Below the pieces are notes generated by a model. It was not told where the DNA came from. It saw only the letters and a list, made by a program, of their open reading frames with translations, and did not search any database. Positions 1 through 64,000 of a stretch of 64,000 nt of DNA are shown one piece after another; within the stretch, counting starts at the first letter, position 1, and every line of letters starts with the position of its first letter. This DNA is from Patescibacteria group bacterium (GTDB lineage Bacteria; Patescibacteriota; Minisyncoccia; Phycocordibacterales; JBBTRF01). The translations under genes and the position numbers were made by a program. Where the stretch lies: positions 12,021 through 76,020 of the forward strand of contig JBBTRF010000002.1 of the NCBI GenBank assembly GCA_038065315.1, given 5' to 3'.

Positions 1-48
1 TGAAGTCAGTGACGATTTCGGTGTTCCAGTTGAGGTATGACATGGTGA

Positions 49-969
49 TTATTTAAACAATAGATAAATACCAAGAAACATTACAACTGAGGAGAAACTT
101 CTTTGAATAAGGGTCTTTTTGGTAATGTCTTCCTGAATTAACTTGGGGAATACTAATGTGAGAATAATCCCCAGCACCAGAATGATAAAAGGTTGCAACC
201 CGTTTATTAGGGTTACCACAGCAAGAGGGGCACTTAGCGTTGCGAAGCTCATCAATAGTTTTGCACTTAAGTTCAAGAGTTCTCCCAGCACGTTCATGCT
301 AGGCACAATGAGGCGGTTCTTCTTGATCAGAGTAATAAATTCGATTCGATAGGGTTTGTAAAAAATAAGGAGACCTAGTCCAAATATACCTGCTCCCATG
401 TATTCCCAGAAACCGGTTGTCCAAAAGTTACCTTCTAAGGCGATCATTTTGAAGACAAGGTAATTTACGGCCACTCCAAGAGAAGCCAAACACATCAAGG
501 ACAGTGTCCGGATTTTTAGGGAAAAGCCCCTTTTTAGATCTAGTGATATGCCTATGGATCCAGCGATCACAATCAAGCCAGCAATTACTTGCTGAAAACT
601 TAGTTCTTCCTGAAGAAATATGAAGCCCAAAAAGTAGCTGAATACTGGAATTAGCTGATAAAGTGGCACGACTACGCTAGGGTCATCTTTTTGAAGTGCA
701 TATAGATAGGGGATGAAGGATGCTACTAGCATTGCCCCTGCTGTAACGATGATAAGAGCATGGCTGTAGCTAATAGAAAAAATATCTCCATGAATTAAGG
801 CAATTACTGCCGCAACTAGAAATCCAGTCATCCCTGTAAAGACTATGAGTGAACCAGCGCCGGTGATACTTGAAACAAGATAACGATTGATCACTATCTT
901 GTCGATGTAGTTCGCGATTGCCCAAAAGAGTGGTGCGAGAAGTGCGATAAAAACCCAATTCGTGTTCAT
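49..969 (-). CDS. EamA/DMT-family (drug/metabolite transporter) membrane protein
   Basis: 306 aa, about 10 predicted TM helices, duplicated EamA-like halves; typical DMT hydrophobic pattern. Confidence 0.65.
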   Translation of the reverse strand: MNTNWVFIALLAPLFWAIANYIDKIVINRYLVSSITGAGSLIVFTGMTGFLVAAVIALIHGDIFSISYSHALIIVTAGAMLVASFIPYLYALQKDDPSVVVPLYQLIPVFSYFLGFIFLQEELSFQQVIAGLIVIAGSIGISLDLKRGFSLKIRTLSLMCLASLGVAVNYLVFKMIALEGNFWTTGFWEYMGAGIFGLGLLIFYKPYRIEFITLIKKNRLIVPSMNVLGELLNLSAKLLMSFATLSAPLAVVTLINGLQPFIILVLGIILTLVFPKLIQEDITKKTLIQRSFSSVVMFLGIYLLFK

Positions 970-978
970 ATGTAAAAA

Positions 979-2109
979 TTAATGCATCGCCACCCACACG
1001 CCGATGACGACGAAGATGAGATGGATGATCCAGAAACGCATGATGGTCTTTTCTTCGCTCCACCCCTTCAGCTCGAAGTGGTGATGGATTGGTGCCATCT
1101 TGAAAATGCGTTTGCCAAACAGTGAGCGGACGGCGATCTGAATCAACACTGACAATGCTTCGACATAGAACATGAAGCCGAGCAGGGGCAGGACGATGAT
1201 GAGCTTCAGGACCAGCACGTTTATGGCCAATAGTGCGCCGAGACCGAGCGACCCGACGTCGCCCATTTGGAAACGCGCGGGCTTGATATTGAAATACGTG
1301 TAAGTGATGAGTGCGCCGGTGGTGGTGGCGTTGAGTACGGCCATCGAGCTGAAATCGTTGATCCAACTGAGCAGGGTGAGGGCGCCGAAAGTGGTGATGA
1401 GCATGCCGCCGGCAAGGCCGTCCATGCCGTCGGAGATATTTACCGCATTGGCAGTGAACATCACGGCAAAAATAATGAGCGGGATCAGCCAGAAGCCGAG
1501 ACTCAACGAGCCGTCGAATGGAATATTGATGACGCGCCAATTTTCACCGAGTTTGAAATAGATCCACCAAGCAGCCGCGGCACCGGCGAGGAATTGGAGC
1601 AGGAGTTTCTCGTGTACGTGCACTCCTTTGCCCGGATGGCGCGAAAGCATGGTCGCGGCGCGCTTGAAGATCTCCCAAGGTAGGATGACGATGAGCCAAA
1701 GTCGTACATACCAGAGCTTGTGCACACGAATGAGTGTGAGGGTTTGTGAGAGTTTGCGATTGCGGCGTTCGGTGCCGAAAATGTTGAGGAGATCATCGAT
1801 GCCGCCGAGTGCCGAAGAGAGGAGCATGACGCCGATCGGCATCCAGGTGAAGTGTCGATCCCAATTGAAAGTGAAAGTGATAAGGGCCACTGTTACGATC
1901 ACCAGCAAGCCGCCCATCACCGGCACACCCACTTTGTCGCGGCGAGATTCGAGTGCGAGTGATGGGTCGTATTGGCTTTGGCGGACGATCTTGTATTTAT
2001 ACAAAAAATGCGTGAGGAGCGGCGCCCACAGGAAGGCGAAAATACAGGCGCCGATAGCGAAACCAATCTGGTCCGAGAGACTGTTTTGCGCGATGCTCAG
2101 ATACTCCAT
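979..2109 (-). CDS. mraY: phospho-N-acetylmuramoyl-pentapeptide transferase (MraY/WecA polyprenyl-phosphate sugar-1-P transferase family)
   Basis: NAVNISDGMDGLAGG and PIHHHFELKGW motifs, MGG N-region, multi-TM. ORF extends to 2148 but MEYLSIAQ Met at 2109 fits MraY N-terminus better. Confidence 0.8.
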   Translation of the reverse strand: MEYLSIAQNSLSDQIGFAIGACIFAFLWAPLLTHFLYKYKIVRQSQYDPSLALESRRDKVGVPVMGGLLVIVTVALITFTFNWDRHFTWMPIGVMLLSSALGGIDDLLNIFGTERRNRKLSQTLTLIRVHKLWYVRLWLIVILPWEIFKRAATMLSRHPGKGVHVHEKLLLQFLAGAAAAWWIYFKLGENWRVINIPFDGSLSLGFWLIPLIIFAVMFTANAVNISDGMDGLAGGMLITTFGALTLLSWINDFSSMAVLNATTTGALITYTYFNIKPARFQMGDVGSLGLGALLAINVLVLKLIIVLPLLGFMFYVEALSVLIQIAVRSLFGKRIFKMAPIHHHFELKGWSEEKTIMRFWIIHLIFVVIGVWVAMH

Positions 2110-2169
2110 GGATAGGGAAAAGGATAGCACAAAATGGCTATTTTCCAAGGGTTTTTACAGGACGTAGCT

Positions 2170-2937
2170 CTAGAACCAATTCAAGCGCCGAAGCGAGGTG
2201 GTTTCGGCCTTCACGGCGCGACCATGGGTATAGTTTTCTACGCCAGCTTTGCCATGCTCTTCCCAAACCTGGTCGGCGAGCTTAATGAGAGGGTCGGTGA
2301 CAGTGATAGTGCCGGTGCGTACGCCGTGGCCGTACATACCGTCTGATGGCCAAGCAATAGAGTGGGTGTAGGTGAGGGTGGTGTGGGTCGTGGCTTTGTC
2401 GACGTGGGTGATGAGGATAATGTGGTCGAATGAGCGCGCGTCGGAGTTGTGGGTCATGACAATGAAGTCGCCCGCCTCTGCTTCGGCGAGGTCGACCTCG
2501 CGGCTATTGGTAGGCTGGGCAAAAGTGATGGCGCCGGCGTTTTGCGCGGGGCGGAGGCGGGCGACGAGTCGTCGCAAAAACGAACGATGATGAAACGAAA
2601 TGTGCGAATGCATCGCGCCTGCGCCCCGCGCTCGGCTCTCCGCATCGAGGACGTGATATACAAAACCGGAGCAGTCAATACCGAGATGGTGATCGACAAG
2701 GAATTTGGTTTTATCGGTCCATGAAATACTCGCAAGGTTCACTTTTTCTCGAATCGAAAATAGTTCAGCTTCTTCCACGATTTCTTCTGGCAAACCCTTG
2801 CCGGCGAGGGCACGCAGACCGGCGACCAACTTGTGTCGGCGATTGTTGTAGTACGGTGCCGGCACCTCGAGCGAGGGGAGGGAGAGGTACTGTTCGATGG
2901 CAGTACGAGCTGGAACACTCAATGTGTTGGATTGCAT
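2170..2937 (-). CDS. putative NlpC/P60 (C40)-like cysteine peptidase
   Basis: LGIDCSGFVYHV Cys motif with downstream conserved His (FDHIILITH); no other recognisable domain. Confidence 0.35.
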   Translation of the reverse strand: MQSNTLSVPARTAIEQYLSLPSLEVPAPYYNNRRHKLVAGLRALAGKGLPEEIVEEAELFSIREKVNLASISWTDKTKFLVDHHLGIDCSGFVYHVLDAESRARGAGAMHSHISFHHRSFLRRLVARLRPAQNAGAITFAQPTNSREVDLAEAEAGDFIVMTHNSDARSFDHIILITHVDKATTHTTLTYTHSIAWPSDGMYGHGVRTGTITVTDPLIKLADQVWEEHGKAGVENYTHGRAVKAETTSLRRLNWF

Positions 2938-4238
2938 AATGGTGAGTCGATTATACCTTTTTTGCTCTGGATGCGAAGCAGGTCACTATTCGGCTTGGTG
3001 TTGGCGTATTCAAGGACGGTGTAGCCTTCGGCGCGCAACGCTTCGGCTGTTTCGCGCACGAAATTCTGAGAATCCTTCAGTTTGGCGGCGATTGAGGCGG
3101 TGCGACGCTGGATCACTTGGCCGCCATCGCTGATTTTTTGCAGTTGTGCGTTATCGGCAATTTCACCAGTCAATGCCTCGAGGTGCGCTTCGAAGGTGGT
3201 GAGGATGGAGGCGGCAGAAGAGGTAGCGTCGGCGCCAGCGCCGCTTCTGCCACGTGCATCGTTCTGCAACTCTGATTCGAAAGTGGTCGAAGCTGGTTGG
3301 CGGGCGTTGATCTCGATGAGGTAGAAGCGCTGTGTGGATTCTTCGAGAATAGCGTCGATGCCGAAGAGACCTTTCCAGCCTAATGCTGCCAGGCGCGCGC
3401 CGCCGGCGCGCGCCATTTCCTCATACTGCTTGCGGAGCTCCGCCGAAAGTGCCGCCCCCTTTTTCCAGTCATTGCCCACTGTTGAAAAAGGAAGATCGGT
3501 GAACGGTGCGAGGCCGGTGATTTGATAGCTGATATTGCCGACGAGTGTCTTCGGTCGAGAAAAAGCGCCGAACAAACCGAAACCGTTTTTGAACATGCGC
3601 CTAATCGGTACCACGCAGTTGTTGCTCGTATACATTGATCCTTTCACGAATGGACTCATGCGCACCTCGCGCTGAGGGAATTGTCTTTGGATCTCAGCGA
3701 GCTGTTCGACGCTCTGCACCAACACAGTCCCTTCACCTGTATGCGCATGGGCAAATTGCAAGACAAAAGGTACGCCTTCCCATGCGAGCTCCATACAGAT
3801 GGCGAGGCGAGTGCCAGGGACTAGAAAGCGAGCCGCGGCGCCGAGCGAGGCGACCTGGGTTATCTTGTTTTCGAGGTGTTCAGCGAGCGAGGCGGAAGGG
3901 TTCAAAAGTCGCCAGCCTTTTTCGCGCACACAACGCTCGATCCGTGACGTATTTTTGAATACGACGATCGCTGGCTTCTTGCCATGCGCCTTTGCAATAT
4001 TTTTCACAAACGCTGAAGTAGCTGGATGCTCCAAAAGGTCAATTGTGTCGAGTTGCGCGCTACTACCTTTTGTCGCGATGTTCTCACTTCGCACAAGCAA
4101 CACCTGCTCAGGGTACTTTGCTTGTACTGCCTCAGCATACGGACTGACATTGGCGACAATATAATAGCCGGCCGGCAGGGAAGCGAAGCCGGTCGCGCGC
4201 TCGATATCACGGGTGACGTAGAGGGTCGGAGCCTTCAT
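2919..4238 (-). CDS. ATP-grasp domain protein (carboxylate-amine ligase family)
   Basis: 439 aa; ATP-grasp C-terminal signature GLFGIDAILEESTQRFYLIEINARQPAST; overlaps next gene by 19 nt (operon with C40-like gene and mraY). Confidence 0.55.
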   Translation of the reverse strand: MKAPTLYVTRDIERATGFASLPAGYYIVANVSPYAEAVQAKYPEQVLLVRSENIATKGSSAQLDTIDLLEHPATSAFVKNIAKAHGKKPAIVVFKNTSRIERCVREKGWRLLNPSASLAEHLENKITQVASLGAAARFLVPGTRLAICMELAWEGVPFVLQFAHAHTGEGTVLVQSVEQLAEIQRQFPQREVRMSPFVKGSMYTSNNCVVPIRRMFKNGFGLFGAFSRPKTLVGNISYQITGLAPFTDLPFSTVGNDWKKGAALSAELRKQYEEMARAGGARLAALGWKGLFGIDAILEESTQRFYLIEINARQPASTTFESELQNDARGRSGAGADATSSAASILTTFEAHLEALTGEIADNAQLQKISDGGQVIQRRTASIAAKLKDSQNFVRETAEALRAEGYTVLEYANTKPNSDLLRIQSKKGIIDSPLCNPTH

Positions 4239-4304
4239 GAAATTTTCAACAGTATAGCATAATACACAGCCTGGACTTGGCAGATTTCGTGATATGATGG
4301 GCGC

Positions 4305-4553
4305 ATGAAATTGAAGATCAGAATCATTTTTTCTTCAGCAGCGCTCACTCTTTTTCTCTTCTCACCGTTTTGCGGCATTCCCACAACCTGGAAATCGAAT
4401 CTCGCACTTTTGCTTTCATTGATTACGCTCCTCGCTACCTACCTTCTCCATCGGCAAATCCTCATCAGCTCTCTGCTTTCGAGGAAAGGAGAGCGGGTAA
4501 CTGAAACATATAGCGAGAATGGCATCCAACACAGTACTCATGTCGGTGCGTGA
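4305..4553 (+). CDS. small hydrophobic membrane protein (hypothetical)
   Basis: 82 aa, two TM-like stretches; overlaps start of next gene; no homology recognised. Confidence 0.25.
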   Translation: MKLKIRIIFSSAALTLFLFSPFCGIPTTWKSNLALLLSLITLLATYLLHRQILISSLLSRKGERVTETYSENGIQHSTHVGA

Positions 4554-5811
4554 TCGGTGGATCTTGGGCAGCATCATAGCCGCGCTCGTAATGGTTTTTG
4601 TGTTGGCGTTCGTCATTTTGCCAAAGGCTTATCCGGCATACGGGGAAGGGTTTGGTCCGCATCCGTGGGGCATTGGTTTGCCGACAGCGGAAGATTTACT
4701 CGTCCAGTCGCAGCGCGCTCAGGTACTCTCGACGTTTGGCGGAGAAAATGATCCGAATACCAAGGTCAAAGTGACGTATCTCGACACCCCGGAGCCGCTA
4801 AAAGGCATCTACATTACTAGCTGGATCGCGGGGACCAAAACGTTGCGCGACAAAGTGCTCGACCTCATCGACGCCACTGGAGTGAATGCGGTGGTGATCG
4901 ATATCAAAGATGCTACCGGCCACATTGCTTTCCCAGTGAACGATCCGGAGCTCAAGAAAGCAGGATCCGACAGTGCGCGTATTACCGATATCAACCAATT
5001 CATCCATGAATTGCACGAGCGCGATGTGTATGTCATTGGCCGTATCGCCGTATTCCAGGATCCGTTGTTGGCTGAACGATATCCGGCGATCTCTGTGAAG
5101 CGCGCTGACAAATTGTCAGCCTGGAAGGATCACAAGGGGATCGGTTGGGTGGATGCAGGCTCGAAGAAGGCTTGGGACTACACGATTGCTATTGCCAAAG
5201 AATCATATGCTCATGGTTTCGACGAATTAAATTTTGATTACGTTCGATTTCCTTCCGACGGTGACATGAACGATATCTATTTCCCCTATAGTGAAGGGAA
5301 GGTGAAAGCTGACGTGCTTGAGGCGTTTTTCGAGTACCTGCACCGCCGTCTCTCTGGTACCGGCATCGTCACTTCGGCAGACCTCTTCGGTATGACCACT
5401 ACCAACAAAGGTGATCTGAATATCGGGCAGGTATTGAATCGAGCTTTGCCATACTTCGACTACATTATGCCGATGGTATACCCGTCGCACTATCCGGCCG
5501 GTTTTTTGAATCTGAAAAGTCCGGCCGCCGAGCCGTATCAAGTGGTGAAATATTCGATGGAGATGGCGCGGGAGAAAGTTGTAGCCGCTCAGACGTTGGC
5601 GAGCACGACGCCGATGGCGCAGCTCCGTCCGTGGCTCCAAGATTTCGATCTCGGTGCTATGTATACTGCCGAATTGGTGCAGGCACAGATGAAGGCGGTG
5701 TATGATGCCGGACTCACTTCGTGGATTCTCTGGGACCCAAAAGTTCAATACACGAAAGGCGCGCTGCTCGCCGACAAGCTAGCTGTGGACAAGAAAAGGG
5801 CTGGCCATTGA
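4519..5811 (+). CDS. membrane-anchored putative glycoside-hydrolase-like TIM-barrel protein (pfam13200/GHL-type)
   Basis: 430 aa, N-terminal TM anchor, motifs GIYITSW, VIDIKD, FDELNFDYVRFP reminiscent of putative glycosyl hydrolase domain family. Confidence 0.45.
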   Translation: MASNTVLMSVRDRWILGSIIAALVMVFVLAFVILPKAYPAYGEGFGPHPWGIGLPTAEDLLVQSQRAQVLSTFGGENDPNTKVKVTYLDTPEPLKGIYITSWIAGTKTLRDKVLDLIDATGVNAVVIDIKDATGHIAFPVNDPELKKAGSDSARITDINQFIHELHERDVYVIGRIAVFQDPLLAERYPAISVKRADKLSAWKDHKGIGWVDAGSKKAWDYTIAIAKESYAHGFDELNFDYVRFPSDGDMNDIYFPYSEGKVKADVLEAFFEYLHRRLSGTGIVTSADLFGMTTTNKGDLNIGQVLNRALPYFDYIMPMVYPSHYPAGFLNLKSPAAEPYQVVKYSMEMAREKVVAAQTLASTTPMAQLRPWLQDFDLGAMYTAELVQAQMKAVYDAGLTSWILWDPKVQYTKGALLADKLAVDKKRAGH

Positions 5812-6219
5812 CAAACAGTCTAGGAGAGGTATAGAATTGTTATCCAGTGAGCGGATGGGGTTGGAGTTGAGGTGGCCTGGGTGGCTGGTCACTCCTGGCA
5901 TCGCGCTCTAGTAATTGTAGAAACAAGCTCGTTTATGACGAAGGCAACAGCAAAAGCCGGCCCGCAGAGTCCTGTGGGGAAACAGACGCAACCCAAAAAG
6001 CACGGTCTCGCGACCCTCGCGCAAATCCTCGGCAATTTTGCCGCCGATGCCCCGGTGCTCGAACCTGGGTCGCGTCAAGATCCCCGCAGTGTCGCTGGCC
6101 GGCTGTATGCCGGAAACGTCGCCCAGGCAGGTGCCTGAGGTCGAAGTCAACAAGCACCGCGTGTCCCCGTTTTGTGGGATGCGTCGGTGCTGTTTTTTTG
6201 ATATAATTCCCGTACGTAT

Positions 6220-8190
6220 ATGGATGAGAACAAAGTGACCTACTTTGCTCAGACTGACTCTCGCAACAAGAGGGTGCCTTTTGGTATTAAGCGCAAAGAT
6301 CGCACCCGACACATGTATGTTGTCGGCAAGACAGGTATGGGAAAATCGACGCTCCTCGAAAATATGGCAGTGCAGGATATCCAATCGGGCGAGGGTATCT
6401 GCTTCATCGATCCGCACGGCAAGACGGCCGATCTTCTGCTCGAGTATATTCCGGAATCGCGCAAAAAAGACGTAGTGTATTTTGCGCCGTTCGACCTCGA
6501 ACACCCGATCGCCTTCAATGTGATGGAAGATGTCGGTTTCGACAAGCGTCACTTGGTGTTGTCTGGCCTCATGAGCACCTTCAAGAAGATCTGGGAGGAT
6601 GCGTGGTCTGCGCGTATGGAATATATTTTGGGCAATACCATTTTGGCTTTGCTTGAATATCCGGGAGCGACGTTGCTCGGCGTGAACAGAATGTTTGCCG
6701 ACAAAGAGTATCGTCGTCGCGTGGTGGAAAATGTGAGTGACCCGGCCGTGAAGTCTTTCTGGAACGATGAATTCGCGAAGTACACGGAGAAATTTGCCGC
6801 GGAAGCGACGCCGGCGATCCAAAACAAGATCGGGCAGTTTACTGCCAACCCGCTGATCCGCAATATCATCGGTCAGCCGAACTCTTCTTTTGATCTGCGA
6901 AAGATGATGGATGAAAAGAAAATCTTCATCGTGAACCTATCGAAGGGACGAGTGGGCGAGTCGAATGCAAACCTGCTTGGCAGTATGTTGATCACCAAGA
7001 TCTATTTGGCGGCGATGTCGCGTGCCGACCTCACAGATAGCGATCTCAAAAAACATCCGAATTTCTATCTGTACGTGGATGAATTTCAGTCGTTTGCGAA
7101 CAAATCGTTTGCTGACATTCTTTCCGAGGCGCGAAAGTACAAATTGAACCTCACGATCGCTCACCAGTATATTGAACAGATGGAGGAAGAGGTGCGGGCC
7201 GCAGTGTTCGGCAACGTGGGTACGATGATCACCTTCCGTGTCGGTGCATATGATGCCGATGTGCTTGAAAAGGAATTCGCACCAAAGTTTTTGGCGGAAG
7301 ACCTTGTGAATCTTGGGTACATCCAGATCTACCTGAAATTGATGATCGACGGGATCAGTTCTCAGCCGTTTTCAGCCACCACATTGCCGCCCATCGCTCC
7401 GCCGGCGAAGAATATGAAGCAGGAGGTGATAGAGGCGTCTCGTGTGCTGTTCACTCGCCCGCGCGCCCAGGTGGAGGAGGAGATTAAACAATGGCATCAG
7501 CCGCTCAAGCCTGAGCCAAGGCCGGAGTCGAGACTGGAAGCGCGACCAAGTGAGGCGGTGAAGACGATTCTCACGCCGCGCAGCGAAACACGTACTGAAG
7601 TACGTCCTGAAACAAGACCTGCGTCGGTTCGTGCCGAGGTCCGTTCTGTCCCCGCCCCCGTGTCTGCTCCAGCGCCTGCCCCGGCTTCGGCGCCAGTTGC
7701 ACGAATCGCGCCCGTTGTTTCGACTCCGGTAGCTGTTGTGGCACCAGCCAAGCCGATTGGCTCCGCTACAACAATGGTCATCCCTGCACCGAAACCTGCA
7801 GCGATCCACCATGCCCCAGTGCCTTCGTCACCTTCATCGGCTTTTGCGGGACAGCTTCATCAGTCGCAAGCGAAACCAATCTCTCTGAGTCAACTTAAGT
7901 CAAAGACCACACCCGATTCTCAGACTGGTCCGCTCAAAGAGAACATCTCGGCTTTGCGCCAGGCGCTTGCGTCGGCGATGAAGAAGGATCCGAATGATAT
8001 TTCCAAGGCGGCACCGCGTCCTCTGGCGCCGCCGACTGTGGCCACATCTGTGGTGGCACCATCAGCTGCCCCCGTTCAGGTTGCGAAAAAAGAGCCGGTT
8101 GCTCCAATTGCTCCGAGTCATCGACCCGCACAGACCATACAAGAGATTCCGGAAAATGAACTCAGACGTCTGCTAGAAGTGGAGAAGTAG
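6220..8190 (+). CDS. P-loop ATPase of the VirD4/TraD coupling-protein / HerA-FtsK (DUF87, T4SS-DNA_transf) type with about 270-aa Pro/Ala-rich disordered C-terminal tail
   Basis: Walker A VVGKTGMGKST, Walker B LYVDEFQSF, TIAHQ sensor; C-terminal half low-complexity PAPVSAPAPAPASAP. Confidence 0.6.
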   Translation: MDENKVTYFAQTDSRNKRVPFGIKRKDRTRHMYVVGKTGMGKSTLLENMAVQDIQSGEGICFIDPHGKTADLLLEYIPESRKKDVVYFAPFDLEHPIAFNVMEDVGFDKRHLVLSGLMSTFKKIWEDAWSARMEYILGNTILALLEYPGATLLGVNRMFADKEYRRRVVENVSDPAVKSFWNDEFAKYTEKFAAEATPAIQNKIGQFTANPLIRNIIGQPNSSFDLRKMMDEKKIFIVNLSKGRVGESNANLLGSMLITKIYLAAMSRADLTDSDLKKHPNFYLYVDEFQSFANKSFADILSEARKYKLNLTIAHQYIEQMEEEVRAAVFGNVGTMITFRVGAYDADVLEKEFAPKFLAEDLVNLGYIQIYLKLMIDGISSQPFSATTLPPIAPPAKNMKQEVIEASRVLFTRPRAQVEEEIKQWHQPLKPEPRPESRLEARPSEAVKTILTPRSETRTEVRPETRPASVRAEVRSVPAPVSAPAPAPASAPVARIAPVVSTPVAVVAPAKPIGSATTMVIPAPKPAAIHHAPVPSSPSSAFAGQLHQSQAKPISLSQLKSKTTPDSQTGPLKENISALRQALASAMKKDPNDISKAAPRPLAPPTVATSVVAPSAAPVQVAKKEPVAPIAPSHRPAQTIQEIPENELRRLLEVEK

Positions 8191-8202
8191 AAGAATGTAA
8201 AA

Positions 8203-9681
8203 ATGAATATAAAGATATCGGTTGTTTTGGCACTCATCGTGTCAGCAGTTTTTCCTGTAGTCGCACAAGCAAAAATTGAATTTACCGAAGTGATGTATGA
8301 CCCAGCTGGGACGGATACTGGCAGGGAATGGATCGAGATTCACAATACCGGCAGTGCGCCGGTTGATGTGTCCGCGATGAAATTGTCCGAAGAAGGCGTA
8401 CAACATGTCTTGAAAGCGAGTGCGCTTGGCAGTGTGAGTACAGGTCTGCTCGATGCGGGGCAGTATGGGGTGATTGCGGATGATCCAGCGAAATTTTTGG
8501 TGGATTGGTCAACCTACTCCGGCCCGCTTTTTGACAGCAGTTTTTCGCTCAAAAATACCGGTGAGCCCATTGTGTTGCGCAGCAAGGATTTCGATGAAGA
8601 CAGTCTCGTGTTTGATCCGACAATCGGCGCAGCTGGTGACGGCAATTCGCTGCAGAGACAGATCTCTGCAGAAGGGGTAATGACGTGGGTCGTTGCTGTA
8701 CCGACGCCAGGTGGGGGTCTCAGTGTCGCTGATGTGAGTAGCACAAATGGTACAAGCGGCACAAGCAGCACGACTGATTCTCCACCGCCATCCGCCACTC
8801 CTGCTGCGGAAACCTCGAGTCCCGTTCAAGTATCGGCTGAAATGGCGACGCCTGTCGTCACGAAGAGTATTCCCGTGGAGCCACAAATCTTCTGCAAGAT
8901 CAGCGGAAAAAGCGAGGTGTTTGCTGGTGTCGAGACCGCTTTTTCCGCTCAGGGTCTCGGTTTGAAGAAACAGCCGTTGCAAAATGCTCGATACGTTTGG
9001 AATTTTGGCGATGGACAGACGAAAGAGGGACAGTACGTGTTGCACACGTATACGCAACCGGGGACGTACGATGTGTTTTTGGCTGCTGCGTCGGATGTGT
9101 ACTCCGCGAGTGATCGTTTGAAGGTGACGGTTCGCTCGCCCCAGCTCAGTGTCGCGCATTCGCAGGAGGTGTTGACGATCCTGAATCAAGACACTTCTTC
9201 GATTGATCTGTTTGGCCTGAAGATACACCAGGACGGCAGGAATGATTTCCTGTTTCCGGAGCATTCCACTTTGTCTGGTCGTGCGGAAATGAACATTGAC
9301 ACGAGTTTGTTTTCCATGGCGCATGCGGATGTGTCGCGAGCGAAAGAGCTGCCGATCACGTTGCAATATCTGAACGGTCGGGTGGTGGCGACTTCATCTG
9401 AACGAGAGATTTCGCCGACGGCCTCGGAGACGGTTGCAAAGGTCGTTCCGCCTAAAGAGACAAAAACGGTGACAAAGTCGACAAGGGCGGTGGCAAAGGT
9501 GGTAGCAAAACCGAAGGTGGCAGACAACGCTTCACAGACAATCGACCTCACGGCGAGCAGTAGTGAGGGGCAGATTATCGCGCTCGATACTACTGCGAAG
9601 GAGCGAAGGCTAAATTACTACGGTGCCACTATTGGCGTGCTAATACTGCTCGCTTTTGCCTGGTGGTACCTTTTGCGGTAA
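8203..9681 (+). CDS. secreted lamin-tail-domain (LTD) plus PKD-domain surface protein, C-terminal TM anchor
   Basis: signal peptide; EFTEVMYDPAGTDTGREWIEIHN LTD signature; WNFGDGQ...HTYTQPGTYDV PKD motif; C-terminal hydrophobic helix. Confidence 0.6.
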   Translation: MNIKISVVLALIVSAVFPVVAQAKIEFTEVMYDPAGTDTGREWIEIHNTGSAPVDVSAMKLSEEGVQHVLKASALGSVSTGLLDAGQYGVIADDPAKFLVDWSTYSGPLFDSSFSLKNTGEPIVLRSKDFDEDSLVFDPTIGAAGDGNSLQRQISAEGVMTWVVAVPTPGGGLSVADVSSTNGTSGTSSTTDSPPPSATPAAETSSPVQVSAEMATPVVTKSIPVEPQIFCKISGKSEVFAGVETAFSAQGLGLKKQPLQNARYVWNFGDGQTKEGQYVLHTYTQPGTYDVFLAAASDVYSASDRLKVTVRSPQLSVAHSQEVLTILNQDTSSIDLFGLKIHQDGRNDFLFPEHSTLSGRAEMNIDTSLFSMAHADVSRAKELPITLQYLNGRVVATSSEREISPTASETVAKVVPPKETKTVTKSTRAVAKVVAKPKVADNASQTIDLTASSSEGQIIALDTTAKERRLNYYGATIGVLILLAFAWWYLLR

Positions 9682-9695
9682 AATGGGCATAATCT

Positions 9696-10922
9696 ATGAA
9701 GCGAATCCTCATTTTTTCCCTTGTCTACTATCCGCGCTTCATTGGAGGGGCTGAGATTGCGATCAAGGAAATCACCGACCGAATTTTGCCTTCGGACATT
9801 GAATTCGATATGGTGACATTGCGGCTTGACAGGCGCCTCCCGAAATACGAGAAAATTGGCAATGTGAACGTGCACCGAGTTGGTTTTGCGGGAGATTGTG
9901 TCGACTCAGCGGATTCATTGAAGTTTCCGTTGAAATTGAACAAGTACTTGTTGCCATTTATTGGAGCGTGGAAGGCGCGACAATTGCATCGAGAGAAAGC
10001 ATACGATGCGACGTGGGCGATGATGGCCAACTATGCCGGCTTTGCAGGACTCTTCTTCAAGTGGTTGCGGCCGGAGGTGCCTTTTTTGCTCACCTTGCAA
10101 GAAGGCGATCCAATTCCGTATATTAAAAAGCGAGTGGGGTTGCTGTACCCAATCTTCCGACAGATCTTTGTGCGAGCCGATCAGGTGCAGGCGATTTCGC
10201 AATACCTTGCTGACTTTGCAACAGAGATGGGACACACGGGAAAAGTGGCAGTGGTGCCGAATGGTGTGGATGTGGAGCACTTTGCACATCGCGTGCCAGA
10301 CATTGAACTGACCGCGTTGAAGGACGCGCTGGGAAAGAAATATACCGATGAATTTTTGGTGACGACGTCACGACTGGTGGTGAAGAATGCGGTCGGGGAT
10401 ATTATTCGCGCGCTCGCGCTGTTGCCAGAACAGGTGAAATTACTCATTCTCGGTGTTGGCTATTTGGAAAATCAATTGCGTCAGCTCGCGCGCGAGCTCA
10501 AAGTCGCCGACCGCGTGCAATTTCTCGGCCACGTGTCGCACGTAGACATGCCAAAGTATCTTCACATCTCCGATGTCTTCGTGCGACCAGCGCTTTCCGA
10601 AGGGTTTGGTAATTCCTTCATTGAGGCTATGGCGGCTGGTATTCCGGTGATTGCCACGCCAGTGGGCGGCATCGTTGATTTCCTCACCTCTCCTGAACAG
10701 ACGGCGAAGATGGAAGCCGAGCGTGGCAAGTATGCAGCGAAGCCCGCAACCGGACTTTTCTGTCAGGTGGAGGATCCAAAGAGTATCGCTGTACAGGTGA
10801 AACGATTGGACGATCGACAGCTCCGTGATGTCTTGGTGCACAATGCCAAGGCGATGGTGGCCGAGAAGTATGATTGGTCGCTGGTCGCTCGCAACATGAA
10901 AGATTGGTTGGGCAAGGTATAA
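9696..10922 (+). CDS. glycosyltransferase family 4 (GT-B, RfaB-like)
   Basis: 408 aa; EGFGNSFIEAMAAGIPVIATPVGG E-X7-E motif. Confidence 0.8.
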   Translation: MKRILIFSLVYYPRFIGGAEIAIKEITDRILPSDIEFDMVTLRLDRRLPKYEKIGNVNVHRVGFAGDCVDSADSLKFPLKLNKYLLPFIGAWKARQLHREKAYDATWAMMANYAGFAGLFFKWLRPEVPFLLTLQEGDPIPYIKKRVGLLYPIFRQIFVRADQVQAISQYLADFATEMGHTGKVAVVPNGVDVEHFAHRVPDIELTALKDALGKKYTDEFLVTTSRLVVKNAVGDIIRALALLPEQVKLLILGVGYLENQLRQLARELKVADRVQFLGHVSHVDMPKYLHISDVFVRPALSEGFGNSFIEAMAAGIPVIATPVGGIVDFLTSPEQTAKMEAERGKYAAKPATGLFCQVEDPKSIAVQVKRLDDRQLRDVLVHNAKAMVAEKYDWSLVARNMKDWLGKV

Positions 10923-10923
10923 T

Positions 10924-12222
10924 ATGTCCATGAAGCGTTCCCAGCTCCCCGCGGTAGTGATGGTCTCGACCGATCTCTCTATTCTCAAAGAAGGGAGCCC
11001 GGCGCATCGCCGCATGCGTGAGTACGGTAATTTGTTTGCCGAATTGCACATTGTGCTGTTTACCCGACGTTTTGGAAAACGTGCGTCGAGAATGGGCGGG
11101 TCGAATGTGTCACGTGGCGTTCTTGTGCCCGCGACGATTCAGATCGGTCAGAATGTCTTGGTGCACAGCACACAATCGTGGAGTCGCTGGTGTTTTGTGC
11201 GGGATGGCGTGCGCGTGGGTCGCGCGGTGCTCGCGCGCCTGCTCAAGCGCACGCCGTCGAATCAGATCGTCATCTCCACACAGGATCCATTCGAGACCGG
11301 CTTGGTGGGGAAGCGACTCGCGGATAAGTTTGCCTTGGCGTTGCAGGTGCAGGTGCATACCGATTTTATGTCTCCGTATTTTTGTTGGCCAACATTCTCT
11401 TTCGTCGGCTTGTTGAATCGAATGCGTCGTCGCATTGCGCGCGCCGTGCTGGCGCGCGCTTCTTCGGTGCGAGTGGTTTCGGAGCGCATTAGAAAATCGC
11501 TCATGGGTTCTCATGTTTGGCACCCAGATCACATTCAAGTCTTGCCGATCTACGTCGACCCATTTGCCTGGGCGCTTTCGCAAGATGTACACGCTCGAGT
11601 GGGTGGCGAAAGGGAGGCAGATTGGGTACAGTTGCCGCATTGGGAAACGACAGGTTTGATGGCCTGCCGGCTCACCAAAGAGAAGCAGGTGGACCTCGCT
11701 TTACGGGCCTTTGCCAAGGCGGTCCGGGTGGCACCGAAAACAGGTCTTATTATCGCCGGGGAAGGCCCAGAAAGGCCCCACCTTGAGCGTTTGGCCCGTA
11801 AACTAGGAATTGAGCACCAGGTGCTTTTTGTAGGCTGGCAGAGGCGTTTATTGCCCTTCTTCCATTCGGCCGATTTTCTGCTTTCCACTTCGCTTTTCGA
11901 GGGGTATGGGATGACGATGGTGGAGGCGATGCTCGCCGGTATGCCGGTGATTTCCAGCGACACAGGTATTGCCGGCAGTCTGCTGATTGATGGTCGAAAT
12001 GGGTACGTGTTTCCATTGGGCGCAGGGAATGCGAAAGAAGCCGAAAATCAGCTCTTCACCAAAATGACCAAGCTCATCATGCATCCGGAATTGCGCGAAC
12101 AGTTTGGCGAGGCTGCTGCGCGCGATGCGCGCAAGCATGCCTACCCGAGCCACGGGGCGTATCTGAAGGCGTACCAAGAAGGCGTGCTGTCCGCGTTGAG
12201 TTCACGGGTTTCACGCGGCTAA
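10924..12222 (+). CDS. glycosyltransferase family 4
   Basis: 432 aa; EGYGMTMVEAMLAGMPVISSDTGI motif; start 1 nt after preceding stop. Confidence 0.75.
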   Translation: MSMKRSQLPAVVMVSTDLSILKEGSPAHRRMREYGNLFAELHIVLFTRRFGKRASRMGGSNVSRGVLVPATIQIGQNVLVHSTQSWSRWCFVRDGVRVGRAVLARLLKRTPSNQIVISTQDPFETGLVGKRLADKFALALQVQVHTDFMSPYFCWPTFSFVGLLNRMRRRIARAVLARASSVRVVSERIRKSLMGSHVWHPDHIQVLPIYVDPFAWALSQDVHARVGGEREADWVQLPHWETTGLMACRLTKEKQVDLALRAFAKAVRVAPKTGLIIAGEGPERPHLERLARKLGIEHQVLFVGWQRRLLPFFHSADFLLSTSLFEGYGMTMVEAMLAGMPVISSDTGIAGSLLIDGRNGYVFPLGAGNAKEAENQLFTKMTKLIMHPELREQFGEAAARDARKHAYPSHGAYLKAYQEGVLSALSSRVSRG

Positions 12223-12232
12223 TTTTTCTATC

Positions 12233-12658
12233 ATGCCTCCAACTCAACTTCCACTTCTTGAACGCTGTATGTTGGTTGTACGATATGGCATCGCCGGGGG
12301 CACTGCCGCGGCCATTGATGTCGGTTTTCTGTATGCACTGACGCATTACGCCGGTTGGTATTATCTATATGCCGCAGCATTCGCCTACACATGCTCTTTT
12401 TTTGCTCGGTTCTTCCTCCAAAAACATTTTGCATTCCGCGCCGCCGACACGAAGACAGTCGCTTTCGAATTTGGTAGCTACGCCGTTCTTTCCGGCTGGA
12501 GTGTGGTGGCGAGTTTCGGTCTCCTGAAGCTCTTTGTTGACGGCTTCGGTTGGTGGCCGGTATACTCGCAGGTCGCAGTGACGCTCCTCATTGCGGTGGT
12601 GAGCTTTTTTGTGTATCGTTTCGTTATCTTCAAGGCCAAGGGGGCGCCAAACGAATGA
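12233..12658 (+). CDS. GtrA-family small membrane protein (glycan flippase/translocase accessory)
   Basis: 141 aa, 4 TM, GtrA-like N-terminal pattern VRYGIAGGTAAAIDVGFLY; stop overlaps next ATG (ATGA). Confidence 0.6.
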   Translation: MPPTQLPLLERCMLVVRYGIAGGTAAAIDVGFLYALTHYAGWYYLYAAAFAYTCSFFARFFLQKHFAFRAADTKTVAFEFGSYAVLSGWSVVASFGLLKLFVDGFGWWPVYSQVAVTLLIAVVSFFVYRFVIFKAKGAPNE

Positions 12659-13701
12659 AACTCCTCATCATCACCCAAAAAGTCGATCAGAATGACCCGG
12701 TGCTTGGATTCATGCATGGTTGGCTACATGCCTTCGCCGAGCGATCGGAGAAGTTGACCGTGATCTGTCTCCAAAAAGGCGAGCATGCCTTACCGCCCAA
12801 TGTGCGAGTGCTGTCGCTTGGCAAAGAAAGTGGTGTGCCGCGCTGCGGGTATATTGCGAATTTTTTCCGCTATGCGTGGCAGTATCGTGCCGACCACGAT
12901 GCTGTGTTTGTTCATATGAATCAGGAATATTTGCTTCTCGGCGGCTGGCTCTGGAAATTGCTCGGCAAGAAATGCTTTATGTGGCGCAATCATCATTCGG
13001 GTGATTGGCGAACCCATCTGGCGGCGATGTTCTGTGGCGCAGTGTTTTGCACTTCGAAATATTCGTACACTGCGCGTTTCAAGAAGACCAAGCTGATGCC
13101 GGTGGGGATTGATACGGAAATTTTTAGGCCGACCTCATCGATTTCGTCCGGTGCGTCCTCGATGGTCAATCGAAACGTTCTTTTTCTTGCGCGCATGGCT
13201 CCGGTGAAGAAGCCGCACGTGCTCATTGAGGCTGTTTCGATGTTGGCAAAAAGAGGCGTGGCCGTGAAACTTGATTTGTATGGTGACCCGTTGCCGGCCG
13301 ATGTAGGATATTATGAAGGCTTGAAAGATATGGTGAAGCGCGAAGGGTTGGATGAGCAGGTGAAGTTTTTTGCAGGTATTCCAAATATGCAGACGGTCGC
13401 GGTGTATCAGTCGCATGACGTGTGCGTGAATTTGAGTTCGAGCGGGATGTACGACAAGACGATTTTTGAGGCGATGGCTTGTGGCAGCTTGGTGTTGGTA
13501 TCAAATCGCAACCTGGAAGGTGTGATTGATTCACGTTGTATATTCAAAGAAGGTGATGTTGCGGACTTGGCGGCAAAGCTATCTGCGTTGCTCAGTCTCA
13601 GTATTTCCGAACGGTCGAATATCATTGCGCGATTGAGGACTGTCGCGGAAGAAAACAATCTGAAGACCTTGGTGGGAAGGCTAATTACCGCGATGTCATG
13701 A
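12655..13701 (+). CDS. glycosyltransferase family 4
   Basis: MKLLIITQKVD N-terminus at 12655 (ORF opens at 12550); C-terminal FEAMACGSLVLVS GT-B motif. Confidence 0.7.
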   Translation: MKLLIITQKVDQNDPVLGFMHGWLHAFAERSEKLTVICLQKGEHALPPNVRVLSLGKESGVPRCGYIANFFRYAWQYRADHDAVFVHMNQEYLLLGGWLWKLLGKKCFMWRNHHSGDWRTHLAAMFCGAVFCTSKYSYTARFKKTKLMPVGIDTEIFRPTSSISSGASSMVNRNVLFLARMAPVKKPHVLIEAVSMLAKRGVAVKLDLYGDPLPADVGYYEGLKDMVKREGLDEQVKFFAGIPNMQTVAVYQSHDVCVNLSSSGMYDKTIFEAMACGSLVLVSNRNLEGVIDSRCIFKEGDVADLAAKLSALLSLSISERSNIIARLRTVAEENNLKTLVGRLITAMS

Positions 13702-14354
13702 TTGCCCCTTCTCACATTTCTCTGTTTTGGTATTTATTGAAGTCTGTGTCGAAAGGACAGAGCGTGTTGCGTGCGTTGATGAACCGGTCTCTGTCTGATG
13801 AGATAATCCGCAGGAAAGTGGTAGACGTTGGTGGTGGGCGACATCCGGATTATTTTTCTTTTTTGAAAAAAGAAGGAGATGTTTCAATTGAGGCGCTCGA
13901 TGCTTCGATCAGCAAGATTGATTTTGAAAAAGATGTGTTGCCGTACCCTACGGCTTCTGTGGATACGGTGATCTGTTGCAACGTTTTGGAGCACATCTAC
14001 CACTACATTTTTTTGACAGGAGAAATGCATCGGGTGTTGAAGCCGGGGGGCTCGTTGATAGGCTTCGTGCCTTTTTTGATAAACTATCATCCCGATCCGC
14101 ATGATTATTTTCGATACACCAAGGAATCGCTCGTGCGTATTTTTGGGGAGGCCGGTTTTTCCAAGGTGGCCGTGCGGGAGGTGGGTGCTGGACCGATCTT
14201 GCTGAATTTCAACAATATTGTGTTGTCGTTGCCGATTTTCTTGCGACCGCTTTTGCTGCCGTTCTATTATTGGGCCGATGTCATAGTCCTGGCGCTGCGG
14301 CCGGGTTTGCGTACACGCTATCCGATGGGGTATATTTTCGTTGCACATGCGTAA
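13698..14354 (+). CDS. class I SAM-dependent methyltransferase (Methyltransf_11-like)
   Basis: VVDVGGG motif I, ICCNVLEHI, VLKPGGSLIG post-II; ATGA overlap with upstream GT. Confidence 0.7.
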   Translation: MIAPSHISLFWYLLKSVSKGQSVLRALMNRSLSDEIIRRKVVDVGGGRHPDYFSFLKKEGDVSIEALDASISKIDFEKDVLPYPTASVDTVICCNVLEHIYHYIFLTGEMHRVLKPGGSLIGFVPFLINYHPDPHDYFRYTKESLVRIFGEAGFSKVAVREVGAGPILLNFNNIVLSLPIFLRPLLLPFYYWADVIVLALRPGLRTRYPMGYIFVAHA

Positions 14355-15558
14355 TCTTTTTCTCATTTTTCATGGGAGGTTTCCGAGCGAGAAGGCCGCG
14401 GCTTTGTTTGCCGCGAAGAGCGCCGAGGCGTTTGCTGGCCAGGGACTCGAGACCACCATCGTGGCGCCTCGACGCCTCGGCCGCTCGAAGCAGTCGGCCT
14501 CGGCCTTTTACGGCGTTCGTGCCACCTTCGGGGTCGAGTATCTACCCGTCATCGATCTATTTTGGTTGCCATTCGTAAACCGCTTTTCGACCACACGAAA
14601 AATAGCCTTCTTTGTCAGCTTCGCCAGCTTCAGCCTCTCGTGCACCTACTTTTTTGCCATCCGACTTGCCAAAAGAGCGACGCGTTCCGAGACCATACTC
14701 TTCTCAAATGAATGGCTGCCACTTTTGGCACTGTCCTTCCTCTCAAAAAACACATTCTACGAGATGCATGATTTTCCAGAGAGTGGCCATGCTTTCTTTG
14801 TCCGCTTTCTGTGCCGGATGCGCTGGGTATTGATCCATAATCGCTGGAAGTCCGAAAAAGCACAGAGCCTTTTCGGAATCGACTCGGAGAAAATCCTATG
14901 TCGGGCAAATGCCGTCGACATCACACAATTTGCGATACCGCTTTCGAAGGTCGAGGCTCGCAAGCAGCTGACTCAGGCACATCCATGGATCGCCGCTCTC
15001 GCACCAGATACAAAGCTGGTGATGTACACAGGACATCTCTATGGCTGGAAGGGAGTCGACACTCTCGCTGCTGCGAGCGCTCTGCTATCTCCTAATACAA
15101 AGACGATCTTTGTCGGCGGAACACCGGCTGATGTTGCATCTTTCAAACTTCGACACGCCGAAGTAATCTCGAACGGCAAGGTGGTGGTGATCGGTCACCG
15201 ACCTCACACCGAGATCCCTGTGTGGCAGAAGGCTGCCGATGTCCTGGTGCTCCCAAATACCGCGAAGGAAGATATCTCTAAATACTACACCTCGCCAATG
15301 AAGCTGTTTGAGTACATGGCGAGCAATCGGCCGATTGTTGCTTCGGATATTCCGTCTATCCGCGAGATTGCCGACGATCACTCAGTCCTTTTTGTACCCG
15401 CCGACGACGCAGAGGCACTCGCGAAAGGCATTTCCAGGATGATCGACGAACCAGCGCTTTCCAATAGTCTCGCAAGGGCCGCATTTGAGCAGGTGAAGGC
15501 AAATACATGGCAGGCCCGCGCCGCGGAGATTTGCGCTTTTGTCCATCGGCAGAAATAG
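14341..15558 (+). CDS. glycosyltransferase (GT4-like, GT-B fold)
   Basis: 405 aa; C-terminal KLFEYMASNRPIVASDIPSIREI donor-binding motif. Confidence 0.55.
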   Translation: MHMRNLFLIFHGRFPSEKAAALFAAKSAEAFAGQGLETTIVAPRRLGRSKQSASAFYGVRATFGVEYLPVIDLFWLPFVNRFSTTRKIAFFVSFASFSLSCTYFFAIRLAKRATRSETILFSNEWLPLLALSFLSKNTFYEMHDFPESGHAFFVRFLCRMRWVLIHNRWKSEKAQSLFGIDSEKILCRANAVDITQFAIPLSKVEARKQLTQAHPWIAALAPDTKLVMYTGHLYGWKGVDTLAAASALLSPNTKTIFVGGTPADVASFKLRHAEVISNGKVVVIGHRPHTEIPVWQKAADVLVLPNTAKEDISKYYTSPMKLFEYMASNRPIVASDIPSIREIADDHSVLFVPADDAEALAKGISRMIDEPALSNSLARAAFEQVKANTWQARAAEICAFVHRQK

Positions 15559-15582
15559 CGGAATAGCACAGGATACATTCAC

Positions 15583-17004
15583 ATGAAACTCACGCTAAAG
15601 AATTTTTTCAAAACATATCGCTGGGAGACCATCATTTTTGGTGTCGCTCTCGCGTTACGTCTCGTGCTATTTTTTGTGAACTTACAACACAATCAATACG
15701 CCTTGATCCCGACGATCCACGCCGACGATGGTTGGTATGAATTGAGTCAAAGTGCTTTGCGACAACACGGATTTCTTGGGGAAGTGGACCCGCCTTTCCG
15801 TGCCAACCCGCTACGACCACCGCTGTGGCCGTACCTCATCGCGCTCTTCGCCTTCGTATTCCAGAGTTACTGGGCAGTGGTTTTCATTGAGTTGATCGCC
15901 AGTGCTTGTATCCCGGTGTTCGGCTACCGACTCTGTCGGCAGGTCTTTTTGGGCAGTTTTTTGGCTGACGCCGATCGTGTCGCGAAATGGGTAAGCGTAG
16001 CGATGGTCGTTTCGCCATACCCCGTACTTCTTTCGTTTCTTTTGTATTCGGAAACGTGCTTCACTTTCTTCCTTCTTCTCGGACTTATTTTCTTGTTCCG
16101 ATTTTTCAAGGAGCAGAGTTGGCGTATGCTCGTCTGGTCGGCAGTGTTCCTCGGCTTGGCGACCTTGGTGAAGCCGACCATTCAGTATGTGCCGATCCTC
16201 GTGCCGCTTTTCATGCTCTGGTATTTTTGGCAGACGATGACGAAAAAGATAATTTGGCAGATGCTCGCCTTCGTCCTTGTCTTCATGGCAATCTTGATGC
16301 CATGGCTGGTACGAAACCGGGTTGAATTCGGCGTTTGGGGGATGAGTGCTCAGCCGGCATTCAACCTCGCGGTGTATCTGGCCCCGACTGTTCTGTCGAT
16401 CGACAACCGCACGAATTTTCAGACTGAGCTCGATGCTATTAGAAAGCGACCAGGGTTTGATGAAAACGGTATCACTTTGGTGACCAGCAAAACGTACGCC
16501 TCTGAAGCTCTTGCGACCATCTTCCAACATAAAACCGCCCTTGTACAATCTGTGGCGAACACGACCATCACCTTTTTCACCCACGACGGCATGCTCACTA
16601 TTTTGCAATATTCTGGAATTGTCGTGCCCAACATTCTCACCAAGCCTGCCTTGTGGCTGCTACTGCATGAGCCGCTGACCTTGCTGAAGGCAATCAGCCA
16701 CTACGCATTCTCTCCGGCGATCCTCATTCTCATCTTCCGCATTCTTTGGATAGTGATCACGGTATTCTTTCTCCGGGGCGCATATTCCGCGCTTGCACAA
16801 AAAGACAAAAACGGGAACCGCTCAGTCGCAGACAAAAAGCTCCTCGTACTTGCACTTTGTATCGTCCTGTACTTCATGGCCACCACCTCGATCAACGGAC
16901 TCGGCGTGAATGCCCGTTTTCGCGTACCGGTGGAGGTGTTCATCTTCATGTTCTCGTTCTATGGACTTTTTGAGGCAAGGCGTACTATACTGTCGAAACT
17001 ATGA
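15583..17004 (+). CDS. GT-C fold membrane glycosyltransferase (ArnT/PMT, GT39/GT83-like)
   Basis: 473 aa, about 11-13 TM helices, DDGWY-like extracytoplasmic loop motif near N-terminus. Confidence 0.55.
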   Translation: MKLTLKNFFKTYRWETIIFGVALALRLVLFFVNLQHNQYALIPTIHADDGWYELSQSALRQHGFLGEVDPPFRANPLRPPLWPYLIALFAFVFQSYWAVVFIELIASACIPVFGYRLCRQVFLGSFLADADRVAKWVSVAMVVSPYPVLLSFLLYSETCFTFFLLLGLIFLFRFFKEQSWRMLVWSAVFLGLATLVKPTIQYVPILVPLFMLWYFWQTMTKKIIWQMLAFVLVFMAILMPWLVRNRVEFGVWGMSAQPAFNLAVYLAPTVLSIDNRTNFQTELDAIRKRPGFDENGITLVTSKTYASEALATIFQHKTALVQSVANTTITFFTHDGMLTILQYSGIVVPNILTKPALWLLLHEPLTLLKAISHYAFSPAILILIFRILWIVITVFFLRGAYSALAQKDKNGNRSVADKKLLVLALCIVLYFMATTSINGLGVNARFRVPVEVFIFMFSFYGLFEARRTILSKL

Positions 17005-18668
17005 AATTGTCGATCATCATCCCGTGCTTCAATGAGAAGGCCACGATTCGTGAGATTCTGAAGCGAGTACAGAGTGTGCCGCTCGTGGGCTGGGAGAAGG
17101 AGGTCATTGTCGTCGACGATGCTTCGACCGACGGAACTGTCGATATTTTGAAGGATCTGTTGGCTAAAAAGGGCGAAACGCAGCCTGGTCTGAAGGTCTG
17201 TTTCCAATCAAAGAATGGCGGGAAAGGCAGTGCGGTGAAGCGCGGCATCGCCGAAGCGACCGGCGACTACCTGCTCATCCAAGATGCTGATCTCGAATAC
17301 AATCCGGCTGAGATTCCGAGCTTGCTCAAACTCATTGGCACCAAACTGCCTGATGGACGGATCGTGGATACAGTGTATGGGTCGCGTAACCTTTTTCACG
17401 TAGCACGCAAAGGCTTTTTGATCCCCCGCGCTGGTGTGTGGCTGATCACTAAATTAGTTGACCTCATGTACGGACAAAAGCTCACCGATGTCTGGACGTG
17501 CTACAAGCTCTTTCCAAAAGCGGCGGGGAAGTATTTTGTGGCCGGCGGCTTTGAATCGGAAATTGTCTTCACACTCGCAGCGATTCGCAAAGGATACGTG
17601 ATCGCCGAAGGGCCGATTTCCCACGCACCACGCGATGTGGAGCACGGCAAGAAGATCCGCTACCGAGATGGGGTTCACGCGATCATTGCCATTTTTTCTG
17701 ACCGACTGCTGCATCTCAGAAAGCCGGCTCATGAGAATGTGAAAAATATGGAGACGTACCAGGCGGCTCTGCGTGCACCGCACACATTGCAATCCCTTGC
17801 TTCGGAGGTTCTTGCGGCTACGGCTATTCAGGGTGAGCAAAAAGGTTTGCGCGCTGTCGACGGTACGTTTTTTCGTATCGATGAAGCCGGTCGGCCGCAT
17901 TTGATCGAGAAGGCAGTCTTTGAATTGAACGAAGACGAGCATGTCTCCGGGATCAACTGGCTGAAATCGTTTCTGAAACAGTTTCCGAAATTGTACTACG
18001 CTGTGTGGCAGGTGGTGTGTCCAGTGATGATGCTGAAAAATGGACCGTCCATCCTCTGGAAACATGTTGAGAAGATGAATGGTGGGAAGCCGTTGGTGAT
18101 CGATGTTGGATCCGGTCCGGAGCGTCTCGGCAAGGATCTGGTGAATCTCGACGTCTTTCCATTTCCTGAAGTGGATATTGTGTCTGACGCGACAGCTCTG
18201 CCTTTTGCGACTGGTTCTGTGGATGGGGCAGTGAGTGAGTCAGTGTTCGAACATGTGCCACGAGCTGATTTGGTGGCGAAAGAGATGGTGCGCGTGCTCA
18301 AGCCGGGCGGCTATTTCTATGTGAGTGCGCCGTTTATCCACCCATATCATGCTTCGCCGGACGACTTCAATCGCTGGACGGTGAGCGGTCTGAAATTCCT
18401 CTTTACCGATCCCGAGCGTATGGCTGGCATGGAGGTGGAGATTGTGGAAACCGGCGTGCGATCCGGCCCATGGAGCGCCCTTCTGCTGTTTTTGGCATAT
18501 TGGCTTGGAGTCCTATTCTCCTTCGGCTACAAGCCAATTGCACCACTTTTAGCCCATATCTTCATGATCCCGCTCGGTCTCCTGAAATATCTCGACTACT
18601 TCTTCATGGTGTGGCCAGGCGCCGATGCAGTGGCGACTCATTTGTATGTGATCGGGCGGAAGCGCTAG
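17001..18668 (+). CDS. bifunctional glycosyltransferase family 2 (DPM1-like) / SAM-dependent methyltransferase fusion
   Basis: N-term MKLSIIIPCFNE...VIVVDDASTDGT...LIQDADLEY (GT2); C-term VIDVGSGPER...VLKPGGYFYVSAPF (Methyltransf_11). Confidence 0.75.
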   Translation: MKLSIIIPCFNEKATIREILKRVQSVPLVGWEKEVIVVDDASTDGTVDILKDLLAKKGETQPGLKVCFQSKNGGKGSAVKRGIAEATGDYLLIQDADLEYNPAEIPSLLKLIGTKLPDGRIVDTVYGSRNLFHVARKGFLIPRAGVWLITKLVDLMYGQKLTDVWTCYKLFPKAAGKYFVAGGFESEIVFTLAAIRKGYVIAEGPISHAPRDVEHGKKIRYRDGVHAIIAIFSDRLLHLRKPAHENVKNMETYQAALRAPHTLQSLASEVLAATAIQGEQKGLRAVDGTFFRIDEAGRPHLIEKAVFELNEDEHVSGINWLKSFLKQFPKLYYAVWQVVCPVMMLKNGPSILWKHVEKMNGGKPLVIDVGSGPERLGKDLVNLDVFPFPEVDIVSDATALPFATGSVDGAVSESVFEHVPRADLVAKEMVRVLKPGGYFYVSAPFIHPYHASPDDFNRWTVSGLKFLFTDPERMAGMEVEIVETGVRSGPWSALLLFLAYWLGVLFSFGYKPIAPLLAHIFMIPLGLLKYLDYFFMVWPGADAVATHLYVIGRKR

Positions 18669-19588
18669 TAGTGGACCCAGGTGCAATATTTGTTGGGGAA
18701 GAAAGTGTTTTTTCCGGCATAGTATCCCCAATCGACTGGTTCGTTGGTCATCACGATGTGCGGAATGTTGCCGTAGTATGCCGCAAAGTCTCCGAAGGTG
18801 CTGTTGGAGCCAATCACGACATCGGCCTGGGCGAGCATGAAAAGATCCTCGACTGGTCCGTTTTTTGAGACGACAATGTTGAGACCGGCGAATACTGATT
18901 CATCGATCGGGCCGTCGGAGGCGATGACGAAACAGCTGTCTTTCGCGGCAGTACCGGCGTGCTGTAGGTATTCATTCAAGATTTCCCGTACTCGTTTCTG
19001 CTCGATGAAGTATGCGCCGTTCCGCCAAGTGCGATAGTCGCCTTGGCGGACATGTACCCCGACAATATTCTGATATCTTTGTCTGATTGGTGTCAGAAGA
19101 TCGTTCGCCGTTTTTTGGATTGAGGGCTTTGGCGCAAAATACGCTCGAATCTCATTTCGATATTTTTCCAAACCGACTGGGTTGCGGAAGAGCCAGCCGT
19201 CGAGGTATGAGCAATGTCCCGGCAAGGCCTCTTTCGATGTGGTCGGTGCAAGATAGAAGGGGATGTTGTCTGGATGCTCGTATGAAAAGATACGTTGCTT
19301 TTTGGTTAGAAACATTACGCGAGCATACCAAGAGTACGCTTTGCGCCAAAGTCGGCGACGGAAGGCGGTCTTGCGGCCGCGGTAGTCTTCAAAAGGGAGA
19401 AAAAAAGCCACTTTAAAAAGCCAATTGGGCGCCGCAGACATTTCAAAGCTACTGCCATATTCAAAAAAAGATGGGTTTTTGAGGTCGAGTCCGCGCTCCA
19501 GGCAGTATGCGTAGATGCTGGCGTAATTCCAGAGCTGGTTGGCGAGCTCGTTGCCGCCGGCCCCTATAATTGAGATTTTTTTAGACAT
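18665..19588 (-). CDS. glycosyltransferase family 11 (alpha-1,2-fucosyltransferase-like)
   Basis: HVRQGDY GT11 motif I; likely start MSKKISIIGAG at 19588 (ORF extends to 19885 with non-homologous N-extension); stop overlaps convergent GT2-MT stop (CTAG). Confidence 0.55.
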   Translation of the reverse strand: MSKKISIIGAGGNELANQLWNYASIYAYCLERGLDLKNPSFFEYGSSFEMSAAPNWLFKVAFFLPFEDYRGRKTAFRRRLWRKAYSWYARVMFLTKKQRIFSYEHPDNIPFYLAPTTSKEALPGHCSYLDGWLFRNPVGLEKYRNEIRAYFAPKPSIQKTANDLLTPIRQRYQNIVGVHVRQGDYRTWRNGAYFIEQKRVREILNEYLQHAGTAAKDSCFVIASDGPIDESVFAGLNIVVSKNGPVEDLFMLAQADVVIGSNSTFGDFAAYYGNIPHIVMTNEPVDWGYYAGKNTFFPNKYCTWVHY

Positions 19589-20372
19589 GTTTCGGACTCT
19601 TTTTGAAATGATAGAGACCGGTGCCAAAACCACGGGCTCGGTCGTACGTCTCATACATAGAGTCGCCGTAAATATATTTTTCTTCGACGACGACAAGGCC
19701 GGCAGCGAGTTCGAGCAGGTATTCGCGAGTGAAGGCCCGATGTGCGTTGAAATACACCTTGCTTTCACTGTCCACTGGCACGGTAAGGTACAGTGAGCCG
19801 CCTGGAGCGAGTACGCGAACCAGTTCTTTGAGTGCTTTTTCTGAACCGAGGGTATCGAGGGGATCTCCGTAGCGGCCGAGGCCAATATGTTCGATCACGC
19901 AAATAGAGCTGAGCGATGCAATCTCGCCGTCTTTGAAGGGGAGCTCAAGAATACTTCCTTTGACAAAAAAGAGTCCCGAAAGGGAAAGGGGAATTGGTCT
20001 AATGTCTACCATTGTTGTCGGCGTGAATTGTGAGATGATGCCGACCATGCTTGCTTGAGAACCAATGTCGTAGTGGTGGGACGGTTTCTGCTCAAAGATT
20101 TTTTTCGCACACCAGCAGCCTTGGAAAAAGTACACCGGGTCGAGGTGGTGGTTTGTCGTATTGTCGTAGATGCGAGGGTAGATGTCTTCGGTTTTCTGAA
20201 TGAACCGAGGGTTGATCGGGAGTTTTTGGAATGCTCGATACTCAGAAAGAAAACGGGACAATAATCTGAGTTTTGTGGCAAAAGAATACTTATTTTTTAG
20301 CGCGCGCAGGCAAACTACAGTCACCTTAAGCGGCGCCACTTTCTTGAGCGATTGTCGGAGGTTAAATGACAT
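19581..20372 (-). CDS. methyltransferase-fold protein (DUF268-like class I MTase)
   Basis: 263 aa; ICVIEHIGLGRYGDPLD and LAPGGSLYLTVP motifs; overlaps downstream gene by 8 nt. Confidence 0.4.
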   Translation of the reverse strand: MSFNLRQSLKKVAPLKVTVVCLRALKNKYSFATKLRLLSRFLSEYRAFQKLPINPRFIQKTEDIYPRIYDNTTNHHLDPVYFFQGCWCAKKIFEQKPSHHYDIGSQASMVGIISQFTPTTMVDIRPIPLSLSGLFFVKGSILELPFKDGEIASLSSICVIEHIGLGRYGDPLDTLGSEKALKELVRVLAPGGSLYLTVPVDSESKVYFNAHRAFTREYLLELAAGLVVVEEKYIYGDSMYETYDRARGFGTGLYHFKKSPKHV

Positions 20373-21264
20373 ACGAAGAGGCTTTTCTTTCTACAGGCTT
20401 TCCCTGTTCATCCAGTGCAATATAGTACAGATTCCGTTTTGGGAAAAGGGTGCGGTAGGTGAAAGAAAAGATTGGAGTGAAAAGTGGCGAGGATAATTTT
20501 GATCTCAACCAAAAGAACATCTTTACTTTTTTGTTGAGTGGGCCGGACTCTCGAGAAAGTGTTGCTTGTTCTTCTCTGTATTGTTTCATGTTGGTACTGA
20601 GTTGTCCGACGGAAGATCTGAATGAGCTTACTTCAGCATCGAGTGACCAAAGGGGGGTGACTTTTGCAAACTGTAGCCATAGAGAGTAGTCTCCAGCAAG
20701 CTTTAATGCAGGATCAATACCCCCAGCCTTATTCCACAACTCCTTACGCCAAAAGACGCTGTCTTGGTGGATGAAGTATGCGTTGCGGCCGTAGAACCCG
20801 CGAGCAATCCACTCTTGGTTGTATAGATAGCATCGTCCTCGTTCGGTAATGGCAGAGCGTTCGTCGATAAAAGACGTGATGCCTTTCAGCCAGAGAATGT
20901 CTGGGCGCGCAGAGAAGACAGCAGCGATTTTTTGGAAGGCGCCGGCGGCGTAGATGTCGTCGGCATTGATGTACGCGTAGACATCGCCGCCGGCGCGTGC
21001 GAACCCTTTGTTCACCGCATCATACATCCCAGCGTCTTTTTCCGATGCCCATTGCATCGTCACTTTTTTGCAGCGCGCCGGCACCAGACCCTCATCGACT
21101 TTTCGTTGCCATTCTTCCAGCAACGCGATAGTGCCGTCAGTGGATCCACCATCTTGCACGATATATTCGATTTCGAAATCTCCCGCTTGCGAAAGCACGC
21201 TCTCTATCGTTTCGGAGAGGAAGCGCTGACCGTTGTAGACGGGGGTGACGATGCTAAATTTCAT
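20362..21264 (-). CDS. glycosyltransferase family 2
   Basis: MKFSIVTPVYNGQRFL...IVQDGGSTDGT...YINADD motifs; start at 21264 (ORF opens at 21336). Confidence 0.75.
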   Translation of the reverse strand: MKFSIVTPVYNGQRFLSETIESVLSQAGDFEIEYIVQDGGSTDGTIALLEEWQRKVDEGLVPARCKKVTMQWASEKDAGMYDAVNKGFARAGGDVYAYINADDIYAAGAFQKIAAVFSARPDILWLKGITSFIDERSAITERGRCYLYNQEWIARGFYGRNAYFIHQDSVFWRKELWNKAGGIDPALKLAGDYSLWLQFAKVTPLWSLDAEVSSFRSSVGQLSTNMKQYREEQATLSRESGPLNKKVKMFFWLRSKLSSPLFTPIFSFTYRTLFPKRNLYYIALDEQGKPVERKASSYVI

Positions 21265-22079
21265 TTCTTCATCAGTCCGAGTGCGCGGAGGGCGCGCTTG
21301 ATGTAATACTTGGTGTAGCCGACGACGCGCGCCCAAGTCATCGGCGGCTTGTGCGTCTGCTGTGAGTCACTGAGAATCGTCCACGGCTTCTTCAGGATCG
21401 GCAATTTCCACTCGTCATTTTCTCGCGAGTAGCGATGCACGAACAATTTCTGTGTCGGATTTTCATACGGAAGGCAGTCGATGAGGAACATGAAAGACGA
21501 GTCAATCACGTGGATCTCTTTGGCTTTTTCGAACATCAGACAGTAGTCGATGATGTTTTCCGTAAATTGACGCTGCGGGCTGAACACTTCGAGGCCGGCG
21601 CCAATCTTGTCACGCTTGATAAGATATTGTCGAGGCAGGTCTTCGTGGATGAAGGCATAGTCGCCCTTCGGTGCCACTTTGTCGAACAACGCCTTTTCAC
21701 GTACAGGATCGCGCTCAATATGGAAGCTGTCCCATTTTTTCTCGAGCGGCACGCCGGCGAGGGAGTAGAATTGCTTTTCGAGCTGGCGACCGCCCCATTC
21801 GTCGAGGAATTCGAAACCAATCAGCCTCACTTCGTCGTAGTGGTCGGGACCGCTACCGTTGCCACTCTCGCTGGCGATGTATTGTCGAGCAAAGGCATCG
21901 TTACCCTGGATGATATTGAGGTTCTTGAGGTCACGATACATGAAGGCGACAGAAGGGTAGTTGTGGGGGTAGCAAAACAGCGCTACTTTGTCGTATTTTT
22001 GGCAATATTCACGCACGATGCCGTGACACATGAAGTGGTCTCCGAGCCCAAGATGGTGATACAAAATGACGCTAGACAT
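21261..22079 (-). CDS. hypothetical protein, possible glycosyltransferase-like (first gene of minus-strand sub-operon)
   Basis: 272 aa, ATGA overlap with GT2; no recognised family (LGLGDHFMC N-terminal motif). Confidence 0.4.
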   Translation of the reverse strand: MSSVILYHHLGLGDHFMCHGIVREYCQKYDKVALFCYPHNYPSVAFMYRDLKNLNIIQGNDAFARQYIASESGNGSGPDHYDEVRLIGFEFLDEWGGRQLEKQFYSLAGVPLEKKWDSFHIERDPVREKALFDKVAPKGDYAFIHEDLPRQYLIKRDKIGAGLEVFSPQRQFTENIIDYCLMFEKAKEIHVIDSSFMFLIDCLPYENPTQKLFVHRYSRENDEWKLPILKKPWTILSDSQQTHKPPMTWARVVGYTKYYIKRALRALGLMKK

Positions 22080-22151
22080 AGGGTGTTTGTTACGATAATA
22101 TGGCTCTATATCGGTCAGTATACCATATCTATTTTATCCTCATTAATTCCA

Positions 22152-23216
22152 ATGAAAGACGTCAAAAAAGCGATGAAAGCGGCCATACTCGAGACGATTG
22201 ACGCGCCGCTCGCTATCGGAAATGTCGAACTCACTGACCTCACTTCCGGCCAGGTATTGGTGAAGGTGCTGGTGAGTGGTATTTGCGGGGCGCAGCTGCA
22301 GGAAATCGCGGGGAATAAAGGCAATGCGAAATTCGTCCCGCATTTGTTGGGCCACGAAGGCTGCGGTATTGTCGAGGCACTTGGCCCAGATGTGACGCAT
22401 GTGAAGGTGGGCGACAAGGTGGTGATGCATTGGATGAAGGGTGACGGGATCGAAGCCGATTTTCCGACCTATATTTTGAATGGCAAAAAGATTCGCAGCG
22501 GCAAGGTGACCACTTTCAGTGAGTACTCGATTGTGTCGGAAAATCGGCTTACTGCTGTACCGCACGAGACGCCGAATGACCTCTGTGCGCTGCTGGGCTG
22601 CGGACTGTCGACTGCACTTGGTGTGATGGAGAACGAAGCGCAGGTGAAGCCGGGTGAGAGTGTGATGATTGTGGGCGCCGGCGGCTTGGGTCTCAATCTT
22701 TTGAACGCGGCGGTAATCGCCGGCGCCAAGCCCATCATTCTCGTCGACGTTCACGAAAGCAAGCGCAAGATGGCGGAGTCTCTCGGTGCACACCTATTCA
22801 TCAATTCAAAGGAGAAAGGTATCAAGGAAGAATTGACCGAAAAACTGAATCTGAAAGACGTGGATGTGATCGTCGACACTTCCGGCAACAAGCACGCAGT
22901 CGAAGCGACCCTTCCGCTGCTCGGCGGAAACGGTCGCTATATTTTCGTCGGTCAGCCGAAACCGGGCGAAACCATTGAGCTCAAAAATGCACACCACATG
23001 TTCGACGGAAAAGGGAAGACTATCAAGGCGACTCAGGGTGGAAAATTCAATCCGACAAAAGACATCCCGCGTTATTTGCAAATGCACAAGACCGGCGCAT
23101 TGAAAATCCACCATATCATTACGCATCGCATCAGCCTCGACAAGGTCAATGAAGCGATCGACATGGTGCGAGCGGGCCAGGCTGGACGAATTATTATTGA
23201 TATTTGTCCAAACTAA
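22152..23216 (+). CDS. zinc-dependent medium-chain alcohol dehydrogenase/reductase
   Basis: GHEGCGIVEALG zinc motif, GAGGLGLN Rossmann motif; start MKDVKK at 22152 (long ORF from 21435 is antisense read-through). Confidence 0.75.
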   Translation: MKDVKKAMKAAILETIDAPLAIGNVELTDLTSGQVLVKVLVSGICGAQLQEIAGNKGNAKFVPHLLGHEGCGIVEALGPDVTHVKVGDKVVMHWMKGDGIEADFPTYILNGKKIRSGKVTTFSEYSIVSENRLTAVPHETPNDLCALLGCGLSTALGVMENEAQVKPGESVMIVGAGGLGLNLLNAAVIAGAKPIILVDVHESKRKMAESLGAHLFINSKEKGIKEELTEKLNLKDVDVIVDTSGNKHAVEATLPLLGGNGRYIFVGQPKPGETIELKNAHHMFDGKGKTIKATQGGKFNPTKDIPRYLQMHKTGALKIHHIITHRISLDKVNEAIDMVRAGQAGRIIIDICPN

Positions 23217-23242
23217 CCCGCGTGACGCACACGAACACTAAA

Positions 23243-24205
23243 ATGTCTACATCCCTCCTCGACGCTTACAAAAAAATGCAGTTGATCCGCATCACTGAGC
23301 AAGAGATCGCGAACTTTTATTTGGCCAACAAGGTGATGAGCTTCGTGCATTTCTATGTCGGACAGGAAGCGGTCGCAACAGGCGTCTGCGCGGCGCTGGC
23401 GAGTGGCGACAAAGTGATGGGTAACCATCGTTCACACGGCCACTATTTGGCGAAGGGCGGCGACTTGAAACGCATGGTCTGCGAGTTGCTCGGCAAGGCG
23501 CACGGCTCGTCGAAAGGGAAGGGCGGTTCGATGCACATGATCGACAAGTCGGTGAACTTTGTCGGCTCCACCCCGATTCTCGGTAGCGTGGTACCACTCG
23601 CGTGCGGTGCGGCTTTTGAACAAAAATATAACAAGAAAAACGACCTCACCGTGTCGTTTGTCGGCGACGGTGCTTCCGAAGAGGGTGTGGTATACGAGAC
23701 GATCAATCTCGCCGCGCTTTTTAAACTCCCATATCTCATTGTGGTAGAGAATAATCTCTATTCGGTCAACTCGAAAATAAAAGACCGGCGCTCTGAAGGC
23801 TACAATGTCGAAAAGATCGTCACCGGCCTCGGCGCGCAGTATATGAAGGCTGACGGTAACGATCTCGAAGATGTGCTCGCAAAGGCAACCGCCGCCGTCG
23901 CGAAGATCCGCGCTGGCGGCGGACCAATGGTGCTCGAGTGCATCACTTATCGTCACATGGCCCACAGCGCGCCGCTCTTTGATGACGCTCAAGGTTATCG
24001 CGAAGAAGATCCGCTCGAAAAGCGCCTCGAGCGCGACCCAATCAAGCGCTTGAAGCAAACCTTGCTCACTGCGGGTACTTCCGAGGAGCAACTCGCCAAG
24101 ATCGAAAAGGAGACTCGAGATACCGTGCTCGCTGCAATCGCCTTCGCGAAGGATGCGCCATTTCCGGCGAAGGAGACTTTATATACTGACGTTTACGCGA
24201 AATAA
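23243..24205 (+). CDS. TPP-dependent dehydrogenase E1 component alpha subunit (PDH/acetoin-DH E1 alpha-like)
   Basis: YVGQEAVATGV, GNHRSHGHYLAKGGD, GKGGSMHM TPP-binding motifs. Confidence 0.75.
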   Translation: MSTSLLDAYKKMQLIRITEQEIANFYLANKVMSFVHFYVGQEAVATGVCAALASGDKVMGNHRSHGHYLAKGGDLKRMVCELLGKAHGSSKGKGGSMHMIDKSVNFVGSTPILGSVVPLACGAAFEQKYNKKNDLTVSFVGDGASEEGVVYETINLAALFKLPYLIVVENNLYSVNSKIKDRRSEGYNVEKIVTGLGAQYMKADGNDLEDVLAKATAAVAKIRAGGGPMVLECITYRHMAHSAPLFDDAQGYREEDPLEKRLERDPIKRLKQTLLTAGTSEEQLAKIEKETRDTVLAAIAFAKDAPFPAKETLYTDVYAK

Positions 24206-24208
24206 CTT

Positions 24209-25282
24209 TTGAATACTTGTATGCCCGAACGAATCATCAAATGCAACGACGCGATCAGGGAGGCCACCGACCAGATGATGGCCGCTGACCCAAGTGTGTT
24301 CGTGATCGGTCTCGGTGTCTCATACAAGAATGGCGCGGACGGGACCACTGCAGGGTTGAAAGCAAAGTATCCGGACCGCATCTTCGATGTTCCGGTCTCC
24401 GAAGCGGGATTCACTGGTATGGCAGTGGGTGCGGCGATCAGCGGCTTGCGCCCCGTCATTCATCATGGTCGCATCGAATTTGCACTGCTCGCCTCCGACT
24501 CGATCTTCACCCAAGCCGCAAAGTGGAACTATATGTTTGGCGGCGACAATCCGGTGCCGGCGGTCTTCCGCATTGCCATCGGCCGCGCCTGGGGCAATGG
24601 TCCGCAGCACACGCTCTCGACGTATTCTATGTTCGGCAATGTTCCCGGCTTGAAAGTGGTCATTCCATCGACGCCATACATGGCGAAGGGTCTACTGGTC
24701 TCTGCTTTGCGCGATCGCAGCCCGGTCGTCTTTCTCGAAACCCGCTATTCATACGGCATGAAGCAGCATGTGCCCGAAGAGCTATACGCCGAACCGCTCG
24801 ACAAGGCGAAAGTGTTTCGAACAGGGAAGAGTGTCACGGTCGTCGCGTATGGTGACGGTTTTGTTGGCGCGCTACAAGCCTGCGAATTGCTCAATGCGAG
24901 CGGCAACGGCACAGACGTTGCAGATATCGACCTGATCGATCTCGTGAGCATCAATCCTGTCGACCACGAGACCATCACTCGTTCGGTGCAGAAGACCGGA
25001 CATTTGTTGTGCATCGATACGACGATCGATTCATTTAGTGTTGGCTCGGAGATCATCGCAAAGGTGGCGCAGAACGGCGCGATCAGACTGAAAAAGGCGC
25101 CGGTCTCGCTCGCGTGTCCGAATGTTGCCTGTCCAACCTCGACTGCACTCACTGAAGGCTACTATCCGACCAAAGTGGACATCGCGAACGCTATTTTAGC
25201 CCTGCAAGGGAAGCCAGCGATCAAGTACGATCTTTCTTTTGACGATTTTCATACTCACGCCGCATTTGTGATCCAGGGTTAG
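24209..25282 (+). CDS. TPP-dependent dehydrogenase E1 component beta subunit (transketolase-like)
   Basis: 357 aa; transketolase pyrimidine-binding and C-terminal domains; follows alpha subunit after 3 nt. Confidence 0.75.
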   Translation: MNTCMPERIIKCNDAIREATDQMMAADPSVFVIGLGVSYKNGADGTTAGLKAKYPDRIFDVPVSEAGFTGMAVGAAISGLRPVIHHGRIEFALLASDSIFTQAAKWNYMFGGDNPVPAVFRIAIGRAWGNGPQHTLSTYSMFGNVPGLKVVIPSTPYMAKGLLVSALRDRSPVVFLETRYSYGMKQHVPEELYAEPLDKAKVFRTGKSVTVVAYGDGFVGALQACELLNASGNGTDVADIDLIDLVSINPVDHETITRSVQKTGHLLCIDTTIDSFSVGSEIIAKVAQNGAIRLKKAPVSLACPNVACPTSTALTEGYYPTKVDIANAILALQGKPAIKYDLSFDDFHTHAAFVIQG

Positions 25283-25343
25283 ATTGACGGAAAAGCTTCG
25301 AAAATAACGTCAAAAAGCCTTATAATTGGCCGCAAAATAGACA

Positions 25344-25372
25344 TTGACAGTAGCATTAAAATATGCTACAAT
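25344..25372 (+). promoter_or_regulatory. consensus sigma70 promoter (TTGACA-17-TACAAT) for EEP gene
   Basis: TTGACA 25344-25349, 17-nt spacer, TACAAT 25367-25372; AGGAGG RBS at 25474-25479, GTG start 25485. Confidence 0.55.
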
Positions 25373-25484
25373 TGAGACCGGTCAGGAAATGCCCTGTTTG
25401 GCATGTTCCGAATTTGAAAAAACAGCAGAAAACGCAATAAACCAGGCCCTAAACAGGCCGCAAACCTCTTGAAAGGAGGCCGCA

Positions 25485-26270
25485 GTGCAACGTCAACAGT
25501 TCAAGCTCATCACGCTCAACGTTGGTCGCGGACTTTCCGGCATCGACCGGATCATTACCTTCCTACGGGAGCAGCAGGCCGACGTGCTTTGCTTGCAAGA
25601 CATCAGCGCCGACCATATCGCCTCGTTCCCCGGAGTGTTCGGTCCGTCGATGCACTTCGTGCCGATGTGCCGCCACCACTTCAGGGGACTGGGCCATGTT
25701 CCGGTCGGCGTCGGCATTTTCTCCCGGTTTCCGCTCGCCAGCACCTCGGCGCATGCTTACGTCGGCAACATTCAGCCGGTCTTGGACATCGACGGCGTCA
25801 CCTACGGCGAAAATGGCGCTGCCGCTCCGACGGATCTGGATCTGGTCCGCAAGACCGAATCCCGCGTCGCCGTGTTCGCCAACGTCCAGTTACCCGACAA
25901 CGTTCAAGTCCGGGTTGGCACTACGCACGGGGTTTGGACTCCGGGCGGAAAAGCGGACGAGCATCAACGCAAGGCTACGCGCCTGCTGCGCAACTGCATG
26001 AATGAGCAACTGATTGACGGTGGCCTGATAGCCGGCGATTTCAACGCTGCCACTGGCGGCGAGATCTACGGCATTATTGCCGGCTCGGAGCACTATCAGA
26101 GCGTTATGCCGGGCAGCATCACCAACACCGTTGACTGGGAAGTTCGCGGCAAGAAAGGCCCGGAACTTGTCGTGGATCACGTCTTCGCCGCGCATGTCGC
26201 CGTTCCGGAAGTGGCTGCACACTTCGGTGTGAGTGATCATGCCGCGCTCTCGGCCATTGTCCGGGTGTAG
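25485..26270 (+). CDS. endonuclease/exonuclease/phosphatase (EEP) family protein
   Basis: 261 aa; EEP-like motifs LCLQD, GTTH, SDHAAL; GTG start with strong SD; markedly GC-richer than neighbours. Confidence 0.6.
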   Translation: MQRQQFKLITLNVGRGLSGIDRIITFLREQQADVLCLQDISADHIASFPGVFGPSMHFVPMCRHHFRGLGHVPVGVGIFSRFPLASTSAHAYVGNIQPVLDIDGVTYGENGAAAPTDLDLVRKTESRVAVFANVQLPDNVQVRVGTTHGVWTPGGKADEHQRKATRLLRNCMNEQLIDGGLIAGDFNAATGGEIYGIIAGSEHYQSVMPGSITNTVDWEVRGKKGPELVVDHVFAAHVAVPEVAAHFGVSDHAALSAIVRV

Positions 26271-26354
26271 CGGATTACTCGAAATAACAAGTGATACTTC
26301 GCAACTTCCTCGCGCCATCCGTGGCCGAGGGAGTTTTTTCTTGTAGACATTTTG

Positions 26355-28361
26355 CTACTTCCGCCACAGATACAGAGCAATCGGGAAGCAGTAACTATTT
26401 TTGAATGTTTCGGCGACTTGGAAATTAAAATCGCGATCAGCGCCGCGGCCCATGAAAGATGGCCAGACCCGGTTTTTGAGCTTTCTGAATTGGACCTTTT
26501 CTATCACTTCGCGCTTGAACATTGGACTGTTGCCCGCGCCTGGGTAGGGCGCCAGGTTGCCAAAGAAGAGCTTGTTCAGTACGCGGAGACGTTTGTAGTG
26601 AAAATGAATCGCGCTATTTACATACGTCGAGACTTTTGCAACCAACCCTTTTGCTTTCTGTGACAACGTGTAAATCTCTTTAGGTCCAAGGATTTTTCCG
26701 TCAATTTTGTATTCCGCTTTCGTCCCCAGGAGCTCTTCTCTGAACGGGACACACTCAGTAGTGATGTGCATCGCGCCATGCTTGGTGAGCAGATCGTGTT
26801 GAACCTCCAGTCGGTTCAATAGGGAGGCATCATCGCCGTCCTGGAAGGTGATGAGTTCGCCACGAGCCTTGGTGAAGCCAAAGTTTCGCGCAGCATAGCC
26901 TGCGTTGGTGTTGCGTTTCAGTATCGGATCGATGCGCTCGGTGTCGTTGCCGGGTAGTGAGTAATAAGCGACTCGCGGATCTTCTTTCGCGACGTCCTCG
27001 ACAATCTTTTTGGTGTTGTCGGCGCTGTTGTCGTCCACAACGATGACTTCAAGATGTGTGTATGTTTGTTGGAGGATTGAATCAATCGCTGTTTTGATCG
27101 TCTCGGCGTTGTTGTGTGCAGGGATGATGACAGAGATGAGCGGATTTGTTGCGGGGCGTAGTATGTCGTCGATAAAATGTCCGTAAGCGGAAGAAAAATG
27201 CTCTTTCGTATGGTGTTCCCGAGCATACATCCAGGTGTTGTGAGCCAATGTGCTGAGCTGCTCCGGTGCAGTCTGTGCGATTTTTTTCGCCTGTGCGCGG
27301 ATCGATTCAATGGTCGGCTCCTCCAAAATGATTGCCGGGGCTTTCTCAGCAAGACCTGTTTGTCTGGTGACAATCGGGAAGACTCCAGCATGCATTGCCT
27401 GTATCACGGCACCGGAAGTACCCTCAGAGGCTGAAGGGTAAATGAGGGTTGCGCATTTATTAGCGATGGCAATGAATGTCGTGTCGCCGACGGTCATTGT
27501 GCCAGCCTTGTCCATCTTTGGTCGTGGATAGCAAGTGATATTCGGTAAGGCGAGTTCGGTTGCATAGACTGCTTGGAACGTTGTTTCAGCGGCGGTGGGG
27601 CCGATGATATGTAAATGCAGTTCCGGCATGGTGGAGAAAGCTTCTATTACCAAATCGAGTCCCTTTAGGATAGCCCCACCGCCGCTGAAGAAGAGAAAGT
27701 GCTTTCGCGCTTCGGCAAAATCTTTTCCGCCCGCCTCGCCAATCTCGGAAGCTTCAAATGTCTGTGCGACGGATATAGGAATGTGGCGAATCGGTTTATT
27801 GAATCGAGCAAATGTTGCGTAAACAGTGTCGTTGCCGAAGCCTTCAAGGAAGTCTGCATAAGCAGGATTTTCAGCACCGGTCTCGACGCGCCGAGCTGGC
27901 AGAATGATACCGCGTCGCTGTTTGAGTTCGGCGAGACGCTTCGCTTCAGCGGCGTTTTGAAAACCGCTCTCCGACGAAGTGATGTGCATTACTTTTTTGC
28001 ATGAAGCAGGAAGGAGGGAGGTGCCTGCGAGGCCGGCAGTACACCATCGCTCCAGATTTTGCCGCACATCGACGACGGCATCATATTGTTTGCGCGGAAC
28101 AAAAGACGTATTTGAGGCATTGATCACGTCGACATCATATCCTCGAACTGAAAACAGCCGAGCAATTTCAGAGCATTCCCAATAGTTGGTGTGTGGGTCG
28201 GTGAATCGCTGCCAAGGGAGAAGGGTGAAGGGGCCGGTGAGATATGAGAGGAGAACTCGACCTTTTTTTGTCGACTGGCCACCTGTCTTTTCGCGTGTCG
28301 CCGGCACATGCACTACTCCATGTAGCTTGTTTGAGACTTTGTTTTTGAGAGTGCCGATCAT
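26355..28361 (-). CDS. bifunctional glycosyltransferase (N-terminal GT-B/GT4-like domain + C-terminal GT2 domain)
   Basis: N-half GTSGAVIQAMHAGVFPIVT; C-half LISVIIPAHNNAETI...VIVVDDNSADNT...FQDGDD; start MIGTLK at 28361 (ORF opens 28556 with R/S-rich junk). Confidence 0.65.
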   Translation of the reverse strand: MIGTLKNKVSNKLHGVVHVPATREKTGGQSTKKGRVLLSYLTGPFTLLPWQRFTDPHTNYWECSEIARLFSVRGYDVDVINASNTSFVPRKQYDAVVDVRQNLERWCTAGLAGTSLLPASCKKVMHITSSESGFQNAAEAKRLAELKQRRGIILPARRVETGAENPAYADFLEGFGNDTVYATFARFNKPIRHIPISVAQTFEASEIGEAGGKDFAEARKHFLFFSGGGAILKGLDLVIEAFSTMPELHLHIIGPTAAETTFQAVYATELALPNITCYPRPKMDKAGTMTVGDTTFIAIANKCATLIYPSASEGTSGAVIQAMHAGVFPIVTRQTGLAEKAPAIILEEPTIESIRAQAKKIAQTAPEQLSTLAHNTWMYAREHHTKEHFSSAYGHFIDDILRPATNPLISVIIPAHNNAETIKTAIDSILQQTYTHLEVIVVDDNSADNTKKIVEDVAKEDPRVAYYSLPGNDTERIDPILKRNTNAGYAARNFGFTKARGELITFQDGDDASLLNRLEVQHDLLTKHGAMHITTECVPFREELLGTKAEYKIDGKILGPKEIYTLSQKAKGLVAKVSTYVNSAIHFHYKRLRVLNKLFFGNLAPYPGAGNSPMFKREVIEKVQFRKLKNRVWPSFMGRGADRDFNFQVAETFKNSYCFPIALYLWRK

Positions 28362-28365
28362 GCGA

Positions 28366-29133
28366 TTACTTCGCCGCCTTCTTGATGAACAGCGCGAGGT
28401 CGAGCGTATCCGCCTGCTCAGTTTTTGTGATCGTGAATGGTCCTTCGAATGGTCCGTTGACGCAATTCCACTCCACTTCGCCGTGCTTTCGGGTGATCGC
28501 ATCCAATTCAGCAAATGTCCACTCGCGCAAATGCCAATAATTCTTCGGCGTGCCATCGGCCTTGGTGTACTCTGGTCGCTTGTTCGGTGTAGTCAAGAAG
28601 ACGCCGCGCTTCGAGACACGCAACACTTCGTCGAGGAAGCGATGGTAGTCCTCCACGTGCTCCAACACTTCCACACAGGTGATCATGTCAAAATAATTGT
28701 CAGGATAGTCGAGTTTATAGCCATCGTACAAAGAGAGTTTTTTCAACTTTGGATGCTTGCCGGCAAGTACGCGTTGGCAATAGTCGTAGGCTTTCTTATC
28801 GACATCGGCGCCATACACCTCAGTCGCTTTGTTCCCCAAAAGCACCAGTCCATAGCCGGTGCCAAATCCGACATCGAGCACACGGTCGCCCTCCTTCACA
28901 TAATTATTGAGGGCACGAAAATACACCTCGATCTGGCACGGTGGAATGATTCCTTCGATTCCCGAGACAGCCGAGTATTCCTTCGGATCGGTCTTTTTCG
29001 ACGTGTTAAAAACCAGGCCAACCGAACTCGCCGTTTTCACCGGCATGATCCGGAATCCGAGCGTGCTGTCTAGACAATTATTGACTGCTTTTAGGGTTTT
29101 TTTGATCATATAAATAGGAGCCAATTTTATCAC
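28366..29133 (-). CDS. class I SAM-dependent methyltransferase
   Basis: VLDVGFGTGYG motif I, ITCVEVLEHV, SKRGVFLTTPN. Confidence 0.7.
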   Translation of the reverse strand: MIKLAPIYMIKKTLKAVNNCLDSTLGFRIMPVKTASSVGLVFNTSKKTDPKEYSAVSGIEGIIPPCQIEVYFRALNNYVKEGDRVLDVGFGTGYGLVLLGNKATEVYGADVDKKAYDYCQRVLAGKHPKLKKLSLYDGYKLDYPDNYFDMITCVEVLEHVEDYHRFLDEVLRVSKRGVFLTTPNKRPEYTKADGTPKNYWHLREWTFAELDAITRKHGEVEWNCVNGPFEGPFTITKTEQADTLDLALFIKKAAK

Positions 29134-30140
29134 GCCTTTTTTCGGGTCACAAGGCGGTAGAGTTTTTTCAGTAATTCGCTCTTCACCGCGATCGCGATGA
29201 CTGTTTTCTTCAGGCTAAATGGCTCTGGACGAAAACTCCGTTCGTAAAAGGCTCGGTCGTATTCCATCCCGGCCGCTACCGCGCCTTCGGCAGTTGCCGG
29301 ATGAACGATAGCTCCATCCGCGTAGAGATCATGTGTCGCTAGGTGCTGGTTGCTGCCGCCCGAATGCGTCCCTTCTGAGCCGATATTGGATACCAGATTT
29401 TTGCGAGGGATGATACAAAAGCCGCCACTCCTCAGACAGGCATACAGCCACTGCACGTCCCAGGTGTTTGTCTTTCCGGATACGATGTCGTCAAAGAGAC
29501 GTTCCATATGATTTCTCATATATTTCTGATCTTCCGGATATAGCTCGTTCAGCATCTTTATGTCTCCCGAGTCGCTCTTGTTTCTTGTTGCTCTTTCCCA
29601 ATCCTTCATCTGCACATCATACTGCTGCCATGCTCGGCGCCATGTCGCCCAGCCCCAGATCGGAAAGTATTTTGAAAATGCGTAGTCGGTCTCGATGTGC
29701 ACATCTGGCAGAAAATTGTCGCCAGAGATCATCATCACTCGCTCATCCGATCGATACCGCTTGAGCATCTCTCCTGCGAAACGAAAGAAAGACGGGTGGG
29801 GTAGACAGTCGTCTTCGAGGATAATCCCTTCTTCGACGTGTTCAAAAAACCAATTCAATCCCGAGGAGATACGCTCTTTCAGGCCAAGGTTTTTTTCGGC
29901 GTAATTGCGACGGACTTCGCATGGCCAGTCAATCTCCGTATCTGCAACGATCGCTCTTGTTTCTTCGCAGAGGGCTGACTCGGCCGGGGTGCGTGGACCA
30001 TCTGCAATAATGAAGAGCTGTCGAGGCTTTGCCTGGCGGATTTGCTCGAATACCTTGCGAGTGTATTCCGGGCGATTGAAGATGAGAAAGGCAATCGGCA
30101 AGGTCGATAGGTTTGGCGTGTTGATATTAGTCTGCGACAT
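29130..30140 (-). CDS. GT-A-fold nucleotide-diphospho-sugar transferase-like protein (HlpA-like)
   Basis: FIIADGP...ILEDDCL...WGWATW pattern; start MSQTNI at 30140 avoids 83-nt overlap with asnB. Confidence 0.35.
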   Translation of the reverse strand: MSQTNINTPNLSTLPIAFLIFNRPEYTRKVFEQIRQAKPRQLFIIADGPRTPAESALCEETRAIVADTEIDWPCEVRRNYAEKNLGLKERISSGLNWFFEHVEEGIILEDDCLPHPSFFRFAGEMLKRYRSDERVMMISGDNFLPDVHIETDYAFSKYFPIWGWATWRRAWQQYDVQMKDWERATRNKSDSGDIKMLNELYPEDQKYMRNHMERLFDDIVSGKTNTWDVQWLYACLRSGGFCIIPRKNLVSNIGSEGTHSGGSNQHLATHDLYADGAIVHPATAEGAVAAGMEYDRAFYERSFRPEPFSLKKTVIAIAVKSELLKKLYRLVTRKKA

Positions 30141-31953
30141 GGTATTTTTTGTGAGACTGTAGCCAGATTTCCAGGCAGTACAGTACCCAGATCTTGTAAT
30201 GATATTCATCTTTACCCTCGACGTAGAATCGGTGAAGCAATGCCTCGACCGCTTCTTTGTTCATCATTGAAAAGATCTCCGCCTTTGGGTCGGATAGCGT
30301 CTTCTCCACTTCGGTTTTAAATGCGCCTTCTCTTAGCCATTTCTTCACCGGTGCACCAAAGCCTTGCTTGCGACGATGAACGAATTCCTGCGGCATCACC
30401 TCGCCGAGCAGGTCCTTGAGGATGCGTTTGTATGTCGATCCATCGGTTTTGTATTCATCGGGTAGGTTGTACACGAATTCCGCCAGCTTGTGGTCGAGGA
30501 AGGGCGAGCGCACTTCGAGTGAGTTCATCATGCCGGCTCGGTCGGCTTTCACCAAAAGGAGGCCAGGGAGGTAGGTGGTGAGGTCGAAGAGGTTGATCTT
30601 TCGGGCGGATGAGAGGGTCGAATGCGCGACTTGTGTATTGATGATACCGCCACCTTCATTGCTGCTGCCAGGTTGTTTCTTCCACAGTCGTCTTTTTTCA
30701 GATGAACTGAATACGCTGATTGCTCGTATGTATCCAGCAAATGGGCTCAGAAATACTTTCTCAATAAAATTCTTTCGGTACGACAGATGCTTGTGTCGAG
30801 TGTACCAACCATAGCCCAGGAAGAGTTCGTCTGCGCCGTCACCAGAAAGTGCCACCTTCACTTTCTCAGCGGTAGAGCGGGAGAGAAGAAACTGAGGGAA
30901 GTCCGATGAGTCGGCGTGTGGTTCGTCAAAATATGCGAGGGCACTACGGAGCTCGCCAACAGCGTCATCTTTGGCTTGTAGGGGGTAATGTTCGGTACCG
31001 ATCTTCTGAGAAGCCTCGAGGGCGAAGGGGAGTTCGTTGATATAGTTTTGGTACCCGATTGAAAAAGTCTTGATTGGGGTCTTGGAAAAAGATTGTGCGA
31101 GGTGGGTGACCAGCGTGGAGTCTACGCCGCCAGAGAGGAAGGAACCGATCTCTACGTCGGCGATCATGCGCTTGCGCACTGCATCGGTGAGTAGTCTTCG
31201 GACGCCCTCCTTTGCCTCAGCGTATGTCAGTGTTTTTGTGTCGGTTCCGTTCGGTACGGTTTTTTCAAGTTTCCAGTACTGAGAAATCACCAAACGATCT
31301 TCAGTGTTTGTATTCTGAAAATCCAAAGTTGCACAAGACGCCGGTGGTAAGGTGTAAATATTTTTGTAGGTAGTTTTCCATGGCGGGATGTACATCAAGG
31401 TGAGATAGTCGTCGATGGCGGCTGGATTGAGTACGCCCTTTATTTTCCCCGATGCGAAGATTGCCTTGATTTCTGAGGCGAATATCAACGCACCGTTTTG
31501 GTCGTACGCATAATATAATGGCTTTTTCCCAAATCGATCTCGTGCCAAAAAAAGCTGCTGCTTTTCATCATCCCAAATAGCGAAAGCAAACATGCCGTCG
31601 AGATGTTTCGGACACTCAGCCCCGTATTCTTGGTAGGCTTTCAAAATCACCTCGGTGTCTGAATTGGTCGAGAAAGTATGACCTTTTTTTTGAAGCACAC
31701 TGCGCAGCTCGCGATAATTATAGATCTCGCCGTTGAAAGTTACGGTGAGGTTATTTGCGTTGTCCCGCATCGGCTGATGTCCGCCAGAAAGATCGATGAT
31801 CGAGAGTCGTGTTTGCGCTAGGACACATCGGTTGTATCGCGCGATCCCCTTGTCGTCTGGACCTCTCTTGGCTAGTGTGTCGAGCATCGAGCCGAGCATT
31901 CGGTCGTCGTATGTCTCAATGTTTGCGCCGGTAATGCCCAGGATTCCGCACAT
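30127..31953 (-). CDS. asnB: asparagine synthetase (glutamine-hydrolysing), WbpS-type amidotransferase
   Basis: MCGILGI N-terminal nucleophile Cys2, SGGVDST PP-loop. Confidence 0.85.
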   Translation of the reverse strand: MCGILGITGANIETYDDRMLGSMLDTLAKRGPDDKGIARYNRCVLAQTRLSIIDLSGGHQPMRDNANNLTVTFNGEIYNYRELRSVLQKKGHTFSTNSDTEVILKAYQEYGAECPKHLDGMFAFAIWDDEKQQLFLARDRFGKKPLYYAYDQNGALIFASEIKAIFASGKIKGVLNPAAIDDYLTLMYIPPWKTTYKNIYTLPPASCATLDFQNTNTEDRLVISQYWKLEKTVPNGTDTKTLTYAEAKEGVRRLLTDAVRKRMIADVEIGSFLSGGVDSTLVTHLAQSFSKTPIKTFSIGYQNYINELPFALEASQKIGTEHYPLQAKDDAVGELRSALAYFDEPHADSSDFPQFLLSRSTAEKVKVALSGDGADELFLGYGWYTRHKHLSYRKNFIEKVFLSPFAGYIRAISVFSSSEKRRLWKKQPGSSNEGGGIINTQVAHSTLSSARKINLFDLTTYLPGLLLVKADRAGMMNSLEVRSPFLDHKLAEFVYNLPDEYKTDGSTYKRILKDLLGEVMPQEFVHRRKQGFGAPVKKWLREGAFKTEVEKTLSDPKAEIFSMMNKEAVEALLHRFYVEGKDEYHYKIWVLYCLEIWLQSHKKYHVAD

Positions 31954-31977
31954 AATAATAGTTGATTAAATAAAAAA

Positions 31978-33240
31978 TTACGGGTGCTGGGTGAATCTAA
32001 AGTCGAACAGCACCTTGCTTGGTACTGGCGGCAGCCGCTTGGTGCGATAGAAGCCGGCATTGTCGACGTTGATGACCGCAGCGTCGACAACAACATCGAG
32101 GATCTCGGAGTTCAGGCTATCGGTGGCCATGAAGAGGTCAAGTAGGTACTCACCAGTTTCCAAGTTGAAATGTTTGATCTCTACTTCGATCATGCCTTTT
32201 CCGGGTTTGAGTTCGATCTTCTGATCGAGGACAGAGTTGGTGATATTCGACAGGTCTTCGCCTTTCGCATTTTTGATGCCGATGGATACTTTTGCATTCA
32301 CGTACGGCGTAATCGTTTTATTCACATAGCCGATGGCGAGTCGCAGTAAATGCTTCTCTTGGTCCATCTCGATGACTTCGCACGAGTTGAAGCGTACAAA
32401 GCCGCTGCCCTTGCGATCTGTGCGTGCGCCGAGGTCAGAGTCGCTCATTTCTTTTCGAGTGTGTAGGTAGAAATCAATGACCTCTTTTGTGTTGCCGACC
32501 ATCTTTACTCGGCCGCCATCAATCAGCACACATTTGGTACAGAGCTTTTCGACGGCCGCCATGTTGTGGCTCACGAAGAGGATGGTTCGGCCGGTTTCCT
32601 TCACCACTTCTTCCATTTTGCCAAGACACTTCTTTTGGAATTCCGCATCACCAACAGCCAACACTTCATCCACAAGCAGAATGTCGGGCTCCATGTGTGC
32701 TGCGACGGAGAACGCCAGGCGTACGTACATGCCGCTCGAGTAATATCGCACTGGCGTGTCGAGGAATTTTTCTACGCCGGAGAAGGCGACGATGGCATCG
32801 AACTTCTGCGAGATTTCTTTCCGAGTCATGCCCAAGATCGCTCCGTTTAGATAGATATTTTCTCGGCCGGTGAGTTCAGGGTGAAAGCCTGTGCCCACTT
32901 CGAGGAGGGAAGCCACTCGTCCGCGCATGATGATCTCGCCTTCAGTCGGCGGGGTGATACCGGTGAGGATTTTCAAGAGAGTGGATTTGCCGGCGCCGTT
33001 CGAACCGATGATACCGATAATCTCACCTTTGTTGATTGATAAATCCACCTCCCGGAGCGCCCAAAAGGCTTCCTTGGTATCTATTCCCATTGCCGTTTTT
33101 GCTTTGTGTGCGGCAAAGCGGAAAGGATTTTTAAAAATATTTGCCAGAACGTCGCGCAGTGCAATGTAACCGCCCGCGCTGTGGCTGATGGTGTACTTCT
33201 TGCCGATTCCCTTGATTTCGATGATTGGTTGCATGGTCAT
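31978..33240 (-). CDS. wzt: O-antigen/teichoic-acid export ABC transporter ATP-binding protein with C-terminal glycan-binding extension (Wzt/TagH-like)
   Basis: GSNGAGKSTLLK Walker A, LSGG-like signature YSSGMYVRLAFS, Walker B ILLVDE; about 170-aa C-terminal beta-rich extra domain. Confidence 0.8.
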   Translation of the reverse strand: MTMQPIIEIKGIGKKYTISHSAGGYIALRDVLANIFKNPFRFAAHKAKTAMGIDTKEAFWALREVDLSINKGEIIGIIGSNGAGKSTLLKILTGITPPTEGEIIMRGRVASLLEVGTGFHPELTGRENIYLNGAILGMTRKEISQKFDAIVAFSGVEKFLDTPVRYYSSGMYVRLAFSVAAHMEPDILLVDEVLAVGDAEFQKKCLGKMEEVVKETGRTILFVSHNMAAVEKLCTKCVLIDGGRVKMVGNTKEVIDFYLHTRKEMSDSDLGARTDRKGSGFVRFNSCEVIEMDQEKHLLRLAIGYVNKTITPYVNAKVSIGIKNAKGEDLSNITNSVLDQKIELKPGKGMIEVEIKHFNLETGEYLLDLFMATDSLNSEILDVVVDAAVINVDNAGFYRTKRLPPVPSKVLFDFRFTQHP

Positions 33241-33256
33241 GTGTTTTGGATGGCGA

Positions 33257-34093
33257 CTAGATCACGTCGGCAAAGTAGCGCTCGACCTTTTTGAAATATA
33301 CGGTACCGATCACGAGGAGCACGAGGCAGGCAGCGAAAGAGATTGACACCAACTCCCAATTGATGGGCGCTGTGCCCAACAAAGTTGCGCGTGCTGTTTG
33401 GATGACACCCATCATCGGGTTGAGTGCGAGTAGCCAGGAGTATTTTCCAGCAATACTCGCTGGATAGATAACCGGTGTCACAAAGAGGAGGGTTTGAATG
33501 AAAAAGGGCAACACGAAACGCACATCGCGATACTTCACGTTGATCGCCGCGAGGAAGAGCCCGCCGCCGACCGCGGCCATAAAGGTGATGATGAGTAAGA
33601 GTGGAATCACGGCAATACTTGCAAGCTCCGGCACGTATCCGTAGTAGATCATCATGCCGGCGAGAATAAAAGCGGCAATGGCGAAGTCGACGAATTTGGT
33701 GGTCACTGAAGAGAGCGGCAGAATCAAGCGTGGAAAATACACTTTGGTGATGATGGCCTGGTTTGAAATGAGTACGTTGCTTGTGTCGCTCAGTGCGCCA
33801 GAGAAGAATTGCCAGAAGAGTAGGCCAACATACACGAAGATTGGGTAAGGGACGTTGTCAGAAGGGATTTGAGCCAGTGTGCCGAAGAAGACGCTAAACA
33901 CCACCATCGTAATGAACGGCTGGAAGATCGCCCAGAGTGCACCGATTGCTGTCTGCTTGTAGCGCACCTTCAGGTCGCGCCACGTGAAGAAAGCAAGGAG
34001 CTCGCGATAATTCCAAACCTCACGAAAATCATAAAGGCTAAATGTCTTTTTTGGCCGAATGATATTTTCGATGGTCTCTGTTGAGGTGGGCAT
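33257..34093 (-). CDS. wzm: ABC-2 type polysaccharide export permease (Wzm/TagG-like)
   Basis: 278 aa, 6 TM, N-terminal WNYRELLAFFTWRDLKVRYKQTAIGALW ABC-2 signature. Confidence 0.8.
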   Translation of the reverse strand: MPTSTETIENIIRPKKTFSLYDFREVWNYRELLAFFTWRDLKVRYKQTAIGALWAIFQPFITMVVFSVFFGTLAQIPSDNVPYPIFVYVGLLFWQFFSGALSDTSNVLISNQAIITKVYFPRLILPLSSVTTKFVDFAIAAFILAGMMIYYGYVPELASIAVIPLLLIITFMAAVGGGLFLAAINVKYRDVRFVLPFFIQTLLFVTPVIYPASIAGKYSWLLALNPMMGVIQTARATLLGTAPINWELVSISFAACLVLLVIGTVYFKKVERYFADVI

Positions 34094-34123
34094 GGTGAAG
34101 AGATGGGACTGAATTCTAGAATA

Positions 34124-34444
34124 TTACCACTTATTAATCTTCTTCACGACCTTCTTCTTCGCGCTCAAATACGTGCGGACGGCTTCACGCTCGAGTTCTG
34201 GAGAGACGAGGCGAAGGATTTCTTTGCCGAGAATACGGTACTGGCCACCCACTTTGTTGGCACGCAACAGGCCGCGTTTTAGGAGGCGCTTGATCGTGCT
34301 CTCGCTGATGCGCAGGATGTCCTGCGTTTCGTTGGTGGTATAGATGCCGAGCGGCGCAACTTCCGTAATACCGCTTGCGACAGAGGTGTTTTGGGTCAGT
34401 CGATTCATGAAGTACATAGTAGCAGAAAAGTCAAAAGGTGTCAA
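34124..34444 (-). CDS. helix-turn-helix (excisionase/MerR-like) DNA-binding protein
   Basis: 106 aa; YTTNETQDILRISESTIKRLLKRGLL HTH, Lys-rich C-terminal tail. Confidence 0.5.
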   Translation of the reverse strand: MTPFDFSATMYFMNRLTQNTSVASGITEVAPLGIYTTNETQDILRISESTIKRLLKRGLLRANKVGGQYRILGKEILRLVSPELEREAVRTYLSAKKKVVKKINKW

Positions 34445-34543
34445 AATGTGTCATGTGGATAATCGTCGGCGGGGTCGGCGCCGCCTATCGGTGCGTGATG
34501 GTTCCCAAAAGGGTGGCACCTTCGGCTTCAGTGCGGTATAGTT

Positions 34544-36802
34544 ATGCCCATGAATACTGAATATATTGCAAAATGGGTGGCTCGCGCAGGCATGTTCCTG
34601 CTTCTGATCGTACCTTTCGTCGTGGCCGATGGCATGCTCTTCCCGAATTCCTTCTTTCCATTTATCACCGGCAAAGCTTTCGTTTTTCGTTTTTTGGTGG
34701 AAGTGATTCTTGCGGCATGGCTCGTCCTCGCCTTTGTCGATGAACAATATCGCCCGCGCTCGTCCTGGATCGCGCGGGCTGTCGGCGTCTTCATCCTCGT
34801 CATGTTCATTGCCGACCTCGGCAGTGAAAATCCGTTCAAAAGTTTCTGGTCCAACTTCGAGCGCATGGAAGGCTTCGTCACGCTCATTCACCTCGGCGCC
34901 CTTTTCCTTGTGGCCGGTTCGCTGCTCAAAACCGAGGCTTTGTGGAACCGTTTCTGGCAGAGCTCTCTCGTGGCGAGCGTGCTCATGGCGGCGTACGGCC
35001 TGTTTCAGCTCGAGGGTTGGGCGTTGATTCATCAGGGCAGTACGCGCCTCGATGCGTCACTTGGTAATTCCGCCTATCTCGCGGCCTACATGATTTTCCA
35101 CGTGTTCATTGCGCTTTTCCTCTTGCTTCGCTACGTAAAAAAATACGCCGGCACTTCTCAGTGGTCGGCTTGGTTGCCTTCGCTCTATGGTGCAGCTGCC
35201 TTGCTCGACCTCACCGTCCTATATCACACCGCTACTCGTGGCGCCCTCATCGGTACCGCTCTTGGACTTACAGTGATCGCTGTTGGCTTGGCGGCTTTTG
35301 AAAAGGAACAGAAAGTCCTCCGCAATATCGGTATTGGTGCGCTCATTGCGATTGTGTTGGGTATCAGCGCCCTCTTCATTGGCAAAAATAGCGATTTCGT
35401 GAAGAAGAGCGAAGTACTTTCGCGTTTCAGCAGCTTGGCGACCTTCGATGTTTCCTCGATCGCGCAGGGCGAAGGGAAGTCCCGATTCAAGATTTGGAAT
35501 ATGGCCTGGGAAGGCGTGAAGGAGCGTCCGATTCTTGGTTGGGGACAGGAGAGTTTTAATTACCTTTTCTACAAACACTACTCCCCGGAGATGTATGACC
35601 AAGAGCCATGGTTCGACCGTGCGCACAATGTGTTTCTCGATTGGCTGGTGGCCGGCGGCTTTCTTGGCTTGCTATCATATCTCGCGATATTTGCTGCGCT
35701 CATTACGCTGGTCTGGAAAAAGCACATGCCATTCAGCTTGCCGGAACGGCTGACACTCATAGCTTTGGTGGTCGCATATTTTATCCACAATATTTTCGTG
35801 TTTGATCAGCTCGTGAGCTACCTCTACTTCTTCCTCGTGCTCGCGTACATCCACGCGCTGTATCATCACACTCGCGAGGGGCAGGGCGAGACGAAGGTCG
35901 GGATCTGGTGGAAGGCACATCGCCAAACGCTCGAAGATGCCGGCGTGCCTGTGGTGCTCGTACTGTTTGTTGCGGTCGTCTGGGCGGTGAATTGGAGCGG
36001 CTTCGCGCAGGCGACTCGTCTCATCGATGCCATCTCTCCACAAAAAGAGGGGTTGGCAAAAAATATCGAAATGTTTAAGGATGTTCTCGACCGTCGATCG
36101 ATGGGGTTGTATGAATCTCGCGAACGCCTTGCTGAAATAGCGGTGCAGATGAGCCGTGCAAATGTCGATCAGCTGCAGAAGACAGAAGTATTCAATTTGG
36201 CATATGCTGAACTCAAGAAGCAGCTCGAAGAGACTCCAAATGATGTGCGCTATCTCTACTTCGTGTCTTCTTTCTTGTCGTCGTACCAGCGATATTCAGA
36301 GGCTTTGCCACACGCGCTAAAAGCGGTGGAATTGTCGCCAAAGAAACAGATGTTGTTGATAAATCTCGGCGGTATTTATCTCAATATCGGGCAGGTAAAG
36401 GAAGCCTTGGCGGCATACAAGACGGCGTTCGACCTTGCTCCAAAATATGAAGAAGCACGATTGTCGTATGCGGTCGCAGCGGTATATGCAGGTGACGAGG
36501 CGTTGCAGAAACAGTTGCTCGAGCCGGTATACGGCACAACGCTCATGACTGATCAACGTTTCTTGCAGGCATATGTTAATACAAAACAGCCGCAAAAGGC
36601 GATTCGTGCGCTCAGCGCGTTGGTTGCAGCTACGGTGCCAGATGATTTGCAACTTCGGCTCAAGCTCGCTTCGTTGTATTTGCAGACTGGCGACAAGGCC
36701 GGAGCGATTGTCCAGGTGAAAAGGGCTGGCGAACTGCATCCGGAATTTGCTCAGGAAGTGCCGGCGTATTTGAAGGAGATTGCGAACTACAAAGGGAATT
36801 AG
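34544..36802 (+). CDS. O-antigen-ligase-like (Wzy_C) membrane protein fused to C-terminal TPR repeats
   Basis: 752 aa; about 10-12 TM N-half with ligase-type large periplasmic loop; C-terminal about 250 aa with TPR-like A/L/Y periodicity. Confidence 0.6.
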   Translation: MPMNTEYIAKWVARAGMFLLLIVPFVVADGMLFPNSFFPFITGKAFVFRFLVEVILAAWLVLAFVDEQYRPRSSWIARAVGVFILVMFIADLGSENPFKSFWSNFERMEGFVTLIHLGALFLVAGSLLKTEALWNRFWQSSLVASVLMAAYGLFQLEGWALIHQGSTRLDASLGNSAYLAAYMIFHVFIALFLLLRYVKKYAGTSQWSAWLPSLYGAAALLDLTVLYHTATRGALIGTALGLTVIAVGLAAFEKEQKVLRNIGIGALIAIVLGISALFIGKNSDFVKKSEVLSRFSSLATFDVSSIAQGEGKSRFKIWNMAWEGVKERPILGWGQESFNYLFYKHYSPEMYDQEPWFDRAHNVFLDWLVAGGFLGLLSYLAIFAALITLVWKKHMPFSLPERLTLIALVVAYFIHNIFVFDQLVSYLYFFLVLAYIHALYHHTREGQGETKVGIWWKAHRQTLEDAGVPVVLVLFVAVVWAVNWSGFAQATRLIDAISPQKEGLAKNIEMFKDVLDRRSMGLYESRERLAEIAVQMSRANVDQLQKTEVFNLAYAELKKQLEETPNDVRYLYFVSSFLSSYQRYSEALPHALKAVELSPKKQMLLINLGGIYLNIGQVKEALAAYKTAFDLAPKYEEARLSYAVAAVYAGDEALQKQLLEPVYGTTLMTDQRFLQAYVNTKQPQKAIRALSALVAATVPDDLQLRLKLASLYLQTGDKAGAIVQVKRAGELHPEFAQEVPAYLKEIANYKGN

Positions 36803-36819
36803 GCGGTCGCTACAGGTGG

Positions 36820-36847
36820 TTGCACCCGCCGAGGCCGGTGGTATAAT
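36820..36847 (+). promoter_or_regulatory. sigma70-like promoter (TTGCAC-16-TATAAT)
   Basis: TTGCAC 36820-36825, TATAAT 36842-36847. Confidence 0.4.
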
Positions 36848-36853
36848 AGACAG

Positions 36854-36929
36854 GTGAGTGACTGACAACCTGTTGGACACCCAAAAAATGTATACGTGAG
36901 TCCCCGCCTTGGCGGGGTTTCGCGTTTTT
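36854..36929 (+). ncRNA. candidate small RNA or attenuator leader (promoter + about 75 nt + intrinsic terminator) upstream of murB
   Basis: predicted TSS about 36854; internal hairpin ACAGGT-N12-ACCTGT (36850-36873); terminator hairpin CCCCGCC-TT-GGCGGGG 36902-36917 followed by TTTCGCGTTTTT. Confidence 0.35.
36902..36929 (+). terminator. Rho-independent terminator
   Basis: 7-bp GC stem CCCCGCC/GGCGGGG, 2-nt loop, U-tract. Confidence 0.6.
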
Positions 36930-37082
36930 GGCCGGCGCGGTATGATAGGAGGGCGGGCCTTTCTCGGCCTGTTGTGTCCGGCGATGGTGAGCGGCTGCAC
37001 TCACATAATACATTACATTTGGAGCCGACTCCGCTCACCATCACTCGACGCAACGTATCTACCGCCCACGTTTTATTCTGAC

Positions 37083-38141
37083 ATGATCGCGATCCAAAAA
37101 AACGTTCCTTTGAGCAGCCTGACAACGTTTCGCGTTGGCGGTGACGCTGCATATTTCTGTGAAGTGCGGACGCCGGTGGAGCTTGCGGAAGCATCGGCGC
37201 TGTTTGTGAAGAACCGGCAAACGTATGGCAGTTTTTTCATCCTCGGCGAAGGTTCGAATACGCTCGCACTCGACGGTGGCTATGCTGGTCTCGCGGTCCG
37301 CGTGCTGATCAAGGGCGTGAAGTGGAAAGAGATTGTCGATGCTGCTGCGTGCGACAAGGTGGAGGTGGTGTCCGGCGGCGGGGAGCACTGGGATGATCTT
37401 GTTGGACTCACTGTGGGCAAGGGCTATTATGGCTTGGAAAATTTGTCGGGGATTCCTGGGACGGTCGGTGCCGCGCCAGTACAAAATATCGGCGCGTATG
37501 GTGCGGAGGTGAAGGATTGCATTTCTTTTGTTGAAGCGTTTCACTTTGAGACCGGTGAGACGCGGATGTTTACGCCCGAAGAGTGCTGTTTCGGGTATCG
37601 GGACAGTTTTTTCAAGAGTGTTGAGGGCCGCTTGTGGGTGATCACGAAGGTAGGTTTTTTGCTCGACAAAAAAGGCCGCGTCAATATTGGCTACAAGGAT
37701 CTGAAGACGCGATTTACTGAGCGATATTCGAGCCAAGTGTCGCTCGCGGAGGTGCGCGATGCTGTTTTGGAGATTCGCAAGCAAAAGTTGCCGGATATTT
37801 CGCTGCTTGGTACGGCCGGTTCGTTTTTCAAAAATCCAATCATCCGCGCGGAGCTGTACAAGGAGCTGCAGGAGGAGTATCCGGCCATGCCGGGCTTTGT
37901 GGAGAGTGATGGGCGAGTGAAAGTGCCGCTGGCGTGGGTGCTCGACAACGTGTGTGGGCTGAAGGGATGGAAAAATGCGAATGGCCGCGTCGGACTCTAC
38001 GAAAAGCAGCCGCTCGCGCTGGTGAATTTTGGCGGCGCGACGGCTGCCGAAGTGGCCGACGCGGCCGAAATGGTCGCCCTGGCCGTGAAAGAGAAGACCG
38101 GTATCGAGATCGAGTGGGAAGTGCAAAAGCTTGGGGCGTAG
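37083..38141 (+). CDS. murB: UDP-N-acetylenolpyruvoylglucosamine reductase
   Basis: LSSLTTFRVGGDAAYF FAD-binding N-terminus, MurB C-terminal domain; start MIAIQK at 37083 (TTG-initiated ORF extension from 36909 not homologous). Confidence 0.75.
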   Translation: MIAIQKNVPLSSLTTFRVGGDAAYFCEVRTPVELAEASALFVKNRQTYGSFFILGEGSNTLALDGGYAGLAVRVLIKGVKWKEIVDAAACDKVEVVSGGGEHWDDLVGLTVGKGYYGLENLSGIPGTVGAAPVQNIGAYGAEVKDCISFVEAFHFETGETRMFTPEECCFGYRDSFFKSVEGRLWVITKVGFLLDKKGRVNIGYKDLKTRFTERYSSQVSLAEVRDAVLEIRKQKLPDISLLGTAGSFFKNPIIRAELYKELQEEYPAMPGFVESDGRVKVPLAWVLDNVCGLKGWKNANGRVGLYEKQPLALVNFGGATAAEVADAAEMVALAVKEKTGIEIEWEVQKLGA

Positions 38142-38313
38142 TCTTCGGTACTTCGTCGTCAGGTGCTATCAACAAGTTGCTATTGATTTTTTATATGTTA
38201 GGTGTACGCTGATAAGTAGGTTTTTCATCCAAGGTTTCCGGCGCTGTTCGCCTCGAGCGAATTAAGCAGTGCTTGAAGGAGGCTGAAGGTGATGAACAAC
38301 GAAAGGCACACCA

Positions 38314-38697
38314 GTGAAAGTCAATCAGTGGACATTGGGCATCGCGGCTGCAGGCGTCATCGCCTTCGCCACGCTCTGCTCGATCGCAGGCAAGTCTGAT
38401 CCGCCGGCACAAGTTGTCATCGGTCAGTCATCGCAAACGGAAATCATCGCGCAGTCCGACACCCTGGCCGAGGACATCTCGCCGCCACGCGTCGCTGTTG
38501 CCATCCAAAACGACGCCGTTGGCACCATCGCCAAGACCGACTCGAGCGCGTTCACTGAGAAGGAGGTGGTTGTCTTCGGACCGAAACTTGCCGGTGGTGT
38601 CGTCATTTCCAGCTTCGGCACCGCCTACTACGCCACTGTCGCGCACCTACATCCGCGCGTCTTGGCGATCCCGACTGCCGCCGCCGTGGTCGTCTAG
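38314..38697 (+). CDS. small secreted/lipoprotein-like hypothetical protein
   Basis: 127 aa, GTG start, signal-peptide-like N-terminus; Ala/Val/Thr-rich; weak coding evidence. Confidence 0.25.
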   Translation: MKVNQWTLGIAAAGVIAFATLCSIAGKSDPPAQVVIGQSSQTEIIAQSDTLAEDISPPRVAVAIQNDAVGTIAKTDSSAFTEKEVVVFGPKLAGGVVISSFGTAYYATVAHLHPRVLAIPTAAAVVV

Positions 38698-38837
38698 GTT
38701 TACAAGTTCACAGAAGTCATCTGAGCCTCGCGCTCAGGACCCCCCCGTACGGCTCACGCTGTGCGGGGCGGTTTTCTTTCATTTTTTCACGGAAAACCTA
38801 CCGAAAAAGGCCTCAATATGCTACTATTGTCCGACCA

Positions 38838-41402
38838 ATGAAACCGAGCTTCTTAGAGCGATTTGGCAAGCTATTTGGCGACGAGAACGAAAAGGCCTTG
38901 AAGAAGGTGCGTCCTTTGCTGCCCAAAATCAACGCTTTGGAGCCGGAAATACAGAAGTTGACCGATGTGCAGCTGAAAGCGAAAACTGCCGAATTTAAGG
39001 CACGGATCGCCGCGGGCACCACACTCGATGCACTTTTGCCCGAAGCTTTTGCCGTGGTTCGCGAAGCGTCGCGCCGTACCCTCGGCCAACGACATTTTGA
39101 TGTGCAGCTGGTGGGTGGTGCGATCATCCATGGCGGTGGTATTGCCGAGATGCGTACCGGCGAGGGCAAGACCTTGGTGGCGACCTTGCCTGCGTACCTT
39201 AATGCCCTCGCCGGTAAAGGAGTTCACGTGGTGACCGTGAACGACTACCTCTCGCGCCGCGACGCGGTATGGATGGGTAAAATCTATTCCTTCCTCGGCT
39301 TGTCGGTGAGCGTGCTCAATCATGAAGCGTCGTATTTGTATGATCCAGCGCATGTTGCACCGACACAGACTGAGGCAGAAGCGTTCGAGAAAAAGGAAAC
39401 CGAGCAAGGATTTTTCAAGGTGGTGCACGAATTCATGCGCCCATGCAGTCGCCGCGATGCGTACCTTGCCGACATCACCTACGGCACCAACCACGAATTC
39501 GGCTTCGACTATCTGCGCGACAATATCGAGTATGAGTCAAAAATGCTTCGTCAACGCCCACCGGCCTGCGCCATTGTCGACGAGATCGACTCTATTTTGA
39601 TCGACGAAGCGCGCACGCCACTCATCATTTCTGCACCAGCGCGCGACTCCGGAGAAATGTATGCGCAATTTGCGAAGATTGCTGCGACGCTTGAGCAAGA
39701 GACCGACTACACTGTCGACGAAAAATTCCATTCCATCGCTCTCACCGATGCAGGCATCACCAAGGCCGAGAAGGCGATTGGTGTCGACAATATCTATACA
39801 GAAAAAGGTATTGCGTATGTGCACCATCTCGAGACTGCGGTGCGGGCGAAGGCGCTGTATCATCGCGAGAAGGAGTATGTGGTGAAGGAGGGCGAGGTCA
39901 TGATCGTGGACGAATTCACCGGTCGTCTCCAGCCAGGCCGCCGTTGGTCGGAGGGGTTGCATCAAGCTGTTGAGGCGAAGGAAGGTGTGAAGGTGCAGCA
40001 GGAATCGCGCACGTATGCGTCGATCACGTATCAGAACCTATTTCGATTGTACCCAAAGCTTTCTGGTATGACGGGCACCGCGCTCACCTCGAAAGAAGAA
40101 TTTTTTAAAGTGTACGGCCTTGAGACGGTTTCGATTCCGACGCACCGCGAGATCACGCGAAAGGATCACAACGACCAGATTTTCCAAACCGAGGCGGGAA
40201 AATTTCAGGCCATCGCTCGCAAGGTGAAGGAGCTCAATACCAAGGGCCAGCCGGTGCTCATCGGTACTGTGTCTATTGAGAAAAACCAGCTCTTGTCGGC
40301 TTTTTTGAAGCAGGAGGGTGTGAAGCATGAATTGCTGAATGCGAAGCCCGAATACGCGGAGCGAGAGGGCGAGATCGTGGCGCAGGCGGGCAAGCGCGGT
40401 GCAGTCACCATCTCGACCAACATGGCCGGCCGAGGCGTGGATATCAAATTGGGCGGTGCGACTGCCACTCCAGCTGAATACGAAGAGGTGAAGGCGCTCG
40501 GTGGGTTGTTTGTGCTCGGTACCGAACGCCACGAGGCACGACGCATCGACAATCAGCTTCGAGGTCGTGCTGGCCGACAGGGTGACCCGGGTGACACGCA
40601 ATTTTTCGTGTCGCTCGAGGACAATTTGATGCGTATTTTTGCTTCGGATACCGTGAAAAAGATGATGGGCCGATTGAACATTCCCGATGATCAGGCAATC
40701 GAAAATATCATTATCACCAAATCGCTCGAAAGCGCGCAGACCAAGATCGAAGGTTTCCATTTTGACGCGCGAAAGCAGGTGCTCGAGTACGACGATGTGT
40801 TGAATCTCCAGCGATTGAGTATTTATGAAAAGCGCCGCAAGGTGCTGCTTGGCACGCAGGCCGATGTTGATGCCGCCCTCGACCAATATGTGGTTGAATC
40901 CGGATCCGTCGAATTGGCTGAGGCAATCCGCAAAGTGATCGCTGAGAAGCGCGAGAAGCTCGGCGAAGCAGAATTTTATGCCACTATCCGCCGCCTGCTT
41001 TTACAATCGACCGACCTTTTCTGGGTGGAGCATCTTGAAGCGATGGACTATATTCGCTCGAGCGTACGTTTGCGTGCGTATGGTCAGCGTGATCCGCTCG
41101 TGGAATACAAGAAGGAAGGTTTGTTGCTTTTCAAGCGCATGGAGCAAAGTGCTCGCGAGCAGGTGTTGAAACTCCTCCCAAACATTGGCGCCGGTGCCTT
41201 TGTTGCCGACGAAAAAGCGATGCGCGAGACGCAGAAGAAGATGCACTTGATCAGCGGCGACGAGTCCGCACCTGCCAACGCTGCTGGCTCGGCAAACTCT
41301 GGCAAGGTCGCTATTGGCGACGGCACCTTCGCTAAGGTCGGCCGAAACGACGATTGTCCTTGCGGTTCAGGGAAGAAGTACAAGAAGTGTCATGGTGCGT
41401 AA
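38838..41402 (+). CDS. secA: preprotein translocase ATPase SecA
   Basis: 854 aa; DEAD-motor, PPXD, HWD and C-terminal zinc-finger CPCGSGKKYKKCHG. Confidence 0.9.
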   Translation: MKPSFLERFGKLFGDENEKALKKVRPLLPKINALEPEIQKLTDVQLKAKTAEFKARIAAGTTLDALLPEAFAVVREASRRTLGQRHFDVQLVGGAIIHGGGIAEMRTGEGKTLVATLPAYLNALAGKGVHVVTVNDYLSRRDAVWMGKIYSFLGLSVSVLNHEASYLYDPAHVAPTQTEAEAFEKKETEQGFFKVVHEFMRPCSRRDAYLADITYGTNHEFGFDYLRDNIEYESKMLRQRPPACAIVDEIDSILIDEARTPLIISAPARDSGEMYAQFAKIAATLEQETDYTVDEKFHSIALTDAGITKAEKAIGVDNIYTEKGIAYVHHLETAVRAKALYHREKEYVVKEGEVMIVDEFTGRLQPGRRWSEGLHQAVEAKEGVKVQQESRTYASITYQNLFRLYPKLSGMTGTALTSKEEFFKVYGLETVSIPTHREITRKDHNDQIFQTEAGKFQAIARKVKELNTKGQPVLIGTVSIEKNQLLSAFLKQEGVKHELLNAKPEYAEREGEIVAQAGKRGAVTISTNMAGRGVDIKLGGATATPAEYEEVKALGGLFVLGTERHEARRIDNQLRGRAGRQGDPGDTQFFVSLEDNLMRIFASDTVKKMMGRLNIPDDQAIENIIITKSLESAQTKIEGFHFDARKQVLEYDDVLNLQRLSIYEKRRKVLLGTQADVDAALDQYVVESGSVELAEAIRKVIAEKREKLGEAEFYATIRRLLLQSTDLFWVEHLEAMDYIRSSVRLRAYGQRDPLVEYKKEGLLLFKRMEQSAREQVLKLLPNIGAGAFVADEKAMRETQKKMHLISGDESAPANAAGSANSGKVAIGDGTFAKVGRNDDCPCGSGKKYKKCHGA

Positions 41403-41574
41403 GAGAGTCATAAATGGTAAGCCAACACTCCTGCCCGGCGGCCGCTCGCTCGAGCACTTGTCGCATTTTTGGTGTGCGGCGTGCAAGAAGTGGTGGAGTA
41501 TTGGCGACGCACCGATAAAGCGCGTACAATGGTACTGTCCGTGGTGCGGGGTGGCGAATAGCTATAAAAAGTAA
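41392..41574 (+). CDS. small 4-Cys zinc-ribbon protein (hypothetical)
   Basis: 60 aa, CAACKK...CPWC; overlaps secA 3' end by 11 nt and its stop overlaps cls ATG (TAATG). Confidence 0.3.
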   Translation: MVRKRVINGKPTLLPGGRSLEHLSHFWCAACKKWWSIGDAPIKRVQWYCPWCGVANSYKK

Positions 41575-42659
41575 TGTCTGAACAAACTCACGACTGGAAA
41601 TTCTATCTCACCTCCGCGGAGGCGTGGGAGGGGATGCTCGCGGCTTGTGAGGCGGCAAAGACCGCGATCGATTTTGAGGAGTTTATTTTTGAAAATGATG
41701 CGATCGGTGCGCGCTTTGCGGACGTGCTTTCCCGCAAAGCGCGCGAAGGAGTGCGTGTTCGCCTGCTTCTCGATATGGTGGGCAGCATTTTTCTGCTCGG
41801 CGCGCCGATCGTGAATCAAATGCGCGACGCAGGTGTCGAGGTGGTCTTTTTCAGCCCCGTCCGCCCTTGGAAATTTCTCCGATTCAAAGTCTGGCTGCTG
41901 CGCGACCATCGCAAGCTCATGGTGGTGGATCGTCATGTCGGTTTTGTCGGCGGCGTCTGTATTGGCGATGCTTTTGCACATTGGCGCGATACCCAGGTAC
42001 GGATCGAGGGGAATATCGTGGTGCATCTACAAGAAGCTTTTGATCATATGTGGTGGACAGGGAAGAAGGATTCAGAAAAAGTCTTTCGTTTTCCGGAGCA
42101 TCGCACGACCGAAGATGGTTTCCGCTTGCTCACCAATGCGCCCCATGCGCGCCAGCGTTTTATCAACTCCACCTTTGTCGACGTGATGCGCAATGCGAAA
42201 CGTTCCCTCTACCTCACCACGCCGTATTTCGTGCCCGATCGAAAATTCTTCCGCGTGTTGCGCCTCGCGGCTCGCCGTGGCACCGATGTGCGCCTGTTGG
42301 TACCGGAGAAATCCGATCATCCGTATGTCGATCTCGCTTCGAATGCCCACTTCCGAAAAGCCTTGAAATCCGGCGTGCGCATCTATCGGTATCCGAAGGT
42401 GATGATCCATGCCAAGACGATGGTGGTGGACGACGAATGGTGTTCGGTTGGCAGTGCAAACCTCGATAACCTCAGTTCTTTTTCCAATTATGAACTAAAT
42501 CTCACCTCGACCGACCGGCGATTTGTCGAAGAGCTCCGTAACCAATTTTTGGGCGATATCGCCGGCGCAAAAGAGGTGAAAGCTGAAGAGTGGAGGAACC
42601 GTCCAGGTATTCTGAAAGTCCTCGAAGGCATCTGTTTGCCGTTCGGTCGGTTTTTTTAG
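41574..42659 (+). CDS. cls: phospholipase D family protein / cardiolipin synthase-like (two HKD motifs)
   Basis: HRKLMVVD (HKD 1) and HAKTMVVDDEWCSVGSANLD (HKD 2). Confidence 0.75.
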   Translation: MSEQTHDWKFYLTSAEAWEGMLAACEAAKTAIDFEEFIFENDAIGARFADVLSRKAREGVRVRLLLDMVGSIFLLGAPIVNQMRDAGVEVVFFSPVRPWKFLRFKVWLLRDHRKLMVVDRHVGFVGGVCIGDAFAHWRDTQVRIEGNIVVHLQEAFDHMWWTGKKDSEKVFRFPEHRTTEDGFRLLTNAPHARQRFINSTFVDVMRNAKRSLYLTTPYFVPDRKFFRVLRLAARRGTDVRLLVPEKSDHPYVDLASNAHFRKALKSGVRIYRYPKVMIHAKTMVVDDEWCSVGSANLDNLSSFSNYELNLTSTDRRFVEELRNQFLGDIAGAKEVKAEEWRNRPGILKVLEGICLPFGRFF

Positions 42660-42841
42660 CTTCCCGCCAAGGGGAAACTGACCTGAACAGGGGGGCGGCG
42701 CAGTGAAAAAGAGTACCCGCGGATTTTTCATACTTTTCTCATACTTTCGTATGAAAAATCCGCACCTACGCAAAAACGCCTCGCCGCCCAGTCCCATTTT
42801 GATACTCACGGCCTACTCGTCAAAACTTTTTTGCTCACTGA

Positions 42842-44227
<1,386 letters not shown>

Positions 44228-44250
44228 ACTAGAAGGGGCTTTTTAGGCGC

Positions 44251-44278
44251 TTGCATTTATTTTTGGCTGTCCTATAAT
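44251..44278 (+). promoter_or_regulatory. near-consensus sigma70 promoter (TTGCAT-16-TATAAT) whose predicted TSS coincides with first tandem repeat
   Basis: TTGCAT 44251-44256, TATAAT 44273-44278; +1 predicted about 44285. Confidence 0.5.
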
Positions 44279-44284
44279 TAGTCC

Positions 44285-44448
44285 ACTCTAGCCGTAAATC
44301 CGGCTCCCGAGATTCCTCCCAGCGATGGGATGTTTCGCCAAGCGTTTCGCAACAAGGCCTTCACCTTTTACTTCAGGCATCTTGCGACAACGTAACTCTA
44401 GCCGTAAATCCGGCTCCCGAGATTCCTCCCAGCGATGGGAGGTTTCGC
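44285..44448. repeat. tandem direct repeat, 2 x 54 bp, period 110 bp
   Basis: directly visible in sequence; single t/g difference at unit position 47. Confidence 0.85.
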
Positions 44449-44454
44449 TTTTAT
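44285..44454 (+). ncRNA. candidate about 170-nt small RNA composed of two 54-nt structured direct repeats, ending in intrinsic terminator
   Basis: repeat 1 44285-44338, repeat 2 44395-44448 (53/54 identical); each unit folds AGCCG-uaaauc-CGGCU and CCUCCCA-GCGA-UGGGAGG (GNRA loop); repeat-2 hairpin is perfect and followed by UUUCGCUUUUAU. Confidence 0.4.
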
Positions 44455-44849
44455 AGGCTTCTACGCACTTTCTCTAAGAGTTGTTGAAAAGGGGCCGGTT
44501 CCATTCTCCACATTATTCTCGAAAGTCTTCGAGCACTTATCGTTCTCAGTTGAGAAAAAATAATGCCGTAGTAAATTCCGTCATGGGTGTGTCCATATAT
44601 GTACTGCCCATCTCTCTCCTTGCTTGTTGTCGGAGCGATAAGGAGCTTGTCTCTATTGTACTTCTTCAACACAATTACCGGTCTTTCAAATTTTTCATGT
44701 TTTCCATCTTCTTCTCTCCCGATATTCACCCCTAGACTAGCCCACCACACCTCGCCCTCCTTGAACGGTGTAAAAATTTCAGTTGCGTCCAACGTTTTCT
44801 TTATCGTATTCCACCTGTCGAAATCTTTTTTGTATCCTAGGTCGTCCAT
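44451..44849 (-). CDS. PemK/MazF-family endoribonuclease toxin (orphan; no adjacent protein antitoxin)
   Basis: 132 aa; GEVWWASLGVN...ERPVIVLKKY...LLIAPTTSK...IFSQLRTISARRL matches MazF/PemK core motifs. Confidence 0.5.
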   Translation of the reverse strand: MDDLGYKKDFDRWNTIKKTLDATEIFTPFKEGEVWWASLGVNIGREEDGKHEKFERPVIVLKKYNRDKLLIAPTTSKERDGQYIYGHTHDGIYYGIIFSQLRTISARRLSRIMWRMEPAPFQQLLEKVRRSL

Positions 44850-44920
44850 CTATTCAGCTTAGCAAAACACCGATAGAGAAACTGCCAAGAAAGGTTCAAG
44901 AAATCCCTAATTTCTGATAA

Positions 44921-44959
44921 AGAAAAAATAAAACCCGACGACAAATACTTGTCGTCGGG
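44921..44959 (-). terminator. Rho-independent terminator of GNAT gene
   Basis: 11-bp stem CCCGACGACAA/TTGTCGTCGGG with 4-nt loop, followed on minus strand by U-rich tract. Confidence 0.6.
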
Positions 44960-44965
44960 TTCGCC

Positions 44966-45538
44966 TCAAATGACGCCGGTCTTCTGATACTTCTTCCACA
45001 GCGGCAGCCAGCTTTCGCGAAACACCGCGAGCCAGATCTCGTCGTAGAAAACGCCATCCCGGAAGAACTGCGCCTTGCGACGAGCTTCTTCCCGATATCC
45101 GCACTTTTCGCTGTAACGCTTGCTCCGCCCGTTGAAGGCGAGCACGTTTGAGCTGATCTTGCGGAGTCCAAGGCGATTGAAGGCGTAGTCGAGCATCAGC
45201 ATCTTCGCTTCGCTGCCGTAACCCTTGCCCAAGTACTCCTTTTCTCCGATCATCGCGCCAGTGGTCGCGGTTCCGTTGATCCAATTGATCTGATGGATTG
45301 CCATCACGCCGATCGCCTTGCCGTTTTTGGTGGTAAGGATGAAGACGACATCGGTTTGCTTTTGTTCGGATACGCGCTCAAGCCATTTCTCTTCGTCCTT
45401 TTCCAACATCGGGAAATTGACCGCAAGGTAGTGATTTACTTCGGGGTCGTTGATCCAGCGCAAAAGAAGAGGGAGGTCTTTTTTGAGCGGGGGACGCAGA
45501 TTAACTTTTCGTCCAGCACGGAATACGAGTGTTTTCAT
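44966..45538 (-). CDS. GNAT-family N-acetyltransferase (RimJ/RimL-like)
   Basis: MKTLVFRAGRKVNLRPPLKKDLPLLLRWINDPEV N-terminus, GNAT acetyl-CoA motif KGYGSEA; start at 45538. Confidence 0.7.
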   Translation of the reverse strand: MKTLVFRAGRKVNLRPPLKKDLPLLLRWINDPEVNHYLAVNFPMLEKDEEKWLERVSEQKQTDVVFILTTKNGKAIGVMAIHQINWINGTATTGAMIGEKEYLGKGYGSEAKMLMLDYAFNRLGLRKISSNVLAFNGRSKRYSEKCGYREEARRKAQFFRDGVFYDEIWLAVFRESWLPLWKKYQKTGVI

Positions 45539-45892
45539 GGGATGTGTTTTTTGCAATGAACTACACGGCCGCAAGATCGCTCTTGCTTTTCGAACCGTAC
45601 TGAACGCGGAACAGAAAATCCCGACTTTCGTTCAGTCGGGATTTGTCTAAATAGTATTGGAGTCAGCGATTACTGATTACAATAGGGATTTACACACATT
45701 GCGACTGAATAAAACGGGCTGTCGGTGTCCTTTCGGGACGCGACGAAGACGCCATAGAGGGTGGCGTTTGGTCCGATATTCATATGTTCGCATGGGTAAT
45801 GCATGAGAGTATAATAGCACGGGTGTAAAATAAAGTCAAATACTTTACATACATTAAAAACCATGTTACGGTGGGTCCAGAAAGCTTGAATT

Positions 45893-46291
45893 ATGCCGAC
45901 ACTATACTCACTATCGACCACCATTCCTTTAGATGCCAACGGTAACCCAATAGGCGAAAGTGCCCCAACAACAGCAGAGATCCTCGCGACATCTGGTCTA
46001 CTCCATCTGTTTCTGGGCAGTAGGTTTCTGGTGGAGGACGATGGCGGAGTCCGGAGAGTTCAGGTTGACGAAATGCTGACATTTCCCCTGACTGACACGG
46101 TCAATTTTCACCCAAAAAGTGCGTGCCCTCAATTACTACTCCTTGCGAACCTGGTTCCATTACGGGAAGCCGAGCCAGCGATTGCGGACAGAGAGGCAAG
46201 AACATTTTGTCTCTGCGGAGTCTGTGTTGTATCACAGCAACAATTGAATTTTTACTTCCAAGAGGGAAGACTCAAAGTCCGCATCAGTTGA
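45893..46291 (+). CDS. hypothetical ORF in protein-poor region (doubtful)
   Basis: 132 aa, ends just before intrinsic terminator at 46310-46344; no homology, weak RBS. Confidence 0.15.
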   Translation: MPTLYSLSTTIPLDANGNPIGESAPTTAEILATSGLLHLFLGSRFLVEDDGGVRRVQVDEMLTFPLTDTVNFHPKSACPQLLLLANLVPLREAEPAIADREARTFCLCGVCVVSQQQLNFYFQEGRLKVRIS

Positions 46292-46309
46292 AGGGTTTGT
46301 GTCGAACCA

Positions 46310-46344
46310 CTCCTTGCCCCAGGCAGGAGCGGTTTTTTATTTAC
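46310..46344 (+). terminator. Rho-independent terminator
   Basis: bulged 8-bp stem CTCCTtGCC/GGCAGGAG followed by GTTTTTTATTT. Confidence 0.5.
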
Positions 46345-46455
46345 CTGGATCCTGTGCTTCCGAAGGGATGGATCGGGGTCGTGCAGGATTTTCAGACAAA
46401 GAAAAAACCGCGTGGCGCACTGGGCGTCACGCGGTTCGAGAGTGTCAGTCAGGCT

Positions 46456-46863
46456 TTACTTTTTCATGTCTTCATCAGGGATCAATTCAGCGGTCTGGAG
46501 ACACATGGGTGAATCGAAGCAGAAGTAGGTTCCGTCCTTGGACCGACCGAAGCTGGTGAGCCAGACAGTCACCCTGTCGCCAACCTGTAGCGGCTTGCCG
46601 CTGAAGGCGAGGGGGCGGTAGGTGGGGTCGCCGTCGGTCCAGACTTCGACCTGATACAGTCCGTGATATTCCACGACTCGGGTCACCGTACCGGTCTGGA
46701 CCTTTGGCCCGTAGATCGGAACAGACTTGGCGATGAGGCGGATCTCTTGTGAGGATTTGTCATCCGGTGCGAAATGCGCCCAGGCAATGAGAGTCAACAC
46801 CGCGGCGATAAAAATGCAACCGAACCGGGTGACAGAGCGGAATTCTTTGTCGAGAGTCTTCAT
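46456..46863 (-). CDS. small membrane-anchored hypothetical protein
   Basis: about 135 aa from MKTLDK; one N-terminal TM helix, beta-rich ectodomain. Confidence 0.35.
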   Translation of the reverse strand: MKTLDKEFRSVTRFGCIFIAAVLTLIAWAHFAPDDKSSQEIRLIAKSVPIYGPKVQTGTVTRVVEYHGLYQVEVWTDGDPTYRPLAFSGKPLQVGDRVTVWLTSFGRSKDGTYFCFDSPMCLQTAELIPDEDMKK

Positions 46864-47103
46864 GTGTGGAGTGCAAATGAACCGATACATACTGAGGGTA
46901 TGCGCCTTGTCGGGGTGATGGATTACTCTGCATCAACACCCTAACGCTGGTAGTATTATAGCACGCAATATGGCAAAAAGTCAAGGTCTGGGAAATGGCT
47001 CAGATGAAGGTTATTTTGCGCCAAAGAGAAAGAAAAAAGCGCGCAACCGGAGTTGCGCGCTTTGCGTATGTTTGGCCGTTTCCGACCTTTTGAGAAGCCG
47101 TAT

Positions 47104-48135
47104 TCACACCCGAAACGTATCGGCCTCGCGGGCGAAGCAGAGCTTGGTGCCGGGGAAAGCCTCGGCAAACTCCGCCTGCATTTCGGCTTCGAACTTGCGG
47201 AGGTCCGCATCAGGCCGGCTCGGATCGTGATGGCCGACGAGGATCGTGCCCGGCACGACTTCGCATTGGCTGAGTGCGGCGCGGAGCATGCCTGGTGTCG
47301 AGTGACCCCAACCTTTGCGGCTCATGGCCGGTCCACCGGCGATGCCTGCTTGGCCAGCATGCTCTTCGTCGCGATACTGCACATCGACATAGAGAATGGC
47401 AGCACCGGAGACAAACTTCGCGTATTCAGCACGATGAGTTTCGTCGGACAACTCCTCGTCGGTGGTGACGACCACGTCTCCGTGAGGGAGAGCGATGCGG
47501 AAGCCGGCGGCTTGGCCGGGATGATTCAGCGGCAAGGTCTTCACCGAGACATCGCCGACCTGCAGCGAGCTGCCAAGGGCGAATTCCTGGATCGAGTGCG
47601 TGATGCCGAAGGTCGCGGGCGAGACGGGCCAGGTGTCGGGCGAGAAGTCGCCAGCAAGCACTTCACGGAAGGAGCGGCCTGGCAGGATCGGCGTGTGGAT
47701 CGAGCGCACGTAGCCGTTCTTGAACAGCATGGTGTTGCTCTGGACTCCCGCACGATGATCCATGTGGAAGTGTGTCTGGAGACCGTTCACGCCGGTGACC
47801 TGGCGCTCGCGGAAGAACTCCGCGACGCGGGGGACGCCGGTGCCGTTATCGATGAAGATCCCCATGCCACCTGGCAGGACGATCCCGAGGGCCGTCGTGT
47901 TGGTGCCGAATTCGGTCCGAAACGAGTGCGGTCCGACCGGAGCTTCGTCCGCGATCGGGCCGGAGCTCATTGGGCCTATCGGGCCGCCATTGATTTTCAC
48001 AGCCGGTGCAGGGCTAGTGCCGCCGCAGCCGCCGATGAAGAAGAACGCGGTTTCCGATTGCGTGAGCGCCGGGAAGGGCGGGGCCGATACGCTGACGGTG
48101 GGGGCGAGACTGTTTACTGAGGCATTGGTGTTCAT
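47104..48135 (-). CDS. secreted MBL-fold metallo-hydrolase
   Basis: HFHMDH (HxHxDH) motif, downstream His/Asp ligands, signal-peptide/lipobox-like FFFIGGCGG; GC-rich; start MNTNAS at 48135 with AAGGA RBS. Confidence 0.6.
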   Translation of the reverse strand: MNTNASVNSLAPTVSVSAPPFPALTQSETAFFFIGGCGGTSPAPAVKINGGPIGPMSSGPIADEAPVGPHSFRTEFGTNTTALGIVLPGGMGIFIDNGTGVPRVAEFFRERQVTGVNGLQTHFHMDHRAGVQSNTMLFKNGYVRSIHTPILPGRSFREVLAGDFSPDTWPVSPATFGITHSIQEFALGSSLQVGDVSVKTLPLNHPGQAAGFRIALPHGDVVVTTDEELSDETHRAEYAKFVSGAAILYVDVQYRDEEHAGQAGIAGGPAMSRKGWGHSTPGMLRAALSQCEVVPGTILVGHHDPSRPDADLRKFEAEMQAEFAEAFPGTKLCFAREADTFRV

Positions 48136-48253
48136 ATGGTTTCCTTTCAATGAGCAACGGCGCGAGGGTTATTAGGTAGTATGTATTTGCTGAAACTCGC
48201 GCCGTTGTTCTGGGGTCATCGTATCGCCGAAGGGCAAGTGGCACAATACATTT

Positions 48254-48270
48254 TGTCGAATAATTCGACA
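48254..48270. promoter_or_regulatory. perfect palindrome TGTCGAAT-A-ATTCGACA overlapping -35 of trmB promoter (candidate operator)
   Basis: 8-bp arms, 1-nt spacer; extended -10 TGCTAGAAT at 48285-48293; ATG at 48300 implies near-leaderless mRNA. Confidence 0.4.
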
Positions 48271-48299
48271 GAAAATTGTGATGGTGCTAGAATAGCCTT

Positions 48300-49037
48300 A
48301 TGGCAACAGAACCATTGCAACTCATCAAAAACCTCGGCCTTTCGGACAAGGCAGCAAAAGTGTACCTGGCATGCCTTGAGCTCGGCGAGGCAACGGTCCA
48401 AGACCTCGCCCGCCGAGCAAAACTCAAGCGCACCACTATCTACTACACCCTCGAAGAGCTCAAAGATATTGGCGCAATTTTCCAGACCAAGCGCAATAAA
48501 AAGATCTATTTTCTTCCCGAAGAGCCGGCGAATCTGCTGAAGCATGTGCGCGAGCGCGTGTGGGATGTCGAGCGTTCCATCCATGTACTCGAAGAAAAGA
48601 AGCACGCCATCTTCCGCAAGCCACGCCTGTATTTTCTCTATGGCCCGAGCGGTTTCAAGCATGTCTGGGACATGATCTTTCAATCGAAACAAAAAGAATA
48701 TCGCATCCTCACCGAAGGTGTGAATTTTCTCGATTTCGTGAAGGAGCGCTATATCCTCGACGAGATCATCAAGAACAAAAAGAAGCTTGGCATCTCGAGC
48801 AAGCAGCTTATCGTCGATTCCGAATACGCCCGCGAGATTGTGGAAAAGGATCCGCAGGAAAATCGCCGCTCAAAGATCCTGCCGGCCAAGTATCAACTGC
48901 CATTTACTGAGGTGATCACCAAAGAATTCGTCGCTTTCATTTCGCCGCGCTGGGACAACACGCTTTTTGTCGTGGAAAACGAAGCCTTTGCGCAGACCCG
49001 CCTGGCGGCATTTGAGATGTTGTGGGAGAAGATGTAG
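48300..49037 (+). CDS. TrmB-family HTH transcriptional regulator
   Basis: N-terminal IKNLGLSDKAAKVYLACLELGEATVQDLARRAKLKRTTIYYTLEEL wHTH typical of TrmB. Confidence 0.6.
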   Translation: MATEPLQLIKNLGLSDKAAKVYLACLELGEATVQDLARRAKLKRTTIYYTLEELKDIGAIFQTKRNKKIYFLPEEPANLLKHVRERVWDVERSIHVLEEKKHAIFRKPRLYFLYGPSGFKHVWDMIFQSKQKEYRILTEGVNFLDFVKERYILDEIIKNKKKLGISSKQLIVDSEYAREIVEKDPQENRRSKILPAKYQLPFTEVITKEFVAFISPRWDNTLFVVENEAFAQTRLAAFEMLWEKM

Positions 49038-49150
49038 CGAAAGAAGAAAGTGAAAGAAAAATACGAATAAAGAAAAACGCGCGGAGCTTGGGGGCTCCGC
49101 GCGTCTGCGTTGGTTGTCGAGTGACGATCGATGATGTGTCGCTCCTGGCG

Positions 49151-50236
49151 TCAACTCTCCTTCTCGTCTTTGTCCGTCGCGCGGCGCAACTTCTCGCGGA
49201 GGCCAGGGTAGCGTTTGAGCAATCCCGCAAGATCCCCTCCTTCTGGACCGGACAAGACACCTTCAAGCACAAGGACGTTTTCAGATCCAGACTCATCATC
49301 CTTGCTGCAGGCCACCAAGTGCCAACCGTCTCGGAGGGCAATCGAGTCACTGCGCTCATCGAGCGGATCCATGTGAGCGTCGCGCATCATGGCCCAGGCC
49401 AAGTTGCGGACGATCCGCTCTTGGCGTTCGAGAATTTTGTTCTCGCCCTGCATGCCGTTTTTCGCCCTTTCGAGCTCCCGCAAAAGGGCCTTGCCTTGTG
49501 TGGGGTTATCGGCCAGATTTTCGAGCACTTCAGCGAAGGCTCGGAGGGCTGCGGCTTGGCAGCGGAACGATTGGCACTTGAGTTTGTCGGCCAACCGCCA
49601 GAGCCCTTTGATGCGGCCATCGGTGATGACGGCGATCTTGTCGTCCCCAGATTCCACCTCGCAGCCGAGGTTGTCGTCATCCGGACCTGAACTGTCATCC
49701 GCACCAGACCGCATGAATTGGATGAGTTCGAACATGGTCATCCGGACCTGATGCTCAGGTTTCGTCACGAACGGGTCGGCTTCTGCTGCAGCAGCTGGTG
49801 ACAGGATCTGCCAGGACTCGTCCATGCCGAGGCTCTTGCATGTCGTCAATCCAGGCACTTCCCACCGCGCCATTTCAAAGAAGAGCTGATAAAGCACGTT
49901 GGCTTGATTGGCCCAGTGATCGAAAGAGCGTTGGAACTTTTGGCAATCAACTGTGGTGTGGGTAGCCTTGCCATGAATGGCTGCATGTTGAGCCTCCAGC
50001 TCGGCGAGCATCTCCTTCAGGCTGAAGCTAAGTGTCAGCAGGCCCTGGCTGAATGGCAGCTTGATCTGCCCCCTCGGAATCCAGTCATCACCAAACTTCG
50101 GGATTTTTGCGGGGAAGGGGAGCTGTGCGTTGCTGTCGAGGGCGGCTACATTTGCTAGGAGGCCCATTAAGGCTCCCTTGGTCATCGGACGGGTGGGTGT
50201 TGTCGTCATAGATGTGTCGATGTGCACTGCGTTCAC
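49151..50236 (-). CDS. hypothetical protein, no recognisable domain (GC-rich island)
   Basis: 361 aa, acidic, alpha-helical composition; long clean ORF with antisense frames closed. Confidence 0.4.
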   Translation of the reverse strand: MNAVHIDTSMTTTPTRPMTKGALMGLLANVAALDSNAQLPFPAKIPKFGDDWIPRGQIKLPFSQGLLTLSFSLKEMLAELEAQHAAIHGKATHTTVDCQKFQRSFDHWANQANVLYQLFFEMARWEVPGLTTCKSLGMDESWQILSPAAAAEADPFVTKPEHQVRMTMFELIQFMRSGADDSSGPDDDNLGCEVESGDDKIAVITDGRIKGLWRLADKLKCQSFRCQAAALRAFAEVLENLADNPTQGKALLRELERAKNGMQGENKILERQERIVRNLAWAMMRDAHMDPLDERSDSIALRDGWHLVACSKDDESGSENVLVLEGVLSGPEGGDLAGLLKRYPGLREKLRRATDKDEKES

Positions 50237-50347
50237 TGCCTGAATTGGCAGGGAGCAACGTTGTATTGTCCGCTCAACATACTACACATTTTCTACAAGC
50301 TGTCAATACTAGAAAGATGTTGCAAATACAGGGTACAATAGCGCTCT

Positions 50348-51973
50348 ATGGCCAAAAAATCGAACACTGCTTTGAGGTCGCAGATCACCCTCATCATCCT
50401 CGACGGCTGGGGTCATCGAGAGGATGCAGAGCACAATGCAATTGCCGCCGCGAAGACGCCGAATTTTACGCGTCTTTGGAAAAACTCGCCGCACGCACTG
50501 CTTCAGGCGAGCGGCGCACATGTTGGCTTGCCGGATGGCCAGATGGGAAATAGCGAGATCGGCCACACCACCATTGGCGCCGGCAAGGTGATCGACACTG
50601 AGCTTGTGCGCATCGGCAAGGCGATCCGCACAGGTGAATTCGACAACAATCCGGCCTTCCTCGCATTGTTTGATCATGTCAAAAAACATCGTTCGACGCT
50701 CCATGTGCAGGGCTTGCTTTCGGACGGCGGCGTACACAGCCACCAGGAGCACCTCTACGCTTTTCTGAAAGCCGCAAAAAAACACGGCGTCACACGTATT
50801 GCTATTCACGCCTTCACTGACGGTCGCGATACGGCGCCGCAGAGCGCGGCGAAATATTTGAAAGATCTTGAAAAAGTCCTCGCCGAGGTCGGTGTCGGCT
50901 TTATCGCCACTGTTTCTGGCCGCTTCTATGCGATGGACCGCGACAACAATTGGGACCGTCTCGCCAAAGCCGAGCAGGCGATGTTTGAATGCAAGGGCAA
51001 TGTCTGCACGGTGAGCAGCGACAAAACCGTATCGGCACACGTGGAGGCGCTGTACAAGCAGGGCAAGCTTGACGAGCATCTAGAGCCGATTGTGTGTATT
51101 GGTCTTGGTGTCGACGGGGCCGAGGTTGCAGGACCTGGCACGAATGGCTGTGCCATCCAGGACAACGACGCCGTGCTTTTCTTCAACTTCCGCGCCGACC
51201 GCGCCCGCATGCTGTCGCAGAAAATGCTCGAGAAGCAGGCGAAGAATAATGTGTGCTTTGCGACGTTCACCGAGTATTCGACTGAATTCAAGTGTCTCGT
51301 GGCGTTTCCGCCGGCGACCATCGAGACGACGCTCGCCGGCGAGATCTCTAAGGCCGGTCTGACCCAGGCGCACATTGCGGAAACAGAAAAATTCCCACAC
51401 GCCACCTACTTTTTGAATGGCGGCCGCGAGGAGCCGTATGCTGGCGAGCGACATATCATGCTCGCGAGCCGCAAGGATGTGCCGACACACGACCTCGCAC
51501 CAAAGATGCGCGCGGAGGCGATCGCCGACAAAGCGATCGAAGAAATCGCAGCAGGTACTGATTTTATTTTCATAAACTTCGCCAATCCCGACATGGTGGG
51601 GCATACAGCCAATGTCCCCGCGATCATTGAGGCAATAGAAGAGACCGACACGCAGCTTGGTCGGGTGATGGATGCGATCGTCGTTCGTGCTGCCAAGGCG
51701 GGCACTACGAATCTTGCGTTCATCACCGCCGATCACGGCAATGCGGAGGTGAATATCGACCCGATCACCGGCACCAAACACACTTCGCACACGCTCAGCC
51801 CGGTGCCGGCGATTTTGTCGGGCAGCGTGGCAAAGGAGGACGGGGCGGCTCAGAGCGTCGCCGCAACTTTGCCACAAATCCACAACGGTGGCCTCTCCGA
51901 TATTGCTCCGACCATCCTCGCGTTGCTACATCTTCCACAGCCTGCGACCATGACAGGAAAAAGTCTGTTATAA
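50348..51973 (+). CDS. gpmI: 2,3-bisphosphoglycerate-independent phosphoglycerate mutase
   Basis: ILDGWG, GNSEIGH, ADHGNAE metal-site motifs. Confidence 0.85.
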   Translation: MAKKSNTALRSQITLIILDGWGHREDAEHNAIAAAKTPNFTRLWKNSPHALLQASGAHVGLPDGQMGNSEIGHTTIGAGKVIDTELVRIGKAIRTGEFDNNPAFLALFDHVKKHRSTLHVQGLLSDGGVHSHQEHLYAFLKAAKKHGVTRIAIHAFTDGRDTAPQSAAKYLKDLEKVLAEVGVGFIATVSGRFYAMDRDNNWDRLAKAEQAMFECKGNVCTVSSDKTVSAHVEALYKQGKLDEHLEPIVCIGLGVDGAEVAGPGTNGCAIQDNDAVLFFNFRADRARMLSQKMLEKQAKNNVCFATFTEYSTEFKCLVAFPPATIETTLAGEISKAGLTQAHIAETEKFPHATYFLNGGREEPYAGERHIMLASRKDVPTHDLAPKMRAEAIADKAIEEIAAGTDFIFINFANPDMVGHTANVPAIIEAIEETDTQLGRVMDAIVVRAAKAGTTNLAFITADHGNAEVNIDPITGTKHTSHTLSPVPAILSGSVAKEDGAAQSVAATLPQIHNGGLSDIAPTILALLHLPQPATMTGKSLL

Positions 51974-51980
51974 TCTGTAC

Positions 51981-53036
51981 ATGTCGATACAAGTGCCGAA
52001 TCGTCTGCAGCTTAATTTCTTTTACGTTTTTCTCTTTGTCATTTCGGTTACGTGTGTGTTGATTTTCTTGCCGTACGTGAGCGCGCTTTTCTTGGCACTT
52101 GTGCTGTCGGTCATCTTTAACCCGCTCTATCAGCGAATTCACAAGTACACCTTCAAGACAAATAGCCTGGCCTCATTTATCACGGTACTCATCGTGTCGG
52201 TGCTCATCTTGGTACCGCTCGGCTTCTTGGTGTATTTCCTTTTTCAAGAAGTGAAGGCCGTCTACGGATACTTCACCGACGGTGGTGGCAGTGTGGTGTG
52301 GGCAGACTATCTTGGTCGCGGACAAATGTTTCTCGGGAATATTTTGCCGGACAATTTGGTGCCAGAGACTACTATCGGCGACTTGGAAAATTACCTCAAC
52401 AATTTCTATCAATGGGTCGGAGCTCATTTTCAGACGATTTTCAACAACGCCGTGAGTGTCGCCGGCAACCTCTTTGTCTTTATTCTCGCTCTGTATTTCT
52501 TCTTCCGCGATGGCGATAAATTCAGAAAGATGATCCTCCGTTTGTCGCCGCTCAACGACAAGCACGATGAGACGATTTTGAAAAAAATGGCGGTTTCGGT
52601 CAACTCGGTGGTGAAGGGGTCACTCCTAGTAGCGGTGCTGCAGGGCCTGCTCACCAGCCTCGGTTTCTGGATGTTTGGCGTGCCATCGCCGGTGCTGTGG
52701 GGTATGGTGACCGTACTCGTTTCTTTGGTCCCGGGCGTTGGTACGGCGATCACTATTATTCCCGCTGCCTTGTTCATTGCGCTATCCGAAGGGATGCTGC
52801 CCGCAGCCGGCCTTTTGGCCTGGGGGGTGCTCATTGTCGGTACGATGGACAATTTCCTCCGACCGCTCATTATCGAGCGCGGTATTCCGATCCATCCGTT
52901 TCTCATCTTGCTCTCGGTGTTTGGCGGTCTCGGTCTTTTCGGGGCGATCGGCTTCCTTGTTGGTCCGATCATTCTCAGCTTGCTTTTCGTACTCATGGAG
53001 ATTTATTCGGACGTGGTGTCGCCAAAGGAAAGCTAG
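51981..53036 (+). CDS. AI-2E family transporter (UPF0118/PerM)
   Basis: 351 aa, 8 TM, characteristic GxxxPxxG-rich C-terminal helices. Confidence 0.7.
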   Translation: MSIQVPNRLQLNFFYVFLFVISVTCVLIFLPYVSALFLALVLSVIFNPLYQRIHKYTFKTNSLASFITVLIVSVLILVPLGFLVYFLFQEVKAVYGYFTDGGGSVVWADYLGRGQMFLGNILPDNLVPETTIGDLENYLNNFYQWVGAHFQTIFNNAVSVAGNLFVFILALYFFFRDGDKFRKMILRLSPLNDKHDETILKKMAVSVNSVVKGSLLVAVLQGLLTSLGFWMFGVPSPVLWGMVTVLVSLVPGVGTAITIIPAALFIALSEGMLPAAGLLAWGVLIVGTMDNFLRPLIIERGIPIHPFLILLSVFGGLGLFGAIGFLVGPIILSLLFVLMEIYSDVVSPKES

Positions 53037-53074
53037 CTGGACGGACCCCATGCTCAGTGTGTTATATTGAGTAG

Positions 53075-53983
53075 ATGAAATGGTTTCAAACAACTCGCAT
53101 TGTCACACATAGTGGCAGCTTTCATCCCGACGATTTATTGGCGGTCGCTACACTTCGTGCTGTGCTGAAAAAGCGTGGCGTGAGCCGTGTGAAATTGGTA
53201 CGTACCCGCGAACAATCGGAAATTGCGAAGGCGGATTTTGTCGTGGATGTTGGTGGGGAATATGATCCGTCGCACAATCGTTTCGATCACCATCAGGCGG
53301 CCGGTGCTGGTGCTCGTGCAAACGGTATTCCGTACGCTTCTTTTGGTTTGGTGTGGAAAGCTTTTGGTGTTGAGCTGTGCGGTTCGGAAAAAGTTGCCGC
53401 AGTCATTGACGGTGAATTGGTGCAGGTGGTGGATGCGATCGACAATGGTGTGGAGATTTGCTCTTCGGTCATTGGCGACGTGCACCCATACACCTTCGGT
53501 CACGCACTTTCATCTTTTTTGCCGAGCTGGAAAGAGCTCGCGGATACGAAGGTGACCGCCGACACGGCTTTTGCTAAGGCGCTCGTGTTTGCCGAGGCAG
53601 TGCTGACGCGTGAGATTGCACGTGCGAAAGATGCCGAAGAAGGTCGTGCGAATGTTGAAAAAGCGTATCGTGATGCCGAAGACAAGCGCGTCGTCGTACT
53701 TGATCAATCATATGTATGGGGCGACGTGCTTCGAGTGTATCCAGAACCGCTCTACGTGATCTATCCGCAAGGCGCCGACAAATGGCATGTGAAAGCCGTT
53801 CGAAATGATCCGAATTCGTTCAAAAATCGCCGGGATCTCCCGACGACATGGGCAGGGAAGCGTGATGCCGAATTCGCTCAGTTGACCGGCGTCGCCGACG
53901 CGCTCTTTTGCCACAAAAATCTCTTCTTGGCAGTGGCGGGGTCGCTGGAAGGGGCCAAAAAGCTGGCAAAACTGGCCATTTAA
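53075..53983 (+). CDS. MYG1/UPF0160 family metal-dependent hydrolase
   Basis: N-terminal THSGSFHPDDLLAVATL and DHHQ motifs. Confidence 0.6.
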   Translation: MKWFQTTRIVTHSGSFHPDDLLAVATLRAVLKKRGVSRVKLVRTREQSEIAKADFVVDVGGEYDPSHNRFDHHQAAGAGARANGIPYASFGLVWKAFGVELCGSEKVAAVIDGELVQVVDAIDNGVEICSSVIGDVHPYTFGHALSSFLPSWKELADTKVTADTAFAKALVFAEAVLTREIARAKDAEEGRANVEKAYRDAEDKRVVVLDQSYVWGDVLRVYPEPLYVIYPQGADKWHVKAVRNDPNSFKNRRDLPTTWAGKRDAEFAQLTGVADALFCHKNLFLAVAGSLEGAKKLAKLAI

Positions 53984-53989
53984 GCGTTT

Positions 53990-55045
53990 TTGACGTATAG
54001 TGTTGAAACTATGGCCTTTATAGACGATATTGTCATCCATTTGAAGGCCGGCGACGGCGGTCACGGCGTAGTGCGTTGGCGTGCGGAAAAGGGTAAGCCA
54101 AAGGCCGGTGCGGCAGGCGGCAACGGTGGTCATGGCGGCTCGGTGTTTTTGCATGCGATTCGCGATATCGGCGTGCTGGTTCGCTATGCCACCGAGAAGA
54201 AATTTTCTGCTGAAAACGGCCTTTCTGGCATGAAAAAGAGTATGGATGGTCGTGGTGGCAAGGACCTCCACCTTGATATTCCTCTCGGTTCGATTGTCAC
54301 CAATATGACGACCGGCGACGTGTATCAATTTCTGAAAGATGGCGAGGAGATCTGTGTACTCGATGGTGGCCGCGGCGGCTTGGGCAACGAATATTTCAAA
54401 TCATCGACCAACGTCACGCCGCTCCAGCAGACCGACGGCAAAAAGGGGCAGGAGGCGGATTTTCATATCGAATTGCAGCTCATTGTGGACGCTGGATTTG
54501 CCGGGTTTCCGAATGCCGGCAAATCCAGCCTGTTGAACGCGCTCACGAATGCTCGCGCGAAAGTGGCGAGCTATCAGTTCACCACACTAGAACCAAACCT
54601 CGGCGATTTCTACGGCTTTATTTTGGCGGACATTCCAGGACTCATCGAGGGTGCCTCTGAAGGCAAGGGTCTCGGACACAAATTTTTGCGACACATCGCC
54701 CGCACCAAGCTCGTGTTCCATTGCATCTCACTTGAGAATGAAGATATTATGAAGGCGTACAAAACCATTCGCGGCGAGCTCGAGGCATACAGTCCTGAGT
54801 TGGCTGAGAAAAAAGAAATTATTATTTTGACCAAGACCGACGTGCTCACTCCTGAGCAGGTGGACGCTGCGGTGAAAAAGATGAAAAAGCTCAAGAAGGA
54901 TGTGCTCACAGTGACCATTGCCGATGATGCTTCGGTGAAGACGTTTGCCGACAAGCTCGTGGCGATTTTGCGTGCTGAAGAAAAGGCGTTTGCTACTGCG
55001 GCAGAAAAAGCCGCGCTCGAAAGTGAAGGCGAGTTCAAGTTATAG
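53990..55045 (+). CDS. obg: GTPase Obg/CgtA
   Basis: Gly-rich Obg fold N-domain (GGNGGHGGSV), G1 GFPNAGKSS, G3 DIPG, G4 TKTD. Confidence 0.85.
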   Translation: MTYSVETMAFIDDIVIHLKAGDGGHGVVRWRAEKGKPKAGAAGGNGGHGGSVFLHAIRDIGVLVRYATEKKFSAENGLSGMKKSMDGRGGKDLHLDIPLGSIVTNMTTGDVYQFLKDGEEICVLDGGRGGLGNEYFKSSTNVTPLQQTDGKKGQEADFHIELQLIVDAGFAGFPNAGKSSLLNALTNARAKVASYQFTTLEPNLGDFYGFILADIPGLIEGASEGKGLGHKFLRHIARTKLVFHCISLENEDIMKAYKTIRGELEAYSPELAEKKEIIILTKTDVLTPEQVDAAVKKMKKLKKDVLTVTIADDASVKTFADKLVAILRAEEKAFATAAEKAALESEGEFKL

Positions 55046-55144
55046 GGCTAAAATAGGGCTCTAAATATGGTTATACACAGCTGGCTTGCTATACTGGGTA
55101 TATTCGTGTATTATTGGGTATAGTTGGTATATAACCAATCACGT

Positions 55145-56215
55145 ATGGAAGAAAATCGCCTCAACAAAAGAATACCACTGTCGCAAGACATCCTGGCTAG
55201 AATTTCTAAAATAGACCAATTCCAGGGTCTTTGGCAGGGCAGTCTTCGTCTTAGCCCGCAGATCCTCGGGCGTCTTAAGGCGTTCGTGATTATCACCTCA
55301 ACAGGTGCCTCGACTCGTATCGAGGGAGCTAAAATGACGGACGAAGAAATCGCTCGCTTTTTGCGCGGTCTTAAAAATCAACCTCCAAAAGGTCGCGATC
55401 AGGAAGAAGTGGCCGGTTATGCCGATCTCATCGCTCGTGTTTTTGATAATTGGAAAACCATCAAGCTCACTGAGGGTTGGATACAGCAATTCCACACCAT
55501 CCTTCTCCAGTTCTCAGAGAAAGACAAAATGCATAAGGGCAAATACAAAGATGGCGACAATACAGTCGTAATGGAGAACGACAAAAAGGAAAATGTTGTG
55601 CTATTTAATCCTACTCATTCGTATCTCGTAAAAGCAGAAATGCTCGCGGCAACCGAGTGGGCAAATGGGCAACTTCAAAGTCGCCAAATCCACCCAATCT
55701 TAGTGATCGCAAATTTCATCTTTGAATTTTTGGCTATTCACCCATTCTCGGATGGTAACGGGCGAGTCAGCCGCGCTCTCACCAATCTTCTGCTCCTTCA
55801 GGCGGGATACAGTTATGTGCCGTATGTATCGCTCGACGAGATCATCGAGCAGACTAAGGTTGATTATTATCTCGCGTTACGCGCAACACAAAAGAACCAT
55901 GGAACTGACCGTGAAGATGTTGCGCCGTGGGTCGACTATTTCCTCACCGCTCTCACCGAACAGACCGAGCGAGCTCGCAAGATCGTGAGCGATGATCAGC
56001 CAGAAAAACTTCTCTCTGAAAAACAAAAAGAGGTCTATCAACTATTCACCGAAGATACAGAAAAGGGCAAGGAAATAGGGGTAGCTGAAATGGTCAGGCT
56101 TCTTAACGGCAGAATTGAAAGAGAAACTATCAAGCAGGCATTGTCCCGCTTGGTGAAATTGAAGCTCCTTGAACGGGTCGGACAAGGGAGGGGGACGCGA
56201 TACGTAAAAATCTAA
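55145..56215 (+). CDS. Fic/DOC family protein (class II, N-terminal inhibitory helix) with C-terminal wHTH
   Basis: HPFSDGNGRVSRAL Fic motif; N-terminal STRIEG matches [ST]xxxE[GN] auto-inhibition motif. Confidence 0.75.
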   Translation: MEENRLNKRIPLSQDILARISKIDQFQGLWQGSLRLSPQILGRLKAFVIITSTGASTRIEGAKMTDEEIARFLRGLKNQPPKGRDQEEVAGYADLIARVFDNWKTIKLTEGWIQQFHTILLQFSEKDKMHKGKYKDGDNTVVMENDKKENVVLFNPTHSYLVKAEMLAATEWANGQLQSRQIHPILVIANFIFEFLAIHPFSDGNGRVSRALTNLLLLQAGYSYVPYVSLDEIIEQTKVDYYLALRATQKNHGTDREDVAPWVDYFLTALTEQTERARKIVSDDQPEKLLSEKQKEVYQLFTEDTEKGKEIGVAEMVRLLNGRIERETIKQALSRLVKLKLLERVGQGRGTRYVKI

Positions 56216-56263
56216 GAGTGATCAAGAAAGGCGAAATTATCAGAGATATGAGAGAATAGTGGT

Positions 56264-57784
56264 ATGACGAAGTATATTCCCACAATCGGCTTGGAGATAC
56301 ATGCAGAGCTCGCGACTCGGACGAAGATGTTTTGTGCCTGCGCGAACAATACCGACGAAAAAATACCAAATACGAATGTCTGCCCGGTGTGCATGGGACA
56401 TCCAGGGACTTTGCCAGTGATCAACAAGCAGGCCGTGAAGCTCGTGCTCAAAATGGGTGCGGCGGCTGGTGGCAAGCTCGCGGATTTTACCGAATTTGAC
56501 CGCAAGAATTATTTTTATCCCGACATTCCGAAGGGGTATCAGATCAGCCAATACAAATATCCGCTCGTGCAGGGTGGGGAGATTGATGGTGTGGCATTGA
56601 CCCGTATTCATCTTGAGGAAGATACGGCGAAGTCGACTCACGACACTGGTGCGGACAGTTTGGTGGATTTCAATCGTGCCGGCCTGCCGCTCATGGAATT
56701 GGTCACGGAACCGGTGATCCATGATGCGCAGACCGCTTCTCGTTTCGCGAAAGAATTGCAGCTCCTCCTCCAGAGCCTCGGTGCTGGCGAAGCCAACATG
56801 GAGAAAGGCGAGATGCGTGTGGAAGCGAATATCTCCATTGCTCCAGAGGGTGCGACCAAATTCGGCACGAAAGTGGAGGTGAAAAATCTCAACTCGTTTC
56901 GAGCAGTGGAGCGTGCTATCGCGTACGAAATCGCGAGACATACGAAGATCCTTGATGCAGCCGAGCGCGCAAAGAGCGAGGGTGGCGCGGCGTCTGTCTC
57001 GGCTACTGCAGAAAAGATCGTCCAAGAAACCCGTGGTTGGGACGAAAAAACGCAGTCGACATTTTCCCAGCGCGCCAAGGAGGATTCTCACGATTATCGT
57101 TATTTCCCTGACCCAGACCTACCGAAGCTGTACATCAGCGAGATCTCAGAATTTTCTCTCGCGACCCTCAAGGCTGAGTTGCCGGAATTGCCGTGGCAAA
57201 AGCGCGAGCGGTATCAAAAGGTGTACGGTCTCACGCCAAAAGAGGCAGAGATGCTGGTCGGCAGTCCAGAGGTCGGCGCGTATTTTGAAGCGATCTTGGC
57301 CGGCTTGGCTGCCAATGGCACGGCCACGTCGGGTGCGGTTGATCCAAAGAGCGTGAAGCTTGCGGCGAACTATCTTCTTTCCGACTACATCGGCTTGCTT
57401 AAGGCGGCCGCAGTGGAGGGTGAAATCTCGGTCGAAATGTTGGCAAAGATTGCGCCGACCGCTTTCTCCGAGCTGCTGCAAATGATCGCCAATGGAAAGC
57501 TTTCTTCACGCGCGGCAAAAGATATTATTGCCATCATGTATGCCGAAGGCGGTACTCCGCAGGTGATCGCCGATGCACGCGGCCTTATCCAGAAAAATGA
57601 CGAAGGCGAGCTCAAAAAAATCATGGCGGAAGTCATCGCTCAAAATGCCAAAGCCGTCGCCGATTATCGAGCTGGCAAAGCCGCGGCTCTGCAGTCTTTG
57701 GTGGGGCAGGGTATGAAGGCGACAAAAGGCGGCGCGAATCCTGAGATCCTGAAGAAAATAACTCTCGAATTACTCGGCGCCTAG
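56264..57784 (+). CDS. gatB: aspartyl/glutamyl-tRNA(Asn/Gln) amidotransferase subunit B
   Basis: IGLEIHAEL, CPVCMGHPGTLP, YqeY-like C-terminal domain. Confidence 0.9.
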   Translation: MTKYIPTIGLEIHAELATRTKMFCACANNTDEKIPNTNVCPVCMGHPGTLPVINKQAVKLVLKMGAAAGGKLADFTEFDRKNYFYPDIPKGYQISQYKYPLVQGGEIDGVALTRIHLEEDTAKSTHDTGADSLVDFNRAGLPLMELVTEPVIHDAQTASRFAKELQLLLQSLGAGEANMEKGEMRVEANISIAPEGATKFGTKVEVKNLNSFRAVERAIAYEIARHTKILDAAERAKSEGGAASVSATAEKIVQETRGWDEKTQSTFSQRAKEDSHDYRYFPDPDLPKLYISEISEFSLATLKAELPELPWQKRERYQKVYGLTPKEAEMLVGSPEVGAYFEAILAGLAANGTATSGAVDPKSVKLAANYLLSDYIGLLKAAAVEGEISVEMLAKIAPTAFSELLQMIANGKLSSRAAKDIIAIMYAEGGTPQVIADARGLIQKNDEGELKKIMAEVIAQNAKAVADYRAGKAAALQSLVGQGMKATKGGANPEILKKITLELLGA

Positions 57785-57826
57785 AGTACGACTTATCCCC
57801 ACATTTTGGCCTAAATAAAAGGCGAT

Positions 57827-58339
57827 TTGCGATATAATGACACTAATCAGCATTTAGCCTTTATATCATCCATGACCAGCAAATTCAGCCATTTTGCAGC
57901 AGTCGGACTCCTCGTGGCAGCGGGCTATTCGCTCTCACTCGGTGTCGATGGACGTCAGCAGATAGTCGCGATGTCTGAGGTGGTTGCAGATGTTGCTTCA
58001 GGCGCTGTTGGGCAAGTTGCCGACGTTTCCAAAGACGTCTTGGCCACGGCGAAGCATCTTTCGTTCGCCAACATCTACAACGCCTTCGGTATACTCACCG
58101 GTGCGGTAGAGAATGTTGAAGTGGAGCGATCCGCCGCAGCTGTCTCGCAGGTGTTGGTGGTGACAGAGGCAGACGCCGCTTTATCCGACGAAGAGCAACA
58201 AGCTCTCATTCAAGATTCATTTTCTGATACCGTGAAGGTGGTGCCGGATGCTACAAAAAAATCCGGGACGATTATCCCGGTGTTCCGAGGGGTTGAAGGT
58301 GAAAAGTATTTGTATGTCGCGGTGCCAGTGAAGAAGTAG
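57827..58339 (+). CDS. hypothetical secreted/membrane-anchored protein
   Basis: 170 aa, N-terminal hydrophobic segment; no homology. Confidence 0.3.
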   Translation: MRYNDTNQHLAFISSMTSKFSHFAAVGLLVAAGYSLSLGVDGRQQIVAMSEVVADVASGAVGQVADVSKDVLATAKHLSFANIYNAFGILTGAVENVEVERSAAAVSQVLVVTEADAALSDEEQQALIQDSFSDTVKVVPDATKKSGTIIPVFRGVEGEKYLYVAVPVKK

Positions 58340-58365
58340 GAGGTTTTATTCCACGAAAACATTTA

Positions 58366-59049
58366 ATGATCAAAACATCAACACAGACAATCACAGCTCT
58401 CTCCAGAACGCTAGCACTTGCGCTCATCGGTAGCTTGCTCGCACTTGCGCTATTTCCGGCGATCGAACCATCATTCCTCGTCGCCGCTACGGCAACGGAT
58501 GAAGTCGTGGTGACGTTGAATGTGGGTGCCGGTATCTCGATCACTTCGCCGGCCGACGCCACGATGAGCACCACTATCGGCATCTCGACGACAAAAGCCA
58601 TCGCCACTACGACGTGGAATGTGAAGACCAACAATGCTGCCGGCTATACATTGGCTCTGAAATCCGCTACGTCTTCGACCCCGGCCATGAAGCAAGATTC
58701 CGACAACACCAAGGTCATCGCGGATAACACCGCCGGTGTCACCACGCCAGCTTTGTGGGGTAGTATGGGTGCAAACACTGCTGAATTCGGCTATAGCGGT
58801 TACGGTACGGATGTCACTACGGCAACATATGGCTCGGATAGTAGTTGTGGTGCAACGAGTACACCATCTACGGCTCTGAAATACACATCTTTGCGCACTA
58901 CCGACCGCACATTGGCTTCGCGTTCTTCCACCACGACAGCCGCTGGTGTAGATACTGTCGCCTGCTATGCAGTCGAACAAGGCAGCAACTTCTTCATCGC
59001 TTCCGGAACGTATACCGCCACCGTCACTGCGACTGCTACCACACAATAA
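58366..59049 (+). CDS. WxL-domain-like secreted surface protein (CscB/C-like)
   Basis: signal peptide; Thr/Ser/Ala-rich beta protein with TTWNVKT and C-terminal ...ATVTATATTQ; paralogous to 60058-60813. Confidence 0.45.
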   Translation: MIKTSTQTITALSRTLALALIGSLLALALFPAIEPSFLVAATATDEVVVTLNVGAGISITSPADATMSTTIGISTTKAIATTTWNVKTNNAAGYTLALKSATSSTPAMKQDSDNTKVIADNTAGVTTPALWGSMGANTAEFGYSGYGTDVTTATYGSDSSCGATSTPSTALKYTSLRTTDRTLASRSSTTTAAGVDTVACYAVEQGSNFFIASGTYTATVTATATTQ

Positions 59050-59054
59050 ACACC

Positions 59055-60047
59055 ATGCCCAAGACCACGAGAAAAATTTCCGCTCTCATTTTTCTCCCGC
59101 TCATTGCGACCGCGGTCTTCTTTTCCGTGCCGTTTTTGGCAGAGGCCGCCGTTTCGCCGTTTCAGATCAGTGCGGTCAATGTTGAGCCTGTTGGGGACTT
59201 CGTGCTCGAGCCGGGGAAGATCGACGTGTATCTCGAGCCGGGGGAGACGGTGACACGCACGATTTTTGTCACCAATCGCAATCCACGCAAGATCAATTTT
59301 AGGATCGAGACCGAGGATATTGAAGGAAATCGCGATCCGATCAATCCTGTGACATTGCTTGGCGAAGCTAAAGGTCCGTATCCATTCAAAGATGCGTTGT
59401 TGCCGGCGGTTACGGAATTCGAGCTCGATTTCGGACAGAAGATCGCTATTCCGATCCAGATCAAGATCCCGCTCAACGCTTCTCCAGGCGGCCACTACGC
59501 GGCGGTAATCATTTCCAACGCGCCGAGCAAATTGCAAAAGGATGTTGGCGGTGCGCGTGTCATCTCTCGGCTCGGCGCCTTGTTCTTTGTGCGCGTGAAG
59601 GGCGAAGTGAAAGAAGAAGGGCAGTTGAAGGAAGTGCGTATTGCCGGACCCCAGCAGCTGTTTTATGAAAAAGGCCCTTCAACATTTGAAGTCTTGTTTG
59701 AAAATACCGGTACGGTGCACCTTGTGCCATATGGACGTCTGCGCGTCACCAACCTCTTCGGAGAAACCATCAGTGAAGTGCCGGTCGATGCATATTTTTC
59801 TCTGCCGAGTTCGCTCCGCTATCGTGAGGTGGAATGGCAGCCGGGTTTTCTGCTCGGCAGATATACGGCGAGTGTGGAGCTCTATCGCGGATACAAAAAC
59901 TCCAATGACATCAGCGATACCCAAACCGTTTCATTTTGGGTGATTCCGAAAATGTTACTGCTAGAAATATTCATTGTACTTCTTTTGATTGTCCTGGCGA
60001 TTCGCTACGTTGTCACTCATTTTGAATTCCGAAAACGCAAGGAATAA
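59055..60047 (+). CDS. DUF916/DUF3324-like cell-surface protein with C-terminal TM anchor (CscA-like)
   Basis: signal peptide, beta-rich ectodomain, C-terminal LLLEIFIVLLLIVLAI TM + RKRKE stop-transfer; sits between two WxL-like genes as in Csc loci. Confidence 0.45.
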   Translation: MPKTTRKISALIFLPLIATAVFFSVPFLAEAAVSPFQISAVNVEPVGDFVLEPGKIDVYLEPGETVTRTIFVTNRNPRKINFRIETEDIEGNRDPINPVTLLGEAKGPYPFKDALLPAVTEFELDFGQKIAIPIQIKIPLNASPGGHYAAVIISNAPSKLQKDVGGARVISRLGALFFVRVKGEVKEEGQLKEVRIAGPQQLFYEKGPSTFEVLFENTGTVHLVPYGRLRVTNLFGETISEVPVDAYFSLPSSLRYREVEWQPGFLLGRYTASVELYRGYKNSNDISDTQTVSFWVIPKMLLLEIFIVLLLIVLAIRYVVTHFEFRKRKE

Positions 60048-60057
60048 TAAGGCTTTT

Positions 60058-60813
60058 ATGAGGAATATCACTATTCTCATCCTTAGCATCGGCACGATTT
60101 TTTCCGCACTGCCGGCGAATGTTTTTTCCGCCGTAATGAGTAGCGGTAATTATCAGATCGAGCGCGACTCACTGAATATTGGCGGACTGGATTCGCAAAG
60201 TGCAAGCTACGCTAGTCAAGACACGATCGGCGAGGTGGGGAGTGGGCGTTCCTCGAGTGCCTCCTATGCCGTGAATGGTGGATACCAACAAATGGCCGAC
60301 TCCAGCATCTCGATCACTAGTCCGTCCGATGTCACGATGGAGGCCGTGAGCGGCTTCAGTGGCGGTACGAGTAATGGGTCAACGACGTGGCGGGTGACGA
60401 CAGACAATTCGACAGGATATTCGCTTTCCGTGCGGTCCGCGGCATCACCGGCCATGGTCGGGCAGCTGAATGGTAGTTTTATTCCGAATTATACCCCCGC
60501 GACCTCAGATCCGGACTTTGCTTTCTCTGTAGGCTCGAGCGCTTCGGTGTTTGCATACACCCCAGAAGGGACACATGTGGTACAGAGATTTTTAGACAAC
60601 GGTTCGGCTTGCAACACAGGGAGCGGCACGACGGCCGATGCCTGTTGGGATGCCTTCAGCACGAGCAATGTGCAAGTGGCGAGCAGTGCGTCTGCCAATA
60701 CGCCATCCGGGACTGATACGACGATCAAATACCGTGTCGGTATCGGTGCTTCGCGCTTCCAAGACTCCGGCGTGTATGAGGCGACTATCATCGTGACGGC
60801 AACGACGTTATAA
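60058..60813 (+). CDS. WxL-domain-like secreted surface protein (paralog)
   Basis: signal peptide; TTWRVTTDNSTGYSLSVRSA and C-terminal ...ATIIVTATTL parallel the 58366 protein. Confidence 0.45.
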   Translation: MRNITILILSIGTIFSALPANVFSAVMSSGNYQIERDSLNIGGLDSQSASYASQDTIGEVGSGRSSSASYAVNGGYQQMADSSISITSPSDVTMEAVSGFSGGTSNGSTTWRVTTDNSTGYSLSVRSAASPAMVGQLNGSFIPNYTPATSDPDFAFSVGSSASVFAYTPEGTHVVQRFLDNGSACNTGSGTTADACWDAFSTSNVQVASSASANTPSGTDTTIKYRVGIGASRFQDSGVYEATIIVTATTL

Positions 60814-60814
60814 T

Positions 60815-62290
60815 ATGACAATGACACAGTCCGTGTTTTCCGACTTCGGCTTGCGCCACGTTGCTTTCGCGAGCGTGCTTGTTTTTGTGATCTCTTGCAA
60901 GGTACTTGCGGCGACTGCCGCTGATTCCGTGCAGGTTCAATTGCTGGTCGACAACGGTACGTCGACAAGCACCACCACTTCAGATACCGCTACGTCGTCC
61001 TCGTCCTCATCTTCGGCGAGTTCTTTTTTCGCCAACGGCATGCCGAACGGACCGCTCTCGCCGGCGGTAAACCAAAGCGAATTACCGTCGCTGCTCGATG
61101 GGAATGTGCTGGTCTCTGCCGGACAATCGCCAAATACGCGCACAGTATTCCAATGGAAAACATCCGCGCCGACGTCAGCGGTATTTGAGTGGGGCGAGAC
61201 CGCTTTTTATGAAATGGGGAGGGTGAGTTTGCCCATAAATATGGCTCAGAATAAGGATAATTTTGGGTATCTGTACCAAGAAGCCGTGCCGGGTTTTGTG
61301 CCAGGAAAAACGTACTTATACCGCCTGACGGTGCGGGATGAAAATGGGCGAGTGTCCGGGTATCAGGGCACCTATGCGGTGCCTGTCGAGCCGGAACGTA
61401 TCTTGCCGGAAAATGTTTCGGCCGTGGTTCTTAAGCCGGTGTCGACGCCGACTGAAAGACAAATTCTCATCCAATGGGAAAATCCTGATGCAGAAGATTT
61501 TTCCGAAGTGCGTGTAGTGCGATCGCCATTCGGTTTTCCGAAAGATCCGCTCGACGGTCGAGTAGTGTATGAAGGTGGGGCGGAAAATGTCACCGATGCA
61601 TTTGCGGTTGGAGATGTCAGTGAATATTTTTATACGATTTTCGCGAAACGAAAAGATGGGACGTATTCGTCCGGCGCCGTCGCGACGACACGCGGTTTGT
61701 TTGGCGGTGCGACAGCGCCGGACAGGCCGAGTCGCTCTGCACAATCAGTGGCTGATCTAGCGGCGCTCGCCGCCGCTGATTTTTCGGTGACGCTGTATGA
61801 CGCCAACGGCGGCGAGCTCGTCCACAGGCTCTCCGAGACCGGTCTTGTTGTGGTGGCGGGGGAGAGGATTACCATTTCCGCACCGTATGAGAAATTCCCC
61901 GAAGTCCTGAAGACCATTTTGGTGCATATCACGCCGTCGAGATCGGCCCCGGAAGCTATTCCGAATGCTGCCGGTCCGGCTAACAGCACCATGAGTTTTC
62001 TCCTCAGTGTCAATGCGGCAAGTACGGCTTATGAAGCGACTTTTTTGGCGCCGAGTGAAAGCGGCAGTCACGATGTCGAGGTAAAAATTCTTGACTATCA
62101 CTCTGATATATTACGAAATATCACCGCACAAGACGCCTTGAACGTGAAAAAGCCGGAAACGAATTTACGAAATGTCCTGAAAAATGCAAAAAGTCAATTT
62201 AAAAGTGTGGAAAAACCCTTAGTATTAGCCATTTTTATCACCCTGATTCTCCTGACCCTTGCGCTCCGCAAAATAGTGAGGTTTTTTTAG
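60815..62290 (+). CDS. secreted Ser/Thr-rich surface protein with FN3/PAP-N-like beta domains and C-terminal TM anchor
   Basis: 491 aa, signal peptide, poly-Ser stretch, C-terminal LVLAIFITLILLTLAL. Confidence 0.4.
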   Translation: MTMTQSVFSDFGLRHVAFASVLVFVISCKVLAATAADSVQVQLLVDNGTSTSTTTSDTATSSSSSSSASSFFANGMPNGPLSPAVNQSELPSLLDGNVLVSAGQSPNTRTVFQWKTSAPTSAVFEWGETAFYEMGRVSLPINMAQNKDNFGYLYQEAVPGFVPGKTYLYRLTVRDENGRVSGYQGTYAVPVEPERILPENVSAVVLKPVSTPTERQILIQWENPDAEDFSEVRVVRSPFGFPKDPLDGRVVYEGGAENVTDAFAVGDVSEYFYTIFAKRKDGTYSSGAVATTRGLFGGATAPDRPSRSAQSVADLAALAAADFSVTLYDANGGELVHRLSETGLVVVAGERITISAPYEKFPEVLKTILVHITPSRSAPEAIPNAAGPANSTMSFLLSVNAASTAYEATFLAPSESGSHDVEVKILDYHSDILRNITAQDALNVKKPETNLRNVLKNAKSQFKSVEKPLVLAIFITLILLTLALRKIVRFF

Positions 62291-62372
62291 AAAACAGCCA
62301 TAATAATCCACAGTCTGAATCGGCAAAATACTGCTAAAATAAAGGCTAATCGGGCGGAAACGACGATTCGCA

Positions 62373-64000
62373 ATGAAGCGTGTTTTTCACACAATTTCTG
62401 CTGTTGCAAAAAAAGCTTTCACGCTCTTTTTCCTACTCAATTTTGTCTTCTCGCCGACCTTCGAAAATATCCTCCTCAGCTCGAATCTCAGCGCTCCTTT
62501 GGCGGCCCGCATCGCTGAAGCCGCCTTCAACCAGCAGATCAACTACCAAGGCAAGCTCACCGACACATCCAACGTGTCTGTGTCAAACGGTTCGTACAAT
62601 ATCGAGTTCAAGTTGTACACGGCGCTCACTGGCGGCACGGCGATCTGGACCGAGACCTGGTGTAAGGGTACTTCGTGTTCCGGTACTGGTACGGACAGCC
62701 GTATCACCGTCACGAGCGGCCTGTTCAGCACCATGCTCGGCAGCACCACAGCACTCACCAGTGTCGACTTCAATCAGCCGCTCTACCTCAGCATCAACAT
62801 CGGCGGTTCCGCGAGCACTCCGACCTGGGACGGTGAAATGTCGCCGCGAAAAATTCTCGGTGCCGTGCCAGCCGCTTTCCAGGCCAAGCAACTCAACGGC
62901 TTGAACGACACGCAATTCCTCCGCACCGACGCAAACAACTCCACCTCCACCGCGAGTGCGTTCATCACCCTCACGCAGTCGGGCGCCGGCAATATTTTGA
63001 ATCTCGTCGGACAAAGCTCCGCGAGCGTCTTCACAGCGCTCTCGAGTGGCAACGTCGGCATCGGCACCACTTCTCCCGGCCAGAAATTGAGCGTGGCGGG
63101 TGACATTTTGGGGAACAATATTATCGGGAGTTATTTCACCGGCACCTCAACAACAGCCTCGACTCTCGCAGGCGCCTTCACCTCGTCTGGTATTGTCACT
63201 GGCTCTGCACTCGTCGCAAGCTCTGCTTCGGCAACCTCGACTTTTGCCGGTGGACTTGCGATCGAGACTTCGGGACTTGTCTATGACTACTCGACGAACA
63301 ATGTGGGTATCGGGACGGCGAGTCCAGGGTATAAGCTTGATATAAGTGGAACCACCCATATTACCGGAGATGTTACTCTTGATTCTCGCCTTATGATGCC
63401 AGGGGCGGCCGCAACCTTACCAGCTAACTCAATCGGTCTTCAAGATGGAGCGGGTCTTTACAGTAAATACAATGGTGGCTCCTCTCCTCTTTTGATAGCT
63501 GGGTATTCCAGTAACATTCTCCAAATTGGAGAAAGTGGTTATCAAATAAATTCCCCAGGCTCTTCGTTCACACTTACTGGTAGTTTTGCTTCAGGAGCTG
63601 GAAATGATAATGATGCAGCGTATGGAATGGGAGCAGGAAATGACGGTATGTATTTACCTACCACTAACGAAATAGGATTCACAACCCAGAATACAGAAAA
63701 AGTGAGAATTACCGCCGCAGGCAACGTCGGCATCGGCACCACTTCTCCCGGCCAAAAGTTGAGCGTCGCCGGAGACATTTTGGGGAACAATATTATCGGG
63801 AGTTATTTTACGGCGACTTCCACGACCGCCACCTCAAACATCGCAGGCCTCCTCACCGTCACTGGCCTCACCACACTTGGCAACGCTTCCACAACCCAGA
63901 TTGGCTCGACGGGAAATGCATATTTTGCAACGGGTGGTTCTGGGGCAGTGGGAATTGGGACGACGACTAATTTCAGTAGCTTCAAGTTGCTTGTCAAAGC
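62373..64000 (+). CDS. large secreted tail-fibre-repeat protein (GIGTTSPGxKLxVAG repeats), 3'-truncated by window edge
   Basis: own translation from ATG 62373 gives open frame to 64000 (not in ORF track because unterminated); signal peptide; repeated NVGIGTTSPGQKLSVAGDILGNNIIGSYFT units. Confidence 0.5.
   Translation, partial: MKRVFHTISAVAKKAFTLFFLLNFVFSPTFENILLSSNLSAPLAARIAEAAFNQQINYQGKLTDTSNVSVSNGSYNIEFKLYTALTGGTAIWTETWCKGTSCSGTGTDSRITVTSGLFSTMLGSTTALTSVDFNQPLYLSINIGGSASTPTWDGEMSPRKILGAVPAAFQAKQLNGLNDTQFLRTDANNSTSTASAFITLTQSGAGNILNLVGQSSASVFTALSSGNVGIGTTSPGQKLSVAGDILGNNIIGSYFTGTSTTASTLAGAFTSSGIVTGSALVASSASATSTFAGGLAIETSGLVYDYSTNNVGIGTASPGYKLDISGTTHITGDVTLDSRLMMPGAAATLPANSIGLQDGAGLYSKYNGGSSPLLIAGYSSNILQIGESGYQINSPGSSFTLTGSFASGAGNDNDAAYGMGAGNDGMYLPTTNEIGFTTQNTEKVRITAAGNVGIGTTSPGQKLSVAGDILGNNIIGSYFTATSTTATSNIAGLLTVTGLTTLGNASTTQIGSTGNAYFATGGSGAVGIGTTTNFSSFKLLVK

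What the first reader, a model, noticed from the sequence alone, without database searches (positions are those of the whole stretch)
58366..62290. Csc-like cell-surface complex locus: two WxL-like proteins flanking a DUF916/DUF3324-like anchored protein, then a Ser-rich FN3-like anchored protein
The gene order WxL - DUF916/TM-anchored - WxL mirrors the cscABCD/WxL loci of Firmicutes that bind peptidoglycan and plant/host polymers. Finding this architecture next to gatB in a putatively CPR-like genome would be unusual and relevant to host attachment.
Basis: inference. Interest (0 to 1): 0.55.

Follow-up and report, generated by a model that had tools for sequence, protein, structure and literature searches.

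The report
Compact usher-less pilus operon in Parcubacteria
Four tightly packed genes in a groundwater candidate-phyla-radiation (CPR) bacterium most likely build a thin surface fibre from two small pilin-like proteins, a membrane-anchored chaperone and a membrane-anchored base protein, and the chaperone is related both to the newly described CPR "Pam" pilus and to the WxL surface clusters of lactic acid bacteria.

Summary
Gaps between them are 5, 10 and 1 nt. The A-B-C-D order recurs in about 70 of 81 related CPR loci.

- **D is supported.** It is a tandem-FN3 protein with a C-terminal membrane anchor.
- **A and C are not WxL proteins.** There is no Pfam hit, hhalign probability is about 1%, and each has only one W-x-V motif. 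They are paralogous chaperone-usher-type pilin domains, and C matches NCBIfam CPR_pilus_PamT (E 2.6e-10, far below the cut-off).

Best reading: a minimal, usher-less pilus assembled by donor-strand exchange. C would be the tip, A the shaft, B the anchored chaperone and D the terminator and anchor. This resembles the Pam pilus (2026 preprint), but in Parcubacteria and with single-domain pilins. The architecture is shown; assembly is inferred.

I rate it a new variant of a known kind.

The parts
58366..59049 (+). Gene A: 227-aa secreted single-domain pilin-like protein, the putative shaft subunit
   Evidence: ORF and public gene call. Paralogue of C (E 4e-22; hhalign 99.9%). Conserved Cys161/Cys200 pair. 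Duplicated in about 10 of 81 loci. One orthologue weakly hits NF058581 CPR_Pam_pilin_C.
58495..58536 (+). N-terminal extension of mature A (TDEVVVTLNVGAGI), the candidate donor strand
   Evidence: It lies just after the signal peptide and contains the invariant V53 and G56 and the near-invariant L51. It is not aligned to C. The motif [IVL]x[IV]xLx[VI]xx[GSC] occurs in 76% of A, 65% of D and 1.3% of other ORFs. Its function is inferred.
59055..60047 (+). Gene B: 330-aa membrane-anchored two-domain protein, homologous to WxLIP (DUF916-DUF3324-TM) with a PapD-like chaperone fold
59949..60020 (+). C-terminal transmembrane helix of B (residues 299-322)
   Evidence: Helix in the AF2 model; hydrophobic segment 292-325.
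60058..60813 (+). Gene C: 251-aa secreted PamT-like pilin, the putative tip subunit
60133..60291 (+). N-terminal extension of C with three S-x-N/S-Y repeats (residues 26-78)
   Evidence: Highly conserved across 56 orthologues but pLDDT below 50 in the monomer model. It lacks the A/D strand motif (2.5%). Function unknown.
60815..62290 (+). Gene D: 491-aa protein with an N-terminal strand, a Ser/Thr-rich linker, two FN3 domains, a third beta domain and a C-terminal TM helix; the putative terminator and membrane anchor, with PamR-like architecture
   Evidence: 32 of 45 orthologues hit Pur_ac_phosph_N and 29 of 45 hit fn3. The profile hits tandem-FN3 chains in the PDB, titin at 1e-14. Hydrophobic segment 464-489. 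Present after C in 72 of 81 loci.
60923..60958 (+). N-terminal strand of mature D (DSVQVQLLVDNG), a second copy of the A-type strand motif
   Evidence: L43 and V45 are nearly invariant; motif statistics; alignment. Inferred to insert into the last A subunit.
60959..61024 (+). Ser/Thr-rich run of D (residues 49-70)
   Evidence: Read directly from the sequence. It replaces the four-Cys module GCNNNxICE..GE..CPxDC found in most orthologues.
62204..62281 (+). C-terminal transmembrane helix of D (residues 464-489)
   Evidence: Hydropathy; conserved hydrophobic C-terminus in orthologues.
62373..64000 (+). Start of gene T: a giant (3545 aa in the public call) secreted tail-fibre-like protein that runs off the window; a frequent neighbour and possible partner
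   Evidence: Translation. Gene call of 3545 aa. Follows D in 62 of 81 loci. Hits PHROG virion-structural, tail-spike and tail-fibre families and the Bdellovibrio fibre Bd2133.

Best explanation
The locus is a four-gene operon for a minimal, usher-less surface fibre (pilus) of a Parcubacteria/Paceibacteria-type CPR bacterium, assembled by donor-strand exchange.

**Proposed assembly**
- All four products are exported by Sec.
- B stays in the membrane through its C-terminal helix. Like PapD/FimC, PamC/PamD and WxLIP, it caps the incomplete Ig-like fold of newly exported pilin domains with one of its own strands. The candidate is the conserved strand 172-181 that follows the flexible acidic loop.
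- C has the pilin domain but no A-type N-terminal strand. It would start the fibre and sit at the distal tip, displaying its conserved 50-residue S-x-N-Y repeat extension.
- A would polymerise head-to-tail, its N-terminal strand (VVVTLNV) filling the groove of the previous subunit.
- D carries the same strand motif at its mature N-terminus, followed by a linker, two FN3 domains and a TM helix. It would insert last, stopping growth and tethering the fibre to the membrane.
- The fibre, possibly together with the neighbouring giant tail-fibre-like protein T, would serve host or surface attachment.

**Shown:** gene structure, conservation, the folds, the homology of B to WxLIP, the sub-threshold HMM match of C to PamT, and FN3 plus TM in D.

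**Inferred:** donor-strand exchange, the order of subunits, filament formation and the adhesive role.
For: - **Operon:** gaps of 5, 10 and 1 nt. ABCD order in 60 of 81 loci, with extra A copies in 10 more.
- **A:** shares this domain with C. One A orthologue hits NF058581 CPR_Pam_pilin_C.
- **D:** tandem FN3 plus TM, with an N-terminal strand as described for PamR.
- **Shared strand motif:** present after the signal peptide in 76% of A and 65% of D orthologues against about 1% of other ORFs, and absent from C.
- **Other parallels with Pam:** conserved Cys pairs in A and C, as in the Pam pilins. A tail-fibre-like neighbour, as reported around pam operons.
Against: - There is no direct evidence of a filament, and no complex prediction could be run.
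- The PamT match is 40 bits against a 240-bit equivalog cut-off. A, B and D hit no Pam model at E<=1, except one A orthologue at 1e-3. It is not known whether NCBIfam holds PamC, PamD or PamR models.
- A and C are single-domain proteins, whereas the resolved PamA and PamB pilins have two domains.
- B's closest solved relative, WxLIP, has been assigned a non-pilus role as a peptidoglycan and host linker.
- The strand motif was defined after inspecting A and D, so its enrichment is descriptive rather than an independent test. A motif HMM built from A alone found D N-termini only weakly (best E 0.11).
Confidence: 0.6

Rival explanations
1. Csc/WxL-type cell-surface complex. A and C would be non-polymerising wall-associated modules held at the surface by the membrane-anchored WxLIP homologue B. 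Together with D they would form a static platform that binds host or polymer ligands, with no filament.
For: B is a bona fide WxLIP homologue. The order small protein, WxLIP, small protein mirrors Firmicute clusters fetched here, for example L088 and L085, and the commonest type of one WxLIP plus two WxL proteins.
Against: A and C fail every WxL test: Pfam, hhalign about 1%, no dual W-x-L motif, and the solved WxL chain is not among the structural matches. There is no LPXTG protein or sortase. C matches PamT and chaperone-usher pilins. The shared N-terminal strand motif in A and D and the repeated duplication of A fit a polymer better than a 1:1 complex.
Confidence: 0.2
2. Anchoring and assembly module for the giant tail-fibre-like protein T. 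A-D would mainly exist to export, fold or tether T (3545 aa) to the envelope, with T as the functional adhesin.
For: T follows D in 62 of 81 loci. It resembles phage fibres and spikes and the Bdellovibrio prey-recognition fibre Bd2133. The Pam preprint also finds a tail-fibre-like protein central in pam neighbourhoods.
Against: Near-identical strains carry A-D without T downstream (L092 and L093). The D-T gap is 82 nt, against 1-10 nt within A-D. T shows no A/C-type domain (no hits at E<=1e-3) and no A-type strand motif (0%).
Confidence: 0.12
3. Unrelated secreted beta-sandwich proteins, such as S-layer or envelope structural components, that only superficially resemble pilus parts.
Against: The specific hits point elsewhere: WxLIP and chaperone-usher chaperones for B, pilins for C. 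The PamT HMM match, the strict four-gene synteny and the complementary anchor and strand features are also hard to explain this way.
Confidence: 0.05

Closest known systems
Pam pilus of Candidatus Mycosynbacter amalyticus (Saccharimonadia): PamA, PamB, PamE, PamT, PamC/PamD, PamR; bioRxiv 10.64898/2026.03.03.709456
   Same: A CPR host with no usher. PapD-like chaperones carry a C-terminal TM helix, as B does. There is a single-domain tip pilin, PamT, which C matches with the NCBIfam model. An FN3x2 protein with a TM helix and an N-terminal strand acts as terminator and anchor, with the same architecture as D. The pilins carry paired cysteines, and a tail-fibre-like gene lies nearby.
   Different: This locus has four genes where the pam proteins named in the preprint span accession suffixes 277 to 289. 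The shaft candidate A is a single domain of about 185 mature residues, not a two-domain pilin of 39-55 kDa. There is one chaperone, not two. All HMM scores are far below the equivalog cut-off. The lineage is the Parcubacteria group, which the preprint never mentions; it reports Saccharimonadia and Microgenomatia. No ATP-synthase genes lie in the 10 kb upstream.
WxL / Csc clusters of Firmicutes (small and large WxL proteins plus WxLIP = DUF916-DUF3324-TM; Siezen 2006, PMC1534035; Hassan and Williamson, PMC9772566 and PMC10599100; PDB 9i1y, 9i25)
   Same: B is homologous to WxLIP over both domains and the TM helix. The gene order is small secreted beta protein, WxLIP-like protein, small secreted beta protein. 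WxLIP is predicted to complete its partner's sandwich with a strand, which is the same logic as chaperone capping.
   Different: The partners A and C are not WxL domains by HMM, profile-profile comparison, motif or structure. There is no LPXTG protein or sortase. The extra FN3 anchor D has no annotated counterpart in the Firmicute clusters fetched here. The host is CPR, not Lactobacillales or Listeria.
Chaperone-usher pili of Gram-negative bacteria (Pap, Fim, Csu, CFA/I, Cup)
   Same: C has the fold of these pilins, and A shares that domain by homology to C. B has the fold of their chaperones. A has an N-terminal extension with alternating hydrophobic residues. The logic of a tip without a strand and a terminator with one matches FimH/PapG and PapH.
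   Different: There is no outer membrane and no usher. The chaperone and terminator are membrane-anchored. There is no detectable sequence similarity.

Membership tests
WxL/Csc cluster | At least two proteins with a WxL domain (Pfam PF13731) | tested here: not met
   No hit at E<=1 for A or C or for 56 C-family orthologues; A's orthologues were scanned only against NCBIfam, not Pfam. hhalign of the A and C families against 14 annotated WxL proteins gives 1.4% and 1.3%; trimmed domains give <=1.3%. An early 48% hit covered only 16 columns.
WxL/Csc cluster | Two Trp-x-Leu motifs on adjacent strands, the second near the C-terminus | tested here: not met
   A has only W84-N-V and C only W111-R-V. 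The C-terminal strands read YTATVTATA and YEATIIVTA, with no Trp.
WxL/Csc cluster | WxL-domain fold | tested here: not met
WxL/Csc cluster | WxLIP: DUF916 (PGBD) plus DUF3324 (HBD) plus a C-terminal TM helix | tested here: met
WxL/Csc cluster | Small LPXTG protein (CscD) and sortase dependence | tested here: not met
   No C-terminal LPXTG-like motif in U, A, B, C or D, and no sortase signature in an ORF of the window.
CPR Pam pilus | PamT tip pilin (NCBIfam NF058579 equivalog, cut-off 240 bits) | tested here: inconclusive
   C scores 40 bits, E 2.6e-10, over residues 4-131. 53 of 56 orthologues hit, best E 4e-14. This is a homologue, not an equivalog.
CPR Pam pilus | Two-domain major pilins (nine-strand NTD, linker donor strand, truncated Ig CTD) | tested here: not met
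   A (227 aa) and C (251 aa) have one folded domain. Only one A orthologue weakly hits NF058581 CPR_Pam_pilin_C, at E 1e-3.
CPR Pam pilus | PapD/FimC-like chaperone with a C-terminal TM helix | tested here: met
CPR Pam pilus | PamR: tandem FnIII plus a C-terminal TM helix plus an extra N-terminal strand | tested here: met
   The architecture is met. Homology to PamR itself was not testable, because no sequence was available.
CPR Pam pilus | Assembly into a filament by donor-strand exchange | not testable with these tools
   This needs multimer prediction or cryo-EM. Only indirect support is available: the strand motif in A and D and the pilin fold.
Chaperone-usher pilus | Outer-membrane usher | tested here: not met
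   No such gene lies in the operon or its conserved flanks. CPR bacteria lack an outer membrane (established knowledge).

The most novel reading that the evidence does not exclude
The WxL/Csc clusters of Firmicutes and the Pam pili of CPR bacteria would be branches of one ancient system in bacteria without an outer membrane. In that system a membrane-anchored PapD-like chaperone (WxLIP, PamC/D or B) caps and hands over incomplete Ig-like subunits without an usher. The four-gene Parcubacteria cassette would be its minimal form: tip, shaft, chaperone and anchor. Two things would follow. WxLIP would be a chaperone rather than a passive linker. Short donor-strand fibres would be the commonest attachment organelle in the largest CPR class.
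Probability: 0.35. Interest if true: 0.8.

Novelty: new variant of a known kind. Interest (0 to 1): 0.6.

Why it matters
Parcubacteria/Paceibacteria make up a very large share of CPR diversity, and how they attach to hosts is largely unknown. These four genes are annotated only as hypothetical proteins, yet the chaperone-like family alone has 1,061 close and 9,198 detectable cluster representatives.

If the reading is right, three things follow:
- The Pam-type pilus would extend well beyond the Saccharimonadia and Microgenomatia reported so far.
- The cassette is a four-gene minimal system, small enough to reconstitute in vitro or in a Gram-positive host.
- It would link two literatures that do not cite each other: the Pam preprint never mentions WxL or DUF916, and no paper in the library couples WxL with donor-strand assembly. 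That link suggests a testable chaperone function for WxLIP in Enterococcus, Listeria and Lactobacillus surface and virulence clusters.

Tried and rejected
- **Direct Pfam and NCBIfam scans of the four proteins.** Only C gave a meaningful hit. Scanning orthologue sets was needed to see DUF916 and FN3.
- **AFDB50 fold search.** The library was unavailable, so "WxL domain-containing" AlphaFold models could not be compared.
- **WxL homology of A and C.** I fetched ten Firmicute WxL clusters from plasmids, using the EfmWxLIP1 fragment printed as the query. I then ran hhalign full-length, trimmed, local and global. The by-eye similarity of motifs (GYxLxV against GWxLxV; YxATxTVTA against YxTTLTWxL) was not statistically supported, so I rejected membership.
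- **Motif HMM from A's N-terminal strand alone.** D N-termini were among the top non-A hits, but only at E >= 0.11. This is weak, so I report the regex enrichment as descriptive only.
- **Promoter and terminator scan.** Counts were no higher than in shuffled sequence.
- **Obtaining the M. amalyticus Pam sequences for direct comparison.** This was not possible with the collections and caps available.
- **The upstream ORF U (57872-58339).** It is conserved in only 8 loci, so I did not count it as part of the system.
- **A weak profile hit of the C family to PDB 9jdi BtpiA (E 0.087).** No literature was found, and I did not pursue it.
Full report
**Observation**

The region 58366-62290 holds four same-strand ORFs.
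- The longest-ORF starts of B and C overlap their upstream genes. The starts that give signal peptides are 59055 (MPKTTRK...) and 60058 (MRNITIL...).
- Independent public gene calls on a Hainich groundwater contig give exactly these products: A 227 aa, B 330 aa, C 251 aa, D 491 aa. That contig differs from the window at 3 of 10,000 bases.
- Gaps are 5, 10 and 1 nt, so the four genes form one operon.
- B is 100% identical to an NCBI "hypothetical protein [Patescibacteria group bacterium]". All named relatives are Parcubacteria-group CPR: Taylor-, Nomura-, Yonath-, Kaiserbacteria and Paceibacterota.

**Conservation**

A scan of one genome per GTDB species with the B-family alignment returned 80 loci. 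I called ORFs in them and searched with A, D and the B and C profiles.
- The order A-B-C-D appears in 60 of 81 loci (80 plus the window).
- AABCD or AAABCD appears in 10 more. Most of the rest are truncated by contig ends.
- The B family is large: 1,061 representatives at E<=1e-30 and 9,198 at E<=1e-3 among 1.84 billion cluster representatives.
- D evolves fast, with about 20% identity across the set, but it is present after C in 72 loci.

**Protein B**

Direct Pfam and NCBIfam scans of the window's B find nothing useful. The wider evidence is clear.
- 8 of 57 orthologues hit PF06030, WxLIP_PGBD = DUF916, best E 2e-7.
- The AF2 model is confident (pLDDT 90.4). It shows a signal peptide, two beta-sandwich domains at about residues 37-156 and 172-296, and a TM helix at 299-322.
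- The B-family profile finds EfmWxLIP1 by sequence at E 7e-6.
- I used the EfmWxLIP1 fragment printed in that alignment to fetch ten annotated WxL clusters from Enterococcus, Lactococcus, Listeria and Lactobacillus plasmids. hhalign of the B family against their WxLIPs gives 97.3%, E 2e-11, over 237 columns covering both domains. A reversed decoy gives 3%.

B is therefore a true, distant member of the DUF916-DUF3324-TM family, and it has the chaperone fold.

**Proteins A and C**

- They share a C-terminal domain of about 170 residues: 36% identity, E 4e-22; family-family hhalign 99.9%.
- C hits NCBIfam NF058579 "CPR-type pilus protein PamT" at E 2.6e-10, and 53 of 56 orthologues hit it. All are far below the 240-bit equivalog cut-off.
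- AF2 gives a confident domain at 80-251 (pLDDT above 90) and a low-confidence extension at 21-78.

The WxL tests all fail.
- There is no PF13731 hit in A, C or 56 C-family orthologues; A's orthologues were not scanned against Pfam.
- hhalign against annotated WxL proteins gives 1.3-1.4%.
- Each protein has one W-x-V motif and no C-terminal Trp.
- The solved WxL chain 9i25_A is not among C's structural matches.

**Protein D**

- 32 of 45 orthologues hit Pur_ac_phosph_N and 29 of 45 hit fn3.
- The family profile hits tandem-FN3 chains in the PDB, titin at 1e-14 and neogenin at 2e-13.
- D has a signal peptide, a Ser/Thr run at residues 49-70 and a C-terminal hydrophobic helix at 464-489.
- In most orthologues a four-Cys module, GCNNNxICE..GE..CPxDC, takes the place of the Ser/Thr run.

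**Mechanistic reading**

A 2026 preprint (10.64898/2026.03.03.709456) solved two filaments of the Saccharimonadia parasite Ca. Mycosynbacter amalyticus. It proposed an usher-less donor-strand pilus with these parts:
- two-domain pilins PamA, PamB and PamE;
- a single-domain tip, PamT;
- PapD-like chaperones with a C-terminal TM helix, PamC and PamD;
- an RbmA-like tandem-FnIII protein, PamR, with a TM helix and an extra N-terminal strand, which terminates and anchors the fibre.

The window's cassette has one of each functional class.

The sequences add a specific clue. Mature A begins with TDEVVVTLNVGAG, which contains the invariant V53 and G56 and the near-invariant L51. Mature D begins with DSVQVQLLVDNG. 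The shared pattern [IVL]x[IV]xLx[VI]xx[GSC] occurs just after the signal peptide at these rates:

| ORF class | Share with the motif |
|---|---|
| A | 76% |
| D | 65% |
| C | 2.5% |
| B | 1.2% |
| T | 0% |
| Other ORFs | 1.3% |

C lacks this strand. It carries instead a conserved triple S-x-N-Y repeat that AF2 leaves disordered.

This is the distribution expected for a tip (an acceptor only), a shaft subunit (donor and acceptor) and a terminator and anchor (a donor only). I defined the motif after looking at A and D, and an HMM built from A alone recovers D only weakly. I treat it as inference.

The candidate donor strand in B is the conserved RLGALFFVRV at 172-181. It follows a flexible acidic loop and sits at the domain 1-2 junction. 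In the sequence alignment this loop lines up with an acidic stretch of EfmWxLIP1; whether that stretch is the WxLIP hairpin which AF2 predicts to complete the WxL sandwich was not checked.

**Comparison and membership**

*Pam pilus.*
- Met: the chaperone and anchor architectures.
- Sub-threshold: the PamT relationship is real but below the cut-off.
- Not met: the defining two-domain pilins, and the ATP-synthase neighbourhood within the 10 kb upstream.
- The lineage is one the preprint does not mention.

*WxL/Csc.* Only the WxLIP component qualifies.

*Chaperone-usher pili.* The folds match, but there is no usher.

Hence "new variant of a known kind". The unplanned result is that one operon joins a WxLIP homologue to Pam- and chaperone-usher-like pilins. 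This suggests that WxL clusters and Pam pili may be related usher-less systems. I found no paper making that link.

**Neighbourhood**

- Downstream, 82 nt after D, starts a secreted giant protein of 3545 aa in the public call. It has repeated NVGIGTTSPGQKLSVAG units and matches to phage tail-fibre and spike PHROGs and to the Bdellovibrio fibre Bd2133.
- It follows D in 62 of 81 loci, but not in two near-identical strains.
- Upstream lie gatB, a Fic protein and obg, which are ordinary housekeeping genes.

**Limits**

- I could run no multimer prediction and no AFDB search.
- No Pam sequences were available for direct comparison.
- There are no expression or imaging data.
- Filament formation and subunit order are therefore inferred. 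I put the pilus reading at about 0.6 and the static WxL-like complex at about 0.2.

Noticed in passing
window 62373-64000 (+), continuing beyond the window; L091:13319-20993: A giant secreted protein, 3545 aa in the public gene call, with repeated NVGIGTTSPGQKLSVAGDILGNN units. It has no Pfam hit but matches PHROG virion-structural, tail-spike and tail-fibre families and the Bdellovibrio prey-recognition fibre Bd2133. It follows the cassette in 62 of 81 loci but is absent in two near-identical strains.
   Followed up: partly
window 60133-60291 (C residues 26-78): Three tandem S-x-N/S-Y-x-[IL] repeats (SSGNYQIERDSLNIGG / SQSASYASQDTIGE / SSSASYAVNGGYQQ). They include several invariant positions across 56 orthologues, are disordered in the AF2 monomer, and are the part of C that the PamT model aligns to. 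Function unknown; a possible tip adhesive element or an additional strand donor.
   Followed up: partly
window 60959-61024 (D residues 49-70), compared with orthologues in L003-L057: Most D orthologues carry a four-cysteine module, GCNNNxICE..GE..CPxDC, right after the N-terminal strand. The window's lineage (with L001 and L002) has replaced it with a Ser/Thr-rich run, possibly an O-glycosylated linker.
   Followed up: no
L006, L007, L015, L020, L021, L027, L032, L042, L071, L076: Gene A is tandemly duplicated (AABCD, once AAABCD) in about 10 of 81 loci. This is reminiscent of the two shaft pilins PamA and PamB.
   Followed up: no
D-family alignment against the WxLIP alignment (no window coordinates assigned): The third, non-FN3 beta domain of the D family gives a short hhalign match to the second (DUF3324/HBD) domain of Firmicute WxLIPs: 83%, 36 columns. 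This may be chance, or it may hint that D and B share a domain.
   Followed up: no
window 57872-58339 (+): A small 155-aa protein with an N-terminal hydrophobic segment lies between gatB and gene A. It is conserved in only 8 related loci, so it is probably not part of the core system.
   Followed up: partly
L016, L052, L062 and about 24 loci titled 'uncultured Candidatus Saccharibacteria': Contigs carrying this cassette are deposited under names such as Burkholderiales, Bdellovibrionales, archaeon and Saccharibacteria, although their cassette proteins sit among Parcubacteria-group sequences. These are probably mis-binned or generically labelled MAGs.
   Followed up: no
window 26355-36802: A cluster of envelope and glycan genes lies here: a fused GT1/GT2 glycosyltransferase (26355-28556, minus strand), an asparagine synthase (30127-31953, minus strand), and a Wzy_C O-antigen-ligase-like protein with TPR repeats (34544-36802, plus strand). 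They could glycosylate the Ser/Thr-rich surface proteins. SecA is at 38838-41402.
   Followed up: no
window 55124-56215 (+): A Fic-domain protein sits between obg and gatB, just upstream of the operon (Pfam Fic in the public gene call).
   Followed up: no
PDB 9jdi_C 'BtpiA': The C-family profile gives a weak match (E 0.087) around the TWxVxxDxxxGYxL motif to an uncharacterised PDB chain named BtpiA. No paper in the library describes it.
   Followed up: partly
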